Positions 1 to 64,000 of a stretch of 64,000 nucleotides of DNA are shown one piece after another. The notes under the pieces were generated by a model that worked only from the letters and a program-made list of their open reading frames with translations, was not told the DNA's origin and made no database searches. The position numbers and the translations under genes are program-made. Source of the DNA: Euglena gracilis (lineage: Eukaryota). The stretch covers positions 27,020,123-27,084,122 of the forward strand of contig CP154954.1 of the NCBI GenBank assembly GCA_039621445.1, read 5' to 3'. Positions within the stretch are counted from its first letter, which is position 1. The number at the start of each line of letters is the position of its first letter.

Positions 1-760
1 AGGGGTTGTTGTGTTGGAAAATGTTTGGGAATTTGACAGACCTTTCCTCCCCTTCCTGAAGGGAATTGCTTTTGCATTTGGCAACCATGTCCACGACCTT
101 GGCCTTTATTCCATCTTCCCGACTTCTGTGAAAATTGTGTTTTGGCGGCTTGGCGCCGTTGTGGGACTTGCCTTTGGAATCCTGCGGCCTTGTTCTGTCC
201 CATTTTGTTTCATCGGACCCCGTTTCCCAGGTCTTTCTGCCCGTAGCTTAATGGTGGTTCCTTCTTCCTTCTGGTCTTCCTAGCCACTGTGGTCCACAGG
301 CCGTTGCCGTCAAGGGGTGGGGTTTCATGCTGGGATCTGAAGGTGGCATCAGTGGGGGTGGGGAGGCCACGGTTTGCGACACGTTGTCCGCACCTCCAGG
401 TCCTGCAACTGCCGCGGCGACAGCTGCTCCAGGCAGTTCACGTCGACTGAATCATACTAGCTTCTTATCCACTTCATTGTTCACTGAAGTCGAACTTCAA
501 ATTCATGATTGAATTATCAACTGAATTTTGTCAGGTTTGATTCCTTCTGTATACTCTTTTTATGTTGACTTCTCCTGTTGGTTGTTCCTCGTTTGAGATG
601 GAGTTCCTTTCTTCTGGGTGTCGAAGGGAACTTTAAAAATCAGCCAACTCTGGCAAAAAAAAGGCATTAAGCAAGGATTTCTAACCCAGCGCAACAACAC
701 AACCAAAACAACACCGCCTGCAAGCAAGGCATGGCATCACAAAGGAAAAGTGCGGAGCCC
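1..760 (-). mobile_element. DIRS-order retrotransposon remnant, copy D1 (5' gag-like part and terminal repeat; runs off the window)
   Basis: 1-620 resembles 5300-5900, 8500-9100 and 11800-12350 (shared TTCACGTCGACTG...CTTCATTGTTCA block). 640-745 is an imperfect inverted copy of 1880-1985 (ITR-like). Confidence 0.7.
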
Positions 761-912
761 GAGGTCTCAAGGTGCTCCGCGTCTGTGCCGCGGCAAATAA
801 CTCGTCCGTGCGCCACGGTTTCTGCGCCGCGTGGAAAACTTCGCGGTGGCGCACTAAATGAAAGTCTGATGAACACGCAAAGGGCAAGGTACAAACACCA
901 AGTGAGGTAATA

Positions 913-1500
913 CTATGTTTTAAGCTTTTTTGGAGGGTTTGTTTTTGGGAAGGTTGGATTTTTCCCCCTTAGTGCCGCTATTTGTCGGTGTTTGCTCGCT
1001 CCTCGCCCCGGCGGGGCCGATTCCAGGATGGGACCGAGTATTTTTTTCCTTGTAGGGACGGGAGGGCTAACTTGTGTTTCTGCTACGCCCTTGGTGTCTC
1101 TTCCTCCCCTCTCAGTCTGCCGCAGGAAAGTGCGAGACACCTCGGGCTCGGAACTGCCTCCGAAAGCGAAAGGAAGACAACTGCGCCCCCCCACCCCGGG
1201 GAGGTCGGATCCACAAATGATTTTTGTGGAGAAGCGTGCCCCAAGTTTGATTGGGCATCCAACTGATAGTGGGAAGAAAAGGCCCCCACACTTTTCGACC
1301 GAGCAACCTCAAAAGCGTTTTTGGAGCTCAAACACAGTTGTTTCGTCATCTTCGTCCCCGCCCTCGTGGAAGAGTGTGGTTTCCCAAATATTGGAATCAA
1401 CCCCAAAAAAGTACAAGGCTTTGCTTTATGTCAATGGTGCTCTGCTTTCTGCCTTAATACCGCTGAAGCAGGGTTGTAAGGTCAAATCGTTCAGTTTGTA
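913..1500 (-). pseudogene. Tyrosine recombinase C-terminal remnant of a DIRS-order element
   Basis: ORF 1083-1406 (-) reads KPHSSTRAG...EVARSKSVGAFSSHY, a degenerate YR H-x-x-R...(W)...Y catalytic region. It is followed by the SEPEVSRT...GGRDT tail shared with the other copies. Confidence 0.6.
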
Positions 1501-1839
1501 AACACCGCAGCCGCCTTCGCCACGAGGTTTGCAACTAATTTCTTTAGGGCCTCAAAAGGGTACACGCGGTCTCCCGCGACAGAAAAATACCGTCGGAAAT
1601 GTTCTGCAGCTCCGGTGTATCAACTCTTGTGATGAATTTGGCCAGCAGTTCTTCCGCCATAGGGAAATTAGGATCATTCCAACTCAGGGAAAGGGGGGAA
1701 AAGTTTTACCTTCCCAAAAAAAACATTCAACTTCAAGAAGCCGGCAAACAAAGCCCGACGGCACGTAGGGGAAGTGAGAAGCCTGGTGGATCCTTGATTT
1801 ACTCCTGTTTTAGGGGAACCCCTAATCTCTGGAGAAAAA

Positions 1840-4800
1840 AGGACAAGGAAGAAAGGGACACTGAGGGCGAAGCACAAAGTCCTTGTGAGGCCACGCCCTG
1901 TTCGCCGGCGGCGTTTTTTTGGATTGTTTTGGTGCGCTGGGTTAGGAGTCCCTGCTTAGCGCTGCCTCACCGGAGCTGGCTGACGATGCTGCTTCAACGT
2001 GGCGACGTGGATTCTTGCCCCTGGGGGTGGACCCCTCCTCTGCCCCCCATGGTCCCCATTTTCTGCTGCTCTTGAAGACAAACTTTGTTATACGGGTTGG
2101 GGGGGGGCGGGCTCACAGGGTCTTTGTGCCTCGCCCTCGGTATCCTTTCGTCTTTTGTCATTTTTAGTCGAGGGAGTACGACGCACCTCGGGATCCGCAC
2201 TTTGCCCTTGTGAGGCCTGATTGTGCACTGAAATTCGGGGGTCCAGGGCATTTTCTAAAACGCTTTGGGATCCACGTCATTGGTAACGGGCTGTAAAAGC
2301 CTCCACCCCCCTCCACTGGCCAATTTCATGACACTTTCAGGGCAGAATGGCGCCAATTTTGTTGCGTAAACCAACTTTTGCCCCTCTGGTGGAGTGTGCC
2401 CGGGGGATACCTCATATTTAGCGCAAAACTCCTTTGTGATTGAAGAGAGCCTTGCCCCACACACTTGTGGTTCATTTTACTCTCTCTAAGTCTGAAGATC
2501 TGTATAAACAGAGGACTCGTGAGGACAAAAACGCGTTTTGTATGCAATGTACATATATCAGCTGTAAAAGGGGCTTGGGCCAGCCCCAGGAGGATTGGGA
2601 GGGGAAAGTAGAATGTCCCATATTTTTCAAGGTTTTGGTTCCAAAGTGTTTTGTATGGGAAATAAATGTATTAAGGCGTCAACCACCTTATCTGTTGTGG
2701 CTTGAGGGGGGGTACCCCCAGATCTTCCAAAATGACCGGAAGGAGTGCAAACGCATTTTGATAAAGTCTCAAGCTCGGATTTCTCCCCAGGAAATCGTCA
2801 ACGGTTTTATTGGTTATTTGTTTTCTCCACAATATTTTCCTAAGCAAATCATGCAAAGGAGTGGCCACCTGGTGGGTGGCATTGGTTCACCCCTGCAACT
2901 GGTAAAAACATGACCTTGTAGGGGGTGATTTTCAGGAAGGTGGTTCCCGGTATTTTCATCTTTTTTAATTGGGCCACGACGTGGATAAATCCCAAAGGGG
3001 GTGACCATACAAAATTTGGTCTGGGAAGGCATCTTCAATCTCACCAAGAGGAGGTTTGCATCCACCCCACGTTATCCAGTGGACATTGCAGGGCATCCAC
3101 TCCTGTGATCTACCAGTGGGGCCATCTGGCTACAAAATTCGGCAGTTCTTTGTTGCCTGGGGAGGCAAAAAAATCCGTTTCCAAACTTACGAAATCTTTG
3201 AACTGTCACCATAGCCACCCAAAGAGCTGGGGGTCCCGTGAGTAATCCCCCGTGTCTGCCTCCCACCTGCTAATGAGGTCTGCTAAGCATTCTTGTGAAG
3301 GAACACATTTTACTTCTTCAATTTGTTCCATGCAAAATTTGCAAACTCACAATCATCAGAAGGCTGTTGACAGGGTCTTTTCTACCTCCCCCCATTATGT
3401 CAGGTAATAATAAATTTTACCTGATTGTCCACTGAAAAGGATACCGTTTTCACCGGACTGCTTAGACTTTTTACTGTGCTGATGGCTGCACGCAATTCTT
3501 TTACATAGATATGTAAAATGGAGCTCTCTCTCCAAAACTTCTGCACAATTTCTCCAGTACGAATGTACAGCCTGCCCCAGGCTTGGGTGCTGATGTCTGA
3601 GTGTAACAACCTTGTTGCATTGTGGGTGAATGGCCTCCTCCCGCAGGTGTCCAGCAGATTTTTAACTACTTTCCCAAGTGGGCTTTTATGTCCTGTGAAA
3701 TGGAATGCTTTGAGTCAGACGGTGCTGCAGACTTTTTGACCAAAAATATTGTTAGGGAATCTGTGAAAGCGCTTAGGAAGGGCAGGGGCATGTGGTTGCA
3801 TCTAATTGGGACCAAAGTATTAACAAACTGCCTTTTCGAAATGAAATATTTTTTCACAATTTCCCCAGGTTTGTTTCTTATTGTTTTCACGTTTTGGGAA
3901 GAATTTCATAATTTTCCATCCTGCAAATTTAACTGGAAGCCCAAATGTTTTACAACTTGTGTGGGCTGTAGGGTTGACGGTTTGACATTTATTTTGAACC
4001 CCGAATGGATTAGGTCTCTGAAACCCCGTTCAAGTGTTTTTGCAGTGCATTTTTTTGTAGGGGGCCACCGCAAAAATGTCGTCCAAAAGGAAAAGGAAAA
4101 CCTGGATTCATTTTGTAGTCCAACGTTTTTTGAATGTCTTCATGACTGACATAAAAATTTTGGGCATCACATTTGCCCGCCCACTTGATGCCTTAAAAAG
4201 AGCTTTATGGCCGGGTTAACTGGAATGTGATAGCATGCGTCTTTTAAGTGTATTTTGCCTCCCAGTGGCCGTTCTCCAAAACATTCAAAATTTTTTTGAA
4301 GGTGATCAAATTTGAAGGCTTTCAAAGGAAAATTGTGTTTTTTTTTACCTACAGTCGCTTGTGAACTGCCACTTCGCTTGCTCCCCTTCCGGTTTTGATA
4401 CCAGGAACCAGGTAACTACATGTTTGGTTACTGAAGCCTGAACTATCTTTATGGACCCAGTTTTTTCGTAGTCCAAAGTTATTTTTTTCCGCCTGGTTCA
4501 GGTTTCAGGTTGGCTTTAGTTTTCGGATGTCTGTATAATTTTGGATGTTTCACCCAAAGGGGGGTGAAGGCCATCATTTATGAGTTGGAGGCTGCTCCGG
4601 TGGCAGTTTTCAGCCACCATTTCAGCCTTTTTGCAGTCCCTGGTCCAAGGGGTGTCCCCCCACTTTTTCGAAATGTAATTTATATCCCTGAACTGAATAT
4701 TCTCAGGGAAACGGGTTTGGGTTGTGGGACATTTCACAACCCTCGTTTTCCATGGGTTTTTGATGGTTTCCTGAATGTAATCGATGGGAGGGGATTCACC

Positions 4801-5960
4801 CTCTCTCTCACAGCCCCTCTGGTCCTCCATCGTTTTATGTGGCTTGTCTGCTTACGTACTATAGAGAGGCCCTTCAGTGTGCGCCCCTTGATTTGTCATT
4901 CCTTGGGAATAAATAATTGATCTGGGTGGCTGACCCCCTTGTCCTCCTGTGCCCTCTCTGAGGCATCTTTCTGCGGCTGCCAGAATTGATTCGTAAAATA
5001 GGGGTGGCTCCTTAGCTTCTGGGGGGCCAATTCTGGACCACCCCTTAGGCCCCCATGGCCCTGTGAGTTCTGGCCACTTGGTCCTGAAGATGATTGCCTC
5101 CACGGCCTTGCACTTTTTGACATCCATGGCCGTTCAAAAGAAATTTTTTTGGATTCTGACCTCATTGGCCATGATCTCACCTCCCTGGGCCTGGGATTGA
5201 CGTTGGTCTTCAGATATACTTGAATGAAATCTGGCGGGCTGCTGTGCCCCCACCTCTTCCCCTTGGGAGTGGTAGTTGTGTTAGAAGGTTTTGGGTGATT
5301 TGGCGCACCTTTTCATCCCCTTTCTGAAGGGAAATGCTTTTAGGATTGGCCACGATGGCCTCCACCTTGGCCTTGATTCCATCTTCTCCTCTTCTGTTCG
5401 AAGTCTGTTCTGCCGTTTGGGCGGATGTGTGGAAAATGTCTTTGGAATCCTGTGGTATGCTCTTGTCCCATCTTCCTTCATTGGGCACAAATTCCCCGGC
5501 GTTTCTGGTTGGCTGGAGGTTACTACTTCCTTCTGGTCTTTCTGATGTTTCTGACCACTGTGGTCAACAGGCCTTGGCCGTCACTGGCTGCGGTTTTCTG
5601 CTGGGGAATCTTTGAAACTCGGATCTGGGGTTAGGGGCTGCCACGGTTCGCCACATGTCATCTGCACCTCCAGGTCCTCTGGCTGCCGCGGCGACAGCTG
5701 CTCCAGGTAGTTCACGTCGACTGCATAATTGCAGCTTCTTATAGATCTTCATTGTTCATTGCAGTCGAAATTGAAATTAATTATGACGTGCAAATTGTAA
5801 TTGTATCTGGTCCGTGTACTTCTGAATATTCCCTTCACATTGACGTCTCCTTTGGTTCTCCTTTGTTTGAAACACAGTTCCTTTCTTCTGGGTTATCGAA
5901 GGGCTTTTTAAGACTTAGCTAACCCCCGGCGAAAAAAAGTCACGAAAAGGGTACACCTAA
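1840..5960 (-). mobile_element. Decayed DIRS-order retrotransposon, copy D2 (gag-like, RT, RNase H, Dam-like MTase, YR)
   Basis: Minus-strand fragments in DIRS order: gag-like ~5750-4520, RT ~4450-3700, RNase H HSDISTQAWG...HIYVKELRAAIST...SVDNQ (3400-3609), MTase remnant ~2900-3270, YR remnant ~2000-2870. Many stops and frameshifts. Confidence 0.8.
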
Positions 5961-8900
5961 CCCGGGGCAGCGAACAATCACACTGCACTGCCGTCTTGCC
6001 GGAGTTGGCTGACGATTCTGCTCCGACATGGCGACATGGCTTCTTGCCCCTGGGGGGGTCCCCCCCACGCCCCCCTGGCTCCCTTATCCTGCATCCCGAT
6101 TGCTTTCGAAGACAAATTTTCTTTTAGGGGTGGGGAGCTTGGGCTCACAGGGCCTTTTGTGCTTCGCCCTCGGTGTCCCTTCCTCCCTTGTCGTTTTTCC
6201 TCGAGGGAGTATGAGACACCTCTGGTTCCGCACTTTTGCCTTTTGAGGCCTGATTGTGCACTGAAATTAGGGCTGCCAGGGCACTTTCTAAAACGCTTTG
6301 GGCACCAAGTCGTTGATAACACCCTCCACAGGCCAATTTCACAAACTTCTTGGACAGAAAGGTGCAATCTTTTGAGTAAACCAACTCCTGCCCCTCTTGT
6401 GGAATCGGCCCCCCAATCCGGGTGGTACCCCATTCTGGCCTATTTTTTTTGGTTTTTGAAGCAATTGTGTCAGCACTTATGGGATCACAAGCGGGTTTTG
6501 GTGGGTGGAGCCTATTTGAAAGTATTTGAAAGTATCGGAAGGCTGTTGACAGGGCCTTCTCTACCTCCCCCCATTATGTCAGGTAGTTATAAATTTTATC
6601 TGATTGTCCACTGAAAAGGATACCGTTTTCACCGGACTGCTTAGACGTTTCACTGTGCTGATGGCCGCACGCAATTCTTTTACATTGACGTGTAGATTTT
6701 CCCTCAAAAACTCCTGGACAATTTCTCCAGTACGAATGCACAGCCTGCCCCAGGCATGGGTGCTGATGTCTGAGTGCAACAACTTTGTTGTATTGTGGGT
6801 GAATGGCCTCCTCCCGCAGGTGTCCAGCAGATTTGTAACTACTTTCCCAATTGGGCTTTTATGTCCTGTGAAATGGAATGCTTTGAGTCCCATTTTGCTG
6901 CAGATTTTTTGACCAAAAATATTGTTAGTGAGTCTGTGAAAGCGCTTAGGAAGGGCAGGGGCACGAGGTTGTATCTAATTGGGCCCAAAGTATTAACAAA
7001 CTGCCTTTTCGAAATGAAATATTTTTTCACAATTTCCCCAGGTTTGTTTTTTTGTTGTTTTCACCTTTTGGGAGGAATTTGAAATTTTCCCTCCTGCAAA
7101 TTTAGCTTGAAACCCACATGTTTTACAACTTGTGTGGGCTGCAGGGTTGATGGTTTGACATTTATTTTGAACCCCGAATCGATTATGTCTCTGACAACCC
7201 CGTTCAAGTGTTTTTGCCCTGCATTTTTGATAGCAGGCTACCACAAAAATGTCGTCCGGGTAAAAGAAAAACTCGATTCATTTTGTAGTCCAACGCTTTT
7301 CGAATGTCTTCACGACTGACGTAAAATGTTTGGGTATCATATTTAGGCAGAAACAGCTCGCCTGCAATTCCCAGTTTTGCCCGCCCACGTCATGCAAGAA
7401 AGGTGTTTAGGACCGGGTTAACAGCAAGGTGATAATAGACGTCTTTTAAGCCTATTTTGCCTCCCAGTGGCCTTTCGTCAAAACGTTCAAATATGTTTTG
7501 AAGGTGATCAAATTTGAAGGCTTTCACAGGAAAATTGTGGTTTATTTCCCTGCAGACCATTGTGAACCGCCACTTCTTTTTTTGCCGTTCTGGTTTTGAT
7601 ATCAGGAACCAGTGAATTACACGTTTGGTTACGAAATAGTGAACTATCTTTATGGACCCACTTTTTTCATAGTCCAACTTTTTTGTTTCTCGCCTGGTTC
7701 AGGTTCAGGTTGGCTTTGGTTTCCGGATGTCTGAATATTTTTCGTGGTTTGACCCAAGGGGGTGAATGCTATCATTTTTGAGTTCGAGGCCGCTCCGGCG
7801 GCAGTTTTCAGCCACCATTTTAGACTTTTTGCAGTCCCTGGTCCAAGGGGGTGTCCCCCCACTTTTTCCAAATGTAATTTATATCCCTGATCAAAATATT
7901 CTCAGGGAAATGGGTTGGGGTTGTGGGACATTTCGCAACCCTCGTTTTCCCTGGGGTTTTGATGGTTTCCTGAATGTAATCGATGGGAGGGGATTCACAC
8001 TCTCTCTCACAGACCCTCTGGTCCTCCATCTTTTTATGCGGTTTGTCTGCTTACATGCTATAGAGGGGCCCTTCACGGTGCCCCCCTTGATTTCTCCTTC
8101 CTTGGGAATAAATAATTGATCTGGGTGGCTGACCCCCTTGTCCTCCCGTGCCTTCTCTGGGGCATCTTTCTGCGGCTGCCGGAATGGATTGATAAAATAG
8201 GGGTGGCACCTTAGCTTCTGGGTGGCCAATTCTGGACCACCCCTTTGGCCCCCATGGCCCTGTGAGTTTTGGCCACTTGGTCCTGAAGATGATGGCCTCC
8301 ACGGCCTTGCACTTTTTGACATCCATGGCCGTTCAAAAGAATTTTTTTTGGATTCTGACATCATTGGCCATGATCTCTCCTCCCTGGGGCTGAGATTTAC
8401 TGACGTTGGTCTTCAGATATACTTGAATGAAATCTGGCGGGCTGCTGTGCCACCGCCTCTTCCCCTTGGGAGTGGTAGTTGTGTTAGAAGGTTTTGGGTC
8501 ATTGGGCGCACCTTTTCATCCCCTTCCTGAAGGGAAATGCTTTTGGGATTGGCCACGATGGCCTCCACCTTGGCCTTGATTCCATCTTCTCCTCTTCTGT
8601 TCGAAGTCTGTTCTGTCGTCTGGGCGCCATTGTGGACAATGTCTTTGGAATCCTGTGGTGTGCTTTTGTCCCATCTTCCTTCATTGGACACAAGTTCCCA
8701 GCGTTTCTGCTGGGCTTGAGGTTACCTCTTCCTTCTAGTCTTTTTGATCTTTCTGACCACTGTGGTCAACAGGCCGTGGCCGTCACTGGCTGGGGTTTTC
8801 TGCTGGGGAATCTCTGAAACTCGGATCTGGGGTTAAGAGCGGCCACGGTTCGCCACATGTCGTCTGAACCTCCAGGTCTTCCGTCTGCCGCGGCGACAGC

Positions 8901-9165
8901 TGCTCCAGGTAGTTCACGTCGACTGCATAATTGCAGCTTCTTATAGATCTTCATTGTTCATTCCAGTCGAAATTGAAATTAATTATTGACTTGTAAATGG
9001 AGATGTGTCTGGTCCGTGTAGATCTGAATATTCCCTTCACATTGACTTCTCCTTTGGTTTTCCTTTGTTTGAAACTCAATTCCTTTCTTCTGGGTTGTCG
9101 AAAAGCTATTTAAGATTTAGCTAACCCCTGGCAAAAAAGGGAATCAAAAGGGTACACCTAACCCG
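5960..9165 (-). mobile_element. Decayed DIRS-order retrotransposon, copy D3 (internal deletion of MTase and most of YR)
   Basis: RT motif WFLISKPE...KWRF...FKFDHLQ...LKDVYYHL (7390-7677), RNase H (6579-6893), YR tail DSTRGAGVGLLKRL...VCEIGLW (5978-6433). RNase H is joined to the YR tail at ~6510-6540. Confidence 0.8.
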
Positions 9166-12100
9166 GGGCAGCGAACAATCACACTGCACTGCCGTCTCGC
9201 CGGAGTTGGCTGACGATTCTGCCCCGACATGGCGACATGGCTTCTTGCCCCTGGGGGGGTCCCCACCACGTCCTCCTGGCCCCCTTATCCTGCATCCCGA
9301 TTGCTTTCGAAGACAAATTTTCTTTTAGGGGTTGGAAGTTGGGTTCACAGGGCCTTTTGTGCTTCGCCCTCGGTGTCCCTTCCTCCCTTGTCGTTTTTCC
9401 TCGAGGGAGTATGAGACACCTCTGGTTCCGCACTTTTGCCTTTTGAGGCCTGATTGTGCACTGAAATTAGGGCTTCCAGGGCACTTTCTAAAACGCTTTG
9501 GGCACCAAGTCGTTGATAACACCCTCCACAGGCCAATTTCACAATCTTCTTGGACAGAATGGTGCAATCTTTTGAGTAAACCAACTGCTGGCCCTCTTCT
9601 GGAATAGGCACCCCAATCCTGGGAGGGGGGGTACCACATTCTGGCCTAATGTTTTTGTTTTTTGAAGCAATTCGGCCAGCACTTATGGGATCATAAGCGG
9701 GTTTTAGTTGGTGGTGCACGGGACCTCCCGGTAAAACGAATGTGCGAGTCAAAACCCCATAGGACATCGTCAAATGAAACGGGCCGATTTGTGGACATTT
9801 GGTGAATTGCCACAATCTCCCTCCCGCTTGTGGAGTTTTTGGCCCTTACGTTTAATTTTGATAATGGATGACTTTCTCTACACACTGGTTGTACGCTTGA
9901 TTATATCCAGGTCAGATGATCGGTTATCGATATAAACACAGGATTCGTGAACAGAAAAATAAACTGTCAATGTAATGTACATATATCATTCGGGAAAGGT
10001 GCTTGGGCCAGCCCCAAGAGGAATTGGAGGGGATTCAAAGTTCGCCACATATCTCCAAATTTTGGGTCCAAAGTCTTTTGTAAGGTGCTAACACGGAGTG
10101 GAAGCTTAGTCCACTAAACCCAGGAATCGAAGGCATTGCACTATACGCATTACGGGCTTGGGCCTTGGAAAATTGAAACCGTCAGCTAGTTGGTCCGTGG
10201 TAGCTTCAGGTGGGGAAGGGACCCCATTTTCTACAAAAAGACCCAACAAAATAGTGAAAGTAATGTAATGCATTAGGCAGAGATTTCTCCCCAGGAAATC
10301 GTCAATGGTTTTTTACAAATTTGTTTCCCCTCCAATATTTTCCTGGGCAACTCATGTTAGGAGGGGCCACCCGGGAGGTGGAAATTCCTCCCCCCCCTGC
10401 AGTTGGTCAATTTTTTCAAGCAGGCGGTTCCTGGAACTTTCATATTTATCATTTTGTGTCACCACGTGGCTGAATCCCAAAGGGTATGACTATCAACCCT
10501 CTGGTCTGGGGAAACTTCTTCAATCGTGGGAGTATTTTCTTGATCGACCAAAGGTGGTTTGCATAAAGTCCTCCGACGTTATCCAGTGGGCACTGCAGGG
10601 CATCCACTGCTGTGGCCTCCCAGTGGGTCCATCTGGCTACCAAACAGGGTAGTCTTTTGATGTCTGTGGGGGCAAATAAATCTGGTTCTAAATTTTTTAA
10701 ATCTTTGAACTGCCGCCTTAGCCATTGAAATGGCTGTGATCCGGTGAGAAATTCCCCTTGTCTGACTCCCACCAGATTATGGTCTGTGATTCCTGTGAAG
10801 GAACCCATTTCACTAGTAGATTCAATTTTTTTCCATGCCCCATTTGAAAAATGGACTTATAAGGCTATTGAAAGGGTCATTTCTGCCACTTCTTTTTTTC
10901 AGGCAGCAATAAAGTACCCCGCATTGTCCACTGAAAGGGAAATTGTTTCCACTGGACTGCTTATGTGCTGATGGCTGCACGCAATTCTTTTACATTGATA
11001 TGTAAATTGAGGTTTATCTCCAAACTCCTGAATTTTATCTCCAACTTCGAAGACCCATCCCCCCTCCTCAGGCATGGTTCAGGTCCAGGTTGCATCTGGT
11101 GTTCGGATGTGTTGATAATTTTTGGGTTGAACCCAACGGGGTGCAAATATATCTTTTATAAGCTGGCTGGTTGCGGGTGGGGAATTTTTCAGCCACCACT
11201 ATAGATTTTTTCGGAGTCTCTGGTGCAGGGGGGTGTACACCCACTTTTCCTCCATGGAATTTCTACCCAATTGATTTTCTGGGAAATGGATTAAAGTTGT
11301 AGGACATTTCACAGCCCTTCGTGCCCCTGGGATTTGATCTTTCCAGAAGTTTACTTGATTGGGGGGGTGCACGCACTCAACCTCTCCTTCACATGATCCC
11401 GGGTCCTCCATGTTGTCCTTTGTGTTGTGTGACGACGTACCATAGGGGGGCCACTGTGGGTCCCCCTCGTGATTTCCGCTCCCACGGGAATAAACAATTG
11501 ATCTGGGGGGTTGACCGCCTTGTCCTCCTTTGCCACCTCTTGGGCAGCCTCTTGTGGCTGCGGGGATTTTTGATATAAGGTTGGCACCTTTGCTTCTGGG
11601 GAACCATGGTCCTGAAGATACTGGCCGCCATGGCCCTGCAATTTCTTGGTCTGCATGGCCGTGTAAATGAAAATGTTTCGAATTCTGGCCTCCATAGTCA
11701 TGATCTCTTCTCCCTGGGGCTGAGCGTGACGTTGGTCTCCACCTCCACTTGAAATCTGTGGTGGCTGGTAGTGCCCCCCTCCCCTCCCCTTGGGAGGGCG
11801 TTGGAAAAAAATTGGGAATTTGACCGACCTTTTCTTCCCCTTCAGGAAGGGAACTTTTTTTTTTAACTTGCCACCGTGTCCACCACCTTTGCCTTGACTC
11901 CATCTGCCCCACTTCTGTGAAAATTGCGATCCGGTGGATTGGTGCCATTGTGGGACTTGCCTTTGGAATCCTGTGGTCTTCTTTGTCCCATTTTGTTTCA
12001 ACGGACCCCGTTGTCCAGGTGTGCCTGTAGTGTGCTGGGGGTTCCTTCTTCCTTCTGGGTTTCCTGGCCACTGTAATACACAGGCCGTGGGAGGGGTTTT

Positions 12101-12360
12101 ATGCTGGAAAATTTCTGAATCTGGATTCTGGGGGGGGGGCCACGGTTCGCCACATGTTGTCCGCACATCCAGGTCCTCCAGCTGCCGCGGCGACAGCCCC
12201 TCCAGGCAGTTCACGTCGACTGCGTAATTGCTTCTTCCTCCACTTCATTGTTCACTGAAGTCGAACTTGAAATTGATGACTACTTTAACAACTGAAATTC
12301 GTCTGGTTCGTTTCTTTCGGGATCTTATTTTGATGTTGACTTCTTATGTTGGTTCTTATG
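9165..12360 (-). mobile_element. Decayed DIRS-order retrotransposon, copy D4 (RT and most of RNase H deleted)
   Basis: gag-like 11199-12214, Dam-like MTase ORF 10449-10808, YR remnant ~9200-10250. Its left junction CACCTAACCCGGGGCAGCGAACAATCACACTGCACTG (~9155) is identical to the one at ~5955. Confidence 0.8.
10449..10808 (-). pseudogene. DIRS-type DNA N6-adenine methyltransferase-like domain remnant
   Basis: PDLFAPTDIKRLPCLVARWTHWEATAVDALQCPLDNVGGLYAN...W...L.RL...GLIVIP matches the DLFA...DA[FL]...Y.NPP pattern of the MT domain typical of DIRS elements. Confidence 0.7.
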
Positions 12361-12397
12361 CGTACCACTCTGCCACGCTGTCGTAAGGACATGGTAC

Positions 12398-12778
12398 TGT
12401 GTACGTAGGATTAAGCATACCGCCAGATATAGCTCTGACCTCCATACACAGTACTATGATAGGTGGTATTCCTAAAGATGGCCAACGGCATGAATTAGGA
12501 ATACATAGCTCCATAGATCAAAACCTTATTCTGGTTCTCCTCTCCGCAGGTGGTATCTTATTATTCTTTTCTTCACTTGATTTCAAGTTTTGACTTGTTC
12601 TTCGAAGTCCTATAGGACAGCCAAATAACTTATAATTATTGGTTGTAGCTTATAGGGCTCTTTCGCCTGCTTTGTGCCCTGCCTCTTAATTGGTGAAAAT
12701 GGCTGTTCGACTTATATTTTTTTTCTGTTACTCCAACTTTTACCTTTTGCGCACCAAAGGGCGAAAACGAGGAAAGGT
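12398..12778 (+). repeat. 5' LTR of element A (degenerate)
   Basis: Starts TGTGTAC like the B and C LTRs. Contains the family motifs TCTCC.CAGGTGGTAT and GCGCACCAA(A)GG(G)CGAAA.CGA. Followed by the PBS-like TGGTAGCAATTTAGG. Confidence 0.65.
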
Positions 12779-13039
12779 TGGTAGCAATTTAGGTTTTTGG
12801 ATCCTTTTGACCAGTGTAGACTCCGGTGAAAAAATGCAGAAACAAGTGTAAAAAGAGGGGATTGTATAAAAAGTAAGCAGAGACCCGAACTCTGAGGTTT
12901 GAAGGGGCGTATACTGCGAACAGTCAGAGTTCGTGTCCGTGCGTACGTCTTTGGCCGGAAACGGCTGGTAGTGCCTCTGATCGACTATAGGCGGGGCACC
13001 ACACCGCCTTTTTCTGGATTTTTGTGCTTTCCTGCAGAA

Positions 13040-16000
13040 ATGCAGAGCACAACACGAACATGCATTGACTACGCTGCATTGATTGGTTGACTTCGAGGAA
13101 CTGAACCTGCAGCAGCATTGACCAGCTCTAATGAGCATTCTCAACCCCATAGGGGTACACAGGCATTGAATTATTCCATTATTCCACAGGTAATCCACCT
13201 TCTCAGCGTGTGTCACACCTATCGGTGTCTGTGTGGAGTAATCCTCCCCCCGCCCAATGGGCACGCCCACACCTATCCCAATGCCCAACAGGCACAACCC
13301 CTTTGTTGGAAAGCCGATCGGCTGATAGCTATTCCTCCCGGCGAGATCACGCACTCGTGCTGATAATCACATTTGACTCCGAGGCGGATGCGCCACGACA
13401 GCTTTTTGTCGAGGTTGGGTTAGAAACACCATGTTTTTCCAGCCCCCCCCCCACCTGTGCTTCCCAGACAAATCTGATAGGACAATTGCCAGCACCACCC
13501 GATACGGGTTTTTTTCTGGCATTGCCATAGCACCCAGAGATGGGTTTGACAGTACCCGCTTATTCAAGCCACGGGCAATCCATGAGCAATGATGTGGAAG
13601 AGTTGGGAAATATTTCCTTCCATCCCATTACCGTGATTCAATGCATAGTCGCAATTTTCCCAGCGTAACACCTGCTTAGGCGGCAAATTTCCCATGTGCA
13701 CACTTGTGTACCGGATTGCGCTATGACGCTTAACAAGGGTTTGGATTTTGATGAAAACAACCAAAAGGTTGTAGAACACAAGCTGGATTACCTTTGGAGT
13801 TATGTGGGTGATGTTGGTGAATATTGCCAAACGAATTTTCAATCCACCAACATGGACCTAGCCACTTTGCCTCAAGGTTTTGAGACACATTCGCAGACAC
13901 ATTTGCCACAACACTTCCAAAGAGTGATTGAAGCCATGTGTGAAACACAATCCCGCAATCATGCAATTTTGTCCAACATGCAACATAGTTTGCAAGCTTT
14001 ATCCCATCAACTGGATCCAATTATGGCAATTTTTCCAGAATTACAGCAAAAGTTGCATGAACCCTCCATCAAAAATAACGATTTGGGACAATTTATCACA
14101 TGGAGCACCTCTCCACACTTGCAGCTGCATTTCAGGAAGTGCAACAGCGCATTTTCCAATTGAGCGGCGATTCCGTGAATTTTGCCCATTTTTTTGCCCA
14201 AGAAAAACGACAGTTTAACCCCCTGCACGAATGTCCAACAATTGGACGAGAGACTTTCTCGGTTAGAGCAGAATTCTTGCCATTGTGGCGAAATTCCCGC
14301 TAAAATTGCGAGTTTTCATGCCCAAATTACGAATATCGCAAGTAGGATTGAGAATTTGCAACAACAGTGGCAAAATGACACAATGGAAATACTAATCGCC
14401 ATCGCAGATATGAAGAACCGCAATGCGGCAACCCGTGCACCAGCACCACGTATTAGCGGACTAAAGGCCACCATGACCGATTTGCACAAAAAGTTGCAAC
14501 AGGATGTTGGTAACATTGAAGCCGCACTGGCTAAGGTGCATGCACGCTATGCGGAAGTAGCTGGTAGGATCCCGGATGTCACCGGCATTCAAACCGTGGT
14601 AGCGGATTTGCACAAACGCATGCAAGATTTAATCATAGAAGTGCTTCAGGTGCAATCACCAACCAAAGGCATATTGTCATCAACATTACCCACACCCAAA
14701 CCCAAACCCGCACACTTGGAGCAATTTAGCGCTTAAATGCGTGCGGAAAATCACCAAATCATGCAACGAATCTGTGATAGTCTCATGAAAACCGAAAAAA
14801 CGGTGAAACAGGATGTCACAAAACCGCAAAAATGACCTTACCGCGCTATCCGAGCAAGTTCCAGTGTTGAAGGAACAACCAACGGCTGAAAAAGTCAAAG
14901 ATAAGCATTCGGACCATCCCACCAAGCCATCTACACAACTGGAGGCCATTTCCAGTTTGATGCGCACTTTGGCGGTACGAGTACAGGAATTGGACACAGG
15001 ATTTGGTGCAATTTCGAAAGACTTCCAGCCGATTTCCGACAAAATCCTGCTTTTGGATGAGTTACCCTCATACCGTAGGCGGATTAAGCGTTTGCAGGAG
15101 GACGTGGGTCGGATAACCAACAATTGGCAGGTTCCTGACCATTTGGAGCAACGTGTGCATGAGTTTGCAACACATTCGGACCCAGTACAAGCACAACGGC
15201 GTTCACATACATCAAAACCTGCTATCGGGTATGGTTGACACACTTGCTACATCTTTCAGGTCAAAAAGCGCTATTCGCGCACCAGCCCCGAGTCCACAGG
15301 TACATTGCCACCAAACCATGTTCCCGCTCATGCGGTGGTTCCCCCCTTAGCATTACCAGTCCAATGGACGAGTTTTCGGACAATGAGTCTGTTTTTCAAG
15401 CCAAAACCAGACCTACTCCCCTCTTAAATCAAGAGATCCGGGAGTCCGAACAAATTTGCGGTATGAGCCGCAACCCCACACCGGGTATTGGTCATATCTC
15501 CCAAATACGCTTAGTAGCACCAATGCTGCAACCATGTGACACGTCACCCCCACATGCACAACCGCATCACCATTCGCGCATTGGCGACACCCCAAACTTG
15601 CATGGTACGTGTGGTACACTGAGTGCTACGTTCCGTGCGATTACCCGAACAATACCCTTGGAGCAACCATCGGAGTACCTGTACATGGTGCAATTTCGTG
15701 CCCGGTCCCACCCCCCATCAATACAACCGAAGGGCCACGGCTTTCTCAGAAAGATTTCAAGGGCACCATCGTAATCGCGAACAAGGTGAAGCCCCAGTGG
15801 GACGGTGACCCCACCATTCGGTGACTCCGAATACTATTGGGATTTGAACGGACCAACCCAGGACGACAACCCGGAAGTAATCAAGATGAAGTTTATTAAT
15901 TGCCTCCCAAGCGACGAAAAAGAACGCGCAGACAATTGGTCATTCGCAGGCACATTTCTTTTGAGGATTTGGTTGAGCAATATGCTTCATCATGCTCCAG

Positions 16001-17099
16001 TGTGGTTTCCAGAATCAATCTGGAAAACAAATTGCGGCAATTTTGCTCCCCCGGACCGTATTTGGAAGTCGATAGACTTGTGGTACTCCAAGTGGCTTGT
16101 TTTGGCAAGCGAAGTTGGTGAGTTAGGAGAAAAGAAACTCAAAGATCAATTTGATGTAGTATTACTGCGCTACATCCCCAAGCTCGTGAAGGAAATTCAC
16201 CGCGAGGAGCTCGCGGGACATATTTTGACTCTCGATGAGAGATGAAACTATGTTTCCAAACAAACACACACAACTGTGATAACAGAAGTTATCACAACTT
16301 CTGGGACATTTGAATCTGCATATCACCACCATCCCACCGATCAGCGAAATCACCATCGAGTGATTCCAAAACGCGCTATCCGCGCTCACATCCCAAGTCC
16401 CCCACACGGGAATCCAAACCGTGCCATTCGCACTCTCCTGATCAAGTTTCAGACAAAATGTGATTTTTGTGTAATCAATCGGGACACATGTCTCGCGAAT
16501 GTCGGAACCCCAAGCGCAAAAGCCAGTAAGAGCCCCCGAGGATCTCTCTCTCTCTTCCTGGAGTTCGTGTTCTTCGCGCCCCGCATTTGCAGCGGTCGGG
16601 GTACTGATCGGGTGATGTTGGACCACGTTCCCTTTCACCTCACCGCAATAGCGGAAGTGGTTTCACACCGCGAGGTCGGTCCCCCCGCCCCCCTACCCGC
16701 AATCCGGATGCAAATCACGATCTCGGTTGCAAAATCCCGGTTGCAAATTGATCATCCTCTTCGCGATCCGACCGCGGTCGAGCGGATACCCGCTCCCTGC
16801 GTCGTCATGATGCCAAAAGGCAATCACAATCACGAAACCGCTGTTCCCATTGTAGGTCTAAAGACCACCACTCATCCAAGTGCCCTCGTTCCCGTTCTCC
16901 CCGCCCTGGCCATGGTCGTCGCGATTCCAATTGCGGTTCTGCCAATAGGCAGAGGGTTGGTTTCAAAATATCCTGTATCGAGGAAAAAGACATGGGTTCG
17001 GGCGAGTTGGGGGAAGACATGAGTGCGATTTGCGCGATACGCGAAGTTTATTCTAGGAAGTCCACCACAGGCCAAAGGGCCGACTCCGATATGGAGTAG
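13040..17099 (+). pseudogene. gag: gag pseudogene of element A
   Basis: Fragments homologous to B/C Gag (LNKGLDFDENNQKVV...KL, KVKPQWDGDPT, WKSIDLWYSKW, IHREELAG) with many frameshifts. Ends at TAG 17097-17099. Confidence 0.85.
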
Positions 17100-20000
17100 G
17101 GGAGCCCGAGGTCTGAGGGCACAGACCTCTGGGCAGATGAACAGATGGACGCAGGAACTGATCACCCCTGCCCCCCCTGCCAATCGGTCTTTTTGGTCGT
17201 TACCCAGAAAATTTTCAGGTCCTCCACTCCCCGAGCCAAATTTTTTCTTGGAATGTTGAGCAAAGTAAGCAAATGGTCATGGAGCAGTTGGCGCGACAGC
17301 AATTTTACCTCTGACGCTTCGCTTTGCGTACCCCCCATGGAACTTTGGTTTGAGCCAAAATAAAAACACAAAATTTCTGTGCACGAGCCAAAATTTTAAT
17401 CGACACAGTGTGTTGAATCCTGCTTCTTTTCCGCAAAGGACTCATACCCAACTCCCTCTTGGTTCATGCCAAGAATCCAATCAAAATTATGCCCGCTGAC
17501 AACAGCCCCATGTGTGGTGGTGACTTGGGATGCATTTTTGGACCGCCCAGCTGCACAACTTTTTCGTTTTTAACAGGTTGTGTTGACTTTAGACAGATAA
17601 CCCAACCTACACCAACTTATGCACTGACACCCTCACAAACGCGCACCACAAGCACCAACCCTCCTACCAAAGCACTCATTGTCTGAGAATATCCGCTTAC
17701 CCTTATTTTGATTGTGGATGTCTAGTTGAATCTTCCAAACTAATCCGATTGGATCCCGGAACCGGGAATTTTTCAACCCCTACCCAAACCTTTACACTTG
17801 CTAGTGGTAGTGTCGGTACGTACATAAGAGATAACCAAAAGGTACAGAGCCAGAGTACAATGGGGGATACACCCATCCGTACACTTGGTAGTTTTTCACA
17901 TCTCACAACTGCACTTGACCTTTTGTCGCAATTTGCTGGTGCTAATCAAGCACTACAGTGCAAATGCATTGCCTCCCTCTTCAGTTTTGCGCCTAGCGCT
18001 CCCCATGCGCCTACGGCGCTCTCCACTCACCCCGCGCATATCGTTCTTCACGCACACAGTGCGAATTGAGGCATATCACGCATTCTGCACTATTGCACGT
18101 CACCGATGACTGGGTGTACGCCAAACCCACCCATGCCCCGTCCGGATCGAGTCCTATGGACATGTGTGTGGATGATTCACAATTCCGTTGTTCTGTTTTA
18201 CAGCATGTACCACCCCTTCAGGATGTTGAGCAGATCTGCAAATACACCAAGGACAATTGGAATGCTTTTCAGTTTGGTCAATTTCTAAAATCGCCGATAT
18301 GGCGGTTGGCTTTGATTTGACCTTAGAAGTTGATGCATTCTCTTCCAACGGACATCCGCGATTACCGCAACGTTGGTCGCAGCATTCTAACGCATTTGAT
18401 AAGTTTTGTGGAGACACTATCCTTTGGATGCATCCCCCTAAAGCTTATCCCCCTTGTTAAAAAAAAATTCCAGCGTCAAGCGCGAGGCGCATTATTTCTT
18501 CCTGTGAATCACAGAAGCTGAATGGTTCAAAATTTGACTTATGTCACCTTTTTTGGTGGGACCTGCCAAATTTGTCCCTCTCTATTCGAGGATTTCCGTG
18601 GAGTAGCGTTACCACCTCTTCAAGAAATCGTTTTTCGCGTTTGTTTCTTTGAGGATTTTAATTCTTCCCAAACTTCCCCCCTGAATGTTACTGCGTTGGA
18701 TGAAACCGACCATGTAGGAGCCGATACGGCTGTGATCCATTCTGCCGATAGGCATCACCGTTCGGCCCCCTCTAGGGTTAATATGACCCATCAACAGGTT
18801 TCCGCTGTCATTGAAAGTGCAGGACAGCACCCCAATTCAGCAGAATTTAATGCGCGGATCAGTCACGAATTCGCTGGTGTTTCAGAGAATCCTCTTTGCG
18901 CACGTGATATAGACCCCGCATATTAGCGGGCCTTTTGGTGTTTGTAAGATTCAGCTTAAGGAAGGCGCAAAGCCAATGTATCGGAAATTTTTCAGTTGTT
19001 CAAGAGAAAGAGAGATAGCTCTCAATGAAATGATTGAAAAGCCCATAGAGCGGAAGTGGATCAACCCTTCGAAGACTGAATGGACCTCATAGACTTTTGT
19101 CTTTCCTCAGCCCCCAGACCAAACTGGTCATAAAAAGCGGAGGCCGGTACTGGATTATCGGTACTTAAACTCGCAAACGAAGGATGACCCATTCACGTTA
19201 CCTCTAATCGAGGACCTCGTCACAAAACAAGCGGATAACCGCTTGTGGTCAATTTTCGACTTGGGGGATTGTTTCCACCAAATGCATCTGGATATTGTTT
19301 CACAAGACTATACGGCATTTGTAACATCCAAAGGTGTTTACAAATGGACGGTTTTACCAATGGGTGTTAAGAATGGGCCAGCACTGTTTCAGCCCATGGT
19401 CCAATGGGTCTTACAGGATTTACAGTTTGTGCTGCTTTGCATTGATGATGTTTTGGTCGGAACCCCCCCTCCTTCAGCGAATACACATTAGAATATTTTA
19501 GATATTCAGTATTGTGATGTTTGAGCTGTGTTAACCGCTTTTCTCAAACACAGACGTTTCGTCAAACGTGCTAAAATGTACTTATTTCGTGAAACAATAA
19601 AATTTTGCGGTCACATTCTTGATAGTGGCCAACGCCGAGTGGCGCCTAGCAGACTTGAGGCTTTTAAGAAATGGACACTGAAGTCATCAAGACCATCACT
19701 CCTTTGAAAGGGTTTTTGCTATTTGCCCAATACTACGCGATTTATATGAAAGATTTGGCGAAAATCGCGGTACCTCTAACGAGGCAGCTCAAATATCGCG
19801 CACCAGAAAATACAAAATTCAAATAGGATGCAGACATGCGTGAATCTCCAGAGAGCATTAAAAAGCTAATGCTTGAAAATGTCGTACTCGACATCGCGGA
19901 TCCCTACAAACCTTATGTGCGGGAAGTCGACAGCAGCGATTATGCTATGGGCGGTGTTCTCAGCCAGCAAAACGCGGCTAACGAGTTACGACCTGTAGCA

Positions 20001-20476
20001 TTTTTCAGCCGGGGCTACAAGCTACAAGTGAGGATGGCAAAGGCTAAGTCAAATGGAGTATCGGTGAAAAGGAAACGTATGCAATCGTATTTATTTTGCA
20101 AAAATTCCGCAGTTTGGTCGCCAGTTCCTTGGTGCAAATACCAGTGTTGACTGATCATGAGAGCCTTCAACACTGGTACACCGAGGTCCTGAACAAAGCT
20201 ATGTCTTCCGTAGGTCGAAGATGCCTATGACACGAATTTTTGAGCCAGTTTAACCTAGTGGTTGTATATACCCCCGGTCATACACAAAAAGTTGCAGAAC
20301 CACTCAGTCGATCACCCTGGCAGCACCCTGGTAACCTGGATGAAAGTGATGACACCTTTCATGGCAGCCAAGAGGCTGATGAATATGCACGTCGATATTA
20401 CGCAGCCAACGATATGTTGGATTATTTTCCTGTTTCGTCGTTTTTTCGTTCATTGCAAGTCTCACCTATACGGGGG
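17100..20476 (+). pseudogene. pol: pol pseudogene of element A, 5' part (PR, MTase-like, RT, RNase H)
   Basis: LEVDAFSSNGHPRLPQRWSQHSNAFDKFCGDTILWMHPP (18257-18460), WSIFDLGDCFHQM...[13 protein letters not shown]...CIDDVLV (19243-19491), [15 protein letters not shown] (19836-20150). Confidence 0.85.
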
Positions 20477-20481
20477 AGAAG

Positions 20482-20909
20482 TGTGTACCAGGCACGTCCC
20501 AGCTCTGTAGGATATCTGCAGAGTGGGTTCTGTGACGGTCGCACCACTGTGGAAAACCACAGCTGGTAGGATCGTGGCAGACCCTTCTGGGATCTGCCCC
20601 TGGACACGTCAGCACTTTTCTCTCCTTCCCCCACAGGTGGTATTCTTTACTCTCACAATCTCCAAGTTTCACCATTGGTTTTGTCAGAGGGAAAAACCCT
20701 CGGAACAATCGACTTTGATCTCAGAAGAAACTTCTGAATCTTTGCTTTGTGCTTTGCTTCTTGGGGAATTGGGAAGAAAAGGGGAAAACCACTTTTCGTT
20801 ACTCCAAAGACTTTTCCCTACCATAAGTAGGCTGCGCACCAAGGCGAAAGCGAAAGGCTTTTACAGAAAGTTCCAAAAAGGGGAAAAGGGAAAGCTTTGG
20901 ACGTACACT
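20482..20909 (+). repeat. 5' LTR of element B (428 bp, TG...CT)
   Basis: Direct repeat of 53388-53814 with only a few differences. Termini TGTGTAC...GACGTACACT. Confidence 0.95.
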
Positions 20910-20937
20910 TGGTAGCAGATTTAGGCAACGATCCTAC
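20910..20937 (+). promoter_or_regulatory. Primer-binding site (initiator tRNA-Met-like) of element B
   Basis: TGGTAGCAGA directly after the LTR is the complement of a ...UCUGCUACCA tRNA 3' end (eukaryotic iMet type). Followed by TAGG...CGATCCTAC. Confidence 0.75.
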
Positions 20938-21163
20938 ACAGACGTTCCACACAGAGAAACTCTGTGGTTGACTGGTGGTGAGGATCGTACTGAGCCGTGA
21001 AACACGGTGAAAGTACTGTTCCTGGCCCCTAGCCAACCTTTAAGCAAGAATACAGGTCTCAGAAGGCTCTGTTCGGTAATCGCCGATACAACCTTTCTGG
21101 TCCCTGTTTCTCTGCTTATTTGTGTGAATTTTTGGGTTTTTGCCTTTTTACCCATCTCAAAAG

Positions 21164-24100
21164 ATGCAGAGCACAAGCCCCAACACCAAATTTGATTATG
21201 ACTTGTTGATGAGTTCATTGAGCAATTGTGATGAAGATTGCGGGGATTGGAACGGTTTGAATGAAACAAGTTCCAATTCCCGACCCCCCAAGCAAGAAGA
21301 AGGCAATTTGACTCATTTGTCATTGTCAAAAGGCGAAACGCCTTTATTGTTGCATGGGGGTAATGAACCCTCTTCATCATTGTCATTGATTGTCCGGGAT
21401 GTAGGTGGCAAAATGCCTTCCTCCATCCCGATTCACCCATCATTGATGCAGCGAGGGGATGAACCCCTTGCACCCTCACACTTGGTTACTCATGTTACCC
21501 ATGAACAAAGTGAGGGGTATTGGCCCTGTGCTCTGTTCACACCCAAAAGATCCCCGGTGGAAGCACCGGTGGGCCTTCTGGAGTGCAACTCGGTGGAAAC
21601 ACCGTGTTTTTTCCAACCCCCCCCTCAATTACCACCCCCCACACCATTTCGCGCATTGCCGGGATTACCCGCGGAAGCTGCGGTTTTCCCTGCATTGCCA
21701 TGGAACCCAGATATGCGTCTGGTGGTACCGGAAATCTCTGGTGCCGTTTCCATTGTGGAGGACTATGAGGAAGATTTGAGGGATAACCTCACCCCCGGTG
21801 ATGTTTACCGAATTCTCGGTCAACTCCCAGCGGATCACCCGCTTAGCAAGCAAATTTTGCATGTCCACCAATGCGTTGCGGAATGCGCAACCATGCTCAA
21901 CAAAGTTTTGCAGTTCGATGAGGACAATCAAAGGGTTGTCAACACCAAACTGGAATGTTGCTGGAATTATTTGCAGGAAATCGGCAAATATTGCCAACAC
22001 AATTTTGAAAATGCGGGGAAAGACCTTCAGCATTTTCGAGAAAGTGTCGACAGTATTTTGCGCATCCAACTTCCACAAAATTTCCAACAAATCAGCGAAA
22101 TGCTGCATGAAGCGGAAACGCGGAATGATTCCAAGTTTCTGCATGTGCAGGATGGTATGAGCCATCTTTTTGCCCAATTGGAATCCTGTTCAACCATGTT
22201 ACTGCAATTGCAGCAGCAGTTACAAGCGCAAAATGCCACCCCCAAAATGCCGGAAATCGGTAACTTTGTCGCGGTTGAGCATTTTGCCGCACTTACCACT
22301 TCTTTCCAAGAAGCGCAACAACGAATTTTGCATCTTGGCTCGGAAATCGAGCATTTGAAGCAATTTCAGGCGAAAGTGCAAGAAACTTTTTTTCCCCGTA
22401 CGCAAATCCAGCTTTTGGAGGAACGAATTTCACACTTGGAGCAAAAATCCTGCCATTGTGCCGCAAATCAGGATGGATTAACCACCTTGAACGCGAAAAT
22501 CGCGGATTGCGCACAACGGTTGGATTTTACGCAACAACAAATGCAAACGGACATTGGCGGTATTAATGCCACCGTTGTCGGTTTGCAGGAGCATGTTTCC
22601 GCACTTTCCAAGCGAATTCTCGACATTAGTGGTATTCAAGCCGCTATTGGGGAATTACAAACCCGTTGCACCTTGTTGTCCACCACAGTAGCGGAAATCC
22701 GCTCACTACCCCCCATTTCGCGTGCTCGGATATCCGAGTCACCGGAGTTTCGCTCATTTTACAACAAAATGCTTGGTGACAACAAGGAAACCTTGCAAGC
22801 ATTTTGCACAAGTTTGATTCAACTTGATGAATCGGTGAATCGGAATGCCCGATCCATGCAAGATGAGGTTTCTCGGTTGGATGGACGAATTTCTGCGTTT
22901 TTGGGAAAGCCAACCGCAGAAAATTCGCGCACCACCGCGGAAACCCCCACCAAGTCACTCCACCAATTGCAAACCGTTTCAAATGCGGTAAAAGCGCTTG
23001 CGGGTCAACTCCGGAATGTGGAGGAGTCCCAAGGAAATCTTGCCCAAGAATTACACTTGGTTTCTGAAAAGTTGCCACACTTGGAAGACTTTTCCCGTTA
23101 CCGCAAACGCACTAGGCATTTGGAGACTGAGGTTGACCGTATTTGCGGCCAACTCCAGTTGGTGGAACATTTGGAAGAAACGGTGCATGACTTGTCCGCG
23201 AGTTTGGATAAAATGTCCACTCCGGTACCGGTTGTGCCACCATCCACCGCGGTAAGCGCTGCGGTTGGTATTCCAAATGTCCCGGAATCGCGTTCTCAAA
23301 TTACCATTTCCGGAGTAGGAATCCCTACATCCACCGCGAATTTGGTACAACCACCCGCGAAAACGCGAATTGTACCACCTTTGCATTTGCCAACACCACA
23401 AACACACTCTTCGCACGACATTTCCGATGAGGAAATTGACCCCCCACTCGAAAATTCGAGTCTCCACCAAGAAATTCAACATTCCAACCTTGTACGAGGA
23501 ATGAGCCAGCACCCCACACCTGGTATTGGTCATGTGCCGCATTCGCGATCATACCAACCACCAACGGGTTCTGGATTACCAGACCACCCGTCGGGTTCTC
23601 GGCGGGAAACCCGCCCCACCGGGAGAATTTCACCAAATTTTTCGCAAATCCCGCAGGAAAACCCTGCAAACCTTACACTGGGTGCGGGAAAACCTGCACG
23701 GGTTACACATGGAGCGGAAAATCCGCGAAACGCGTTTGGTGTTAAGAATTACCCTGACCCAAACCCCTGGAATACCACCGAGGGTCAGCGGGTTACTCAG
23801 AGAGACTTCAAGGGCACCATCGCAATCGCGAACAAGGTGAAGCCTCAATGGGACGGGGATCCAACCACATGGAGACAATTTTTTCGGGACTGGGAGTACT
23901 ATTGGGCACTAAAGGGACCCACCCAAGACCCGAATCCTGAGGTAGTCAAGATGGAATTCATCGATTGCCTACCGAGGGAGGAGCGAGAACGCGCACGCAA
24001 TTTGGTGATACGTAATGGCGTATCATTCGATGACCTGGTTGAGCAATACGCTTCAACCAATTCAAGTCTGGTCACCAGGATTACCCTGGAGAAGAAGTGG

Positions 24101-24831
24101 CGACAATTCGCGCCATCGGATCGCAAATGGAAATCCATTGACCTTTGGTATGCCAAATGGTTAGCACTTGCTTCCGAAGTTGATGAACTTAGCGAGAAGC
24201 AAATGCGCGAACAATTCGATGCGGTTTTGTTGCATTTCTCACCATCCCTCGTGAAGGATATCCATCGCGAGGAGTTGGCAGGGCATGAGATGACTCTTGC
24301 CCAACGTTGGAATTATGTGTCAAAGCAACTCAAGCTCACACAAGTTTTGGGACAAATACAGTCCGCTTTCCAAACGCATCCCACCGCGGGAATCCCTGCG
24401 GGTGCGGTTAATGCGTTGCAAAAATCACCCATGTCACCAAGATCACCCACCACGGGACCGAAAACGCGGAATCAGCGTTCCTCGGACCAAGGCACGGATA
24501 AACTGTGCTTTTTGTGCAACAAATCTGGTCACATGTCTCGGGAATGCCCGAATCCCGATGCGCGAAAGCGTATTGGAAGCCCAAGGGGCTCGACCTCCTC
24601 ACGGGGATCGGGTTCCTCGGCGTTTTCACGACAATCGGGAGTTTCACGTTCTTCGGAGAACCGCTTTAGCGATAATAGGCCCAAGTCACCATCGCGTGAT
24701 GGTCGGGAAACCCGTCCTTCTCGCGGTCGGTCACCTGGACCCCCTACCCGAAAACGGGATTTCAATCGCGACTCTTCACGATCTCGTTCGCGAAGTGGAT
24801 CATCCTCTTCGCGGGAGTCACCGGGGAAACC
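21164..24831 (+). CDS. gag: Gag of element B, 5' part (coiled-coil extension, capsid-like region, first CCHC knuckle); interrupted by element C
   Basis: Open ORF from ATG 21164 (MQSTSPN...) containing VKPQWDGDPTTWRQFF and CFLCNKSGHMSREC. The frame is broken at ...SPGKP by LTR C. Confidence 0.9.
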
Positions 24832-25140
24832 TGTGTACCAGGCGTATGCTTCTGTCCCCTTCCGTTGAGGAAGTTAGGATGGAAGCAGATCCTATTAGGA
24901 TCTCCTAATGGGTGCCCCCTTCTCTCTCCACAGGTGGTATTCTTCTTATACCTTTTCCTTCCTTTCCTTGGACCGGACTTGGATTTCCAATCCGTCCTCC
25001 CTGCATTGCTCCGTGCTTTGCTTCTTGGGAAGTGGGAAAAGGGTTTTTACTGTTACTCTGATTTTTAGTTCCCAAGTAGGTGCGCCAAGGCGAAAGCGAA
25101 GGCTTTTTGGGAATTGGGAATTGGGAATCAGACGTACACT
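24832..25140 (+). repeat. 5' LTR of element C (309 bp, TG...CT)
   Basis: Direct repeat of 41066-41375. Confidence 0.97.
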
Positions 25141-25235
25141 TGGTAGCAGATTAGGTCACGATCCTACACACACAGCCCATACAGAAAGAAACGCTATCAA
25201 GTATTACACTTGGTAGCAGATTGGTTCGATCCTAC
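25141..25235 (+). promoter_or_regulatory. Duplicated primer-binding site of element C
   Basis: TGGTAGCAGATTAGGTCACGATCCTAC at 25141 and TGGTAGCAGATTGGTTCGATCCTAC at 25211, each preceded by TACACT. Confidence 0.75.
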
Positions 25236-25424
25236 GCTGACTGGCAGCGGAGAGCCCCTGCACCGTTATTACACGGTCGCAGCGTCAGCTCCCGGCTTCT
25301 AGTCAACGTCTAAGCAGACGAGCAGGCTCCGGAAGGTTCTGTACGGTATTACCCGTTACAGCCCCTCTGGTGCCAGCACAACTGCTTAGTTTTGTGGGTT
25401 TTTGCTGTTTTTGTCATCAGAAAG

Positions 25425-28400
25425 ATGCAAAGCACAGGCCCCAACCATCAATTCAACTATGCCTTATTACAGGCATCATTGCAAGACATCGACCAAGAAA
25501 CTGGGGATTGGAAGCTTTTATGTGAAAATGCTTCCAGTTCCCACGCCGATGAGGCACAATTGATTCAATTGTCACAATTGCAACACTTGTCATCATTGAC
25601 AGTGGTCGGCGATGAGCCCTCCACATCATTGGCTTCAGAGGCTAATGCGGCCTCTTCCGCACTCACCTTGCCACAACGGGGGTATTCGCCTCTGTCTGCG
25701 GCAACGGTGCAGCTGCGCACACCGGAGAGACCCGTGGTGATTCCGCCATCGGGCTTCTCTGGTGATGGTGGGTTGGAAACCCCGTGTTTCTTTCAACCAC
25801 CACCCGCTCTTCCACCGGCAAGCCCTTACAGAGCTTTGCCACCACCCCCCGATATCGGGTGCTATCCCGCACTACCTTGGCAACCGGAGACTCGCCTCGT
25901 GGTGCCGGAATTTTCCGGTACATCCCAACCCATGGATGACTATGGGAAGGGCACTGGTGAGCTCCTCACTGCTGAGGATGTGCAGGATATTGTTGCTCGG
26001 CTTCCAGGGGATCACCCCCTTGTGAGGCAGTTCAACCATGTACAACAATGCGTTGCAGAGTGTGCAACCGCATTGAACAAAGTGCTTCAGTTTGATGAGG
26101 ACAACCAGAAACATGTCTTCACCAAGCTGGAACACTGCTGGAATTACTTGCAGGAAGTTGGCAGATATTGCCAGAGGAATTTCGAAAGTGCGGGTATTGA
26201 CCTTGCAAACTTTCGGGAAACCTTTGACAGAATATGCCAACAACTCCCGCAAAACTTCCGGCAAATTAGTGAATGCATGCATGAAGCGGAAACGCGGAAT
26301 GACTCCAAGTTTCTGCACTTGCATGGATCACTACAACAGTTATCGGGACAAATGGAGTCCTGTTCATCTGCGTTGTTGCATTTGCAACAACAGTTGCATG
26401 CACGAGATTCCTCGTCTGCAACATCCAGCAGTGGTGGATTTGTGTCCATGGACCATTTCACCACATTGTCCGCAACTTTCCATGAATCGCAACACCGCAT
26501 TATGCAGTTGTGCGATGAAACGGAAAAGTTTCGGCAATTCCAGTCACAAGCCAACGAGAATTTTGCTCCCCACACGTATGTGCGGCAGTTGGAGGAGCGA
26601 CTTTCCCGTTTGGAGCAGAAAACCTGCTATTGTGACGCGAATCGGGTTGGATTATCCAATCTGAGCGCGAAAGTCGCGGAAATCGCACAACGGCAGGATT
26701 CCCTGCAGTTGCAGTTGCAATCCGACATTGGCGGGATTAACTCGGCCATTGCGGGTTTGCAACAAAGCTATTCCGCACTTTCCCACCGAGTTCCGGACAT
26801 TAGCGGCATTCAGACTGCTATTGGGGAACTCCAGACCCGGCATGCATCGGTGTCTACCAAAGTAACGGAAATGCAGTCTCTACCTGCAGGTTCCGGTTCT
26901 CGGATTACCGAGAACCCCGATTTCAAGGCATTTTATGACAAAATGCTCACTAACAATCAGGAAACCTTGCAAGATTTCTGCAACAGCCTATTACGGCTTG
27001 AGGAATCGGTGAATCGGAATGCCCGATCCACGCAAAGTGAGATTACCAGGTTGTATGAGCGAATTTCCGCGTTGTTGGATAACCCACAACCTGGAAATTT
27101 GCCCATGGGTACCACAACCGTGTTGTCGGATAACCCTGCACCGGTTGCACCCACCACCACACCAACCAAGGTGACATCACCTTTGCAGATTCTCTCAAAT
27201 GCTGTAAAAGCATTAATGGGACAACTCCAATTATTGGATAAGTCTCACGGGAAACTTGTCCAAGATGTTACCGGAATTTCCGAAAGGATTCCGCACTTGG
27301 ATGACTTTTCACGTTACCTCAAGCGTATTCGCGCTTTGGAGGATGAAGTTGACCGTATTTGCGGCCAACTCCAACTCGTTGAGCATTTGGAGCAAAGTGT
27401 GCATGACTTGTCTGTGGGTTTGGATAATGTGTCCAACCAACAGCGGGTTTCACACCGCAATTCGGCAGTATGCATTGCCGAAGATGCGCCAGATGCTCCA
27501 GATTCGCGTTTCCACAACCCGAATCTGGGTGCACATGCACCACCACCACCCGTGTCCCGAGTGTCACAATCCGCGATTCCGCGAATTGTGCCACCATTGG
27601 CCTTGCCCACAACTCAAAACCAGTTTTCGGATGAATCTCCCATTACGGGAACCGAATTTTCGGAAAACACGGCGATTCCGCCAAGTCTCCACCAAGAAAT
27701 CCATCATTCCATGCTTGTGCGTGGAATGAGCCAAACCCGTACACCGGGAGTGGGTCACATGTTGCATGCGCGACATACTCCCACACCGGAGTGTCCCCCT
27801 ATTACGGGTGACCAACAGGGTTTGCGACCGGATTTCCGGTACCAGGATTCACCTTCACCAGAAATTTCGCGATTCCGACAAGAATCCGGAAAGGATACGC
27901 TTGGTGCTCGAGCGTACCCGGGCCCGAATCCACGGAATACCACCGAGGGCCAACGGGTTTTTCAGAAAGACTTCAAGGGCACCATCGCAATCGCGAATAA
28001 GGTGAAACCCCAATGGGACGGTGATCCAACCACATGGAGACAGTTTTTTCGGGACTGGGAGTACTACTGGGCATTGAAAGGGCCAACCCAGGACACAAAC
28101 CCGGAGGTGATCAAGATGGAATTCATCGATTGCCTCCCTAGGGATGAGAAGGAGCGCGCGCGACAACTCGTCATTCGCTACCGCGTTTCCTTTGATGACC
28201 TGGTGGAGCAATACGCTTCCACCAGTTCAAGTTTGGTCGCTAGGATTACCCTGGAGACCAAGTGGCGGCAATGCGCCCCACCCGATCGCAAATGGAAGTC
28301 CATTGACCTTTGGTATGCCAAATGGTTAGGACTTGCTGCTGAAGTGGATGAACTCAGTGAAAAGCAAATGCGCGAACAGTTTGACGCTGTTCTCATGCAT

Positions 28401-29402
28401 TTCACGCCTAGCCTCATCAAGGATATCCATCGTGAGGAGTTGGCGGGTAATGCAATGACTCTTGACCAACGCTGGAACTACGTTTCCAAGCAACTGAAGC
28501 TATCACAGCTTCTTGGTCAGATTCAATCCGCGTATACCGCACACCCAACCGCAGGATTACCGGCTGGTTCGGTGAACGCATTGCAAAAATCACCGGTTTC
28601 ACCCACTTCACCAACCACGGGATCGAAAACGCGATACCCGCGTTCTTCGGACCAAGCCACGGATAAAGTGTGCTTTTTGTGCAACAAACCGGGACATATG
28701 TCTCGGGAGTGCCCTAATCCTGAAGCGCGAAAGCGTATTCAGAGTCCGCGGGGCTCGACCTCATCACGAGGTTCGGGTTCCTCCGCATTTTCACGTCAAT
28801 CGGGCAATTCACGGTCATCGGGTCCCCGTTCCGGTGGTATTAGCCCCCGGATCCCGTTCCGCGATGAGCGGAAACACGGTACCCCTCGGGGTAGGTCACC
28901 CGGTGCCCCGGCCAAGAAGCGTGATTCTCATCCCGAGATATCGCGATCGCGTTCGCGAAGCGGATCATCTTCTTCGCGATCGTCATCGGGAAAACCCCGA
29001 TACACCGGTCATGGTCGACGGGATATCCGGTCACCACGACGGATTGACGGGAAATCGGGAAACCGAGCCCCCCGTTACCCAGAATCGCGACACAAATCGC
29101 GGTGTTCGCTTTGTGGATCGAGTGATCACCACTCATCCAAATGTCCGCGTTCTCGTTCTCCCCGCCCTGGCCAACGTCATCGCGGTATGAATCGCGGTGA
29201 CAAGGGTCACTCCTCCAACCGCCATAAAGTCGGTTTCAAGATATCTTGTTTGGAGGATGACACCCCGGCTTCGGGCAGGGAGGGGGATGAGACCACGGAT
29301 ACCGATTTCGACGAGGCCCGCATGGCGGTGCGCACGTTGAAATCCGTTTATACCTCTAAAAGGCCCATAGCCGGCTATTCGGCCGGTTCTGACCTGGAGT
29401 AG
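25425..29402 (+). CDS. gag: Gag polyprotein of element C (1325 aa; long coiled-coil N-terminus, capsid-like domain, two CCHC knuckles separated by an RS-rich tract)
   Basis: Uninterrupted ORF with CFLCNKPGHMSREC and CSLCGSSDHHSSKC. Strong similarity to Gag of B. ATG chosen because MQST is the start in all three copies. Confidence 0.93.
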   Translation: MQSTGPNHQFNYALLQASLQDIDQETGDWKLLCENASSSHADEAQLIQLSQLQHLSSLTVVGDEPSTSLASEANAASSALTLPQRGYSPLSAATVQLRTPERPVVIPPSGFSGDGGLETPCFFQPPPALPPASPYRALPPPPDIGCYPALPWQPETRLVVPEFSGTSQPMDDYGKGTGELLTAEDVQDIVARLPGDHPLVRQFNHVQQCVAECATALNKVLQFDEDNQKHVFTKLEHCWNYLQEVGRYCQRNFESAGIDLANFRETFDRICQQLPQNFRQISECMHEAETRNDSKFLHLHGSLQQLSGQMESCSSALLHLQQQLHARDSSSATSSSGGFVSMDHFTTLSATFHESQHRIMQLCDETEKFRQFQSQANENFAPHTYVRQLEERLSRLEQKTCYCDANRVGLSNLSAKVAEIAQRQDSLQLQLQSDIGGINSAIAGLQQSYSALSHRVPDISGIQTAIGELQTRHASVSTKVTEMQSLPAGSGSRITENPDFKAFYDKMLTNNQETLQDFCNSLLRLEESVNRNARSTQSEITRLYERISALLDNPQPGNLPMGTTTVLSDNPAPVAPTTTPTKVTSPLQILSNAVKALMGQLQLLDKSHGKLVQDVTGISERIPHLDDFSRYLKRIRALEDEVDRICGQLQLVEHLEQSVHDLSVGLDNVSNQQRVSHRNSAVCIAEDAPDAPDSRFHNPNLGAHAPPPPVSRVSQSAIPRIVPPLALPTTQNQFSDESPITGTEFSENTAIPPSLHQEIHHSMLVRGMSQTRTPGVGHMLHARHTPTPECPPITGDQQGLRPDFRYQDSPSPEISRFRQESGKDTLGARAYPGPNPRNTTEGQRVFQKDFKGTIAIANKVKPQWDGDPTTWRQFFRDWEYYWALKGPTQDTNPEVIKMEFIDCLPRDEKERARQLVIRYRVSFDDLVEQYASTSSSLVARITLETKWRQCAPPDRKWKSIDLWYAKWLGLAAEVDELSEKQMREQFDAVLMHFTPSLIKDIHREELAGNAMTLDQRWNYVSKQLKLSQLLGQIQSAYTAHPTAGLPAGSVNALQKSPVSPTSPTTGSKTRYPRSSDQATDKVCFLCNKPGHMSRECPNPEARKRIQSPRGSTSSRGSGSSAFSRQSGNSRSSGPRSGGISPRIPFRDERKHGTPRGRSPGAPAKKRDSHPEISRSRSRSGSSSSRSSSGKPRYTGHGRRDIRSPRRIDGKSGNRAPRYPESRHKSRCSLCGSSDHHSSKCPRSRSPRPGQRHRGMNRGDKGHSSNRHKVGFKISCLEDDTPASGREGDETTDTDFDEARMAVRTLKSVYTSKRPIAGYSAGSDLE

Positions 29403-29437
29403 GGGAGCCCGAGGTCCGAGGGCACGGACCTCTGGGC
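29400..29437 (+). promoter_or_regulatory. Putative UAG readthrough signal (stop followed by stem-loop) at the gag-pol junction
   Basis: TAG GGGA GCCCGAGGTCCG AGGGCA CGGACCTC T GGGC. pol continues in the gag frame. Identical in B (41784-41821), with a compensatory base pair in A. Confidence 0.7.
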
Positions 29438-32400
29438 TGATGAACAGATGGAGGTAGGACCTGATCAACCCTGCCCCCCCTGCCCATCTGCCTTCCTGGT
29501 CGGTACCCGGAAAATTTTCGGGTCCCCCACCCCCCACTCCAACTTTCCGCTCGGAATGTTGTGCAAAGTAGGAAAGGGTTCATGGGAAAGCTGGCAAGAA
29601 AACGTATTTTCGCCAGACCCTTCACTTTGCCTACCCCCCATGGAACTTTTGGTCCAAGCGGAAATCAAAATCCAAAATTTTTGTGCAAAAGTCAAAATTC
29701 TCATTGACACTGGTTGTCGCATTGCACTACTTTTTCGGTTCGGGTTGATACCAACCCCCCTCTTGGTGCAAGCCAAGAAGCCGATCAAAATTACGACGGC
29801 TGACAACACCCCCATGTGCGGTGGTGACTTGGGATGCTTTTTGGACATAGTCCTACCCCTCATCCCCAAGCACCACTCACACCCCCCCAACCGCAAAAAT
29901 TTCCGGATACCTGGGGATATGAATCCGGAATCCATGGTTCTGACGTAATTCTGGGATACCCCTTTTTACGTCAGCACCGGCTGGTAGTGGATTGCCACTC
30001 CCACGGTTTGCGCACATCACCACTCTCTTCATTGCCCCCCAAACCTTCATCACCCGTGGCGTCAACCGCGACAGCCACCAATTTTTCCACACCGTTTTCA
30101 AAAACTTTTACCCCGTTACCAACCACACCAACCAACGTTTTCCACACCGGGTGTACCGAGAAAGTTCACCCCCTGCCCACTACCATACCAACTTCCGTTC
30201 CCCATGAGGCAGGGCAAGCGAGTAGCGGTACCCCCCTCGTTCCACTGGGTTACAAGACGAAAGCCCAAAGGCCTGAAGTACGTACGGTGTCGAGTAGTCG
30301 CCCAGCTGCACCAATACCCCGTTTTCCACCAGATGTATCGCTTTCAGATACATCTGTACACCCCCCAGCAGCTACAACAGCGCATCCCAACTTTTACACA
30401 CACCCCCACCAGACCAACATGCGCGACCAGGACCACTACTCCGACACTTCCTTCCAATGTGTGCACTGTAGGAGAATTTCCGCCCAGCCAGATTTCGATT
30501 GTGGATGTTTAGTCCAAACACCAACACTAATCCCGATTTCGCGTAACCATACACTTGGTTGCGGATCGCAATGCGCGACCGTACATCAAGTGCTCCAACA
30601 ACGAGGTATTGCCTTGTTGTTTGGGACCGCGAAATCCGTGTCACACACCTCCCCCACCTCCATCTGGCATGATATGGACTGGGTATGCACCCATCCAACC
30701 CATCAACCCTTGGGAATGCCCCTTGGGAGTGTGGATGACACACCCTTGACCTATGTTTGCGGATCCCTGAATTGCGTTACCGCTCTTCAACCCGCGAACC
30801 AGGTCGACACATACGCGATGCGCGTATGGAACGCATTTAATTTTGGTCAATACCGTATTTTGGAGGAATGGTTCTCCAAAATCGCGGCTTTGGCTGATTC
30901 CTTCGATTTGTCGTTGGAAATTGATGCGTTTTCATCAAAAGCGCATGCGCGCTTGTCGCGATATTGGTCGCGACATACCAACGCATTTCTTAAATTCTGG
31001 GGTGATACGGTGCTGTGGATGCATCCTCCCCCAAAGCTTATCCCGGATGTGGTGGAGAAAATCCTCCGCGATGAAGCGCGAGGAGCTCTCCTCATCCCGG
31101 TCAATCCGAATGCGGATTGGTTTCACCAACTATCCCATGTGTGTTTTCATTGGTGGGATTTACCCGCTGATGTACCACTATTTGAGGATTTTTGTGGTAT
31201 ATTATTACCACCTGTTAAAGAAATCATTTTTCGCATTTGTTTCTTCGACGCATTCGGAATATCCGATGTGCGTGTGCCAAGATACCTTGGTACCAATGGG
31301 GATGCCACACCCTCAACGCAGATTTCTGCGGTCATTGAGAGTGCGGACCAACATCCCAAGTCTGCTGATTATTGTTCGCGAATTGCTCGCGAATTTCATG
31401 GTGTACTGGATAACCCAGTTTACGCCTGCGACATCGACCCCGCGATTCGCGGTCCGTTCGGTGTTTGCAAAATCGAGCTCAAGGATGGCGCTAAACCTAT
31501 GCACCGGAAATTCTTCCGTTGTTCGGGTGAACGCGAACAGGCTCTCAACGAGATGATTGAGAAGCTCATCCAGCGGAAGTGGATTATCCCTTCCAAGAGC
31601 GAGTGGACATCACAAGCTTTTGTGGTGCCCAAACCCGCTGACCAGTCTGGTCAGAAGAAGTGGAGACTGGTGCTGGATTACCGGTACCTGAACTCCCAAA
31701 CGAAGGATGACCCCTTCCCGTTACCGCTGATCGAGGATTTGATCACCAAACAATCGGATAACCGGTTGTGGTCAATCTTTGATCTGGAAGACGGTTTCCA
31801 TCAGATGCATTTGCATCCTGATTCGCAACCGTACACGGCATTCGTGACATCCAAGGGTGTGTACCAATGGACGGTACTCCCCATGGGTGTTAAGAATGGC
31901 CCAGCCATGTTTCAACGCATGATCCAGTGGGTTTTGCGCGATTTACCGTTTGCTCTGGTGTACATCGATGATGTACTGGTGGGAACCCAACCGCCATCCG
32001 CGAAATCGGGCGAGGATATCCTCGACCCGCATTATCGCGATGTGCGCGCGGTATTATCCGCGTTCCAAAAGCATGTGCTTTTTGTGAAGGGTTCCAAAAT
32101 GCACCTGTTTCGCAAAATTATTAAGTTTTGCGGACACATCCTGAGCAACGGGCAGCGTAAAGCCGCACCCAGTAAGATGGAGGCCATTAAGAAATGGACT
32201 CCTGAGGTCATTAAGACCTTAACGCATTTAAAGGGATTTTTGGGATTAGCCCAATACTACGCGATTTACATGAAAGATTTCGCGAAAATCGCGGTACCCC
32301 TAACCCGACAACTCAAAAATCGGACACCCGATAACGCAAAAGTCATTTGGGATGACCAAATGCGCGAGGCCTTGAATAAAATCAAGGACTTGCTCCTCGA

Positions 32401-34528
32401 GAACGTGGTTCTCGATATCGCGGATCCATACAAACCGTATGTCCTGGAGGTCGACAGCAGCGATTACGCTGTTGGCGGGGTTCTTAGCCAGCATAATGCG
32501 GCGAATGAACTCCGACCTGTGGCTTTCTTTAGCAGGAAGCTACAGGGCGACAACGGGAAAGGACAGGTTAAATGGAGCATTCGCGAAAAGGAGACATATG
32601 CCATTGTGCTAATTCTCCAGAAGTTCCGCAGCTGGATAGCCAGCAGCTTGGTCCAGATACTAGTGTTGACGGATCATGAGAGCCTTCAACACTGGTATAC
32701 CGAGGACCTGAACAAGGCCATGTCATCAGTTGGCAGAAGATGCCGATGGCATGAGTTCTTGAGCCAGTTTAACCTGGTGGTAGTTTATACCCCAGGTCAT
32801 ACGCAAAAAGTTGCGGATCCTCTCAGCCGAGCCCCCTGGTATTATCCTGGGAACCCGGATGAGGGTGATGCGACTTTTCATGGCAGCCATGAGGCTGACC
32901 AGTTCGCACGTCGATCCGACGCTGCGGACAACATGCTCGATTCACTACCGGTTTCCCGGGTGTATCGCAGCATCGCCATTTCACCATTGCGTGGAAGGCG
33001 CCGGCGTGGACGCACTGCCGGACCCCGTCGCATTACGCGTACGGAAACTCCTACCCCCCTATTTTTCCGCGAATGGGATTATTCGCGTGACCCTATATAT
33101 AGTACCATTGTGAATAGACTTCGTAATGGTGAATCCATAGAGAATTACTCTCTATCACCATTGCGGCTTATTTTCCGGAATGATTCTGGTTATAAATATT
33201 GTATACCCCAAGACCTGGTTGATGATGTGATTTTGAGCTATCACAACCATGGTCACCCTGGGGCCCCCAAACTTCTTTCACTAGTGGGTCGCAGATATTG
33301 CACAACCCTGAGTGAAAAAGAATTATATTCGCGCTGTTTGCAAATTTCGCAACGGTGCCAAATTTGTCAGGCTGTGAAACCGCGCAGAGGTACCCCCCCT
33401 GGTACGATGGACTTTTTCCCCGTACCACCTGACATTTTTACGTCCCTCTGCATGGATTTTCTCGAACTTGAACCTTGCAAAGGATCAGATGACAAAATTT
33501 ACGATTACGTTTTTGTTGTCGTCTGTCGGCTGAGTGGGTACATAGTAGCCATTCCATGCCGGAAAGCAGGGTTGACAGCCCAAATTTTGGCATCCATATT
33601 CCTGGAGAAATGCATCTGCTTAATGGGTTTACCGAACGAAATCGTGAGTGATCAAGATCACTTGATCTCTTCGCGGTTTTTCACAACTTTGTGCGGTTTA
33701 CTCGGCATTGAGCAGCATTTTTCCATTATATACCGCCCGAAAGGCAATGGTAGAGCCGAGGCAGCCGTGAAATCCGTTGTCAATATGCTTCGCCTTTCAC
33801 TGGCTGACTCGGGTAAGAATTGGTTATCCGTTCTTCATTGGTGTTTATTTTACATCAATACCTTGCCAGGGTTGGTATTACCACACTCACCGTACAAAAT
33901 TGTTTTCGGACGAGACCCTCCGGCCATAGGGGATATCCCCTCGGAGAGACCCGCCCGAAGTAGCGTCAGCTGTGAAACGTGGTTTGCAGAAGTGGAATCA
34001 CTCCGCTCTGCAGTCCAATCACGTATCACAGAAATTCATTCCAACAAACGGAAATCGTTTTTACAAAACTTCAACACACCTGTGTATAGTCCAGGTGACC
34101 GCGTGTGGGTACGGAATAACCGCACCCGCATGCAATCTTCCAAGCTAGATCCTCTTTGGCTCGGCCCATGCGAAATTTTGGAGAGGTTAGGTAGTAGCGG
34201 GCGATATAAAGTTGCCTTGCCCAACGGGATTGAGGACGTCCATATGGACGACTTCAAACCGTACCTAAGCCCCCCAGACGGAAAAGCTATCCCCTGCCTA
34301 TATTTCAAGCCCCGTTCCAGATTACCTGAAACGGACGACTTTGTGGTCGATAAGATAATAGACCACAAGGTCGACAGGGGTGTGCACTACTGGAAAGTTC
34401 GCTGGAAAGGGTATGGGCCAGAGGAGGACACTTGGGAGCCAGCATCCAGTTTTGTTGGATATGTCCAACAGGATTGGAAGCTGTGGAACAAGCGCAATAA
34501 CATAGACATAAACATAAACACTTTCTGA
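29403..34528 (+). CDS. pol: Pol of element C: PR - Cys cluster - Dam-like MTase - RT - RNase H - integrase - chromodomain (one 1-nt frameshift in the C-run at 29882-29888)
   Basis: ILIDTGC and DVILGYPFL (PR), EIDAFSS...WMHPP (MTase-like), [13 protein letters not shown] and YIDD (RT), [12 protein letters not shown]...EKE...TDH (RNase H), HNHGH...CQIC, MDF, SDQD, GRAE (IN), FVVDKIIDH...[17 protein letters not shown] (chromodomain). Confidence 0.95.
30845..31260 (+). other. DNA adenine-methyltransferase-like domain within pol of element C
   Basis: [73 protein letters not shown] resembles the DIRS/phage Dam-type MT pattern D[AL]F[AS]...NAF..W....[WY].[NH]PP..LI....KI......L..P.....W. Confidence 0.8.
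34335..34490 (+). other. Chromodomain at the integrase C-terminus (element C)
   Basis: [40 protein letters not shown], with aromatic-cage positions F, W and Y retained. Confidence 0.9.
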
Positions 34529-34723
34529 AACGATTTCGTTTTGGAGAATGCGTGTGTTTTATGTGAATGTTTCGCGTTTATACCCCCCCCTGCACTTCAT
34601 TATTTCTCTATCTTTCTCGCAGAGTTTTGATTAAGATAGAAGCCTTGCTTTTTCAGTGCTCTCGCACTCAAATCGACTGACAACAAGGTTATCCTTAGTT
34701 GTCGTCGTCGTTCGGGTAGCATC

Positions 34724-37700
34724 ATGCTGCCTGGGCGCGGACCTGGACCAGGTCCACCATGGCCGCAGCCTTCTGGCGCGCCATACCCTCAGTACCCTCA
34801 GTATGCTGAGGCCCCGATTCCGGGTGCCCCACATGCTGAGAGGGTTTCAGCCCCGGTATTCGCCGCGGCTACCAGCAGCCGGTCCGCATATGCGGTACCA
34901 GATCCATCTGCCGTCCAGCAGCCGGCACCTCAGCCACCCGTGCAGCGCAGATCGCGCCTGCCCCCGTATGCGGGAGAGATGATCTTCCGCACTACGGAGA
35001 CGTTGGAGCGGGCGATGCGTATGTGCGCACACCCCCCAACGGAGCCCTTTATGCAAGCCCTTTGGGATGCATACTGTGCTCAGTTGTTGGTGGTAGCCAA
35101 CACCCCTGTGGCTCAGTGGTGTCCCTGCGGTCAAGCCCTGATGACGGGCAGACGGTATTTCTCGTCCGCAGCCGATTCCGGCTTCGAACCCGGCGAGACC
35201 ATGATGGACCTGGGCGTGTATGTGCCGCCCATGCTGCAAACGCAGACGCCGGTGGGATCCCACACCGTGCATATGCGTGAGCACACGCCCCCACCGGTAG
35301 GTGAGGCTGTGCATGTCCCACCTGGGATGACGAGAATTTTTGCTCGCCCGCCCTCGCCGCAGCGAATGCCGCCGCGCGAGCCGCCAGCGGAGCAATTTGT
35401 CTCGCGGTACGCGACGCACGCGGATTACCCGCGCGGCGCACGCGTGCTCCCAGCCGGACAGTCGGACGTGCCCTCTGAGGCATACGTCCAACACATGTTC
35501 ATGCACTGGATGCCACAAGCATCATCGGTCGCCCCTGCCCCTGGCGTTGAGCCACGGAGGCAGGAGGAGCCCATAGTGGTGGAGGATGAACCTCCCCACC
35601 GTGAGGCAGCCCGACCGCCCAGTGCAGCCCCTGTCCAGACTGGGGATGTCCCCCGTCGGCAGGAGGCTCCCTACTATCATATGGCACCTCCGGGAACCGA
35701 GCAGGATGAGCTTGCTCGGCACTTCCTGCAGGAGCCAGTATTCGCGTCTGAAGAGCACCGGACGAGGTATTACGCCTCTCTGGCTGCCCTTCAGGGTCGT
35801 GGATACACCCCCTACCATCCGTACCAGCCGCAGCTGCGGGTGGCGACCCCGGTATTACCCGGTGAGCCCCCGGCAGGAGCGGCAGGATTACCTGCCACCC
35901 TGAAGCGCGATAGGGTTACGGAGAACCTTACCCCACAGCCCAGGCGACCCAGCCCACGGGACGCGGAAGGCGGTGCGGCAATGCAGGTGGAAGCCAGCCA
36001 GGATACCCTGGCCGGGCAACCACCGGCAGTGGCACAGGCAGCGATGAGCCGTCCTGTTGCCGCAATGCCTCCGCCGATCCCTCCGGTATGGAAGGAGCCG
36101 CGACCTCCTACGCCGAAACCAAGCCCACGCCAGGCTCCTGGCCAGCGCCCAGCCACGCCGTCACCGCGACGTGCAGCGGAACGGCAAGGTCCCTCCCCAG
36201 AGATGGAATGGGAAGGTACCGAACCGACTCCTGCCGCACCGAGCGCCCGACCCTCTGGTATTCGCCAGACAGGGAAGGACAAAGGTAAGGCTGAGGGCAA
36301 AGGCAAGGGAGAAGGCAAAGGCGTGGCCGGCAAAGGTAAGGGTGAGGGCAAGGGTAAGGGTACAGCCCGTGAGGAGGAGGAAGAACCAGCAGAAGTCCTC
36401 TCGGACTTTGAGCAAATGCTCAGGTTCAAGGAGGAGCTGGAGGACGAAGGCTGGCGAATGCAGCATGATTACCATGTTGCAGGAAACCGCCCCGTCACCC
36501 CTCCGGAGGCAGTCATCGAGGTGGTATTACACCACACCGAAAACAGAGTCAGACAATTCCATTACGGAATTGACCTGTACGCCTTCGAAGGTGAAGGTGG
36601 CAGACCCTTGCTGGATGCCCAGCCGGGTTTCTGGGAACTCTGGTTTTGGCTGGGATACCCCTGCCAGAACTGGGGTCTCTTCAGCGACTCCACTGGCCGC
36701 AGTTACCTGCACCAGTTAGGATTTCGGGACCAGCATGTGTTGGCCCGAAGGCTGAAGGCAATCTTCGACTGTATTCACACAGTCGGGCCCCTCGGTGTGC
36801 AGTGGAAATACTACCCACTGAACCCCGACATCGAACGCCTGATCGAGGTGTTGTGGTGCAACAACCTCCAGGTGTGGCTGGTGAGCCATTACGGCTCCAC
36901 CTTCCGCGTTAAGCGCGTTTCCCTGGCTTACCCACAGAGGTATGACCTCTGTTGTAAGTATTGCCGGCAGGAGTTTCCTGTCGACTTCTGGGGATTCGGC
37001 GTACGCGGAAGTCCTCCACCGCCTCGGGATAACCCGGGCCTGGAGATGGGACGCCGCATGCTTATGCATGTGTGCCGCGACGCCCCGGATGTCCAGGGCA
37101 AAAGTCGCCGCGTCCATAAGCAGCGTATTTTTATGCTGCAACAGTTCTGGTGGCGAGCCTGGACCACCTACGTCATGGAGGTGTATATACATCTCCGTGA
37201 CACCCAGGACGATAGGCCTGGTATGGAAAGCTTGCCACCAGACTACGGCGACCCCGTTGAGGGACCTCGTCGTCGTCGGGTTATCGCCGACCTGCGCCCC
37301 AACTGGCACCTCGCCGGGATAGACCTGGAGGAACATTTCAGGCGACAGTTTGGCGGTACCCTCGACAGGGAGGTATTCCTCCAGCTGATGAATCACCCGA
37401 AGGCCATCCTCGACCTGGGTATGCCGATTCTGGCATGCGTGCAGGAGTTCGAGGACGGGTTTTTCGAGGTCTGGGAGGACACGCGTTACCGCGGCTTCCT
37501 GGGCCCGAACAGGCCTGCAAACGCTTGGGTGCAGCCATCATGGCCGCCACCCTGGCCCAACAGCGCCAGTAGCAGTACGCTGGCCTTTTACAGGCTGGCG
37601 GATGCCCAGGGATGCCGATGGCACCCCGACGATCCTCGTTCGCCCGAGGATCTGCGCGCCTTCATCGCCCCAGAGGATGAACCTCTGGCGCGAAGGAGAC

Positions 37701-40246
37701 GTGAGGCGTCAGTCGCTTCCACCACTGCGATTCCGCGGCGGGAGGAACGCGACCGCAGCCCCTCCGTCACCATACTGGAGGCAGCGCCGCCGTCTCCGAC
37801 AGGAACGGCTGTATCATTCGTCTCTGCCCCGCGAGCGGCAGGGGAACGATCAGTTTCCCCGGCCCCCGCGGCGGCAGCTCCCGTCTGTCCACCGGTAGGT
37901 GGAGACGAGGAACTCCCTCAGGAGGAAGGCGAGAACGTGGAGGATATCCTCTACGCTGCTCTGCATCCTCTGGCACAGCCTAGGCCAGACGAAGCACCCG
38001 CAGGGGATATACCTGTGGCTGCTACGCCTGTTCCAACGGCTGAGCCTCCAGCCGAGGTGACTGGTATGGTCGTCGAGGATATCCTCGAAGAACCTGCCAG
38101 TCCCACAGCACGCACCTCGTTAGGAGGCCGTGTGCTCGGCGCCGTGGTCACTGGCATTACTGCCGTGGCTGCTGCACTAACGCTACGAGGTGGAGGTGTA
38201 GCATCAAGCTCCGCCGCTGAGGTCGTGGAGACACCAGATGTCGGTGTCCCCACACCCCCATCTCCGGCAACAGCGCAACCACCTTCAGGGGATGAACCCC
38301 AGCCGACAGAGCCATCTGTCGCACCGGCTACAGCGGAGGATCAACCTCCTGTAGCACCTGCGCCAGCGGTTGTGGAGGATCAACCTCCTAGACCGGATGT
38401 CGAAATGGAAGTGGAGGAGATACCCCCACGATCACGGACACCGCGCAGGGACCCTGCCGCCCCGAGGACAATGGCAGAGTTTCTGGGAGCGCCAGCGCCT
38501 GTGGAAGCACCGATTCCGGTGACGACCACAGTGCCACGCCTCGTCGGACAGGATGAACCTGTTCGGCGACGGCCTGCTGAACAACCCCGGGAACGAATGC
38601 CAACCCCTCGGAGCGTCATGCGCGACCCAGCGGTCAGTATGCCCGCTTCGCCCAGACGGCAAACGTCTACTCCGGCACCATCGGCTCCTGATACCAGGAG
38701 TAAGCCGCAGGCGTCGTCTCCTGATTCCGGGAGTGCGAAGCCGAAAGGAGGCAAATCGGGTGCTGCACCCTGTAAGCCCCCTTCCAAAGGCGGTGATGGG
38801 AAACCACCACCGAAAGGTGGCGCTGGAGGTCAGACTGGCGGACAGCCGAAAGGCCCTACGACAATGCACGACTATTCGGCCGTTGCATCGTCCGGGTACG
38901 GCCAGAGCAAACCGAAAGGTAAGGCTCGTGGTCGACAGGCCCAGTCTTCCGCCGGATCGACGGATGAGGAGCAGGATGAACCTGCTTCACCTCCTGTGTC
39001 TGCGGATGCCCAGCTCTGGACCCAGGATATCCTGACCAGACTAGGCACCGTGGAAGAGAGGACGAAGAAACTGGCTGCTATTAGGCACCAGAAAGGGTCA
39101 CTGAATCGATGGATTCAGCCCCTCTTCGTCCGCGGAGAACCTTTCCACTATGTCCCGGAACATACCTGGACATTCTGGAACAGGCGCTCACCCAGAGTAC
39201 TGGCACAGTACTTTGGTGAGGACTGCGTGTTGGATTTCCAGCACGGCACGTCCCTTGCCTGGACGTGCACCGTGTGCCACCATGTGCGGCACAACCAACC
39301 GCTTGTGCATGTGTGCAAGCGGCAGGTGCAATCCTCGTGGTTCCATCACAGGGCATATGTGCCGAACTGTGTGGCGCTCGTATGTGGCGAGTGCCTGAAT
39401 GCCTGGAAGCACAGCTTGAACTACTCCTACAGTGAGAATGCTCACGACAGGGATATCCCTGCCTTGTGCATCAACTGTATAGGAGGCAAGTTCGTGCAGA
39501 CTGCTGATGGAGCAGTCACCACCATTGTCCCCCAGCACTGGGAGACACTGGAGAAGTGGAAGAAGGAGTACAAGCAGGTGGAAGGCCGCCTGAAGCACTC
39601 CGACTTCCGAAAGGTAGAAAGCTACCGCCACACGGGAATGGCCCGTGAGTTCCAGATCGACGCTGGGGCAATGCGCCTCGCCGTCGAGGAACACGCCAAG
39701 GTAAGAATGCCTTACCTCTGGACTGATGGCGACTGGGAGACACAGGTTTACCCCCTGTTCTCCAAGCGTCAGCATGGCGGATACGCCTTGCCACTGTGGC
39801 CTCCTGAAGAACACGATTTGGTGGACTTCAGAGGTTGGTTGGCGGCTGTATTACGGCCCCATACCGCAAGAGCTCGGACAGCGAGGTGGATGTATGACAT
39901 CAACTTCAAGCAGACCCCGGGGATGCCCCCGCAGGTGCCTGCGAATCACCCCCGGATGAATTACATCATCTGGCCGGTGATGCTGCCCAGAATTTTCTGG
40001 GAGCAACTCCAACGGTATCTTCAGCATCATGCTGAGCGTACCAGGGAGAAGCTGCCGGATAATTGGATCAAGGACTGGGAGACCCCTTCCTTTGATGTCA
40101 ACGATCCGGAGCTCAACACCATTCGGAGTGAATCAGCTCCGCCGCGTTCCCCACGCCAACTGGAGTTGGTTGAGGACCCATTAGGGGACCCCCAACACGA
40201 CTACTGGCGTGAGGTCCGCGAACGTCCAGCCAATAAAGGCAGGTGA
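34724..40246 (+). CDS. ORF3 of element C: 1840-aa protein of unknown function (Pro-rich linkers, KG repeat, CxxC/HxC domain, C-terminal RING-like Cys domain)
   Basis: Uninterrupted 5.5-kb ORF between pol and the 3' LTR. Three globular blocks are conserved in the homolog of element B (47048-52480), and the first block is also seen in A (~56100-56420) and E (61183-61722, minus). Confidence 0.9.
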   Translation: MLPGRGPGPGPPWPQPSGAPYPQYPQYAEAPIPGAPHAERVSAPVFAAATSSRSAYAVPDPSAVQQPAPQPPVQRRSRLPPYAGEMIFRTTETLERAMRMCAHPPTEPFMQALWDAYCAQLLVVANTPVAQWCPCGQALMTGRRYFSSAADSGFEPGETMMDLGVYVPPMLQTQTPVGSHTVHMREHTPPPVGEAVHVPPGMTRIFARPPSPQRMPPREPPAEQFVSRYATHADYPRGARVLPAGQSDVPSEAYVQHMFMHWMPQASSVAPAPGVEPRRQEEPIVVEDEPPHREAARPPSAAPVQTGDVPRRQEAPYYHMAPPGTEQDELARHFLQEPVFASEEHRTRYYASLAALQGRGYTPYHPYQPQLRVATPVLPGEPPAGAAGLPATLKRDRVTENLTPQPRRPSPRDAEGGAAMQVEASQDTLAGQPPAVAQAAMSRPVAAMPPPIPPVWKEPRPPTPKPSPRQAPGQRPATPSPRRAAERQGPSPEMEWEGTEPTPAAPSARPSGIRQTGKDKGKAEGKGKGEGKGVAGKGKGEGKGKGTAREEEEEPAEVLSDFEQMLRFKEELEDEGWRMQHDYHVAGNRPVTPPEAVIEVVLHHTENRVRQFHYGIDLYAFEGEGGRPLLDAQPGFWELWFWLGYPCQNWGLFSDSTGRSYLHQLGFRDQHVLARRLKAIFDCIHTVGPLGVQWKYYPLNPDIERLIEVLWCNNLQVWLVSHYGSTFRVKRVSLAYPQRYDLCCKYCRQEFPVDFWGFGVRGSPPPPRDNPGLEMGRRMLMHVCRDAPDVQGKSRRVHKQRIFMLQQFWWRAWTTYVMEVYIHLRDTQDDRPGMESLPPDYGDPVEGPRRRRVIADLRPNWHLAGIDLEEHFRRQFGGTLDREVFLQLMNHPKAILDLGMPILACVQEFEDGFFEVWEDTRYRGFLGPNRPANAWVQPSWPPPWPNSASSSTLAFYRLADAQGCRWHPDDPRSPEDLRAFIAPEDEPLARRRREASVASTTAIPRREERDRSPSVTILEAAPPSPTGTAVSFVSAPRAAGERSVSPAPAAAAPVCPPVGGDEELPQEEGENVEDILYAALHPLAQPRPDEAPAGDIPVAATPVPTAEPPAEVTGMVVEDILEEPASPTARTSLGGRVLGAVVTGITAVAAALTLRGGGVASSSAAEVVETPDVGVPTPPSPATAQPPSGDEPQPTEPSVAPATAEDQPPVAPAPAVVEDQPPRPDVEMEVEEIPPRSRTPRRDPAAPRTMAEFLGAPAPVEAPIPVTTTVPRLVGQDEPVRRRPAEQPRERMPTPRSVMRDPAVSMPASPRRQTSTPAPSAPDTRSKPQASSPDSGSAKPKGGKSGAAPCKPPSKGGDGKPPPKGGAGGQTGGQPKGPTTMHDYSAVASSGYGQSKPKGKARGRQAQSSAGSTDEEQDEPASPPVSADAQLWTQDILTRLGTVEERTKKLAAIRHQKGSLNRWIQPLFVRGEPFHYVPEHTWTFWNRRSPRVLAQYFGEDCVLDFQHGTSLAWTCTVCHHVRHNQPLVHVCKRQVQSSWFHHRAYVPNCVALVCGECLNAWKHSLNYSYSENAHDRDIPALCINCIGGKFVQTADGAVTTIVPQHWETLEKWKKEYKQVEGRLKHSDFRKVESYRHTGMAREFQIDAGAMRLAVEEHAKVRMPYLWTDGDWETQVYPLFSKRQHGGYALPLWPPEEHDLVDFRGWLAAVLRPHTARARTARWMYDINFKQTPGMPPQVPANHPRMNYIIWPVMLPRIFWEQLQRYLQHHAERTREKLPDNWIKDWETPSFDVNDPELNTIRSESAPPRSPRQLELVEDPLGDPQHDYWREVRERPANKGR

Positions 40247-40286
40247 GGTGTCTGTCAGCGCCAATGCGGCGTCTTTCAGCACCCTC

Positions 40287-40362
40287 GTCAGGTATTCGCC
40301 TGACACCCTGTTTGGGTATTCGCCCGAACAGCCCCTTCGAAGACCTTTGCGGTATTCGCCGC
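40287..40362 (+). repeat. Three tandem hairpins with identical TATTCG loop and different stems
   Basis: GTCAGG-TATTCG-CCTGAC, CTGTTTGGG-TATTCG-CCCGAACAG, GCGG-TATTCG-CCGC. Confidence 0.8.
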
Positions 40363-40515
40363 TAGTAAGTTCCCACCGGGATGCTGCCATGTGCAGGATT
40401 CCGTGCGCATGCATGCACACCCCTCTCCCCTCTCCCCTCTCGCGGGCGTGCGACACGCAGCGCACAGGGCCGACGGCCTCTTTTCCTTTCCCTTTCTTTT
40501 CTTTTCGGCCGTTTG

Positions 40516-40870
40516 AGGCCTTAAGGCTGCCAGACAGCACAACTTTTCTGGCCTAAGCCAACCCCCCACTCCTCTCTACTTTCCCCCCGGGGCAAATGCT
40601 GTCGCCGGCAGTTGGTTTTGTAGAGTAGGATTTCCTTTTGCGTGGTCAGGTTTGACTGGCCATGCGCCCTGCCCAGGTTTGACTGGTCAGAGGCCCCCTC
40701 CTTCCACACCCTCCCCATGGGTTTTCCTGGAATGACCATGGACCCAACCCCAAGTGCCTTTGGCACACCCAAACTGGGTGGATGGGTTTGCTTGGCAAGG
40801 AAACCTGCCAGCCCCATTTTCCCCAATGGGCTATAATATACTATACCCCATAAGCCACCGCAAAATAGGT
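40516..40870 (+). other. Conserved, probably structured non-coding block in the 3' region of element C
   Basis: Clearly alignable to 52850-53210 of element B although the flanking non-coding DNA is not. Shared hairpins GTGCC-TTT-GGCAC and ACCCA-AAS-TGGGT. Confidence 0.65.
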
Positions 40871-41055
40871 GAAACCATTTTGCGCGTTTTGGGCTTTTGG
40901 GTCCCCTCCTTTCCGCCCCCCCCTTTGAGTGGACCCCTGTGCGACGGAAAGGGCCCCTGTGGATGCGCCAGGGTGCACCTCCCACAGACCAGGTCTGTGT
41001 CCGAAATCCCTGTGGCCAGAATGCCTGGTCCAAAGGGGAAATCGGGCATAGCCCT

Positions 41056-41065
41056 GGGAGGGGGA
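41056..41065 (+). promoter_or_regulatory. Polypurine tract of element C
   Basis: GGGAGGGGGA immediately before the 3' LTR; identical in B. Confidence 0.9.
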
Positions 41066-41375
41066 TGTGTACCAGGCGTATGCTTCTGTCCCCTTCCGTT
41101 GAGGAAGTTAGGATGGAAGCAGATCCTATTAGGATCTCCTAATGGGTGCCCCCCTTCTCTCTCCACAGGTGGTATTCTTCTTATACCTTTTCCTTCCTTT
41201 CCTTGGACCGGACTTGGATTTCCAGTCCGTCCTCCCTGCATTGCTCCGTGCTTTGCTTCTTGGGAAGTGGGAAAAGGGTTTTTACTGTTACTCTGATTTT
41301 TAGTTCCCAAGTAGGTGCGCCAAGGCGAAAGCGAAGGCTTTTTGGGAATTGGGAATTGGGAATCAGACGTACACT
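41066..41375 (+). repeat. 3' LTR of element C (310 bp)
   Basis: Direct repeat of 24832-25140, followed by TSD AAACC. Confidence 0.97.
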
Positions 41376-41380
41376 AAACC

Positions 41381-41786
41381 CCGGTACACCGGTCATGGTC
41401 GACGGGAAACCCGTTCACCACGACGGTTTGACGGTCGAACGGAATACCGTTCCCCTCGTTATGCGGAATCCCGCCACAAATCCCGTTGTTCACTTTGCGG
41501 TTCCAAAGATCACCACGCACCCAAATGTCCCAGATCTCGTTCCCCCCGGCCCGGCTACGGAAATCGCGGTAAGCGCCGCGATGACCGTGGTTACTCCTCC
41601 AACCGGCAAAAGGTCGGTTTCAAGATTTCTTGTTTGGAGGATGACACCCCGGCTTCGGGCAGGGAGGGGGATGAGACCTCGGACGGGGAATTTAATGAGG
41701 CCCGAATGGCGGTGCGCTCATTGAATTCCATCTATTCCACCAAAAAGTCCGTTGCCGGCTATGCGGCCGGTTCGGACTTGGAGTAG
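41381..41786 (+). CDS. gag: Gag of element B, 3' part (second CCHC knuckle)
   Basis: KPRYTGHGRR...CSLCGSKDHHAPKC...AGSDLE*. Joins seamlessly to 24831 after removing C and one TSD copy. Confidence 0.92.
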
Positions 41787-44700
41787 GGGAGCCCGAGGTC
41801 CGAGGGCACGGACCTCTGGGCTGATGAACAGATGGAGGTAAGACCTGATCAACCTTACCCCCCCTGCCCATCCGCCTTCACGGTCAGTACCCGGAATTAT
41901 TTCGGGTCCCCTACCCCCCACTCCACATTTCCGCTCGGAATGCTGAGCAAAGTAGGAAAGGGTTCATGGGAGAGCTGGCATGCAAACGTATTTCCGCCAG
42001 ACCCTTCACTTTGCGTACCACCAATGGAATTACTCGTCCAAGCGGAAATCCGCATTCAAAATTTCTCCACCAAAGTCAAAATTCTCATTGACACTGGTTG
42101 TCGCATTGCACTGCTCTTTCGGTTGGGGTTGATACCGACCCCGCTCTTGGTAAGCGCCAAGAAACCGATCAAAAATACAACCGCGGATAACACCCCCATG
42201 TGTGGTGGTGATTTGGGATGTGTGCTCGAGATACTCTTGCCCATCATTCCGAAGCATCACTCACAACCCCCACAATTACAACATTTCACCAATATTTGGG
42301 GTTACGAGTCCGGAATTCACGGGTCTGACGTAATTTTGGGATACCCATTTTTACGCCAGTACCGATTGGTTGTGGATTGCCACTCCCACGGTTTGCGCAC
42401 AGCACTCACCACTTCATTGACACCCAAACCACCATCACCGTTGTCATCCACTATGATGACCACCGCTTTGCCCACACCGTTACCCACAATGGCAACACCG
42501 TTACCCACCACACCAACAACCGTTTTCCACACCCGGGGTACGGAGAAAGCCTCCCCCCTGCCCAATGACACACCAACATGCGTTCCACATGAGGCAGGGC
42601 AAGCGAGTAGCGGTACCCCCGCCGTTCCACTGGGTTACAAGACGAAAGCCCAAAGGCCTGCAGTGATCACGGTGTCGAGTAGTCGCCCAGCCACACCACC
42701 ACTCCGTTTCCCACCAGTTGTGCCGAATCCAGGCACACCTGTACAAGACTCACCGGCTAATGCCATCGACACCCACTTACACGCACACCTGTCACACCAT
42801 CACACTTCCTTCCAATGTGTGCACTGCAGGAGAATTTCCACCCAATCGGATTTCGATTGTGGATGTTTAGTTGAAAATCCGACACTAATCGCAATTCCGA
42901 AAACGGAATCCACCCCCCATGATACACTTGGTTGTAGCCCGCAATGCGCGGAGATACACCGAGTACTCCAACAACGCGGATTAGCCTCGTTGTTCGGAAA
43001 CGCGAAAAGCGCGATTCCTAATTACAATCGCGATCACACTTGTTACGGATTTGATGCGGAATGGGGAAACCCCCAACCTGACCAAACTCCCTTGGGATTA
43101 ACCCTTGTGGTAGTGGAAGACAGCCCGCATGTTTGTGGATCCATTCATTGTGTTTCTACCCTTCAACCCGAAGATCGGGTGCATGAATACGCGAAACGCG
43201 TATGGAATGCTTTCAATTTTGGTCAATATCGCATTTTGGAACGATGGTTTTCCAAAATCGCGACATTGGCTGATTCTTTTGATTTGGCATTGGAAATCGA
43301 TGCCTTCTCATCCAATGCTCATGCCCGTTTGCCACGTCATTGGTCACAACACTCCAACGCATTTGATAAATTTTGGGGTGATACGGTGTTATGGATGCAC
43401 CCTCCCCCACAACTTATCGAACGTGCGGTTGAGAAAATTCTGCGGGATGAAGCCCGTGGAGTTATTCTCATACCCATCATTCCGGAAGCGGAATGGTTCA
43501 CCCAACTATCGTACGTATGTTTTCATTGGTGGGATTTACCCACTAATGTACCGATTTTTGAGGATTTTTGTGGTAAAATATTACCACCCTTGCAAGAAAT
43601 CATTTTTCGCGTATGTTTCTTCGATGCATTCGGAATGTCCGAATTCGCGGTGCCGAGGAAGCTCGGTAGCCCCAGGGATACCCTGGCGGTTTCCGCAGTC
43701 ATCGAGAGTGCAGGTCAGCATCCTAATTCAGCCGAATTCTGTTCGCGGATTACCCGCGAATTCCACGGTGTGCTGGAAAATCCAGTATACGCGTGCGACA
43801 TCGACCCCGCGATACGCGGTCCGTTCGGTGTTTGTAAGATCGAGCTTAAGGATGGAGCCAAGCCAATGCACCGGAAATTTTTTCGTTGTTCGGGAGAACG
43901 CGAACAAGCTCTCAATGAAATGATTGAGAAGCTTATTCAGCGCAAGTGGATAGTACCCTCGAAAAGCGAGTGGACATCCCAGGCATTTGTTGTTCCTAAA
44001 CCCCCAGACCCCTCAGGTCAGAAGAAATGGAGGCTGGTGCTGGATTACCGGTACCTGAACTCCCAAACAAGGGATGATCCCTTCCCGCTCCCCCTGATCG
44101 AGGATTTGATCACCAAACAATCGGAAAACCGGTTGTGGTCAATTTTCGATCTGGAGGACGGTTTTCACCAAATGCACTTACACCCTGACTCCCAACCATA
44201 CACGGCATTCGTGACATCCAAGGGAGTGTACCAATGGACGGTACTCCCCATGGGTGTTAAGAATGGTCCAGCCATGTTTCAGCGCATGATACAATGGGTT
44301 CTACGCGATTTACCGTTTGCCATTGTGTACATTGATGATGTACTGGTGGGAACACCACCACCAACCGCAAAATCGAGCGAGGATATCCTCGTCACACACT
44401 TCCACCATGTTTGCGCGGTATTAACCGCTTTTCAAAAACATGTGCTTTTCGCGAAAGGCGCGAAAATGCATTTGTTTCGGATACTTATAAAATTTTGTGG
44501 TCACATCCTCAGCAATGGACAGCAAAAAGCCGCTCAGAGTAAACTCGAAGCCATTAAGAAATGGACCCCTGAGGTAATCAAAACGATTACTCACCTCAAA
44601 GGATTTTTGGGATTAGCCCAATACTACGCGATTTATATGAAGGACTTCGCGAAAAGCGCGGTGCCCCTCACCAAACAGCTCAAAAACCGGGCTGTTGACA

Positions 44701-46886
44701 ACACCAAAGTCATTTGGGATGACCAAATGCGCCAGGCCCTTGAGAAAATCAAGGCTTTGCTTTTGGAGAATGTTGTGCTCGAAATCGCGGACCCGTATAA
44801 ACCCTATGTCCTGGAAGTCGACAGCAGCGATTACGCTGTTGGCGGAGTTCTTAGCCAGCATAATGCGGCGAATGAGCTCCGACCTGTGGCTTTCTTCAGC
44901 AGAAAGTTACAGGGCGACGATGGAAAAGGTCAAGTCAAGTGGAGTATACGCGAGAAGGAAACCTACGCAATCGTGCTTATACTCCAGAAATTTCGAAGCT
45001 GGGTAGCCAGCAGCCTTGTCCAGATCCTCGTCAAGACCGACCATGAGAGTCTCCAACACTGGTACACCGAGGATTTGAACAAGGCCATGTCATCGGTCGG
45101 AAGGCGATGCAGATGGCATGAGTTCTTGAGTCATTTTAACCTTGTGGTTATCTATACCCCTGGTCACACACAAAAAGTAGCGGATCCGCTCAGTCGGGCC
45201 CCTTGGTATTACCCTGGGAACCCGGATGAGGGAGACGCGACTTTTCATGGAAGTCAGGAAGCTGACGAGTACGCACGTCGAAACGACGCTGCGGACAATC
45301 TTTTGGATTCTTTTCCCGTTTCACAACTATTCCTGGTCGCACCAGTGCGCGGAAGGCGCCGACGTGGAAGCACGTCCGGGCCCCGGCGTATTACGCGCAC
45401 GGAGTCCCCTTCCCCACTGTTCTTTCGCGAATGGGATTATAGTCGTGACCCGGTGTATGACACCATTGTCACCAGACTTCGTAATGGCGAAGTGCTGGAC
45501 AATTACACTCTTTCACCTTTACGGTTGGTTTTTCGCAATGAATCGGGTTACAAATATTGTATCCCCCAGGACCTGGTTGATGATGTGATTTTGTGTTATC
45601 ACAACCATGGTCACCCTGGGGCCCCCAAACTTCTTTCGTTGGTGGGCCGCAGGTATTGCACAACCCTGAGCGAGAAAGAGCTTTACTCACGCTGTTTGCG
45701 AATAGCGCAACGGTGTCAAATTTGTCAAGCGGTAAAACCCCGCAGAGGTACCCCCCCTGGTACGATGGACTTTTTCCCCGTACCCCCTGACATTTTTACA
45801 TCCCTCTGCATGGATTTTCTGGAATTAGAACCGTGCAAAGGAACAGACGACAAAATTTACGATTACGTTTTTGTTGTCGTCTGCAGGCTGAGTGGGTACA
45901 TTGTAGCCATTCCATGCCAGAAGTCAGGGTTGACTGCCCAAAGTTTGGCAACTATATTTTTGGAGAAATGCATTTGCCTGATGGGTTTACCGAATGAAAT
46001 CGTGAGTGATCAAGACCATTTGATTTCTTCAAGGTTTTTCACCACTTTGTGCGGTTTACTCGGAATCGAGCAACATTTTTCCATTATATACCGACCCAAA
46101 GGCAATGGTAGGGCCGAGGCAGCCGTGAAATCCGTCGTGAATATGCTTCGCCTTTCACTGGCTGACTCGCGCAGCAACTGGATATCAGTTCTACCATGGT
46201 CTTTGTTTTATATCAATACCCTACCAGGGTTGGTTTTACCTCACTCTCCTTATAAATTAGTTTTCGGACGGGACCCTCCGGCCATAGGGGATGTCCCTTC
46301 GGAGAGACCCGCCCGAACGAGTGTCAGTTGCGAGACCTGGTTTGCGGAAGTAGAAAATCTACGTTCTGCGGTTCAGAAGCGCGTGACTGATATTCATGCA
46401 ATCAAACGGAAATCGTTTTTGCAGAATTTCAAGTCACCTGTGTATAGTCCCGGTGACCGCGTGTGGGTACGGAATAGCCGTACTCGCATGCAGTCTTCCA
46501 AGCTGGACCCCCTCTGGCTCGGCCCCTGTGAAATCCTAGAAAGACTAGGTACCAGCGGGCGTTACAAGGTTGCATTACCGAATGGTGTTGAGGACGTTCA
46601 TATGGACGACTTCAAACCATACCTGTCGCCACCGGATGGGAAACCCATCCCGTGTTTGCACTTCAAACCCCGTTCCAGATTACCTGAGACGGACGACTTT
46701 GTAGTCGATAAAATTATCGATCACAAAATCGACAAAGGTATGCACCTTTGGAAGGTCCGCTGGAAAGGGTATGGGCCCGAGGAGGACACTTGGGAGCCGG
46801 CAACCAGTTTTGTTGGGTATGTCCAACAGGATTGGAAGCTGTGGAATAAGAAACATAACATTGATGTTTCCATGACAAGTTTTTGA
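41787..46886 (+). CDS. pol: Pol of element B, intact: PR - Cys cluster - Dam-like MTase (~43220-43635) - RT - RNase H - integrase - chromodomain
   Basis: Single open frame (1684 aa from ATG 41832), in frame with gag after the TAG at 41784-41786. All catalytic motifs as in C. Confidence 0.96.
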   Translation, partial: GSPRSEGTDLWADEQMEVRPDQPYPPCPSAFTVSTRNYFGSPTPHSTFPLGMLSKVGKGSWESWHANVFPPDPSLCVPPMELLVQAEIRIQNFSTKVKILIDTGCRIALLFRLGLIPTPLLVSAKKPIKNTTADNTPMCGGDLGCVLEILLPIIPKHHSQPPQLQHFTNIWGYESGIHGSDVILGYPFLRQYRLVVDCHSHGLRTALTTSLTPKPPSPLSSTMMTTALPTPLPTMATPLPTTPTTVFHTRGTEKASPLPNDTPTCVPHEAGQASSGTPAVPLGYKTKAQRPAVITVSSSRPATPPLRFPPVVPNPGTPVQDSPANAIDTHLHAHLSHHHTSFQCVHCRRISTQSDFDCGCLVENPTLIAIPKTESTPHDTLGCSPQCAEIHRVLQQRGLASLFGNAKSAIPNYNRDHTCYGFDAEWGNPQPDQTPLGLTLVVVEDSPHVCGSIHCVSTLQPEDRVHEYAKRVWNAFNFGQYRILERWFSKIATLADSFDLALEIDAFSSNAHARLPRHWSQHSNAFDKFWGDTVLWMHPPPQLIERAVEKILRDEARGVILIPIIPEAEWFTQLSYVCFHWWDLPTNVPIFEDFCGKILPPLQEIIFRVCFFDAFGMSEFAVPRKLGSPRDTLAVSAVIESAGQHPNSAEFCSRITREFHGVLENPVYACDIDPAIRGPFGVCKIELKDGAKPMHRKFFRCSGEREQALNEMIEKLIQRKWIVPSKSEWTSQAFVVPKPPDPSGQKKWRLVLDYRYLNSQTRDDPFPLPLIEDLITKQSENRLWSIFDLEDGFHQMHLHPDSQPYTAFVTSKGVYQWTVLPMGVKNGPAMFQRMIQWVLRDLPFAIVYIDDVLVGTPPPTAKSSEDILVTHFHHVCAVLTAFQKHVLFAKGAKMHLFRILIKFCGHILSNGQQKAAQSKLEAIKKWTPEVIKTITHLKGFLGLAQYYAIYMKDFAKSAVPLTKQLKNRAVDNTKVIWDDQMRQALEKIKALLLENVVLEIADPYKPYVLEVDSSDYAVGGVLSQHNAANELRPVAFFSRKLQGDDGKGQVKWSIREKETYAIVLILQKFRSWVASSLVQILVKTDHESLQHWYTEDLNKAMSSVGRRCRWHEFLSHFNLVVIYTPGHTQKVADPLSRAPWYYPGNPDEGDATFHGSQEADEYARRNDAADNLLDSFPVSQLFLVAPVRGRRRRGSTSGPRRITRTESPSPLFFREWDYSRDPVYDTIVTRLRNGEVLDNYTLSPLRLVFRNESGYKYCIPQDLVDDVILCYHNHGHPGAPKLLSLVGRRYCTTLSEKELYSRCLRIAQRCQICQAVKPRRGTPPGTMDFFPVPPDIFTSLCMDFLELEPCKGTDDKIYDYVFVVVCRLSGYIVAIPCQKSGLTAQSLATIFLEKCICLMGLPNEIVSDQDHLISSRFFTTLCGLLGIEQHFSIIYRPKGNGRAEAAVKSVVNMLRLSLADSRSNWISVLPWSLFYINTLPGLVLPHSPYKLVFGRDPPAIGDVPSERPARTSVSCETWFAEVENLRSAVQKRVTDIHAIKRKSFLQNFKSPVYSPGDRVWVRNSRTRMQSSKLDPLWLGPCEILERLGTSGRYKVALPNGVEDVHMDDFKPYLSPPDGKPIPCLHFKPRSRLPETDDFVVDKIIDHKIDKGMHLWKVRWKGYGPEEDTWEPATSFVGYVQQDWKLWNKKHNIDVSMTSF

Positions 46887-47047
46887 GAACGCATGGGAAA
46901 CCCATGTTGTTTTCTCTTCTTTTATCATTGATTCTTATCATTCTTTCTTTCCGCAGACTTTTTAGCAAATAATACTCAAGCGGTTACCCTCACACACCTT
47001 ACAACCAACAACCCAAACATCCCACCGTACCGACCCCGGGCTGTATT

Positions 47048-50000
47048 ATGCTGCCCGGTGGAAGGGAGCCAGGCGGAGGACCGCCTTACCACCCCACCAC
47101 TCACCCTCAACCTGACCAGTATGCGTACCGATACGGTACGCAGCCACCTGCACGGACTGCGGCTCAGGGAAACCCTGAAGCCAGCAGCAGTAGCAGGATG
47201 ACCCAGATGCCCGCGGAAGCGCGGCCATCTCAGCCATCAGGCTCTCGTCGCCTCCCACCGTATGCGGGTGTGATGATCCACCGCACGGCGGAGACGATGA
47301 ACCGGGTTATGCGTATGAGCGCAAACCCGGCACCAGACCAACTCACACAGGCATTGTGGGATGACCACTGCCGTAAAGTTTTGACCATCGCGAATACCCC
47401 TCCAGCCCTGTGGTGTATGTGCGCCCAGGCGACGATGACCGGTCTGGTGTATTACACCGACCCGGACGCGTCGGGATTCGCGGCAGACATTACCATGCGT
47501 GACCTGGGCGTGGAAGTCCCGCCACAGGTCGCACGGCAGGTACCACCAGTTGGCACTTACACTGCACATTTTCGTGCTCACTCCCCCGGATTACCCGAGG
47601 AAGAGACAGTGGAAGCACCTGTCCGGAGTGAACACCCACGCGTGAAAGAAAGCATTTTTAGATCCCCTGAGCGCGTGCCCCGGCGGGATTATCCTGCAGA
47701 GGAGCATGTGTCTCAGTACGCCGTCTCTGGGGATTATCCCCAGGAGGCGCCAAGGCCACAGGATCAGTACGTATATCCACCTCAACCCCACCCAACTATA
47801 CCTGACCCTATCCCACGACGTCCTGCGGAGGGAAACCCTCCCCCGACGTCTGACTCTGCCCGAAGCGCTCGTCCGCGGGAAGCCGCGGCAGCGCCTCGTG
47901 CGGCACCAGTTCCCCCGGCACGGGATGAACCCGTTAACCCGTGGACTGGTCGGCCGTTCGAGACTGAGGAGGAGCGTCAACAGTATGAATATGCTGTGAC
48001 GATCCAACGACAAATCGCACGTCGCCCCCCTGTTTCCGCTGGCCAGGGATACCCTGCCCGGGCGGAAATGACACGGGAAGAGCGCCAGCAGTATGATGCT
48101 GCTGTGTCGGCTCTCACAGGAGTCCCAGCTCCATCACGATCAAGTCAACCAGCGCGACAGCAGGACGTTGCTGTGGCGGAAGCGCCTCTAGCACGGCCCA
48201 CAAGTTCTGCCGCCGGCAAGCGTGACCGCGGCCCGGAAAATCTGACGACGCAGCCACAGCGCCGCTCGCCGAGGTCGGAAAATCCGCCCGCGGCGATGCA
48301 CGTCGACGCTGAGGAGGAAGCTCCACCAGCGCCAGACGTGACGGCAGAACGGGCACGTCGGGAAACCCGACCATCCCCAGTCGCACCGGTTTACTCGAAT
48401 CGTGGTGATGCTGAGCAGGAATTTGCTCGGACGCCAAGCACGGAATCCGTGACTTACCCAGTGTTTACGCCAGAAGACCCAGAATACTGGGAATACTTTG
48501 ACCCATACCGGGCGACATTCGAATGGCTGTCAAACACAAAGGGCAAGGGTAAAGGAAAGGGCAAGGTAAGGGGAAAGGAAAAGGCCAGGAGAAAGGTGGG
48601 AAAGCCCCACCTGGCAAAGGCGGAAAAGCCGCCTGGTCAGCTCCAGGCAAAGGCGGAAAATCTGCCGGACCCCCAGCAGGTAAGGGCGGGAAAGCCGCCG
48701 AACCTTCGAAAACGAAGGATTATGACGTTGCCTCAGTGTTCAAGTACCTGGAGGAGATCTGGCCGAAAATCGACGAAGATCTCCAAAAGTTCACAAGGGC
48801 AGGCAACGTGATCCACCGACCACCGGATGCGGTGCTCGAAGTGGTGCAGAATCGTATGAACGATCACTGCAAACGTTTTTTCTACAGTGCCGAACTTCAT
48901 GCGTTCGAGGGATACCCTCATTCGAATGAAGTTGTCCTGGACCAGATGCCTGGTTTCTGGGAATTGTGGTTCTGGTTGGGATACCCCTGCCATAATTTCG
49001 GCATTTTTACCGACCGAAACGGTCTGACGTATACCGATTTCCTGAATACCTGTGAAGACGGCGAAACGTTCGTTGCACAGTTGAAGGAAATCTTCAACCA
49101 CATGTTTTTTAGCCAGCGCACTGGGAATCCAGTGGAAGTATTACCCCCTGCCGGAGAAACTCCAGGCACAGGCTGCGGTAATGTTCACGAACAACCTCCA
49201 AGTCTTCTTGGACAGCATGTATGGCATGCTGTTCAAGGTACTGGACGTGGACCTCGCGTACCCCCAGCGGTACAAACTGGAATGCCAGTTTTGCAAGGAA
49301 GTCCACATCGTTGACTTCTGGGGTTTCGGAGAACGCGGAAAACCGCCTCCGTCTGCCGAGAATGCCGGCAGCCAGCCGACCAGGAGATTCCTCCTGCATC
49401 AGTGCCGGAATCCCCAGATTGGAACGCAAGACCGAAAGGTGCTGAAACAGCACCGGCAGAAAATATTTCTGCTGCAGCAGTACTGGCACAGGGCGTGGAT
49501 TACCTACGTCCTGGAGGTCTACATATATTTCCTGGAATATATGACCGCCGATGTGGAAATCCACAGAAAGTGGTTGCCTCGGGGATATATGGAGGTGAAC
49601 GCCAGACCCAATGACCCAGACCAGCGCAGGATGAACCTGCGACCAGACTGGGAAGAGGCCGAAATCGGTCTCCAGGAACACCTGGATACCCAATTCGGGA
49701 ATATCCTGATATGGGAGGATTTTCAGATGTTTTTCGCGGCGCACGAAGGGGAAGTCCCTCGTTACGCGTTGCCACTGCCAGCATTCCTGGAAGAAACAGG
49801 AGAGTTTGGCGTGACTGACCATTGTCGACGGCAGTGGGAAGACCTTTGCTTGATCGACGATGATCAACCACAACCTCCACCCGAAAGCTGGGTGAGAGCG
49901 ACGTGGCCACCCCCATACCCCAACTCTGACAGGAGTGAAAGTATTAGCTTTTTCCGCCTGTCAAACGCACAAGGGTGCTACAGGAGCGGGAAAGACCCGC

Positions 50001-52480
50001 GTTCTGCAGCACAGCTACACGCAGCCGAATCCTCTCCGGAAGCGGACGAGGAGGAGGAGGAGGTCCCCATGCCTGAGGATGAACCTCAGCCAACGGAACC
50101 TCCGGCACGGGAAACCCGTAGCCCATCGGTAGTGATGCTGGATACTGTGGCAGAAACCGCCCAACACCCAGGATCACAAGCAGGTGAAATGACACCTGTC
50201 CCTCTATCACCAGCCTCACTGGGTACAGCGGGTGTACCAACCCCTCCGCGGGAAAACCCGCCGGAAACGGTACCCCACACGCCTGAGGTATTACGCCTCA
50301 AGCTCTCTGTTTCCGGGGAAACCCCGTCAACAGAAGAGCCAGCCGAGGAGCCCACTTCAGGTGAGGAGAGACGCACCTCACTGGGCGGACGCGTACTCGG
50401 TGGTTTACGGTCACTGATCGCAGTAGTCACTCCACGTGGCACTGCGGCCAGTTCTTCCACAGCTGCGGCGGAAACTGCCCAGCTGACGGAAGACACATCT
50501 GCAGCCATGGTGGAGGATGAACCTCCCCCAACGGCAGCGCCACCGCCAGTGTCGGAAGCGACACGGACGGAAGGCGGACAGACGGCCATGACTGTGGAGA
50601 CAACACCAGCCGTGTCAGTACAGGATGACCTGTATCGACACCGGCGGTACCACCGGACGCACGGGATGAACCCGTATATCACGGTACAGCCACAGTCACG
50701 GCAGAGAAGCGTCAAAGCACACGGACACCGGCGCCTGAAAGACAGGCCGAGCGGGCGTCCATGCCTCCACCACAGGCGCAGACAGCGAGAAGTGCAAAGG
50801 CTAGGGCTACACACCATCCCCCACGGCTACCCCTGGGAAACCTTCGGGAGCGCGAAGGAGCGTGTAGGACGACCATCAGCTCGGGAAACCCCCGCTGAAG
50901 GTCAACGACGTTCGGCGTCGGGGAAAAGACCCCCGTCCCAAGCGTCACCACGCACGTGGGCAAGCAACGAGACGCCGAGCGGCGACCCTCGGAGACTCCG
51001 GAAACCGGAAGCCCGAAGGCCCCCGGCGAAAAGTAAAGCCGGGCGCCGCACCTTGCAAACCCACACCGAAATCTGGTGATCAGCCCCCACCGAAAGGCGG
51101 TGGTGGTGCTGGCGGCCAGAGTGCTGCATCCTCTTCTCGGGGATTAACCTCGGGACAAGGATTCACGCATGTCACGTCATCCGGCTATGGGAAAACCTCA
51201 CAGCCGAAACCTCCGACAAAGGGGCAGGGAAAATCCCGCGCCTCGACAGCCGAGACACCTTCAGAAGACGAAGTTGTCATCGACTGGAACGCGATCAATC
51301 AGGATGACCCTGACATTCATGACCTGCACACACGGTACATGATGATTACACATAAATTGAGGACACAGCAATGCCTTAACCGGTGGATTGAGCCACTGTT
51401 CTGTCAGGGACGGAAATGGTCCTTTGATCAGAATGTGACCTGGAATTATTACAATTCCAGATCTCCCCGTGTTTTGGCCCAATTCTTCGGTGAGGAATTC
51501 CTCATCGACAAAACAACGGAAAACCGTTTTGTGTGGCTTTGCACTGTATGCCACAAGATGTACAACAGTGCACTTGACCTGGGATTACCCCTCGTCCATG
51601 TGTGCAACCCTGTGGATCGGAAATCGTTCCACAAGGATGTATACATCCCTAACTGTGCCGCCTTGGTATGCGCCAAGTGCGTGGACAGTTGGACCCACAA
51701 GCACAATTTCAGCTACACAGACCGAGACGGTACGAATGTACCAGTTCTCTGCGTCAACTGCCTTCGAGGTACCTTTTGGCACACTGCGGAAGGCGCAGTA
51801 CGCACAATCGTGCCAAGTGCCGAGAAGCCACTGGAGGAATACTCCACCTTGAACAAAAAGTTCAAGGACTTCTTCAAGTATGCCAACCTCAAGCTCGACG
51901 ACTACCGCCACACGGGAATGGCCCGTGGGTGGCAGATCGACAGTGGGGCGATACGCCTCGCTGCTGAGGAGGCAGGGGTAAGATTACCTTACCTCTGGGA
52001 AACAGCAGACAGGGAAAAGATACTTTTCCGCCTGTTCCAAAACCAGGACCGAAACGGTCGCTGGTGCCTGCCACAATGGCCACCCGAAAGCCACGGGATG
52101 ACCTGGAAAGACTGGCTTGGGGCCGTATTACGACCCCATACAGTCCGGGCGGAATGCGCCTATCACATGCCGATTGACTTCCACCCGGGGAATGCCCCGC
52201 AGGTGTCAGCCAATCACCCAAGGATGAACTACTTCATCTGGCCAGCACTCTGCCCAGGAAATTCTGGGAGAAGCTGCAATGGTTCCTCGCGGAAAGAGCG
52301 AGTGCAACCAAGCACACAGTCCCCGAAGGATGGGTTCGGGACTGGGTGGCACCTGATTTCGAATACGAATCGCCAGAAACCTGGCTCGTAGATAGGCCAC
52401 CACCACCACAATTCCAGATGGTCCTTGTGGAAGATCCCTTGGACTCCCGCCATGATTATTGGCGGCTGGAACGGATGTAA
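47048..52480 (+). pseudogene. ORF3 homolog of element B, split by several frameshifts
   Basis: Pieces 47048-48811, 48736-49314, 49181-51079 and 51339-52391 plus a tail ending LVEDPLDSRHDYWRLERM* at 52480 are colinear with ORF3 of C (RLPPYAG, PGFWELWFWLGYPC, VDFWGFG, CTVCH, YRHTGMAR, ANHPRMNY). Confidence 0.88.
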
Positions 52481-52849
52481 TGCCGAAACGGCATTACCAG
52501 GCTCATGTAAGGTAAGTGCCTTCATGGAGCCTGGACATCCATATCCTATATATATACAATGGTAGCGGAAATCGCTAAACAGCCCTGGGATGAACCTGGG
52601 TCTGTGTCACTCTACGCTCTGGATGGAAGCATCCAAGAGCACGCCCCCCCCCCCACCCCCACCAGCCCCCCTCTGCCAATGGCCATGCGGACGGAAACCG
52701 TCTGCGAGAGGTAATCGCCTCTTATTGCGTCGTGAAGGAGCTACTGCTGTGAAGACCTTGGCAGCCGGGAAACCTGGCAAGCCGCTAAGTGACACACAGC
52801 ACACAGCGCGCACGCCGTAATAATAGGCCAACTTGTCACTTTTCGGCCC

Positions 52850-53210
52850 TAAGGCCCTTAAGGCTGCCAGACAGCAAAAATTCTGTTCTGGCCTAAGCCA
52901 GCCCCCCTCTCCTCTCTACTTTCCCCCCACCCCCGCAAAGCTGTCGCCGGCAGTCGGTTTTGTAAGTAGGCTTTTGTTTCCTAGTGCGGATATGACCGCC
53001 TAGGAGCCCTATCCGGGTATGACCAGGATAAGAGCCTGCCCCCCCTTCCACACCTCTCCCTTGGGTTTTCAGCGAATCGCTTGACCAACCCCGCGTGCCT
53101 TTGGCACACCCAAAGTGGGTGGATGGGACACTTTGTCAGGAAACCTGCCAAGCCCCGTTTCCCACAGTGGGCTTTTTCACACCCCACCTAAGCCGAAACG
53201 GCTAATAGGT
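52850..53210 (+). other. Conserved, probably structured non-coding block in the 3' region of element B
   Basis: Homolog of 40516-40870. Confidence 0.65.
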
Positions 53211-53387
53211 AACCGCGAAACGCGGCTAACCTTTTGCGCGTTTTTGGGCTTTGGGTGGATGCCACTGTGCGGAAAGGAGAGACACCGAATGGAGAAGTGA
53301 ACCCCACCTAGGGCAGCGTCAGATATCCTGACTGGACTGGGAAACCCTGGTCCATGAAGGAAATCGGGCGTAGCCCTGGGAGGGGGA

Positions 53388-53814
53388 TGTGTACCAGGCA
53401 CGTCCCAGCTCTGTAGGATATCTGCAGAGTGGGTTCTGTGACGGTCGCACCACTGTGGAAAACCACAGCTGGTAGGATCGTGGCAGACCCTTCTGGGATC
53501 TGCCCCTGGACACGTCAGCACTTTTCTCTCCTTCCCCCACAGGTGGTATTCTTTACTCTCAGAATCTCCAAGTTTCACCATTGGTTTTGTCAGAGGGAAA
53601 AACCCTCGGAACAATCTACTTTGATCTCAGAAGAAACTTCTGAATCTTTGCTTTGTGCTTTGCTTCTTGGGGAATTGGGAAGAAAAGGGGAAAACCACTT
53701 TTCGTTACTCCAAAGACTTTTCCCTACCATAAGTAGGCTGCGCACCAAGGCGAAAGCGAAAGGCTTTTACAGAAAGTTCCAAAAAGGGGAAAAGGTAAGC
53801 TTTGGACGTACACT
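53388..53814 (+). repeat. 3' LTR of element B (427 bp)
   Basis: Direct repeat of 20482-20909, with the PPT before it and TSD AGAAG after it. Confidence 0.95.
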
Positions 53815-53819
53815 AGAAG

Positions 53820-55322
53820 GCGACGAGGCCGCTCACCTTGTCCCCATCACGTTACGCGATCTGAAACTCCTTTCCCCCTGTTTTTCCGCGAATGGGATCA
53901 CTCCCATGACCCTGTATATGGCACACTTGCGAAGTTTTACATAATTATTCCCTCTCCCCTTTACGTTTTGTTTATTGCGATGACGCGGGATATAAATATT
54001 GTATACCCCGTGACTTGGTTGATGAGGTACTTTTGCGTTATCACAACCAAAGTCACCCTGCTTCCCCAAACTTCTTTCTTTGGTCGGTCACAGGTATTGT
54101 ACAACCCTGAAATAAAAAGAATTACATTCGCGCCGTTTGCAAATTTTGCAAACGTGCAAAATTATCCAAGCGGTGAAACCGCGCAGAGGTCCCCTCCCTG
54201 GTACCCTTGACTTTTTCCGCGTACCCGCTGACATTTTTACGTCCCTCTGTATGGATTTTCTTGAATTAGAACCTTGCAAAGGATCAGAACGGCAAAATTT
54301 ACGACTATGTCTTTGTTGTCGTCTGCAGGCTGAGTGGTTACATAGTAGCCATTCCATGCCAAAAGGCAGGGTTGACCGCGCAAATTTTAGCACATATATT
54401 TATCGAGAAGTGTATTTGCCTAATGGGCCTATCGAATGAGAATGTCAGTGATCAAGATCATTTGATCTCTTCCCGATTCTTCACTGGGAATTACTGGATA
54501 TCGAACAGCATTTTTCCATTATATATCGCCCGAACGGCAATGGCCGCGCCGAGGCACCAGTTGAGGCTGTTGTAAATATGCTCCGCCTCTCACTGGCTGA
54601 CTCCCGCCAGGCGTCAGTCCAGGTTTTGCCATCGTCCCTCTTTTTTATAAACACCCCATACGGTTTAGTTTTGCCGCACTCCCCATATATAACTGTTTTT
54701 TTTTTGGGCGAGACCCGCCGGCGATTGGTGACACTCCATCTGAGAGACCGGCTGTAAGTAGCGTAACCTGTGAGACATGGTTCTCTGAAGTAGAGACTCT
54801 CAGAACTACTGTTGAAACCGTATCACCGATATATATTCTCAAAATATAAACAAATTTTGCAAATATTGAAAGCAGCTAGCTGTAGTGCTGGTGACCGCGT
54901 ATGGGTGCGAAATAGTCGCACCCGTATGCAGGCTTCCAAGCCAGACCCCCTCTGGCTCGGACCCTGTTAAAATCATGAACGCGCTGGTAACAGTGGCCGC
55001 TATAGGGTGGCACTGCCGAACGGGATCGAGAATGTTCACATGGATGACTTCAAGCCACATCTGTCCCCGCCTAATGGCAAAGCACTACCGTGCCTTTATT
55101 TTAAGCCCTGTTCAAAATTACTAGAAACGGAGTATTTTGTGGTAGACAAAATTCTCTATCACAAAATTGATCGGGGAGTCCATTACTGGAAGGTCAGTTT
55201 GAAAGGATATGGGCCAGAGGAAGACACCTGGGAGCCAGCCTCCAGTTTTGTCGGTTATGTGCAACAGGATTGGAAGCTGTGGAATAAAAGAAAAAAATAG
55301 ACATTTCTGTGAATAATTTTTG
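53820..55322 (+). pseudogene. pol: pol pseudogene of element A, 3' part (integrase, chromodomain)
   Basis: AVKPRRGPLPGTLDFF...[31 protein letters not shown]...[12 protein letters not shown]. Continues the sequence interrupted at 20481. Confidence 0.88.
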
Positions 55323-55427
55323 AAATTGGCCTATAGGCCTTTTCCTCGCCTCTCTGTTTTCTTCCAAACCCCAAATCATTTCTCTCTTCTTTTCCTACAC
55401 CTCATAAAGTTACTTTTTCTTGCCAGA

Positions 55428-56779
55428 ATGCAAGACCCAGGTGGGCGCGGCCCAGGCCTGATGCTCTCCCTCCCTACCGGCCAAACGCCTACGCGGCGGC
55501 CCCACCGGCCAAAGGGACGCCAGCATGTGCGGTATACCAACCCCCTCCTGCCGCTTTTGCGGCTCAGGCACGAATGCCACCACCCACTCAAATGGCTCAG
55601 GCACAAATGCCATACCACTCTCAGTCACATATGTCAGTCCCCTCTCGGGCACAAATGTCGCCCCCCTCTCAGGCACAACCGGCATCTGTCGCTCCTGCGG
55701 CCCCGGCGCCAATGGGAGCTGCATATGCGGCACAGCATCAACAGGCATATCAAGTTTCAGTGGAACAACCACCACCACAGCTTGCACACCAGGTTCCGGT
55801 GGAACAACAACAGCATGTGAGGCAATGACTGGCACCTCCAATGGGGCAGGCGCATTGCGCCATACCTGCCTCACCTCCCATCCTGTATACACCACGACGC
55901 AATCTCTCAGCAACCCCAACCCCAACCCGTACATGGTGTGCCACCACCACACCTTGTACACACCGTACAGGCGACGGCACCCTCTCCTGCTGCTCATCCC
56001 GTCCAGGAACCCGCGGCCCAGACCGCAGTTAGCAGCAGTGGTATATCCGCTTATGCGATCCCTGCGGCGCATGAGACACCCCAAGAAGCACCAACGGTCA
56101 CATACCCCGCATTCACCGCGGAATTGGTGAATCTCGCCGAGAAAACCCTGCGGACCGCCTTGCGCGTTAGCGCAATCGAAAGAGCAGATCCATCCTTGCA
56201 GGTGATGTCGGATACCCACTGTCGGCAGATTTTAGTCCTGGCAAATGGACCTATTGCACAATGGTGCGCCTGTGGCAAACTCCGATGACGGGAAAAGTGT
56301 ACGTCATGCGTGGGGAATATCCCCCTGACGTCAGCATGTGTTCACTGGGTATCCAGGTACCGCCGATTCCGCGGATACGTCATCGCACAGGTGCATTCAC
56401 CGAAAACATGCGAGAACAGAGCCCCTCAACGCAGGAAAGCAGGACGGGTGACATTCCAGCACAAACATTGCAACCATCGCGATTTTTTCGCGACACCCAG
56501 TCCCCATCTCATATGCCGAGACCACCCCCACCCGAATATCGGGAACCCCCAACGCAATATGTGTATCAGCCAATGACGCAACAGTCAGCTGACCAACCAC
56601 CTTTCCCTTTTCCTGCGAATATGGAAGCTGGAAGCCAGATTCCTGTACAACGGGACCAGCCTGTGGCTCAGGAGTCCACACCCTGTGCTGAGGAAGTGGA
56701 ACAAGCTGAGGCGGAAGGCCGCATGGCTGTGGAGGAGGAAGTACCAATGGACATGAACCTCTTCAATAACCCCGCTTAA
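55428..56779 (+). pseudogene. Truncated ORF3 of element A
   Basis: MQDPGGRGPG start, Pro/Gln-rich stretch, then YPAFTAELV...DTHCRQILVLANGPIAQWCACG...MTGKVY...LGIQVPP, homologous to the first conserved block of ORF3. Confidence 0.75.
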
Positions 56780-56899
56780 CCTCACCTCAGCAACCCACCC
56801 AATACTACCAATCCCTGGAATAACTCCAAGGCTCTCGGTCTGGAGAACGCAGACATGCGTCACAGCGTTACAGGCCGGCAGACCTGTTTGCGTATTTAT

Positions 56900-59787
56900 A
56901 AAAACGGTGCAACGGTATTCAAAAAAAAAATTCCGGATATCACTGGAATTGAAACCACGCTTACGGATTTGAATACCCAACATAAAACCATACAATTCAC
57001 CACTTCCCATTACAAAAAAGCGTTCCAGCACTTTCTACAAGGGTCTCCGGACTCCAACCGTCCTCGGATGGACAAATTGTTCGCGAAGTCGAACTACCCC
57101 CTGATTTTCGAACATTTTACGACGAAATGCTTACCCGGAACATTTTCGGGTACCCCACCCCCCACTCCCAATTTTTGCCTGGAATGCTGAGCAACGTAGG
57201 AACTGGATCGTGGGACAGTTTGAGAGACAACATTTTCACACCGGATCCTGCCCTATGCATACCCCCCATGGAACTTTTGGTCCAAGCGGAAACCTGAGCA
57301 CACCAAATGTTTCCACCAAGTGCAAATTTTGGTTGACACAGGGTGTCGCATTCCCCTTCTCTTTCAAAAGGGGTTAATTCCCACCTCCCCATGTGCCCCA
57401 TGTGCGGTGGTGACTTGGGATGCTTTTTGGACACAGTCCTCTCCATCATCCCCAAGCACCACTCACAACCACCACACATACAAAACTTTCGGGGTACCTG
57501 GAGTTATGAATCGGGTATCCGCGGGTCTGACGCACCTTTTGGTTTTCCGTTCTTCCGTCAGAACCGCCTTGTTGTGGACTGCCCCTCCCTCGGATTGCGC
57601 ACTACTTCACGCACACAACCCACACCACCGAAGTGCCCCCCAAGGCGCCTTCACAGACGTCCCCCCGCGTTGCCACAACGTTTTTTTCAACCAAAAACAC
57701 CGTTTCCTACACCAGGGGTAAAGAAAAAGCTGCCACTCTACACACTACACTTTTACGGCACGCTTCCCATGCGGTAGGGAAAGCCAGTAGCTTAACTCCC
57801 CACATTTTACTGTGTTCCAATGTGGAAGCGCAAGGGCCTGAAGTTATAACGGTGTGGAGTAGCCGCCCAGCCGCACAACTTTTACGTTTTCCACCAGGTG
57901 TGTCGATTTCGGACACCCCAGTACACCCCCCAGCTGCTACAACTTTCCCCTTCGTACACACACTACACATGACTGACATGCACTACCAGACCGACACTTC
58001 CTTCCATTCCGCACATTTTCGGAGAATTTCCACACAACCTGATTTTCATTGTGGATGTATTGTTGAACCTTCCAAACTAATCGCATTACTCAACAATCAG
58101 AGTACACTTGGTACCGGAACCGACTGAACGAGAACACAACACACCGGGTTGTTACCCGTTGTGTGTTGAAGTACATCCACACCTGGACAAACGCGGAATC
58201 ACGTCCTTATTCGGAATCGCGAGAATCGCACAGGAGCACCTCCAATGGCAGAAAGCCAATTTCTAAAATGTATTTTTTTTGTGAAACGATCAAATTTCGT
58301 GGACACATTCTTAACAACGGACAAAGAAGAGCATCTCCAAGCAAACTTAAAGCCATAAAGAAGTGGACACCTTGTGTGCGGTCCGAGGGTGCCCGCCACA
58401 AGGAGGGGTCCCAAGGGGGCCCAAAGGGGCCCAAAGGGCCGCGAGGGGGCTCCAAGGCCCCCAAGGGCCTTTTGAGGCCCCACTGGCCCCCAAGGGTGCC
58501 CCACAGCCCATTTTGACCAAGCCAAGGGAAGGTAAAGGAGGGGGCAGGTTGAGGGGGCCAACAGGCAACCCCCAAGGGGATGCGCAAGCCCTGCTCGGCT
58601 TTGCGCAAGCATGCGCACCCCCTTGGTGGGCGCCCAGATGGCGCAATTCATTAAGAATTTCGCAGAGTATACCAAGTAGCCCCCCCCCCCCAGCTGTAGC
58701 CCCCCCCAATTGTACATTTTCTTTGTGCGGGGCCCTGTTTACACTCTGTTTACACCCTGTTTTATCTGTCATTTGGCGTCAATTGTTTTGCATTGCAAGT
58801 GCCAATTCAAAGTACAAATCAAGGAGAGTTCAAATTACAATTACATTATCAAGGTCAAGTCTCATTGACCAAGTATCCAAGTTCATTTGTTGAACCAAAA
58901 GTATGTCATTTTCAACATCACCATCCTTGCCAACACCCACCCCTACCCCACTTTTCCTCCAAGGGGAAAACCTCCACCAGGTGGGCCCGACGGGCTCAAA
59001 TTCAAAAGATCCTACGCGGGTTGCGCCACCAGGGGTCCCTTCGCAGGGACCTCAGGAGGGGCAACCCCTACATGATGGCGGGCTCCCAGGGGGCCTTGGA
59101 GCCCCATCGCGGCCCTTCGTGGCCCCTTTGGGCCCCCTTGGGACCCCTTCTTGGGGCGGGCACCCTCGGACCGCGCACAACCTGAAAACATCAAAACAAT
59201 CACACGTTTAAAAGGATTGTTGGGTTTAGGGCAGTAGTACGCGATTTACTTGAAGTATTTCGCGAAAATCGCGGTACCACTGACGCGATAACTCAAAAAA
59301 CGCGCTCCTGGCACTACAAAGACACAATGGGATGATACAACGCCAGAATCGCTAACGACAGTTAAACAACTGATGTTGGAAGACGTTGTACTTGACATTG
59401 CTGACCCGTACAAACCTTATGTACTGGAAGTCGACAGCAGTGACTACGAGGTCGGCGGTGTGCTGAGTTAACATAACTCGTCCAATGAACTGCGCCATGT
59501 AGCATTCTTCAGCAGAAAGCTACACGGTGAGGACGGAAAAGGACGAGTCAAATAGAGCATACGAGAAAAGGAGACGTATGCCATTGTCCTTTAGCTACAA
59601 AAATTTCGAAGTTGCGTCGCCAGTTCACTCGTACAAATACTGGTATTGACAGACCATGAGTCTCTCCAACAATGGTACACCGAAGACTTGAACAAAGCCA
59701 TGTCCTCAGTCGGCCGAAGATGCCGTTTGCACGACTTTTTGAGTCATTTCAACTTGGTGGTAGTTTACGCTCCAGGTCATACTCAAA
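56900..59787 (+). mobile_element. Deleted fragment of the same Gypsy family (gag piece, PR, linker, end of RT, RNase H), interrupted by a TIR element
   Basis: IPDITGIETTL (gag), ILVDTGCRIPLLF (PR), RRISTQPDFHCGC, IKFRGHIL...[23 protein letters not shown]. Confidence 0.8.
58373..59179 (+). mobile_element. Non-autonomous TIR element (MITE, Ginger-like termini), 807 bp
   Basis: ~90-bp imperfect TIRs TGTGTGCGGTCCGAGGGTGCCCGCC... / ...GGCGGGCACCCTCGGACCGCGCACA. 4-bp TSD ACCT at 58369-58372 and 59180-59183. Removal restores host codons KKWTPENIKT. Confidence 0.85.
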
Positions 59788-60200
59788 TTGCAGGGGTGAA
59801 CCAATGCCACCCCCCAGGTGGCCCCTCATTTGCATGAATTGCTCAGGAAAATATTGGGGGGAAAACAAATAAACAATAAAACCGTTGACGATTTCGTGGG
59901 GAGAAATCCGAGCTTCAGACATTATCAAAGTGTTTTTGCACTCCTTTGGGTCGTCTTGGACAATATGGGGGTACCCACCCTCAGCCACCAGAGATCAGGT
60001 GTCTGACGCCTTAATACATTTATTTCAATTTTATGAGGAACAAGCTCGTACTGCATACAGTGCTATGCTTTTGATCCCAGGTTTTGGTTGATTGAGATTC
60101 CTTTCCATTTTGTCCCCATACAAAACACTTTGGAACCAAAACTTTGAAAAATATGGGACATTCTACTTTCCCCTCCCAATCCTGCACGGGCTGGCCCAGG
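59788..60200 (+). mobile_element. DIRS-order element fragment (plus strand; N-terminal part of the YR ORF)
   Basis: Reverse-complement homolog of ~2575-2900 (LHELLRKILGGKQINNKTVDDFVGRNPS...). Confidence 0.75.
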
Positions 60201-60630
60201 AGTGTACGTCCCAACCCCGCTTTTCTACTTATGCTTTCCTCCAGCAAAACCCGTGGGTGGAGTTACAAAAAAATTTGTTTCACTTTTCTCCTTTGATTGC
60301 AAAGCATAAAGGCAAAGTCAATTGTTGGGACCGCAGTCCCTTATATGAAAGTGACTTTTGCCCCTTCGAGCTTTGTAAAAGGAAGAATAAAATTCTGTAC
60401 TCAAAAGGGACTTCGCTCACAGATTCTAAAAAAGAACTGCAAAGCACCAAACCCTGAAACCCTGAATTACGAACCACTTACTTTCGCTAAGCTTTCTCTG
60501 GCTCTGAGATTCTCTCTTTGTCTTATGATTAACCATAGTACTGCGTACAGCCCGGCCGTAGCCAGATTGTAGGCCGTAGCCCGTTGTATCTGGTACACAG
60601 TGTCATGGCATAATGGCTGCCTGGTACACA
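60201..60630 (-). repeat. 3' LTR of copy E (430 bp, TG...CT)
   Basis: On the minus strand it starts TGTGTACCAGGC (60630) and ends GACGTACACT (60201), like B and C. Confidence 0.8.
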
Positions 60631-62370
60631 TCCCCGTCCCAGGGCTCTGCCCGATTTCCCTTCTGGACCAGGCCAGTCGGGATGTCAGGCACAGTCCCAG
60701 GTTCAGGGAGACAGTACCAGGATACCATGGTCTGGTTCCCAATTACGGTTACCGTGCTTGGAGCACAAAGCGCAAAAGAATTCTGGCGCGCATGCTGTGC
60801 TTTGTGCGTTTTCTTAATTGACACCGTAGTGTCTTTGTAGTCTTGAATCTTCGTGATCAACGTGTTGTCGACCAAACGTAAGGCGGATCCGCCACAGGGT
60901 CTTGAAACGGCGTTGAAGACGATGATGAAATGCGTATTCACGCTCGAGACTTCGCTCATTATGTGGGACTACGCCCATTTCAGCCGTACTTGATTGTACA
61001 AGGCAGGAAACATTTTACATTGACGGCTCCGAAATGGGAACCAAGCTCGTAAAATTTGTCGAGGGGAAGGTATTGTCCGCCTCTTGTTGTGTAAGCGAAA
61101 ACCGCAGATTGTGGCACTCGTTAACAGTGAATGTAGTCCTCTACGGGACGCAGGGGGTTTTCTCCGACAACCCGTATCGCTGTCAGTTCCGGCAGCGGTA
61201 CGTAGGGGGTTGTTGGTGGTTGTGGTTGAGGTTGTACAGGTTGTGGGTGAGGTTGTTCGTCTGTTTCCATTGTATACTCCGGCTCAGGTTCTGCCGTTGT
61301 ATACTCATCATAAGGCTCTTCGGCCATTTCGTCAGCGTATTTGTCGTCGTATGGCTCTTCGGCCTCAGTGACGTATTGTGATTGCACACCAGCCTCCCAG
61401 TTCCGGACAGGTAGCATGCGTGGGGGCGTTTTTGTGGTAAGTATATTGGTTCTTGCATTTGAACATCACCCATCTCATTTTCTGTGTGACCGGGGGTATA
61501 ACGACGCACGTGTTCCGCGTAAGCACCCACAGGATGCACTCCGCGGAGCACAGGCGGGACCAGCAATCCCAGGTCCCTGAGGGTTACGTTTTCTGGAAAT
61601 ACAGATTCTCCGGGTTGGAAGAATTTTCTACCCGCTATCGTACTCTGGGACCACATGTCCCAGGTTGTGATAGGTTTGTTGACAATAGACGATAACAAGA
61701 ACGTAATCGTGAATTTTGTCATCTGTTCCTTTGCCAGGTTCTAACTCCAGAAATTCCATGCAAAGGGAAGTAAAAATGTCATTTGGTACGGGGAATACGT
61801 CCATCGTACCAGGGGGGGGTTCCTCTGCGCGTTTGACAGCCTGAAAAATTTGGCACCGTTACGAAATTTGTAAACAGCGCTTGTACAATTCATTTTCGGT
61901 CAGGGTTGTACAGTACCTACTACCCACAAAGAAAGAAGTTTGGGGGCCCCAGGGTGACCTTGGTTGTGATAACATAAAAGTACATCATCAACCAAGTCAC
62001 AGGGTATGTAGTATTTGTAGCTAGTATCATTTCGGAAAACCAAACGTAAAGGCGATAAGGTATAATTCTCAAACAATTTCCCATTACGACATTATTGTAA
62101 AAAACATCCTTGGAATAATCCCATTCCCGAAAAAGAGAGGGGATGGGGATTCTTATCGCGTGACGCGGCGGGGGCCCGGCTTTCTACCGCGTTGCCGTTT
62201 TCCCCGTATGGGGGTGATCGACATCCGCCGCCAAATACGCGAAACAGGAGAATTGTCAAGTAAGTTGTCAGCGGCGTCTGCGCGCCATGCGAAATTGACG
62301 GGTTCGCGACCTCCGTGGAACGTGGCATCACCCTCGCCAGGGTTACCAGGGCAATGCCAGGGTGCACAGG
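60201..62370 (-). mobile_element. Deleted minus-strand copy E of the Gypsy family (RNase H-integrase fragment, ORF3 fragment, PPT, 3' LTR)
   Basis: LTR 60201-60630, PPT-like GGGACGGGGA at 60631-60640 with the conserved upstream GAAATCGGGC...AGCCCT, ORF3 block at 61183-61722, pol remnants at 61750-62370. Confidence 0.8.
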
Positions 62371-62374
62371 AAAA

Positions 62375-64000
62375 TGTGTCTACGACATTTGGCTAACCTG
62401 ACCTTGTAGGGGGTGATCTTCAGGCAGGGTGTTCCCGGCATTTTCATCTTAGTTAATTGGGGCCACAACGTGGCTGAATCCCAAAGGGAGTGACCATCAA
62501 CACTTTTGGTCTGGGAAGGCATCTTCAATCGTGGGACAAATTTCTGAATGACCGACCAAGTGGGGGTTTGCATAAAGCCCCTCCTATGTTCTGCAGTGGG
62601 CATTGCAGGACATCCACTTCTCTGGCTTCCCAGTACGGCCATCTGGCTACAAAATTCGGCAGTTCTTTTTTGCCAGGGGAGGCAAATAAATCTGTTACTA
62701 AATTTATGAAAACTTTGAACTGCCACCTTAGCCGTTGAAATTGATGGAGATCCGGTGAGTAAGCCCCCCTGCCTGACTCTTACCTGCTTATGGGCTCTGC
62801 TAAGCATTCCTGCCCCGCCCCCTTTCGTCAGATAACAGTAAATTTCACCAGATTGTCTACTAAAAGCAAAACCGTTTCCCCGGGCCGGCTTAGACTTTTC
62901 ACTGTGCTGATGGTTGCATGTAATTATTTTACATTGATATGTAAAATGGAGCTTTCTCTCCAAAACTCCTGGATAATTTCTCCGGTTCAAATTTCCAGCC
63001 CCTCTACTCAGGCATGGGTGCTGCTGTCTGAGGGCAAATCCCTGTTGCATCGTGGGTGAAAGGTCTGCCCCCCAAGATGTGCAGCAAGTTTTTATTCCCT
63101 TGTTTGGGCTTTTATGTCCTGTGAAATGGAACAGTTTGACTCCCGAGGGGCTTCAGACTTTTTGACCAAAATTTTTGTTCGGAATCTGTGAAAGCCCTTA
63201 GGAAGGGCAGGGGCACGATGTTGCACTTGATTTAGCCCAAAATGGCTGCTAACTGCCTTTTGTCACGAAATAACTTTTCACATTTTTTTCGAACTCCGTT
63301 TTTATTGTTTTCACCTTTTGTAGGGAATTTGCAATTTTCCTTCTTGTAAATTTAACTGGAAGCCCAAATGGTTTACATTATTGGGGTGATTCTTTTACAT
63401 TTATTTTGAACCCCGAATCTATCAGGTCCCTTACAAGCCTGTTCAAGTTTTTTTTGCAAAGCTTTTTTGGTGGGGGCGGAGAACTTAAATATCTTCCAGA
63501 TAAATGAAGTCATGTATTCCCTTTTTCCTCCGACGTTTTTCGGATGCCTTATGACTGACATAAAAAAAATGTGGCATCACACTTAGGCGAAACAGACTGC
63601 GTGGAACTCACAGGTTTGTCCGCCCACCTGATGCCTCAGAAACGGTTTTAGGGCTGGGCTGCTAAATGTTTCATCTTTTAAGTCAGTTTTCGCTGCCCAT
63701 TGGCTGCCCATTTTGGCTGCCCGGAAAAATGGTTTGAATGTGGTCTAGTTTGAAGGTTTTCACAGAGAAAATTTTGGTTTCTATATCTGCGATCGCTTAC
63801 GAACTTCCACTTCTTTTGACCCTCCTTTGGTTTTGAAATGTCTGGTTCCTGAATCCTGAACTCTGGGTTGCGGTTGCGCGACATTTCACATCCCTCGTGT
63901 GCCCCTGGGATTTGATCTTTCCCAAAGTGTACTTTATTTTGGGGGTGCACGCACTCACACTCTCTATCACAGGATGTCGTGTCCTCTGTGGGCGGCCGGA
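62375..64000 (-). mobile_element. Decayed DIRS-order retrotransposon (RT, RNase H, MTase remnants); runs off the window
   Basis: Homologous to 2900-4450 and 10450-11000. Minus-strand GLYANP at ~62560-62580 and HINVK.L.A RNase H remnant at ~62910-62945. Confidence 0.8.

Follow-up and report, generated by a model that had tools for sequence, protein, structure and literature searches.

The locus raises the question of how Pol is made by retrotransposons in which a UAG codon stands in frame between gag and pol. The window (the whole 64-kb stretch of Euglena gracilis DNA analyzed here) contains ~16.5-kb, three-ORF chromodomain Ty3/gypsy LTR retrotransposons, among which copy C sits nested within the gag of copy B; a third copy is termed A. 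The components of C and B are as follows.

24832-41375, + strand: element C, full-length, ~16.5 kb, chromovirus-type, inserted in B gag
24832-25140 and 41066-41375, + strand: C LTRs (self-blastn)
24827-24831 and 41376-41380: C target duplication AAACC, 5 bp, read directly
25141-25152: PBS-like TGGTAGCAGATT of C, after the 5′ LTR
41056-41065: polypurine tract GGGAGGGGGA of C, before the 3′ LTR
20482-53814, + strand: element B, split by C
20482-20909 and 53388-53814, + strand: B LTRs
20477-20481 and 53815-53819: B target duplication AGAAG, 5 bp

Both B and C have direct LTRs and 5-bp target duplications, as expected of LTR retrotransposons, and the primer binding site and polypurine tract adjoin the LTRs of C. 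By self-blastn, the LTR pairs are 99.4% (C, over 310 bp) and 99.1% (B) identical, and the two copies are young insertions with intact target duplications. Pfam matches in B pol were RVT_1 (E 4.6e-24), RT_RNaseH_2 (3.2e-24), rve (2.4e-09), Integrase_H2C2 (4.1e-06), and Chromo (5.7e-10), and C gag gave a zf-CCHC match (E 8.6e-07). The order of the pol domains (PR-RT-RNaseH-IN with a C-terminal chromodomain) is that of a chromovirus, and the protease motif LIDTGC is present.

25314-29399, + strand: gag of C, open for 1362 codons up to ...GSDLE and carrying two CCHC zinc knuckles
21128-24831, resuming at 41381-41783, + strand: gag of B, in two pieces around C
29400-29402, + strand: in-frame UAG of C between gag and pol, 3′ context GGGA
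41784-41786, + strand: in-frame UAG of B, 3′ context GGGA
17097-17099, + strand: in-frame UAG of A, 3′ context GGGA
29403-34528, + strand: pol of C (protease with LIDTGC, DAM-like region, RT, RNase H, integrase, chromodomain), with a 1-nt deletion near 29881
41787-46886, + strand: pol of B, intact, 1699 aa, opening directly behind TAG
29448-29450 (C) and 41832-41834 (B), + strand: first in-frame AUG after UAG, codon +16

The in-frame TAG, GGGA context, and following hairpin were located in A, B, and C as the original prediction had placed them. By coordinate arithmetic only, B gag measures 4107 nt (1369 codons) when C and one copy of the target duplication are left out. The claim that pol continues in the same frame stands for B, in which pol offers no start codon upstream of +16; it holds in C for only 181 codons after TAG, up to the 1-nt deletion, and A is degenerate downstream of TAG. 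The cytosine that is present in B and missing from C near 29881 is also present in 55 contigs of DNA run X1. TAG is not a sense codon in these elements: gag, pol, and ORF3 together span ~4,900 codons with no in-frame TAG, and the stops of pol and ORF3 are TGA. No tRNA genes or suppressor tRNA were found in the window. Programmed frameshifting was rejected, as pol lies in frame 0 and no slippery heptamer precedes TAG.

29407-29437, + strand: hairpin 1 of C (5′ arm 29407-29418, loop AGGGCA 29419-29424, 3′ arm 29425-29437, bulged U 29433)
41791-41821, + strand: hairpin 1 of B
17104-17134, + strand: hairpin 1 of A
29450-29477, + strand: hairpin 2 of C (GG-A-GGUAGG, 11-nt loop, then CCUGCCCC)
41834-41861, + strand: hairpin 2 of B (GGUAAG/CUUACC)
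17147-17174, + strand: hairpin 2 of A
29369-29388, + strand: upstream hairpin of C (AGCCGGCU-AUUC-GGCCGGUU), ending 11 nt before UAG
41753-41772, + strand: upstream hairpin of B

The sequence after GGGA in the three copies reads GCCCGAGGTC(C/T)G, AGGGCA, C(G/A)GACCTC-T-GGGC, and folds as hairpin 1 into 12 bp with one bulge (13 bp in B and C, counting the A-U closing pair). The base of this hairpin is 4 nt after UAG; the helix above the bulge, 8 bp without interruption, starts 8 nt after UAG. A 33-nt pattern of hairpin 1 (≤3 mismatches) occurs at exactly three sites in 64 kb, compared with 0.00 expected (100 shuffles). The signal had been described as nucleotide-identical in B, which differs from C at 0 positions of the pattern, and as carrying in A a C-G to T-A change that preserves the stem; the two mismatches in A are this paired C>T and G>A. 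Each of the three copies retains the full 12 base pairs, the only change being C-G to U-A. The accompanying caveat of two CpG deaminations is apt, in that this single compensatory pair does lie at two CpG transitions. Between C and A, ~12-22% of CpGs are affected by changes to TG or CA, and on this decay we estimate the chance of such a pair at ~0.02-0.2. The predicted fold of hairpin 1 reaches -25.2 kcal/mol in C (z -4.06, 0/200 shuffles as good) and -22.4 kcal/mol in A (z -3.73). It is the most stable 40-nt fold within C gag-pol and ranks second among 15,885 40-nt windows in C, the stronger or equal windows listed all lying in ORF3.

Hairpin 2 extends to 29439-29489 in the minimum-energy fold. 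Across the copies, two of its pairs are changed on both sides and one is broken in A. The further hairpin predicted just upstream of the stop in B and C is present in both; only its 4-bp GGCC/GGCC core is left in A, and 79% of cells are paired over the copies. The loop sequence GGGCA has a UGCCC partner downstream in 3/3 copies (at +73 or +82), and a pseudoknot at the junction would appear unsupported, since this 5-nt complement does not fall at one conserved place. A scan of 29250-29650 against Rfam 15 (E up to 10) gave only chance miRNA/snoRNA matches, the best with E = 1.2. Long-range pairing between G-rich gag sequence at 29276-29283 and a C-rich tract 3′ of hairpin 2 was also considered and rejected, as it is not kept in A; the protein motif PASGREGD accounts for the G-rich sequence.

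The TAG-hairpin block is the most conserved stretch of gag-pol, at both the nucleotide and the synonymous level. B and C are 80.5% identical over a 5.5-kb alignment, in which the longest perfect run is 29395-29456 (62 nt). The block is the sole 20-codon window with 20/20 codons identical, and 17/17 of its degenerate codons are identical, compared with a background of 67% (P = 0.0011). For A and C, which are 71% identical overall, 55/58 nt match in 29393-29450 (P = 4.6e-6), the best-conserved window of this pair; all three changes are synonymous, and 12/15 degenerate codons are identical, compared with a background of 54% (P = 0.034). Substitutions from C to B all fall in stems (3/3) and break no pair (P = 0.004), and those from C to A fall in stems in 4/7 cases and break one (P = 0.036). 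Covariation across the three copies was not significant (153/500 shuffles reach the observed score) and is anecdotal, because it draws on the DNA of three copies only.

Programmed UAG readthrough stimulated by the 3′ structure is the best reading of this junction, and on the whole a probable one. The majority of ribosomes would halt at the gag UAG and yield Gag only; a minority would decode UAG by a near-cognate tRNA, insert an amino acid, and stay in frame into protease, RT, and integrase. The Gag-Pol fusion so produced would be kept at a low, fixed ratio. Leakiness would be set by the UAG-GGGA context together with the stable GC-rich hairpin, directly behind which is a second, imperfect predicted stem-loop, and both hairpins would occupy the ribosomal mRNA entry while UAG is in the A site. 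We infer readthrough from the in silico features that such a mechanism, as originally proposed, leads one to expect, all of which were found: the shared TAG, its conservation, the stable fold, the kept pairing, and, in distant relatives, a gag end at this very residue with pol-like sequence next in frame.

This last point derives from a protein query (gag C-terminus, TAG translated as Q, pol N-terminus), which gave 142 matches. Eleven of these matched the gag side only, and nine of the 11 end at the last residue in a motif aligned to ...SDLE. Twelve pol matches start 6-8 codons after the stop (M/V-GTDLWAD-like). In many relatives the predicted pol protein opens with M or V at the sixth codon, which could point to a start codon at that place. 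Such starts would suit another bypass of the stop, which we consider unlikely: ribosomes would reinitiate after termination, or initiate internally, at the AUG 29448/41832, or pol would have a transcript of its own driven by an internal promoter; the hairpins would pause or tether ribosomes or be idle. The in-frame ATG noted in the original prediction is indeed present and is kept at codon +16 in A, B, and C, but an out-of-frame AUG 8 nt before it opens a 5-codon mini-ORF. At codon six after the stop, where relatives show M or V, the copies in the window have GAG, which is no start codon, and the relatives' starts may reflect how genes were called, for example from GTG (two print V). Moreover, the relatives' residues between stop and AUG are conserved as protein (35-45% identity), and in one relative, P0024, the frame runs on through the junction, where W stands in place of the stop. 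None of the 15 splice joints listed (of 192) came from the RNA run or from either of two further runs presumed to be RNA. Candida albicans Tca2 speaks for a bypass of this kind, according to the portions of PMC2194720 that concern its junction. Like the present elements, Tca2 combines a stop in frame with a predicted 3′ structure (a pseudoknot) at the gag-pol junction; unlike them, it belongs to Ty1/copia, and its stop is UGA. Its Pol is made from gag-pol RNA, the junction alone is insufficient for readthrough in S. cerevisiae, and promoter activity was found there (PMC2194720), which calls for caution in inferring readthrough here.

Searches with a pol N-terminal profile yielded 148 pattern matches in metagenome contigs, 84 in genome contigs, and eight in viral contigs, of which none was confirmed, and a DNA pattern of both flanks with a free hairpin had no matches in metagenome contigs. 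The sequencing runs compared with the locus consist entirely of contigs, and no RNA contig bridging the stop was among those listed. None of the 40 variant positions listed (of 752) falls at 29068-29684, which does not in itself prove invariance. Depth in the junction bin lies above that of its neighbors (X1: 1.9 million compared with 1.2 and 1.5 million), an observation not counted as evidence.

Conservation of the block might instead reflect a non-translational cis RNA element (packaging, dimerization, nuclear export) or a constrained peptide, the hairpin having no effect on termination; this we regard as distinctly improbable. The 3′ arm of hairpin 1 codes for T-D-L-W-A, part of a peptide (T-D-L-W-A-D-E) that is conserved family-wide, distant relatives included, and nucleotide conservation is thus partly due to coding. 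Another conserved island, at 29244-29294 (51 nt the same in B and C), is explained by PASGREGD, which shows that constraint on the protein is enough here to produce long runs of identity. However, synonymous sites of the TAG-hairpin block are conserved too, in both comparisons given above, and pairing is kept by substitutions in two helices. The most stable fold of C gag-pol starts 4 nt after the sole in-frame stop, and some bypass mechanism would be needed for pol anyway.

With the same TAG in three subfamilies, and B and C young, the stop is compatible with recent transposition. That TAG is an inactivating mutation shared by dead copies, for which the degenerate A and the frameshifted C might speak, or that the host reads it as an amino acid, is scarcely credible given a stop at the same residue in the three subfamilies, a protein end there in nine of the 11 distant gag-side relatives, the near-identical LTRs of B and C, and the lack of any further in-frame TAG.

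Several known systems resemble UAG readthrough as proposed here. In the Dictyostelium chromovirus Skipper (Leng et al. 1998), one stop and a potential pseudoknot reportedly lie between gag and the protease ORF; a difference is that protease forms a separate ORF there. An in-frame gag-pol stop is also described in the fission-yeast Tf1/sushi chromoviruses Tj1, Tosmo1-3, and Tcry1, and that of Tj1 is reported to be essential for transposition (PMC10085805, in part). The original prediction had presented readthrough as unusual for Gypsy elements, which is less so than implied, given these chromoviruses (PMC10085805). As in the elements of the window, which share their chromovirus branch, there is a single in-frame stop, a Glu codon before it, and strict conservation of the flanking nucleotides; in contrast to GAG-UAG-GGG with a strong hairpin, their signal is the short-context GAA-TGA-CT, and the passages of that paper on the signal describe no 3′ structure (PMC10085805).

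Gag-pol readthrough in MuLV uses UAG, an 8-nt spacer, and a compact pseudoknot, as set out in sections of PMC3159437 and PMC5009743. The two junctions share gag and pol in one frame with UAG between, G at +4, a purine-rich spacer, a GC-rich structure close behind, and protease first in pol. They differ in structure (two adjacent predicted hairpins here, a demonstrated H-type pseudoknot in MuLV), in carrier (a Ty3/gypsy retrotransposon, not a retrovirus), and in the absence of sequence or Rfam similarity. The upper helix here lies 8 nt behind the stop, and the 4-nt spacer to the hairpin base, being shorter than that of MuLV, is a point against readthrough. A recognized hallmark of readthrough stops is raised conservation of synonymous sites on their 3′ side, and alphaviruses and plant viruses of several genera have extended 3′ stem-loops that stimulate readthrough (relevant sections of PMC3159437). 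The present junction has in common with these signals synonymous-site conservation 3′ of a leaky stop and a phylogenetically kept stem-loop, but theirs are mostly UGA-C(GG/UA) with ~100-200 nt, unlike UAG-G with ~90 nt and two hairpins (PMC3159437).

The junction is a good further example of a known retrovirus-type trick and no new kind of mechanism, and the known picture of how retroelements set their Gag:Pol ratio is unchanged. We suggest only tentatively that it may represent a family-wide recoding module, with tandem hairpins 4 nt behind UAG, of widespread, hardly described giant three-ORF chromoviruses (~16.5 kb) that carry a DAM-like region; it would then be an independently evolved hairpin-type UAG signal in Metaviridae-like elements, structurally distinct from the gammaretroviral pseudoknot and the fission-yeast short-context signals. 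Structure-defined readthrough signals are few and mostly viral, and this compact, strongly conserved UAG-hairpin module, from a family of abundant, apparently transcribed retrotransposons, would add one. It would serve as a tractable test case of how simple stop-proximal hairpins modulate termination, and, for this lineage, whose proteins are at present called in metagenomes as separate fragments, would aid the annotation of gag-pol fusions.

The catalytic motif of Dam-type methyltransferases is N/D-P-P-Y/F/W; the corresponding motif in the DAM-like region of these elements reads W-M-H-P-P. Pfam Dam matched pol with 20.2 and 21.4 bits (E 5.1e-04 and 2.2e-04), against a curated cut-off of 28.1. 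DAM-LTR retrotransposons carry a Dam-type N6-adenine methyltransferase domain (PF05869) inside pol (bioRxiv 10.64898/2026.05.21.726589), and the relative P0002 has a precomputed PF05869 match.

Self-comparison and reading of the element ends identified two full-length LTR retrotransposons in the window, element C being inserted inside gag of element B. In both, TGGTAGCAGATT abuts the 5′ LTR on its downstream side and GGGAGGGGGA abuts the 3′ LTR on its upstream side. Each element is approximately 16.5 kb long and contains three long frames; by coordinate arithmetic, the B gag frame would comprise 1369 codons after discounting C and one duplicate copy. Given their domain content and LTR anatomy, B and C are chromovirus-type Ty3/gypsy elements. 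A third copy, A (around 13.7–20.4 kb), is an older, degenerate relative approximately 71% identical to C.

Features of elements B and C (forward strand of the window)
24832–41375: element C, LTRs of 309 bp (99.4% identical), target duplication AAACC
20482–53814: element B, LTRs of 428 bp (99.1% identical), target duplication AGAAG
25314–29399 (C), 21128–24831 (part, B): gag, 1362 codons in C, two CCHC knuckles, coiled-coil-like in its N-terminal part
pol, from 41787 in B: 1699 aa in B, protease, RT, RNase H, integrase, and chromodomain
34640–40246 (C), 46973–52391 (B, split over several frames): ORF3, 1868 codons in C, proline-rich, no Pfam match
29450–29477 (C): hairpin 2, in a fold extending to 29439–29489, directly behind hairpin 1

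The original prediction placed an in-frame TAG and a hairpin at the gag–pol junction, and this arrangement is present at all three sites as described: GAG-TAG (TAG at 29400–29402 in C, 41784–41786 in B, and 17097–17099 in A), then GGGA, a 12-nt arm, an AGGGCA loop, and a complementary arm with one bulged T (hairpin 1, 29407–29437 in C). Allowing up to 3 mismatches, a 33-nt hairpin pattern matches these three sites and no others in the 64-kb window, and it has no match in shuffled sequence. The further claim that pol continues in the same frame holds in full for B, where pol opens at the base after TAG and runs for 1699 codons, and in C for 181 codons, after which the frame shifts. C lacks one C near 29881, a base present in B, in 55 contigs of the DNA run X1, and in contigs of the RNA run X18 and a further run, X15. 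This is an ordinary inactivating deletion and not a signal; as it throws pol into another frame, C is not autonomous, despite its nearly identical LTRs.

Folding of the 46 nt from the stop gave −25.2 kcal/mol for C (z −4.06; 200 shuffles yielded no fold this good) and −22.4 for A (z −3.73). In a scan of the C internal RNA in 40-nt windows, hairpin 1 ranked second most stable of 15,885, and it also ranks second in B (11,972 windows). The windows listed as beating or tying it in C all lie within the GC-rich ORF3, and hairpin 1 is therefore predicted to be the most stable fold of C gag-pol.

The junction is also the best-conserved block between the copies. The B–C alignment (5.5 kb, 80.5% identity) covers the end of gag and the whole of pol, and its longest perfect run, 62 nt at 29395–29456, extends from the last gag codons over TAG and hairpin 1 into the beginning of hairpin 2. 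This block is the sole 20-codon window in which all 20 codons are identical, and its degenerate codons for the same residue are identical in 17 of 17 cases, versus 67% elsewhere (P = 0.0011). For A versus C, too, the best-matching 58-nt window falls at the junction (55/58 nt identical versus 71% overall, P = 4.6e-6). All three A–C changes within the conserved block (29393–29450) are synonymous, and 12 of 15 degenerate codons are identical against a background of 54% (P = 0.034). Raised synonymous conservation 3′ of leaky stops is a recognized signature of readthrough elements (PMC3159437).

All 12 pairs of hairpin 1 are intact in the three copies. B matches C without differences, and A departs from C at two facing stem positions, where C-G has become U-A, the one pair altered on both sides. 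The caution attached to this pair in the original prediction is borne out: both changes are CpG transitions, and approximately 12–22% of CpGs show such transitions between C and A, so that the pair alone is weak evidence (we estimate its chance occurrence at 0.02–0.2). Hairpin 2 contributes further information. It reads GGUAGG/CCUGCC in C and GGUAAG/CUUACC in B (G-C to A-U and U·G to U-A, some changes being non-synonymous); in A it is GCAGG/CCUGC, with U·G replaced by C-G and one closing pair gone. Against random placement of the same numbers of substitutions on a structure predicted solely from C, the C-to-B changes (three of three in stems, no pair broken) gave P = 0.004, and the C-to-A changes (four of seven in stems, one pair broken) gave P = 0.036. 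A formal covariation shuffle control on the three sequences was not significant (153/500), and cannot be with this number of sequences. The predicted upstream hairpin (29369–29388) is present in B and C, and retained in those two only.

Protein relatives were sought with a single continuous query made up of the last 136 gag codons of B, TAG translated as Q, and 400 codons of pol. An exhaustive search of 1.84 billion representatives returned 142 matches. Eleven lie wholly on the gag side, and inspection of all eleven showed that nine have their last residue within the motif aligned to ...SDLE of the window (SDLD, SDLE, SDFE four times, TDNE, SDYE, and SEKE); of the remaining two, one is a zinc-knuckle repeat protein and one a fragment with an earlier end. 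Twelve matches start 6–8 codons past the stop, where M or V precedes G-T-D-L/P-W-A-D/E. From these ends and starts, a layout in which gag ends in ...SDxE and pol resumes with GTDLWAD... six codons past the stop is kept across a broad, mostly metagenomic family at 35–50% identity. Two matches span the junction. P0044 comes from a near-identical copy read out of frame, and P0024 crosses in frame (...SDFE-W-GRPGSLGTDLRADEQ...) with W at the stop position, reflecting TGG or else TGA translated with a different code. Residues from the stop to the first AUG are conserved as protein among the relatives, which fits translation through the junction; it also means that coding accounts for some of the conservation seen at nucleotide level in the 3′ arm (T-D-L-W-A).

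The best-supported reading of the junction is programmed readthrough of the UAG, with the 3′ hairpins as stimulators, and we consider it reasonably probable. It is possible that reinitiation or a separate pol RNA supplies Pol instead. The first in-frame ATG past the stop is codon +16 (29448), with an out-of-frame ATG 8 nt upstream of it, and the protease motif LIDTGC follows approximately 100 codons past the stop. Tca2 provides a warning: its UGA with a predicted pseudoknot did not by itself drive readthrough in S. cerevisiae, and promoter activity was detected at the junction, although Tca2 Pol was nevertheless shown to derive from gag-pol RNA (PMC2194720). The stretch was found in many DNA runs of one organism, in a leaf-litter metatranscriptome, and in further runs guessed to be RNA. 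Of 192 joints, the 15 listed all lie outside the RNA run and the two presumed RNA runs; the data consist of contigs, and the RNA pieces listed include none that spans the stop. They do not contradict readthrough, and a rare spliced form is compatible with them. That the stop is conserved in subfamilies and relatives alike, and that the LTRs are young, rules out a dead-copy mutation; a frameshift is not needed, and no slippery site lies ahead of the stop. Reassignment of TAG to sense is excluded: the three long frames, approximately 4,900 codons in all, contain no TAG, and pol and ORF3 terminate in TGA.

A UAG with G behind it and structure nearby is the gammaretroviral solution; in MuLV a pseudoknot lies 8 nt past the stop (PMC3159437). 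Most Ty3/gypsy elements use −1 frameshifting or a single ORF (PMC10085805, PMC5009743). PMC10085805 also describes in-frame stops, set in a conserved GAA-TGA-CT context, for the chromoviruses Tj1, Tosmo1-3, and Tcry1, and reports the Tj1 stop as essential for transposition; other cases cited are Skipper and Tca2 (PMC10085805, PMC5009743). In-frame-stop junctions are already known in chromoviruses, and the present one adds another case. No Rfam 15 family matches the junction, and full-text literature searches turned up no account of an LTR retrotransposon with a UAG-plus-hairpin junction; similar ones may be described by Gao et al. 2003 and Leng et al. 1998.

The family has an enormous copy number in the DNA run X1, 52,186 contigs of which map to 25141–30400. 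X18 has depth in 30 of 30 bins, and the leaf-litter metatranscriptome contigs suggest that the family is transcribed in nature.

The gag frame is unusually large (~1360 codons), with a weak NPV_P10 match in its coiled-coil-like N-terminal half, a capsid-like part, the two knuckles, and an Arg/Ser-rich tail. The second-longest perfect B–C run (29244–29294 in C, 51 nt) encodes ...LEDDTPASGREGDE...; the PASGREGD motif occurs in almost every distant gag relative, ~35 codons upstream of the stop, and may be a protease cleavage site or interaction motif. ORF3 has Cys/His-rich stretches and a GC content of 58–61% (~50% in gag-pol), and its B counterpart is weakly similar to that of C (67–77% in short pieces). 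Between protease and RT lies a Dam-like N6-adenine methyltransferase region (window 43260–43510, B pol aa 494–573; C pol aa 353–434 of frame 29828–34525) with the motifs ...EIDAFSS... and ...LWMHPP.... Its Pfam PF05869 match is below cut-off (20–21 bits versus 28.1); the relative P0002 carries a precomputed PF05869 match. DAM-carrying LTR and chromovirus-like elements occur in several protist/algal lineages (2026 preprint 10.64898/2026.05.21.726589), and the family of B and C may belong with them, possibly with an altered catalytic motif. The window flanks (1–12357 and 53842–63817) contain other repeats, including a tandem duplicate of a ~3.2 kb unit (3355–6511 versus 6534–9717, 89%) and further pol-like fragments on both strands (e.g., 53842–55323, 57132–59793, and 61687–62365); the entire window is retrotransposon-derived.

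Follow-up and report, generated by a model that had tools for sequence, protein, structure and literature searches.

Complex retroviruses express their accessory genes from spliced subgenomic mRNAs. Additional open reading frames (ORFs) are also carried by LTR retrotransposons, where they are typically far smaller than 1840 aa, and the LTR elements of bdelloid rotifers reportedly include captured extra ORFs. In plant LTR retrotransposons, ENV-like and other sense additional ORFs are located between pol and the 3' LTR (PMC7264820). For Euglena, a preprint describes Ty3-like elements named DAM-LTR or EpiLTR (bioRxiv 10.64898/2026.05.21.726589); its main text contains no mention of "ORF3", "third ORF", "additional ORF" or "accessory".

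Here we describe such a frame, ORF3, in a 64-kb stretch of the Euglena gracilis genome (64,000 nucleotides, hereafter the window). It starts with ATG, encodes 1840 aa (34724-40246, plus strand) and matches no Pfam family. Its carrier is a complete 16.5-kb Ty3/gypsy chromovirus-type element (element B, 24832-41375), in which ORF3 lies between pol and the 3' LTR. ORF3 belongs to the additional ORF class of LTR retrotransposons, being a sense ORF other than gag or pol that is found 3' of pol in all four element copies of the window. It shares with described members of this class its location and orientation, its presence in most copies of the family and its unassigned role. In contrast to the plant ENV-like frames, it encodes no membrane segment, its host is a euglenid, and it has no relatives in Pfam or among PDB sequences. 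Like the DAM-LTR/EpiLTR elements of the preprint, its carrier is a Ty3-like element of the same host that has a chromodomain and, in pol, a weakly matched Dam-like stretch; unlike in those elements, no DNMT domain was detected here and the Dam-like match falls under the Pfam cut-off. With the accessory genes of complex retroviruses, ORF3 has in common its position 3' of pol, a probable acceptor upstream, a higher evolutionary rate than that of pol and the possibility of being supplied in trans. It differs from them in that it encodes a single giant protein of several modules where they encode a number of small ones, in having no sequence or fold relation to them, and in that its splicing is only predicted. 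We consider it likely that ORF3 is the third gene of this Ty3/gypsy chromovirus-type family, inherited with the element, kept by selection and not an envelope gene, with the product, expression and function proposed below.

The carrier element and the ORF3 frame

Element B is inserted in an older copy (C), which is nested in a third and oldest copy (A). All features of B are on the plus strand. The element is flanked by the target-site duplication AAACC (24827-24831 on the 5' side; the same five bases at 41376-41380, after the 3' LTR). Its empty site is represented by a contig of run X16 that joins 24826 to 41376, with the five letters fitting either side. Self-blastn aligns the 5' LTR (24832-25140) and the 3' LTR (41066-41375) with 99.4% identity over 310 columns. 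As in a primer-binding site, TGGTAGCAG.. starts right behind the 5' LTR; the primer-binding-site-like sequence TGGTAGCAGATT adjoins this LTR (25141-25152) and has a second, longer copy at about 25210-25236. We take TGGTAGCAGATT to resemble the 3' end of a tRNA, and which tRNA primes the element is likewise our assumption. The polypurine tract GGGAGGGGGA (41056-41065) stands immediately before the 3' LTR. Rfam and tRNA scans of the 64-kb window returned nothing, including no tRNA gene. Contig depth over parts of element B was lower in run X17. Run X18 is labelled "leaf litter", a label that was not taken as habitat.

The gag gene (25425-29402) has a T-rich tract and CAG before its first ATG, encodes a zf-CCHC knuckle near the C-terminus (Pfam E 8e-7) and ends with TAG. 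Starting 4 nt past this stop is a 13-bp hairpin (29406-29438; fold energy -26.4 kcal/mol, z = -3.5), which is held by a 45-nt gag-pol spacer that is identical in B and C; pol follows in the same frame as gag. The pol gene (29448-34528) encodes a protease (DTG at 29706-29714), a weak Dam-like stretch, reverse transcriptase, RNase H, integrase and a chromodomain. Pfam matches comprise RVT_1 (1e-26), RT_RNaseH_2 (2e-24), rve (1.5e-7), Integrase_H2C2 and Chromo (1.2e-9), and C gives likewise. The succession of reverse transcriptase, RNase H, integrase core and C-terminal chromodomain is that of a chromovirus. The Dam-like stretch matches PF05869 with 21.4 bits in B and 20.2 bits in C (Pfam cut-off 28.1). 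It reads HPPP in both copies, at a position where the family motif is, we presume, (D/N)PP(Y/F). As assembled, pol of B contains a one-base frame shift at a C run (about 29883-29889), and B is therefore possibly non-autonomous; contigs from three of four runs hold one extra C behind 29881.

ORF3 had been described from its letters as an intact, visibly GC-richer frame of 5.5 kb, and both properties hold. The stop-to-stop extent of the frame is 34640-40246, other overlapping frames reach at most 273 aa, and GC content is 0.58-0.61 over 34001-40000 compared with 0.49-0.54 over 26001-34000. At third codon positions (GC3), the values are 0.70-0.74 in the three conserved blocks of ORF3 and 0.52 in gag and pol. 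No internal repeats were found.

Conservation across copies and databases

Block 1 of ORF3 had been reported in four copies, and the same number was recovered: ORF3 itself plus three tblastn matches in the window. The ORF3 homologue of C (46973-52480, plus strand) consists of five frame pieces (46973-48811, 48553-49314, 49085-51079, 50868-52391 and 52178-52480) with 36-49% amino acid identity to ORF3 of B; block 1 within it (47249-47749) is 49% identical by tblastn. In element A, tblastn and alignment detect an N-terminal ORF3 remnant (55428-56425, plus strand) which includes a frame-broken block 1 at 55914-56425 (34-36% identity to B). A rearranged fourth element (D) retains a block 1 remnant on the minus strand (61492-61686, 36% identity to B), directly after pol aa 994-1232 (62389-61688, minus strand). 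Within the 64-kb window, block 1 is thus downstream of pol in four of four copies and all three blocks are present in two of four, with the same order in C as in B. Measured against B, block 1 stands at 49-52% identity in C and 34-37% in A and D, and the integrase region of pol at 80% in C and 52-58% in A and D. At the level of these alignments, ORF3 divergence parallels pol divergence across the copies.

Between B and C, dN/dS is 0.27-0.29 for blocks 1, 2a and 3, compared with 0.28 in gag and 0.13 in pol, values that are imprecise because dS is saturated (1.5 to above 2), too strongly so for block 2b to be given a value. In every ORF3 block pN is far below pS, and B-C dS is higher for ORF3 than for pol. 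In element C the two LTRs agree at 99.1% and both gag and pol are open, yet its ORF3 is frame-broken. C thus appears to have moved with a broken ORF3, and the gene could then be dispensed with, in cis or altogether, during one round of transposition or more.

When 1.84 billion proteins were scanned exhaustively with HMMER, 20 short fragments matched ORF3; the longest of them (506 aa) matches only linker. Five of the 20 are E. gracilis transcript products, and one of 230 aa is identical to ORF3 aa 1381-1610 at 229 of 230 positions, which places ORF3 sequence in the E. gracilis transcriptome. In metagenome relatives with 26-33% identity, the Cys/His positions are retained, as is the PGMPPQ..ANHP..IWP motif. 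In a collection of 5.8 billion proteins, profile A1 recovered P0010 and P0002, and profile A5 recovered P0017 and P0006, with no new relatives; profile A6 (block 1) found none within the lengths searched. Pfam searches at E <= 10 with the three blocks and five relatives gave no match for six of these eight queries and chance-level matches for two (E 0.02-0.19); the two chance-level matches on P0017 cover its CxxC..CxxC stretch. Single-sequence searches of the PDB returned one chance-level match for block 2 (E 0.097) and none for block 3, PDB searches with profiles A1 and A5 had no match, and the ESM Atlas offered no usable match for block 2. Of the 308 and 318 pattern matches in metagenome contigs, tblastn confirmed none. 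Likewise, the 5 and 24 pattern matches of blocks 3 and 2 in IMG/VR viral contigs included none that could be confirmed. As far as sequence comparison goes, ORF3 is a new protein family, without relatives in Pfam or among PDB sequences.

The preliminary description regarded ORF3 as an ancient, selected accessory gene. A selected, element-carried gene is borne out by its constant place in all four copies, by divergence that parallels pol, by the dN/dS values and by the relatives at 26-33% identity. An ancient origin has only loose support, from those distant metagenome fragments.

Predicted product and expression of ORF3

More than half of the ORF3 protein is Pro/Ala/Glu/Gly-rich linker, and the block motifs quoted earlier were all found in its translation. 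Block 1 (aa 78-190, 34955-35293), the part kept in every copy of the window, contains RLPPYAG (aa 78-84), WCPCGQALMTG (aa 132-142) and DLGVYVPP (aa 162-169). A Lys/Gly-rich basic (KG)n tract (aa 518-547, 36275-36364), with a similar tract at the same place in C, closely precedes block 2 (aa 560-990, 36401-37693). This block is Trp-rich and includes PGFWELWFWLGYPC (aa 634-647), CKYC (aa 744-747), VDFWGFG (aa 753-759) and HVC (aa 782-784); relative P0017 has CxxC ... CxxC where block 2 has CxxC ... HxC. A PPxY-like PPDY occurs at about aa 838, where element C does not conserve it. Linker 2 carries a short, conserved RTSLGGRVLG motif followed by a weakly hydrophobic stretch (aa 1130-1155, 38111-38188). 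A second basic tract, rich in Lys, Gly and Pro (aa 1327-1403, 38702-38932) and conserved in C, is located just 5' of block 3 (aa 1440-1800, 39041-40123). Block 3 contains YRHTGMAR (aa 1633-1640) and ANHPRMNY (aa 1740-1747) and is aligned with metagenome relatives in alignment A1, with the motif PGMPPQ..ANHP..N..IWP. Its Cys/His cluster, CxxCH..HxC..Cx4CxxC..CxxC, spans aa 1515-1585 (39266-39478); the ligand pairs CxxC, HxC, Cx4CxxC and CxxC are kept in B, C and P0010 and partly in P0008 and P0012.

On the basis of these conserved clusters, zinc-binding modules are predicted in ORF3 with somewhat better than even confidence. With at least eight conserved Cys/His in CxxC-type pairs, block 3 resembles RING, PHD and treble-clef fingers, while the 17-22 residue spacing of its middle ligand pairs departs from what we take to be the canonical RING/PHD pattern. 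No RING or PHD Pfam profile matched block 3, P0008, P0010 or P0016 at E <= 10. In the ESM Atlas, the best ten family-bearing matches of block 3 all belong to a RING family or clan, with scores of 0.80-0.84, a range that shuffled proteins attain in one third of cases, and constitute a weak RING-like lead. AlphaFold2 with shallow alignments reached a mean pLDDT of 50.6 for block 3 (10 rows) and 45.1 for block 2 (8 rows). Foldseek returned no matches at E <= 0.001 against the PDB (blocks 2 and 3) or BFVD (block 3), but these fold searches carry no weight either way because the models are poor (pLDDT 45-51).

A polypyrimidine tract ending in CAG (34598-34622, plus strand), about 100 nt 5' of the ORF3 ATG, is a candidate splice or trans-splice acceptor. 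It is conserved in C as TTTC..CGCAGA.TTTT (46932-46956); the ATG and the upstream CGCAGA.TTTT are shared by B and C, in a spacer that has otherwise diverged. A similar tract in element A (55411-55426) ends 1 nt before its ORF3 ATG. At a stringent setting, B holds two such sites over its 16.5 kb, and the 12.4-kb part of C on the right side of the inserted B holds one. In RNA-seq metatranscriptome data, a contig of 2402 nt covers 34054-36467 and extends from pol into ORF3. The transcript contigs fit an ORF3 mRNA and full-length element RNA alike, without telling them apart, and the assembled contigs included none that was spliced or bore a leader. A loose contig end of run X16 at 34664, considered as a leader, equals the reverse complement of adjacent window sequence and was taken for an assembly hairpin. 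In E. gracilis, a spliced-leader fragment is present in 54% of transcripts (PMC8219788). We propose that gag and pol would be translated from full-length RNA, pol via readthrough of the gag TAG, and that ORF3 would be expressed from a processed subgenomic mRNA via the conserved polypyrimidine-CAG acceptor, which in Euglena would most likely serve spliced-leader trans-splicing. The chances that the ORF3 mRNA is subgenomic, whether spliced or trans-spliced, appear about even. We know of no description of a subgenomic retroelement mRNA made by spliced-leader trans-splicing.

Alternative explanations, function and significance

ORF3 occupies the env position, following pol in sense orientation ahead of the 3' LTR and probably behind a splice acceptor, which would suit an envelope-like or fusogenic protein for leaving the cell, as would its one hydrophobic stretch (aa 1137-1155, Kyte-Doolittle score 1.81). 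The preliminary description had argued against Env, and a Kyte-Doolittle scan upholds this, revealing neither a signal peptide nor a membrane segment that is conserved. Over its first 60 residues the protein is rich in Pro, Gly and Ala and lacks a hydrophobic core. The stretch at aa 1137-1155, the sole segment above 1.6, is mid-protein inside a disordered linker, and because its counterpart in C (RTSLGGRVLGGLRSLIAVVTPRG) has two Arg inside, it is no conserved membrane anchor. Nor is a C-terminal anchor evident, as the last 680 residues hold no hydrophobic segment above 0.95. The high linker content and the lack of relatives of blocks 3 and 2 among IMG/VR viral contigs also speak against a fusogen. 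An envelope function is therefore very improbable. So is a non-functional long frame that arose by chance or through GC-rich composition in a decaying element, although ORF3 has no known domain, its structure models are poor and its homologue in C is frame-broken. With about 3% stops per codon, as estimated from base composition, 1868 open codons would arise by chance with a probability of about 1e-26, and the other frames stay within 273 aa; moreover, pN is depressed relative to pS in every block, and motifs are common to relatives at 26-33% identity. We are highly confident that ORF3 is a real element gene and not Env.

A capture of a host gene, by recent transduction or anciently with subsequent retention, is suggested by the GC3 difference from gag and pol, which may indicate another origin or other translational selection, and by the higher B-C dS of ORF3 than of pol, which is consistent with a history of its own or an exchange of modules. 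In addition, an ORF3 linker stretch occurs in two host-like E. gracilis transcripts (P0004, 62 of 66 residues identical; P0014, 76% over 59 aa). The recent form is excluded because ORF3 has the same place in four of four divergent copies, with pol-like divergence and a conserved start codon and upstream signal. No free-standing full-length homologue turned up among the 1.84 billion representatives, and the shared transcript piece is low-complexity linker (94% identity) that looks more like an exonised element fragment. We judge host capture unlikely overall; an ancient capture is conceivable and would be compatible with ORF3 as an inherited third gene. A particle-associated role of ORF3, as a structural protein or nucleic-acid chaperone and thus a second Gag-like component not directed at the host, is likewise unlikely. 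The basic Lys/Gly tracts and Cys/His clusters are reminiscent of nucleocapsid proteins, long disordered linkers would fit, and the evolutionary rate is gag-like (amino acid identity 0.39-0.52 versus 0.61 for gag; dN/dS 0.27-0.29 versus 0.28). However, ORF3 has no similarity to gag or pol (best blastp E against gag 0.5), the element already possesses a 1336-aa gag with a CCHC knuckle, and C apparently moved with a broken ORF3.

For ORF3 as a selected third gene, the product would be a soluble, largely disordered protein with three folded modules on Pro/Ala/Glu-rich linkers and Lys/Gly-rich basic tracts ahead of modules 2 and 3. The conserved Cys/His clusters of these two modules most likely bind zinc. 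Such a protein may act as an intracellular accessory factor, the zinc modules and basic tracts of which would bind nucleic acid, chromatin or host proteins, and it could be supplied in trans. This function is inferred from motifs, because the searches returned no domain, solved structure or fold match, and any one specific activity, for example E3 ligase, anti-silencing or nucleic-acid chaperone, is at best a minor possibility. The preliminary description had named an anti-silencing or chromatin-acting role as possible; the domain searches and the poor structure models speak neither for nor against it. It is also doubtful that ORF3 is the first of a new class of accessory proteins in retroelements, a giant disordered scaffold with RING-like zinc modules, expressed by spliced-leader trans-splicing of the element RNA, that recruits or disables host factors, for instance as an E3 ligase or adaptor directed against host silencing. 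As such a scaffold, ORF3 would form, together with the pol chromodomain and the Dam-like domain, a survival toolkit in the heavily methylated Euglena genome.

LTR elements make up 21.8% (Table 4) or 32.81% (text) of the 2.4-Gb Euglena gracilis genome (PMC11252322), and description of their content beyond gag and pol has only just begun. ORF3 adds to it a conserved, transcribed gene of 1840 aa with no recognisable relatives, in carriers young enough for activity, and a candidate case of a trans-spliced subgenomic retroelement mRNA. Should its zinc modules turn out to form an E3 ligase or chromatin reader, ORF3 would be a protist counterpart of the accessory genes found in complex retroviruses; otherwise, it would be one more additional ORF without assigned function. 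ORF3 gives a concrete starting point for asking how retroelements deal with a host in which both 5mC and 6mA are in use.

An open frame inherited with the elements

ORF3 of element B (34724-40246, plus strand, 1840 aa) is a real element-carried gene and is not Env. Based on base composition, the odds of its 1868 open codons arising by chance are estimated to be of the order of 1e-26; the longest open stretch in any other overlapping frame is 273 aa. All ORF3 motifs quoted in the preliminary description were found in the translation where expected, and the frame is indeed GC-richer, with a GC content of 0.58-0.61 compared to 0.49-0.54 in gag and pol. GC3 of its folded blocks is 0.70-0.74 versus 0.52 in gag and pol. 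A hydropathy scan bore out the proposed lack of a signal peptide, as the N-terminus has no signal-like character. The same scan shows one segment (aa 1137-1155) above the threshold, whose counterpart in element C contains two arginines. No similarity of ORF3 to gag or pol was found.

Block 1 had been described as present in four copies, and four were found in the window. The three blocks, the basic tracts, and the short RTSLGGRVLG motif of B all recur in element C without change of order, at 36-49% identity; the pol of C is 80% identical to that of B. Block 1 is 49-52% identical to that of B in C and 34-37% in A and D; the corresponding values for the integrase region are 80% and 52-58%. As these identities track each other, ORF3 diverged with the elements rather than being acquired by one copy.

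The suggestion that the gene is under selection agrees with dN/dS between B and C (Nei-Gojobori), which is 0.13 for pol, 0.28 for gag, and 0.27-0.29 for ORF3 blocks 1, 2a, and 3, where dS is saturated. Block 2b has no value because pS is too high. The saturated dS of ORF3 (1.5 to above 2) exceeds that of pol (0.82). Two readings would account for this: exchange between lineages has given the 3' module an older history than that of pol, or the estimate is inflated by composition. In C, ORF3 is split over five frame pieces, whereas gag and pol are open and the LTRs are 99.1% identical. This state of C speaks against ORF3 being indispensable. If indels struck the 14.2 kb of coding sequence evenly, the odds of all four falling within the 5.5 kb of ORF3 would be about 0.02. 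Either C probably transposed when its ORF3 was already defective, or errors arise more readily in ORF3; the one frame junction examined lies outside any homopolymer.

Carrier elements and their nesting

The window contains four related LTR retrotransposons, three of which are nested. Element B (24832-41375, 16.5 kb) is bounded by a first pair of near-identical direct repeats (24832-25140 and 41066-41375; 99.4% identity over 310 columns) and element C (20482-53814) by a second (20482-20909 and 53388-53814; 99.1% over 428 columns), as determined by self-comparison. B is flanked on either side by AAACC, its 5' LTR is followed by a primer-binding-like site (TGGTAGCAG..), and GGGAGGGGGA precedes its 3' LTR. 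Its empty site is represented by a contig from the public sequencing run X16, which joins 24826 straight to 41376. B is inserted in the gag of C, which by coordinate arithmetic is in frame again once B is removed, and C is inserted in the pol of the older element A. This three-deep nest spans 12400-57131, with the LTRs of both inner elements at least 99% identical. Pfam detects a CCHC knuckle in gag, and RT, RNase H, integrase, and chromodomain in pol, a set that identifies the carrier as a Ty3/gypsy chromovirus-type element. The nesting is compatible with chromodomain-guided insertion into existing element copies. Element D is rearranged: its pol is split between the strands, aa 1-993 being encoded by the plus strand (57414-59786) and aa 994-1232 by the minus strand (62389-61688), where ORF3 block 1 (61686-61492) comes directly after. 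This layout would imply an inversion and an internal deletion.

Several other features were observed. Within 25136-25237, the LTR end and primer-binding-like sequence occur twice, about 70 nt apart (ACACTTGGTAGCAGATT..), and the second copy runs on into a GGTTCGATCC stretch resembling the complement of a tRNA T-arm. A contig from public run X17 joins 32949 (inside pol) to 37171 (inside ORF3 block 2), omitting 4221 bases, and thereby points to a relative of the element with an internal deletion. Two direct repeats, each about 3.2 kb long (3355-6511 and 6534-9717), share 89% identity; more distant copies lie at both window ends. Positions 1-12400 and 62400-63800 show T-over-A skew, and no ORF of at least 300 aa starts in either.

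While ORF3 of B is intact, its pol is frame-shifted as assembled: a single-base offset within a C run (29870-29900) separates the protease frame (29448-29948) from the RT frame (29828-34528). An extra C is present behind 29881 in contigs of three of the four runs compared with B. Either the assembly is wrong at this point, or the frame of this otherwise young element is genuinely shifted. Between protease and RT, pol also contains a weak match to Dam-type adenine methyltransferases (30884-31129 in B, 21.4 bits; the matching part of 41832-46886 in C, 20.2 bits), below the Pfam cut-off of 28.1. Both copies have WMHPPP at what we take to be the site of the catalytic (D/N)PP(Y/F) motif. The match probably ties these elements to the Euglena DAM-LTRs, described together with EpiLTR elements in a 2026 preprint (10.64898/2026.05.21.726589).

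Expression of pol and ORF3

The gag frame ends in TAG and pol begins 46 nt on in the same frame (29400-29450 in B; 41784-41834 in C). B and C share an identical 45-nt spacer, though the elements are otherwise 81% alike, and it folds as a 13-bp hairpin 4 nt past the TAG (-26.4 kcal/mol, z = -3.5). The arrangement resembles a signal for stop-codon readthrough from gag into pol, and its layout is similar to that used for readthrough by gammaretroviruses.

Unlike gag and pol, pol and ORF3 are separated by at least two in-frame stops. In the spacer between them, B and C have diverged except in a polypyrimidine tract ending CGCAG/A.TTTT and in the ATG context. A stringent acceptor rule (17 of 20 pyrimidines, at least 10 T, AG within 5 nt) returns two sites in the 16.5 kb plus strand of B; in C, it returns one in the 12.4 kb right of the B insertion and one in the 4.4 kb left. 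One site precedes ORF3 in each element, and that in the left part of C is located at the gag start. Under a looser rule, a T-rich tract with terminal CAG also precedes the gag ATG of B; in element A, such a tract lies one base before the ORF3 ATG. Euglenid mRNAs often receive a spliced leader. For E. gracilis, a leader fragment is reported to occur in 54% of transcripts (PMC8219788). From the conserved tract and these common leaders, we infer a subgenomic ORF3 mRNA, which would be cis- or trans-spliced at the putative polypyrimidine-CAG acceptor. No read joined at this candidate site was seen in contigs of the four runs.

ORF3 residues 1381-1610 are identical to EG_transcript_25142 at 229 of 230 positions, so the window comes from E. 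gracilis or a very near relative, and ORF3 sequence is present in the transcriptome of this host. At least half of the sampled ORF3 words occur in each of 16 public runs. In every one of the four runs compared with B, coverage extends over all 30 depth bins; one of these runs is recorded as RNA, and the other three are only guessed to be. A 2402-nt contig from the metatranscriptome X18 covers 34054-36467, running from pol into ORF3; the contigs carry no transcript-end or strand information.

The ORF3 protein and its relatives

More than half of the protein is Pro/Ala/Glu/Gly/Ser-rich linker, and Lys/Gly-rich basic tracts immediately precede blocks 2 and 3 in B and C alike. Block 2 contains CxxC and HxC, with CxxC and CxxC at the equivalent positions of the database relative P0017; block 3 contains CxxCH, HxC, Cx4CxxC, and CxxC inside 71 residues. 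An exhaustive HMMER scan of aa 560-1759 against 1,835,955,588 representatives yielded 20 proteins at E <= 0.001, all 74-506 aa in length: five E. gracilis transcript products (EukProt), eight from Logan, four from ENA, and three from JGI/IMG. Environmental fragments at 26-33% identity retain the YPQ..C..C...DFWGF motif of block 2, as well as the Cys/His pairs and PGMPPQ..ANHP..N..IWP motif of block 3. An ORF3 linker stretch is also in frame in two host-like E. gracilis transcript products, P0004 (9304; 62 of 66 residues identical to aa 1171-1236) and P0014 (11683; a shorter match at 76%, together with a weak response-regulator receiver match), and is possibly an exonised element fragment.

The ORF3 blocks and their relatives match no Pfam family at E <= 10, save for chance-level matches on two relatives, and no sequence relative was found in the PDB. 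The ESM Atlas returned nothing for block 2, and for block 3 RING-type clusters at 0.80-0.84, a range often reached by shuffled proteins. AlphaFold2 models from shallow alignments have mean pLDDT of 50.6 and 45.1, making the lack of Foldseek matches to PDB and BFVD at E <= 0.001 uninformative.

Sense additional ORFs between pol and the 3' LTR are reported as a known class in plants, where most copies carry them (PMC7264820), and are also reported from rotifers (PMC5408684). Titles and abstract openings of the literature found on Euglena LTR retrotransposons and transposable elements describe no such gene as ORF3, and the main text of the DAM-LTR/EpiLTR preprint mentions no third ORF. ORF3 is a variant of the additional-ORF class, with a protein family that has no recognised relatives. 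Our best guess from its sequence is that it would act as a zinc-binding intracellular accessory factor.

Follow-up and report, generated by a model that had tools for sequence, protein, structure and literature searches.

What kind of domain is formed by the cluster of cysteines that is encoded in the third open reading frame (ORF3) of a retrotransposon of Euglena gracilis, and which the initial annotation of the locus regarded as a RING-like module, possibly a ubiquitin or SUMO ligase or a PHD-like reader? Within the window, i.e., the whole stretch of 64,000 nucleotides that was analysed, the cluster is found in the ORF3 of two elements. On balance, we lean towards reading it as a zinc-binding domain that is part of a larger conserved domain at the C-terminus of the ORF3 protein, an accessory protein of a giant Ty3/gypsy chromovirus.

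The carrier element and its third gene

The carrier, element C, is 16.5 kb long and has ORF3 as its third gene. Its LTRs (5′ LTR, positions 24832..25140 of the plus strand, 309 bp; 3′ LTR, 41066..41375, plus strand, 310 bp) are near-identical, the 3′ copy differing from the 5′ copy by one indel and one substitution. A 5-bp target-site duplication, AAACC, flanks the element (24827-24831 and 41376-41380), and a primer-binding-like site (TGG...) follows the 5′ LTR. The gag-like ORF (25392..29402, plus strand; 1336 aa) has one CCHC knuckle (Pfam zf-CCHC, 8.3e-7). The pol gene (29834..34528, plus strand) encodes reverse transcriptase, RNase H and integrase, a C-terminal chromodomain and a sub-threshold Dam-like stretch (Pfam: RVT_1, 1e-26; RT_RNaseH_2, 2e-24; Integrase_H2C2; Chromo, 1.2e-9), and its rve match (1.5e-7; 32.1 bits) lies slightly below the 32.6-bit cut-off in copy C and above the cut-off in copy B. 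These features, namely LTRs with a target-site duplication, a CCHC gag and a pol with all four domains, identify element C as a Ty3/gypsy chromovirus, and the initial annotation was right to place the module in the ORF3 of a transposon.

Element C is enclosed by older copies in a nested insertion and is best explained as recently active. In one RNA-seq run, 153 reads matched it at an identity of at least 97% and covered all 30 bins of the element, and there is at least low-level expression of ORF3. A subgenomic or spliced mRNA of ORF3 was considered, but the reads at the start of ORF3 showed neither a joint nor a cluster of starts nor loose ends, a result that is only weakly informative at a coverage of ~0-2x. 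A class of DAM-LTR/EpiLTR retrotransposons has been described in Euglena gracilis (bioRxiv 10.64898/2026.05.21.726589), and element C, as a chromodomain-bearing Ty3/gypsy element with a Dam-like stretch in pol, resembles this class as passages of the preprint present it. The words ORF3, zinc, RING, ubiquitin and accessory are absent from the text of the preprint that was searched (bioRxiv 10.64898/2026.05.21.726589), and full-text literature searches uncovered no paper in which this ORF3, or a RING-like domain encoded by a Euglena retrotransposon, is described.

ORF3 (34724..40246, plus strand) is intact in element C, where it forms an uninterrupted frame of 1840 aa. Three conserved blocks (aa 78-239, 531-1156 and 1459-1832) are separated, according to the composition profile, by linkers rich in Pro, Ala, Ser, Gly and Lys, and the protein as a whole matches no Pfam family at E<=0.01. 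Derivation of ORF3 from gag or pol by duplication was considered and rejected (BLASTP, best E 0.83). In the older element B, frameshifts have split ORF3 (47048..52474, plus strand) into pieces that lie in frames 2, 1, 2, 3 and 2. The third block, which is supported by BLASTP, tblastn, the relatives and their alignment, constitutes the C-terminal domain (39098..40219, plus strand) that houses the module, and it is 47% identical between copies C and B over aa 1459-1755 (BLASTP). The strongest motif of this domain apart from the cysteines, PGMPPQV-x-ANHPRMNY-x-IWP (aa 1732-1751; 39917..39976, plus strand), includes alignment columns that are invariant in two alignments (columns P283 to P302 in one of them).

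Only 16 relatives were found among 1.84 billion representative proteins, one of which is a 230-aa product that is 99% identical (source name eukprot:EG_transcript_25142). A second homologue search returned only P0003, or P0003 and P0016 when a profile was used, and neither the metagenome scans nor the viral-contig scan yielded a relative. The family is best explained as previously undescribed and very rare.

Conserved cysteines and histidines of the module

The module (39266..39478, plus strand) contains C1515, C1518, C1531, C1549, C1554, C1557, C1582 and C1585, which are spaced in the translation of copy C as C-x2-C-x12-C-x17-C-x4-C-x2-C-x24-C-x2-C. The string originally annotated for it, CTVC-x12-C-x17-C-x4-CGEC-LNAW-x20-CINC, is exact in the translation. 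In the ORF3 of element B, the second copy (51540..51761, plus strand; translation and alignment) possesses all eight cysteines and the Trp, as had also been annotated, and is located in a 350-aa piece of the broken gene (51339-52391). Both copies are in frame within long ORFs, and a tblastn search of the window with ORF3 detected only these two.

The clustering of the cysteines and their conservation exceed chance. Eight of the 24 cysteines of ORF3 fall within 71 of its 1840 residues, a density that was equalled, in any 71-aa window, in 1 of 2000 residue shuffles. In an alignment of six relatives that span the whole module and share pairwise identities of 24-44%, 15 of the 75 ungapped columns are invariant, and ten of these 15 correspond to the eight cysteines and two histidines, H1519 (39278-39280, plus strand), which directly follows the second Cys, and H1529 (39308-39310, plus strand), which lies two residues before the third. 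The module had been described as having eight cysteines; these are indeed invariant, but the two invariant histidines had been omitted, and the candidates number ten in all. The Cys and His residues of the module very probably bind zinc.

Other functions of these residues were also considered. ORF3 lies after pol, which is the position of env, and it has a single, moderately hydrophobic stretch (aa 1133-1156; mean Kyte-Doolittle value of 1.8 across 19 aa) that is partly kept in copy B; the protein might be an env analogue, an extracytoplasmic glycoprotein in which the cysteines of the module form disulfides and hold no metal. This is very unlikely, because C-x2-C pairs accompanied by two invariant histidines are the signature of a metal site, the Pro/Gly-rich N-terminus lacks a hydrophobic signal-like start, and neither Pfam nor BFVD gave a match to a viral glycoprotein family; moreover, a membrane anchor at aa 1133-1156 would put the module on the cytoplasmic side. 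The sequence around the first two cysteines, C-T-x-C-H, is invariant in all eight intact sequences and has the form of a c-type haem attachment site (CXXCH), and one of 17 family members gave a Cytochrome_C7 match at E 0.054. Attachment of haem is nevertheless so unlikely as to be almost negligible, since this lone match is far below threshold and the CXXCH is part of the ten-ligand cluster. In addition, haem attachment at CXXCH requires a haem lyase or maturation machinery, and ORF3 has no targeting signal to a compartment that contains either.

Relationship to known zinc fingers

The RING consensus is C-x2-C-x(9-39)-C-x(1-3)-H/C-x(2-3)-C-x2-C-x(4-48)-C-x2-C. The module resembles it in the arrangement of eight Cys/His ligand candidates, which form four pairs, including three of the C-x2-C type, in the location of the third pair at the start of a helix with a hydrophobic residue four positions on, and in the hydrophobic residue after C7. 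The spacing that had been claimed as a RING hallmark, however, falls outside the consensus, because ligands 3 and 4 are separated by 17 residues and ligands 4 and 5 by 4, with Cys as ligand 4. With H1529-x-C1531 as pair 2 instead, 22 residues lie between this pair and pair 3, as compared with 2-3 in RING fingers. The two extra invariant histidines also set the module apart from RING fingers, as does the Trp four residues after ligand 6, which had been regarded as another hallmark and is not conserved in the family: this position is W in 7 of 10 covering rows, the remaining ones having L, F or I.

PHD ligands 4-5-6 are spaced like the C-x4-C-x2-C centre of the module, but the module differs from the PHD (C4HC3) finger in that ligand 5 is Cys and not His (Cys1554 in every covering row but that of the degenerate P0005, where it is Trp) and in that 17 rather than 2-4 residues separate ligands 3 and 4. 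PHD fingers also feature a Trp two residues before ligand 7, which the module lacks. In ZZ fingers, pairs 1-3 are C-x2-C and pair 4 is His-His, whereas pair 4 of the module is C-x2-C and its pair 2 is either H-x-C or involves a distant Cys; the loops of the module are also far longer.

Profile searches place the module in no assigned family. PDB chains searched by phmmer and by profile gave nothing significant, the best being ribosomal bL32m (E 0.26). The copy C module alone has no RING-clan match in Pfam even at E<=10. The copy B module has sub-threshold matches to zf-C3HC4_4, B-box and zf-RING_5 (E 0.057-0.19), with bit scores of 14.0 against a cut-off of 30 for zf-C3HC4_4, 12.2 against 27.9 for zf-RING_5 and 8.1 against 27.3 for zf-RING_2, so that the gathering score of a RING-clan family is reached by neither copy, 14 bits against 30 in copy B being the closest approach. 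Among the 17 family members, the single RING-clan match at E<=10 is to zf_RING-like (E 1.8), and no match to the Pfam PHD or ZZ families was found at E<=10 with these members or with the module alone; weak matches to zinc ribbons (Zn_ribbon_10 in 2 of the 17, DZR and A2L_zn_ribbon) were also observed. The neighbours in the language-model atlas are RING-clan clusters at scores of 0.79-0.85, and PHD-bearing clusters also occur among the neighbours; scores below 0.9 serve as leads only, since one in three shuffled proteins attains 0.8 according to the tool.

An AlphaFold model of the module alone has a mean pLDDT of 68 (73-86 in the core blocks); in this model, short strands flank C1-x2-C2, and C5 and C6 are at the N-terminus of a helix (residues 63-72), which is a treble-clef arrangement. 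Alignment of this model with 48,161 PDB representatives by VIA-align returned 66 chains at Z>=2, with a best Z of 3.6; no match is significant, and the tool cautions that a Z below 8 may reflect nothing more than an arrangement that is common. The best 50 of these 66 chains include 17 with RING or RBR ligase titles, 6 ZZ and 1 PHD. The nearest structural rows are RING1 of parkin, ARIH2 and HHARI together with the RING of Slx1 (C4HC3), upon whose whole 70-residue chain the predicted fold superposes (Z 3.4, rmsd 3.0, 62 residues aligned, model residues 20-104), and PHF7 was aligned at Z 2.5. The lowest rmsd values (2.5-3.3 Å over 45-58 residues, model residues ~15-103; Z 2.2-3.3) were obtained with the ZZ domains of ZSWIM2, Nbr1 (Z 3.3, rmsd 2.5, 48 residues aligned), p300/CBP, Mind bomb and p62, and the ZZ domain is likewise a small, interleaved treble-clef fold with two zinc ions. 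For an independent 391-aa model, just two chains were returned at Z>=2, parkin and the ZZ domain of ZSWIM2, both of which aligned with the module.

Two zinc ions are predicted, with modest confidence that draws on these models, to be held in an interleaved cross-brace, as in RING and ZZ fingers. The C1515/C1518 knuckle on a beta-hairpin would be paired to C1554/C1557, where the helix starts, and C1582/C1585 would pair with ligands from H1529-x-C1531 and the C1549 region. The pairing is ambiguous because there are ten conserved ligand candidates and not eight. Furthermore, the middle domain of ORF3 contains a stand-alone C-x2-C...H-x-C unit (C744, C747, H782 and C784), which is kept in copy B and has no further Cys nearby, and this suggests that C1515, C1518, H1529 and C1531 could form a site of their own, in a sequential rather than a cross-braced arrangement. 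Two sequential sites of the ribbon or knuckle type would then be formed, one by these four residues (C2HC) and the other by C1554, C1557, C1582 and C1585 (C4), with C1549 and H1519 being either spare or in the second shell; the role of the module would be to stabilise the C-terminal domain or to bind the RNA or cDNA of the element, and it would have no link to ubiquitin.

Sequential sites would be consistent with the invariance of both histidines, which an eight-Cys cross-brace does not need, with the weak zinc-ribbon matches in Pfam, and with the constant occurrence of the module within a domain of ~300 aa that has a stronger motif of its own. Foldseek searches of the PDB with both models gave nothing at E<=0.001, and when the Foldseek candidates were re-aligned, 38 chains reached Z>=2 (best Z 2.8), 29 of them from the ribosomal small subunit; these ribosomal zinc proteins and a few LIM and ClpX ZBD chains, all with Z values equal to those of ZZ domains, point towards sequential sites. 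On the other hand, the matches that cover the whole module in both models (residues 20-104) are RING and ZZ chains with rmsd values of 2.5-3.0, and the neighbours in BFVD and in the language-model atlas are of RING type. The location of C1554/C1557 at the N-terminus of a helix is also that of treble-clef fingers, in which the Cys pair at this position acts together with a preceding knuckle. The sequential arrangement is considered appreciably less probable than the cross-brace. The initial annotation of a RING-like module is retained in so far as several weak leads indicate a zinc-binding fold like those of the RING superfamily, but it is not retained with respect to the ligand spacing, which fits neither RING nor PHD, and neither a RING nor a PHD profile of Pfam is matched.

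Possible partners and significance of the module

The small fold held by zinc would present a conserved hydrophobic patch to a host protein, formed by V/T/L/M/S at C1+2, W/L/F/I at C6+4 and I/V/M at C7+1, and ORF3 might thereby dock on host machinery. In structures of RING-E2 complexes, the E2 is contacted by hydrophobic residues at C1+2, at C7+1 and in the helix that comes after ligand 6. The corresponding columns of the alignment read VVVTLVMS, WWWLLFIWW and IVVMIIVVV, and the residue is hydrophobic in all covering rows at C6+4 and C7+1 and in most at C1+2; both an E2-binding surface and core residues are compatible with these columns. The leading specific partner would be a ubiquitin-conjugating E2, with the module acting as a RING-type E3. 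Such a putative ligase is possible but rather doubtful, and a ZZ- or PHD-like reader of peptides or chromatin, or a pure scaffold, is about as likely. The reading of chromatin would be in keeping with the presence of a chromodomain in the same element.

The top rows of BFVD are the baculovirus proteins PE38, IE2 and CG30 (prob 0.54-0.80, E 0.05-0.2), which we take to be RING proteins with E3 activity. They share with ORF3 a zinc finger that is followed by a long helix in the protein of a genetic parasite, whereas the rmsd values of 6-17 Å, matches that are not significant and the lack of sequence similarity separate them from it. In its fullest form, the ligase reading is a shade more doubtful still: ORF3 would be a putative retrotransposon-encoded ubiquitin/SUMO E3, a new RING variant with ten Cys/His residues and perhaps a third zinc or a long loop between ligands 3 and 4, with which euglenid chromoviruses may modify chromatin or silencing factors of the host or bring about their degradation.

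LTR retrotransposons seldom carry a third gene of known function, and the ORF3 described here has 1840 codons, is intact in a copy with near-identical LTRs and belongs to a rare family. The zinc module is the most constrained part of ORF3 and belongs to no assigned family. If it is a structural zinc site only, the finding is an ordinary one, a new domain of unknown function within the protein of a transposon. If it docks on the ubiquitin or chromatin machinery of the host, it would constitute a new sequence class in the RING/ZZ superfamily and a means by which a transposon manipulates its host in a heavily methylated protist genome, and if the E3 reading is true, a ubiquitin arm would be added to the "epigenetic toolkit" of these euglenid chromoviruses, which bear a chromodomain and a Dam-like methyltransferase as well.

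Chromoviral elements of the window

The window is a nested stack of Ty3/gypsy chromoviruses. The intact element C (24832-41375) is bounded by LTRs of 309 and 310 bp, which are one indel and one substitution apart and are flanked by the 5-bp duplication AAACC, with a TGG... site after the 5′ LTR. It has three genes: a gag-like ORF (25392-29402, 1336 aa) with one CCHC knuckle, a pol gene (1564 aa) for RT, RNase H, integrase and chromodomain, both assigned by Pfam, and an uninterrupted ORF3 (34724-40246, 1840 aa). Element C sits inside the gag of the older, related element B, whose ORF3 (47048-52474) is broken by frameshifts. A pair of 99% identical 300-nt repeats near 20482 and 53388 encloses element B and is read as its probable LTRs. 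The pol of a third copy (17052-20335) is itself split by element B and continues near 54064, so that related chromoviruses are nested three deep across 17052-59834; at about 57132-59834 there is a fourth copy of pol. The gag-like ORFs at 21140-24868 (1242 aa) and 25392-29402 are unusually long; both have one CCHC knuckle close to the C-terminal end and weakly match the coiled-coil-like NPV_P10 (Pfam). Upstream of the stack, 2082-12019 holds direct repeats that recur about every 3.2 kb, neighbouring copies being 91-94% identical (families D4, D8, D17-D20).

The pol genes of elements C and B both contain, between the N-terminal region and RT, a sub-threshold match to Pfam Dam (N6-adenine methyltransferase; cut-off 28.1 bits), at 30884-31129 in element C (aa 351-432, E 2.2e-4, 21.4 bits) and at 43266-43505 in element B (aa 479-558, E 5.1e-4, 20.2 bits). 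This stretch fits the chromodomain LTR elements carrying Dam (DAM-LTR) that are described in Euglena gracilis in the available part of a preprint (bioRxiv 10.64898/2026.05.21.726589). No description of ORF3 or its zinc module was found in the literature (full text), nor in the available part of that preprint, the supplements of which might show the extra ORF.

Low-level RNA of this family of element copies is present. In about 6% of one RNA-seq run, 153 reads matched at an identity of at least 97% and fell in 30 of the 30 bins into which the element was divided, those of ORF3 among them; a second run gave 33 reads. The depth on the element is 0-2x, with both mate orientations present, and at this depth the reads show neither a joint nor a cluster of starts nor a loose end indicative of a separate ORF3 mRNA; they are silent on the mode of ORF3 translation.

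A constrained Cys/His cluster in ORF3

The third gene of this young transposon carries a constrained cluster of ten Cys and His ligands. Translation of 39266-39478 (C1515-C1585) gives CTVC-x12-C-x17-C-x4-CGEC-LNAW-x20-CINC, as the initial annotation had reported, and the second copy that it noted in element B (51540-51761) indeed keeps all eight Cys (C1-C8) and the Trp. Both copies are in frame with long ORFs, and a tblastn search of the window with the whole ORF3 found no copy of the module beyond these two. Eight of the 24 Cys among the 1840 residues of ORF3 are packed into 71 residues, a density reached in any 71-residue stretch by one of 2000 shuffles of the protein.

In an alignment of six full-coverage sequences (pairwise identity 24-44%), 15 of 75 ungapped columns are invariant: D1504, C1515, T1516, C1518, H1519, P1526, H1529, C1531, C1549, A1551, C1554, C1557, C1582, N1584 and C1585. 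The eight Cys are strongly constrained together with two His, in the contexts C-T-x-C-H and H-x-C, which the initial list of ligands had lacked. Two rows have lost ligands: the relative P0014 has S at C1549 and R at C1557, and P0005, with S, R, W, W and one deletion at ligand positions, appears to be a copy in decay. The Trp proposed as a hallmark, at ligand 6 + 4, is present in 7 of 10 rows and replaced by L, F or I elsewhere; this position is a conserved hydrophobic residue, not a conserved Trp.

Between elements C and B, ORF3 is conserved in three blocks, with low-complexity linkers between them: aa 78-239 (49% identity), aa 531-1156 (36%) and aa 1459-1755 (47%), the last of which contains the module. 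Pfam matched no family to ORF3 at E<=0.01. Fragments resembling the N-terminal block at 55914-56425 (+) and 61492-61686 (-), with 34-36% identity (tblastn), probably derive from the start of ORF3 in further, truncated copies. The sole markedly hydrophobic stretch, aa 1133-1156 (38120-38191; Kyte-Doolittle mean 1.8 over 19 aa), is partly kept in copy B and has a disordered linker on each side; a membrane or amphipathic segment is one possibility.

The C-terminal domain (aa 1459-1832), which holds the module, has 16 relatives at E<=0.001, 11 of them at E<=1e-10, among 1.84 billion representative proteins (HMMER); scans of metagenome contigs and viral contigs found none. The best relative, P0003 (99% identity over 161 residues), is named eukprot:EG_transcript_25142, a prefix that we take to denote the Euglena gracilis transcriptome; as a transcript-derived sequence it stands beside the RNA-seq reads as a sign of expression. 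The others are nameless fragments of 62-431 aa that are 26-70% identical to the query where they match it. Assignment of P0003 to Euglena gracilis agrees with the DAM-LTR elements described there in the available part of the preprint (bioRxiv 10.64898/2026.05.21.726589).

Comparison with RING, PHD and ZZ fingers

The spacing of the module had been regarded as a RING hallmark, a reading that is not supported. By sequence, the module is not a RING: in the RING consensus, ligands 3 and 4 are 1-3 residues apart and ligands 4 and 5 are 2-3 apart, against gaps of 17 and 4 residues here. The PHD consensus differs likewise, with His as ligand 5 and 2-4 residues in place of the 17 between ligands 3 and 4. 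Across 17 family members, no RING or PHD family of Pfam was found at E<=10 except zf_RING-like in one member (E 1.8). The copy C module alone matched no RING-type family, and that of copy B gave zf-C3HC4_4 (E 0.057; 14 bits, cut-off 30), B-box (E 0.068), zf-RING_5 (E 0.19) and zf-RING_2 (E 4.5), all falling on C1549-x4-C-x2-C and the helix. PDB sequence and profile searches found nothing. The module is outside every defined RING, PHD or ZZ family.

By predicted fold, the module is perhaps a RING. The 391-aa C-terminal domain was modeled from 17 aligned sequences (mean pLDDT 63, module 76-90) and the module alone, as 132 aa, from 11 (mean 68, core 73-86). In the module model, C1-x2-C2 is flanked by two short strands, a strand ends with H-x-C3, C4 begins a strand, and C5 and C6 begin a ten-residue helix bearing the W/L/F/I position; a long loop, C7-x2-C8 and a terminal long helix follow. 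In RING, ZZ and PHD fingers, the first zinc site is formed by a treble clef, in which a knuckle is combined with the N-terminus of a helix.

Foldseek found nothing in PDB at E<=0.001 with either model. VIA-align of the module model against 48,161 PDB representatives gave 66 chains at Z of at least 2 and none at Z of at least 5, where, according to the tool, a Z under 8 possibly reflects a mere common arrangement. Titles of the best 50 of these 66 chains name RING/RBR ligase modules 17 times (parkin five times, Slx1, ARIH2, HHARI, HOIP, HOIL-1, Doa10, NSE1, IRF2BP2, UbcM4-interacting protein 4, CTLH, GID and Ubr1), ZZ domains six times and a PHD protein once. Further chains are presumably ZZ, RING or ZnF-UBP domains where they align (Nbr1, Mind bomb, KCMF1, Ada2, dystrophin, RSC, p300, Rad5, Nse1, SEA, Ubp8 and USP5), and the remainder of the best 50 are ribosomal zinc proteins, spliceosome parts, KDM6B, RIM, the ClpX ZBD and LMO2. 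The best superpositions of the whole module are on the Slx1 RING (Z 3.4, rmsd 3.0, 62 of 70 residues) and the Nbr1 chain (Z 3.3, rmsd 2.5, 48 residues). With the independent 391-aa model, only parkin and the ZSWIM2 ZZ domain reached a Z of at least 2, both on the module. When Foldseek's 428 candidates were re-examined, 38 had a Z of at least 2, of which 29 were ribosomal small-subunit chains, and the best was a ZZ domain (Z 2.8). The top matches in the viral structure database BFVD were baculovirus PE38, IE2 and CG30 (E 0.05-0.2, probability 0.54-0.80), which we take to be RING-plus-helix proteins, and the neighbours in the protein language-model atlas were RING-clan and PHD clusters (score 0.79-0.85). 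This evidence from models is weak; its direction is consistent, and each line is insufficient alone.

Possible working of the module

The module very probably binds zinc, and a cross-brace holding two zinc ions is slightly favored. A competing arrangement, which we consider rather doubtful, has two sequential sites that do not interleave, C1515/C1518/H1529/C1531 followed by C1554/C1557/C1582/C1585. The middle domain of ORF3 bears on it with a stand-alone C-x2-C...H-x-C (C744, C747, H782, C784; 36953-37075), which corresponds to the unit formed by the module's first half, is kept in copy B and has its nearest additional Cys 121 residues off; this suggests that the first four ligands could be a self-sufficient site. 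For the middle-domain motif itself, a lone C2HC zinc site and the remnant of an internal duplication are both possible.

The hydrophobic residues at C1+2, C6+4 and C7+1 are proposed to form a docking surface for a host protein. In RING fingers these positions are E2 contacts. A candidate E3 ligase is the most specific and most interesting reading, and an improbable one; similar odds apply to a reader of the ZZ or PHD kind, or to a non-catalytic RING of the type in Slx1 or p300. Real activity may reside in the rest of the C-terminal domain, in which VIA-align of the 391-aa model matched no known fold. At aa 1732-1751 (39917-39976) this part contains PGMPPQV-x-ANHPRMNY-x-IWP, the best conserved part of the family apart from the Cys module, with P, G, Q, N, P, I and P invariant in 8 sequences and without a Pfam, PDB or fold match.

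The module is most fittingly classed as a novel form of treble-clef or cross-brace zinc finger, belonging to a new, very rare family of transposon proteins. It is a clean, testable new domain, with structural evidence that is weak throughout.
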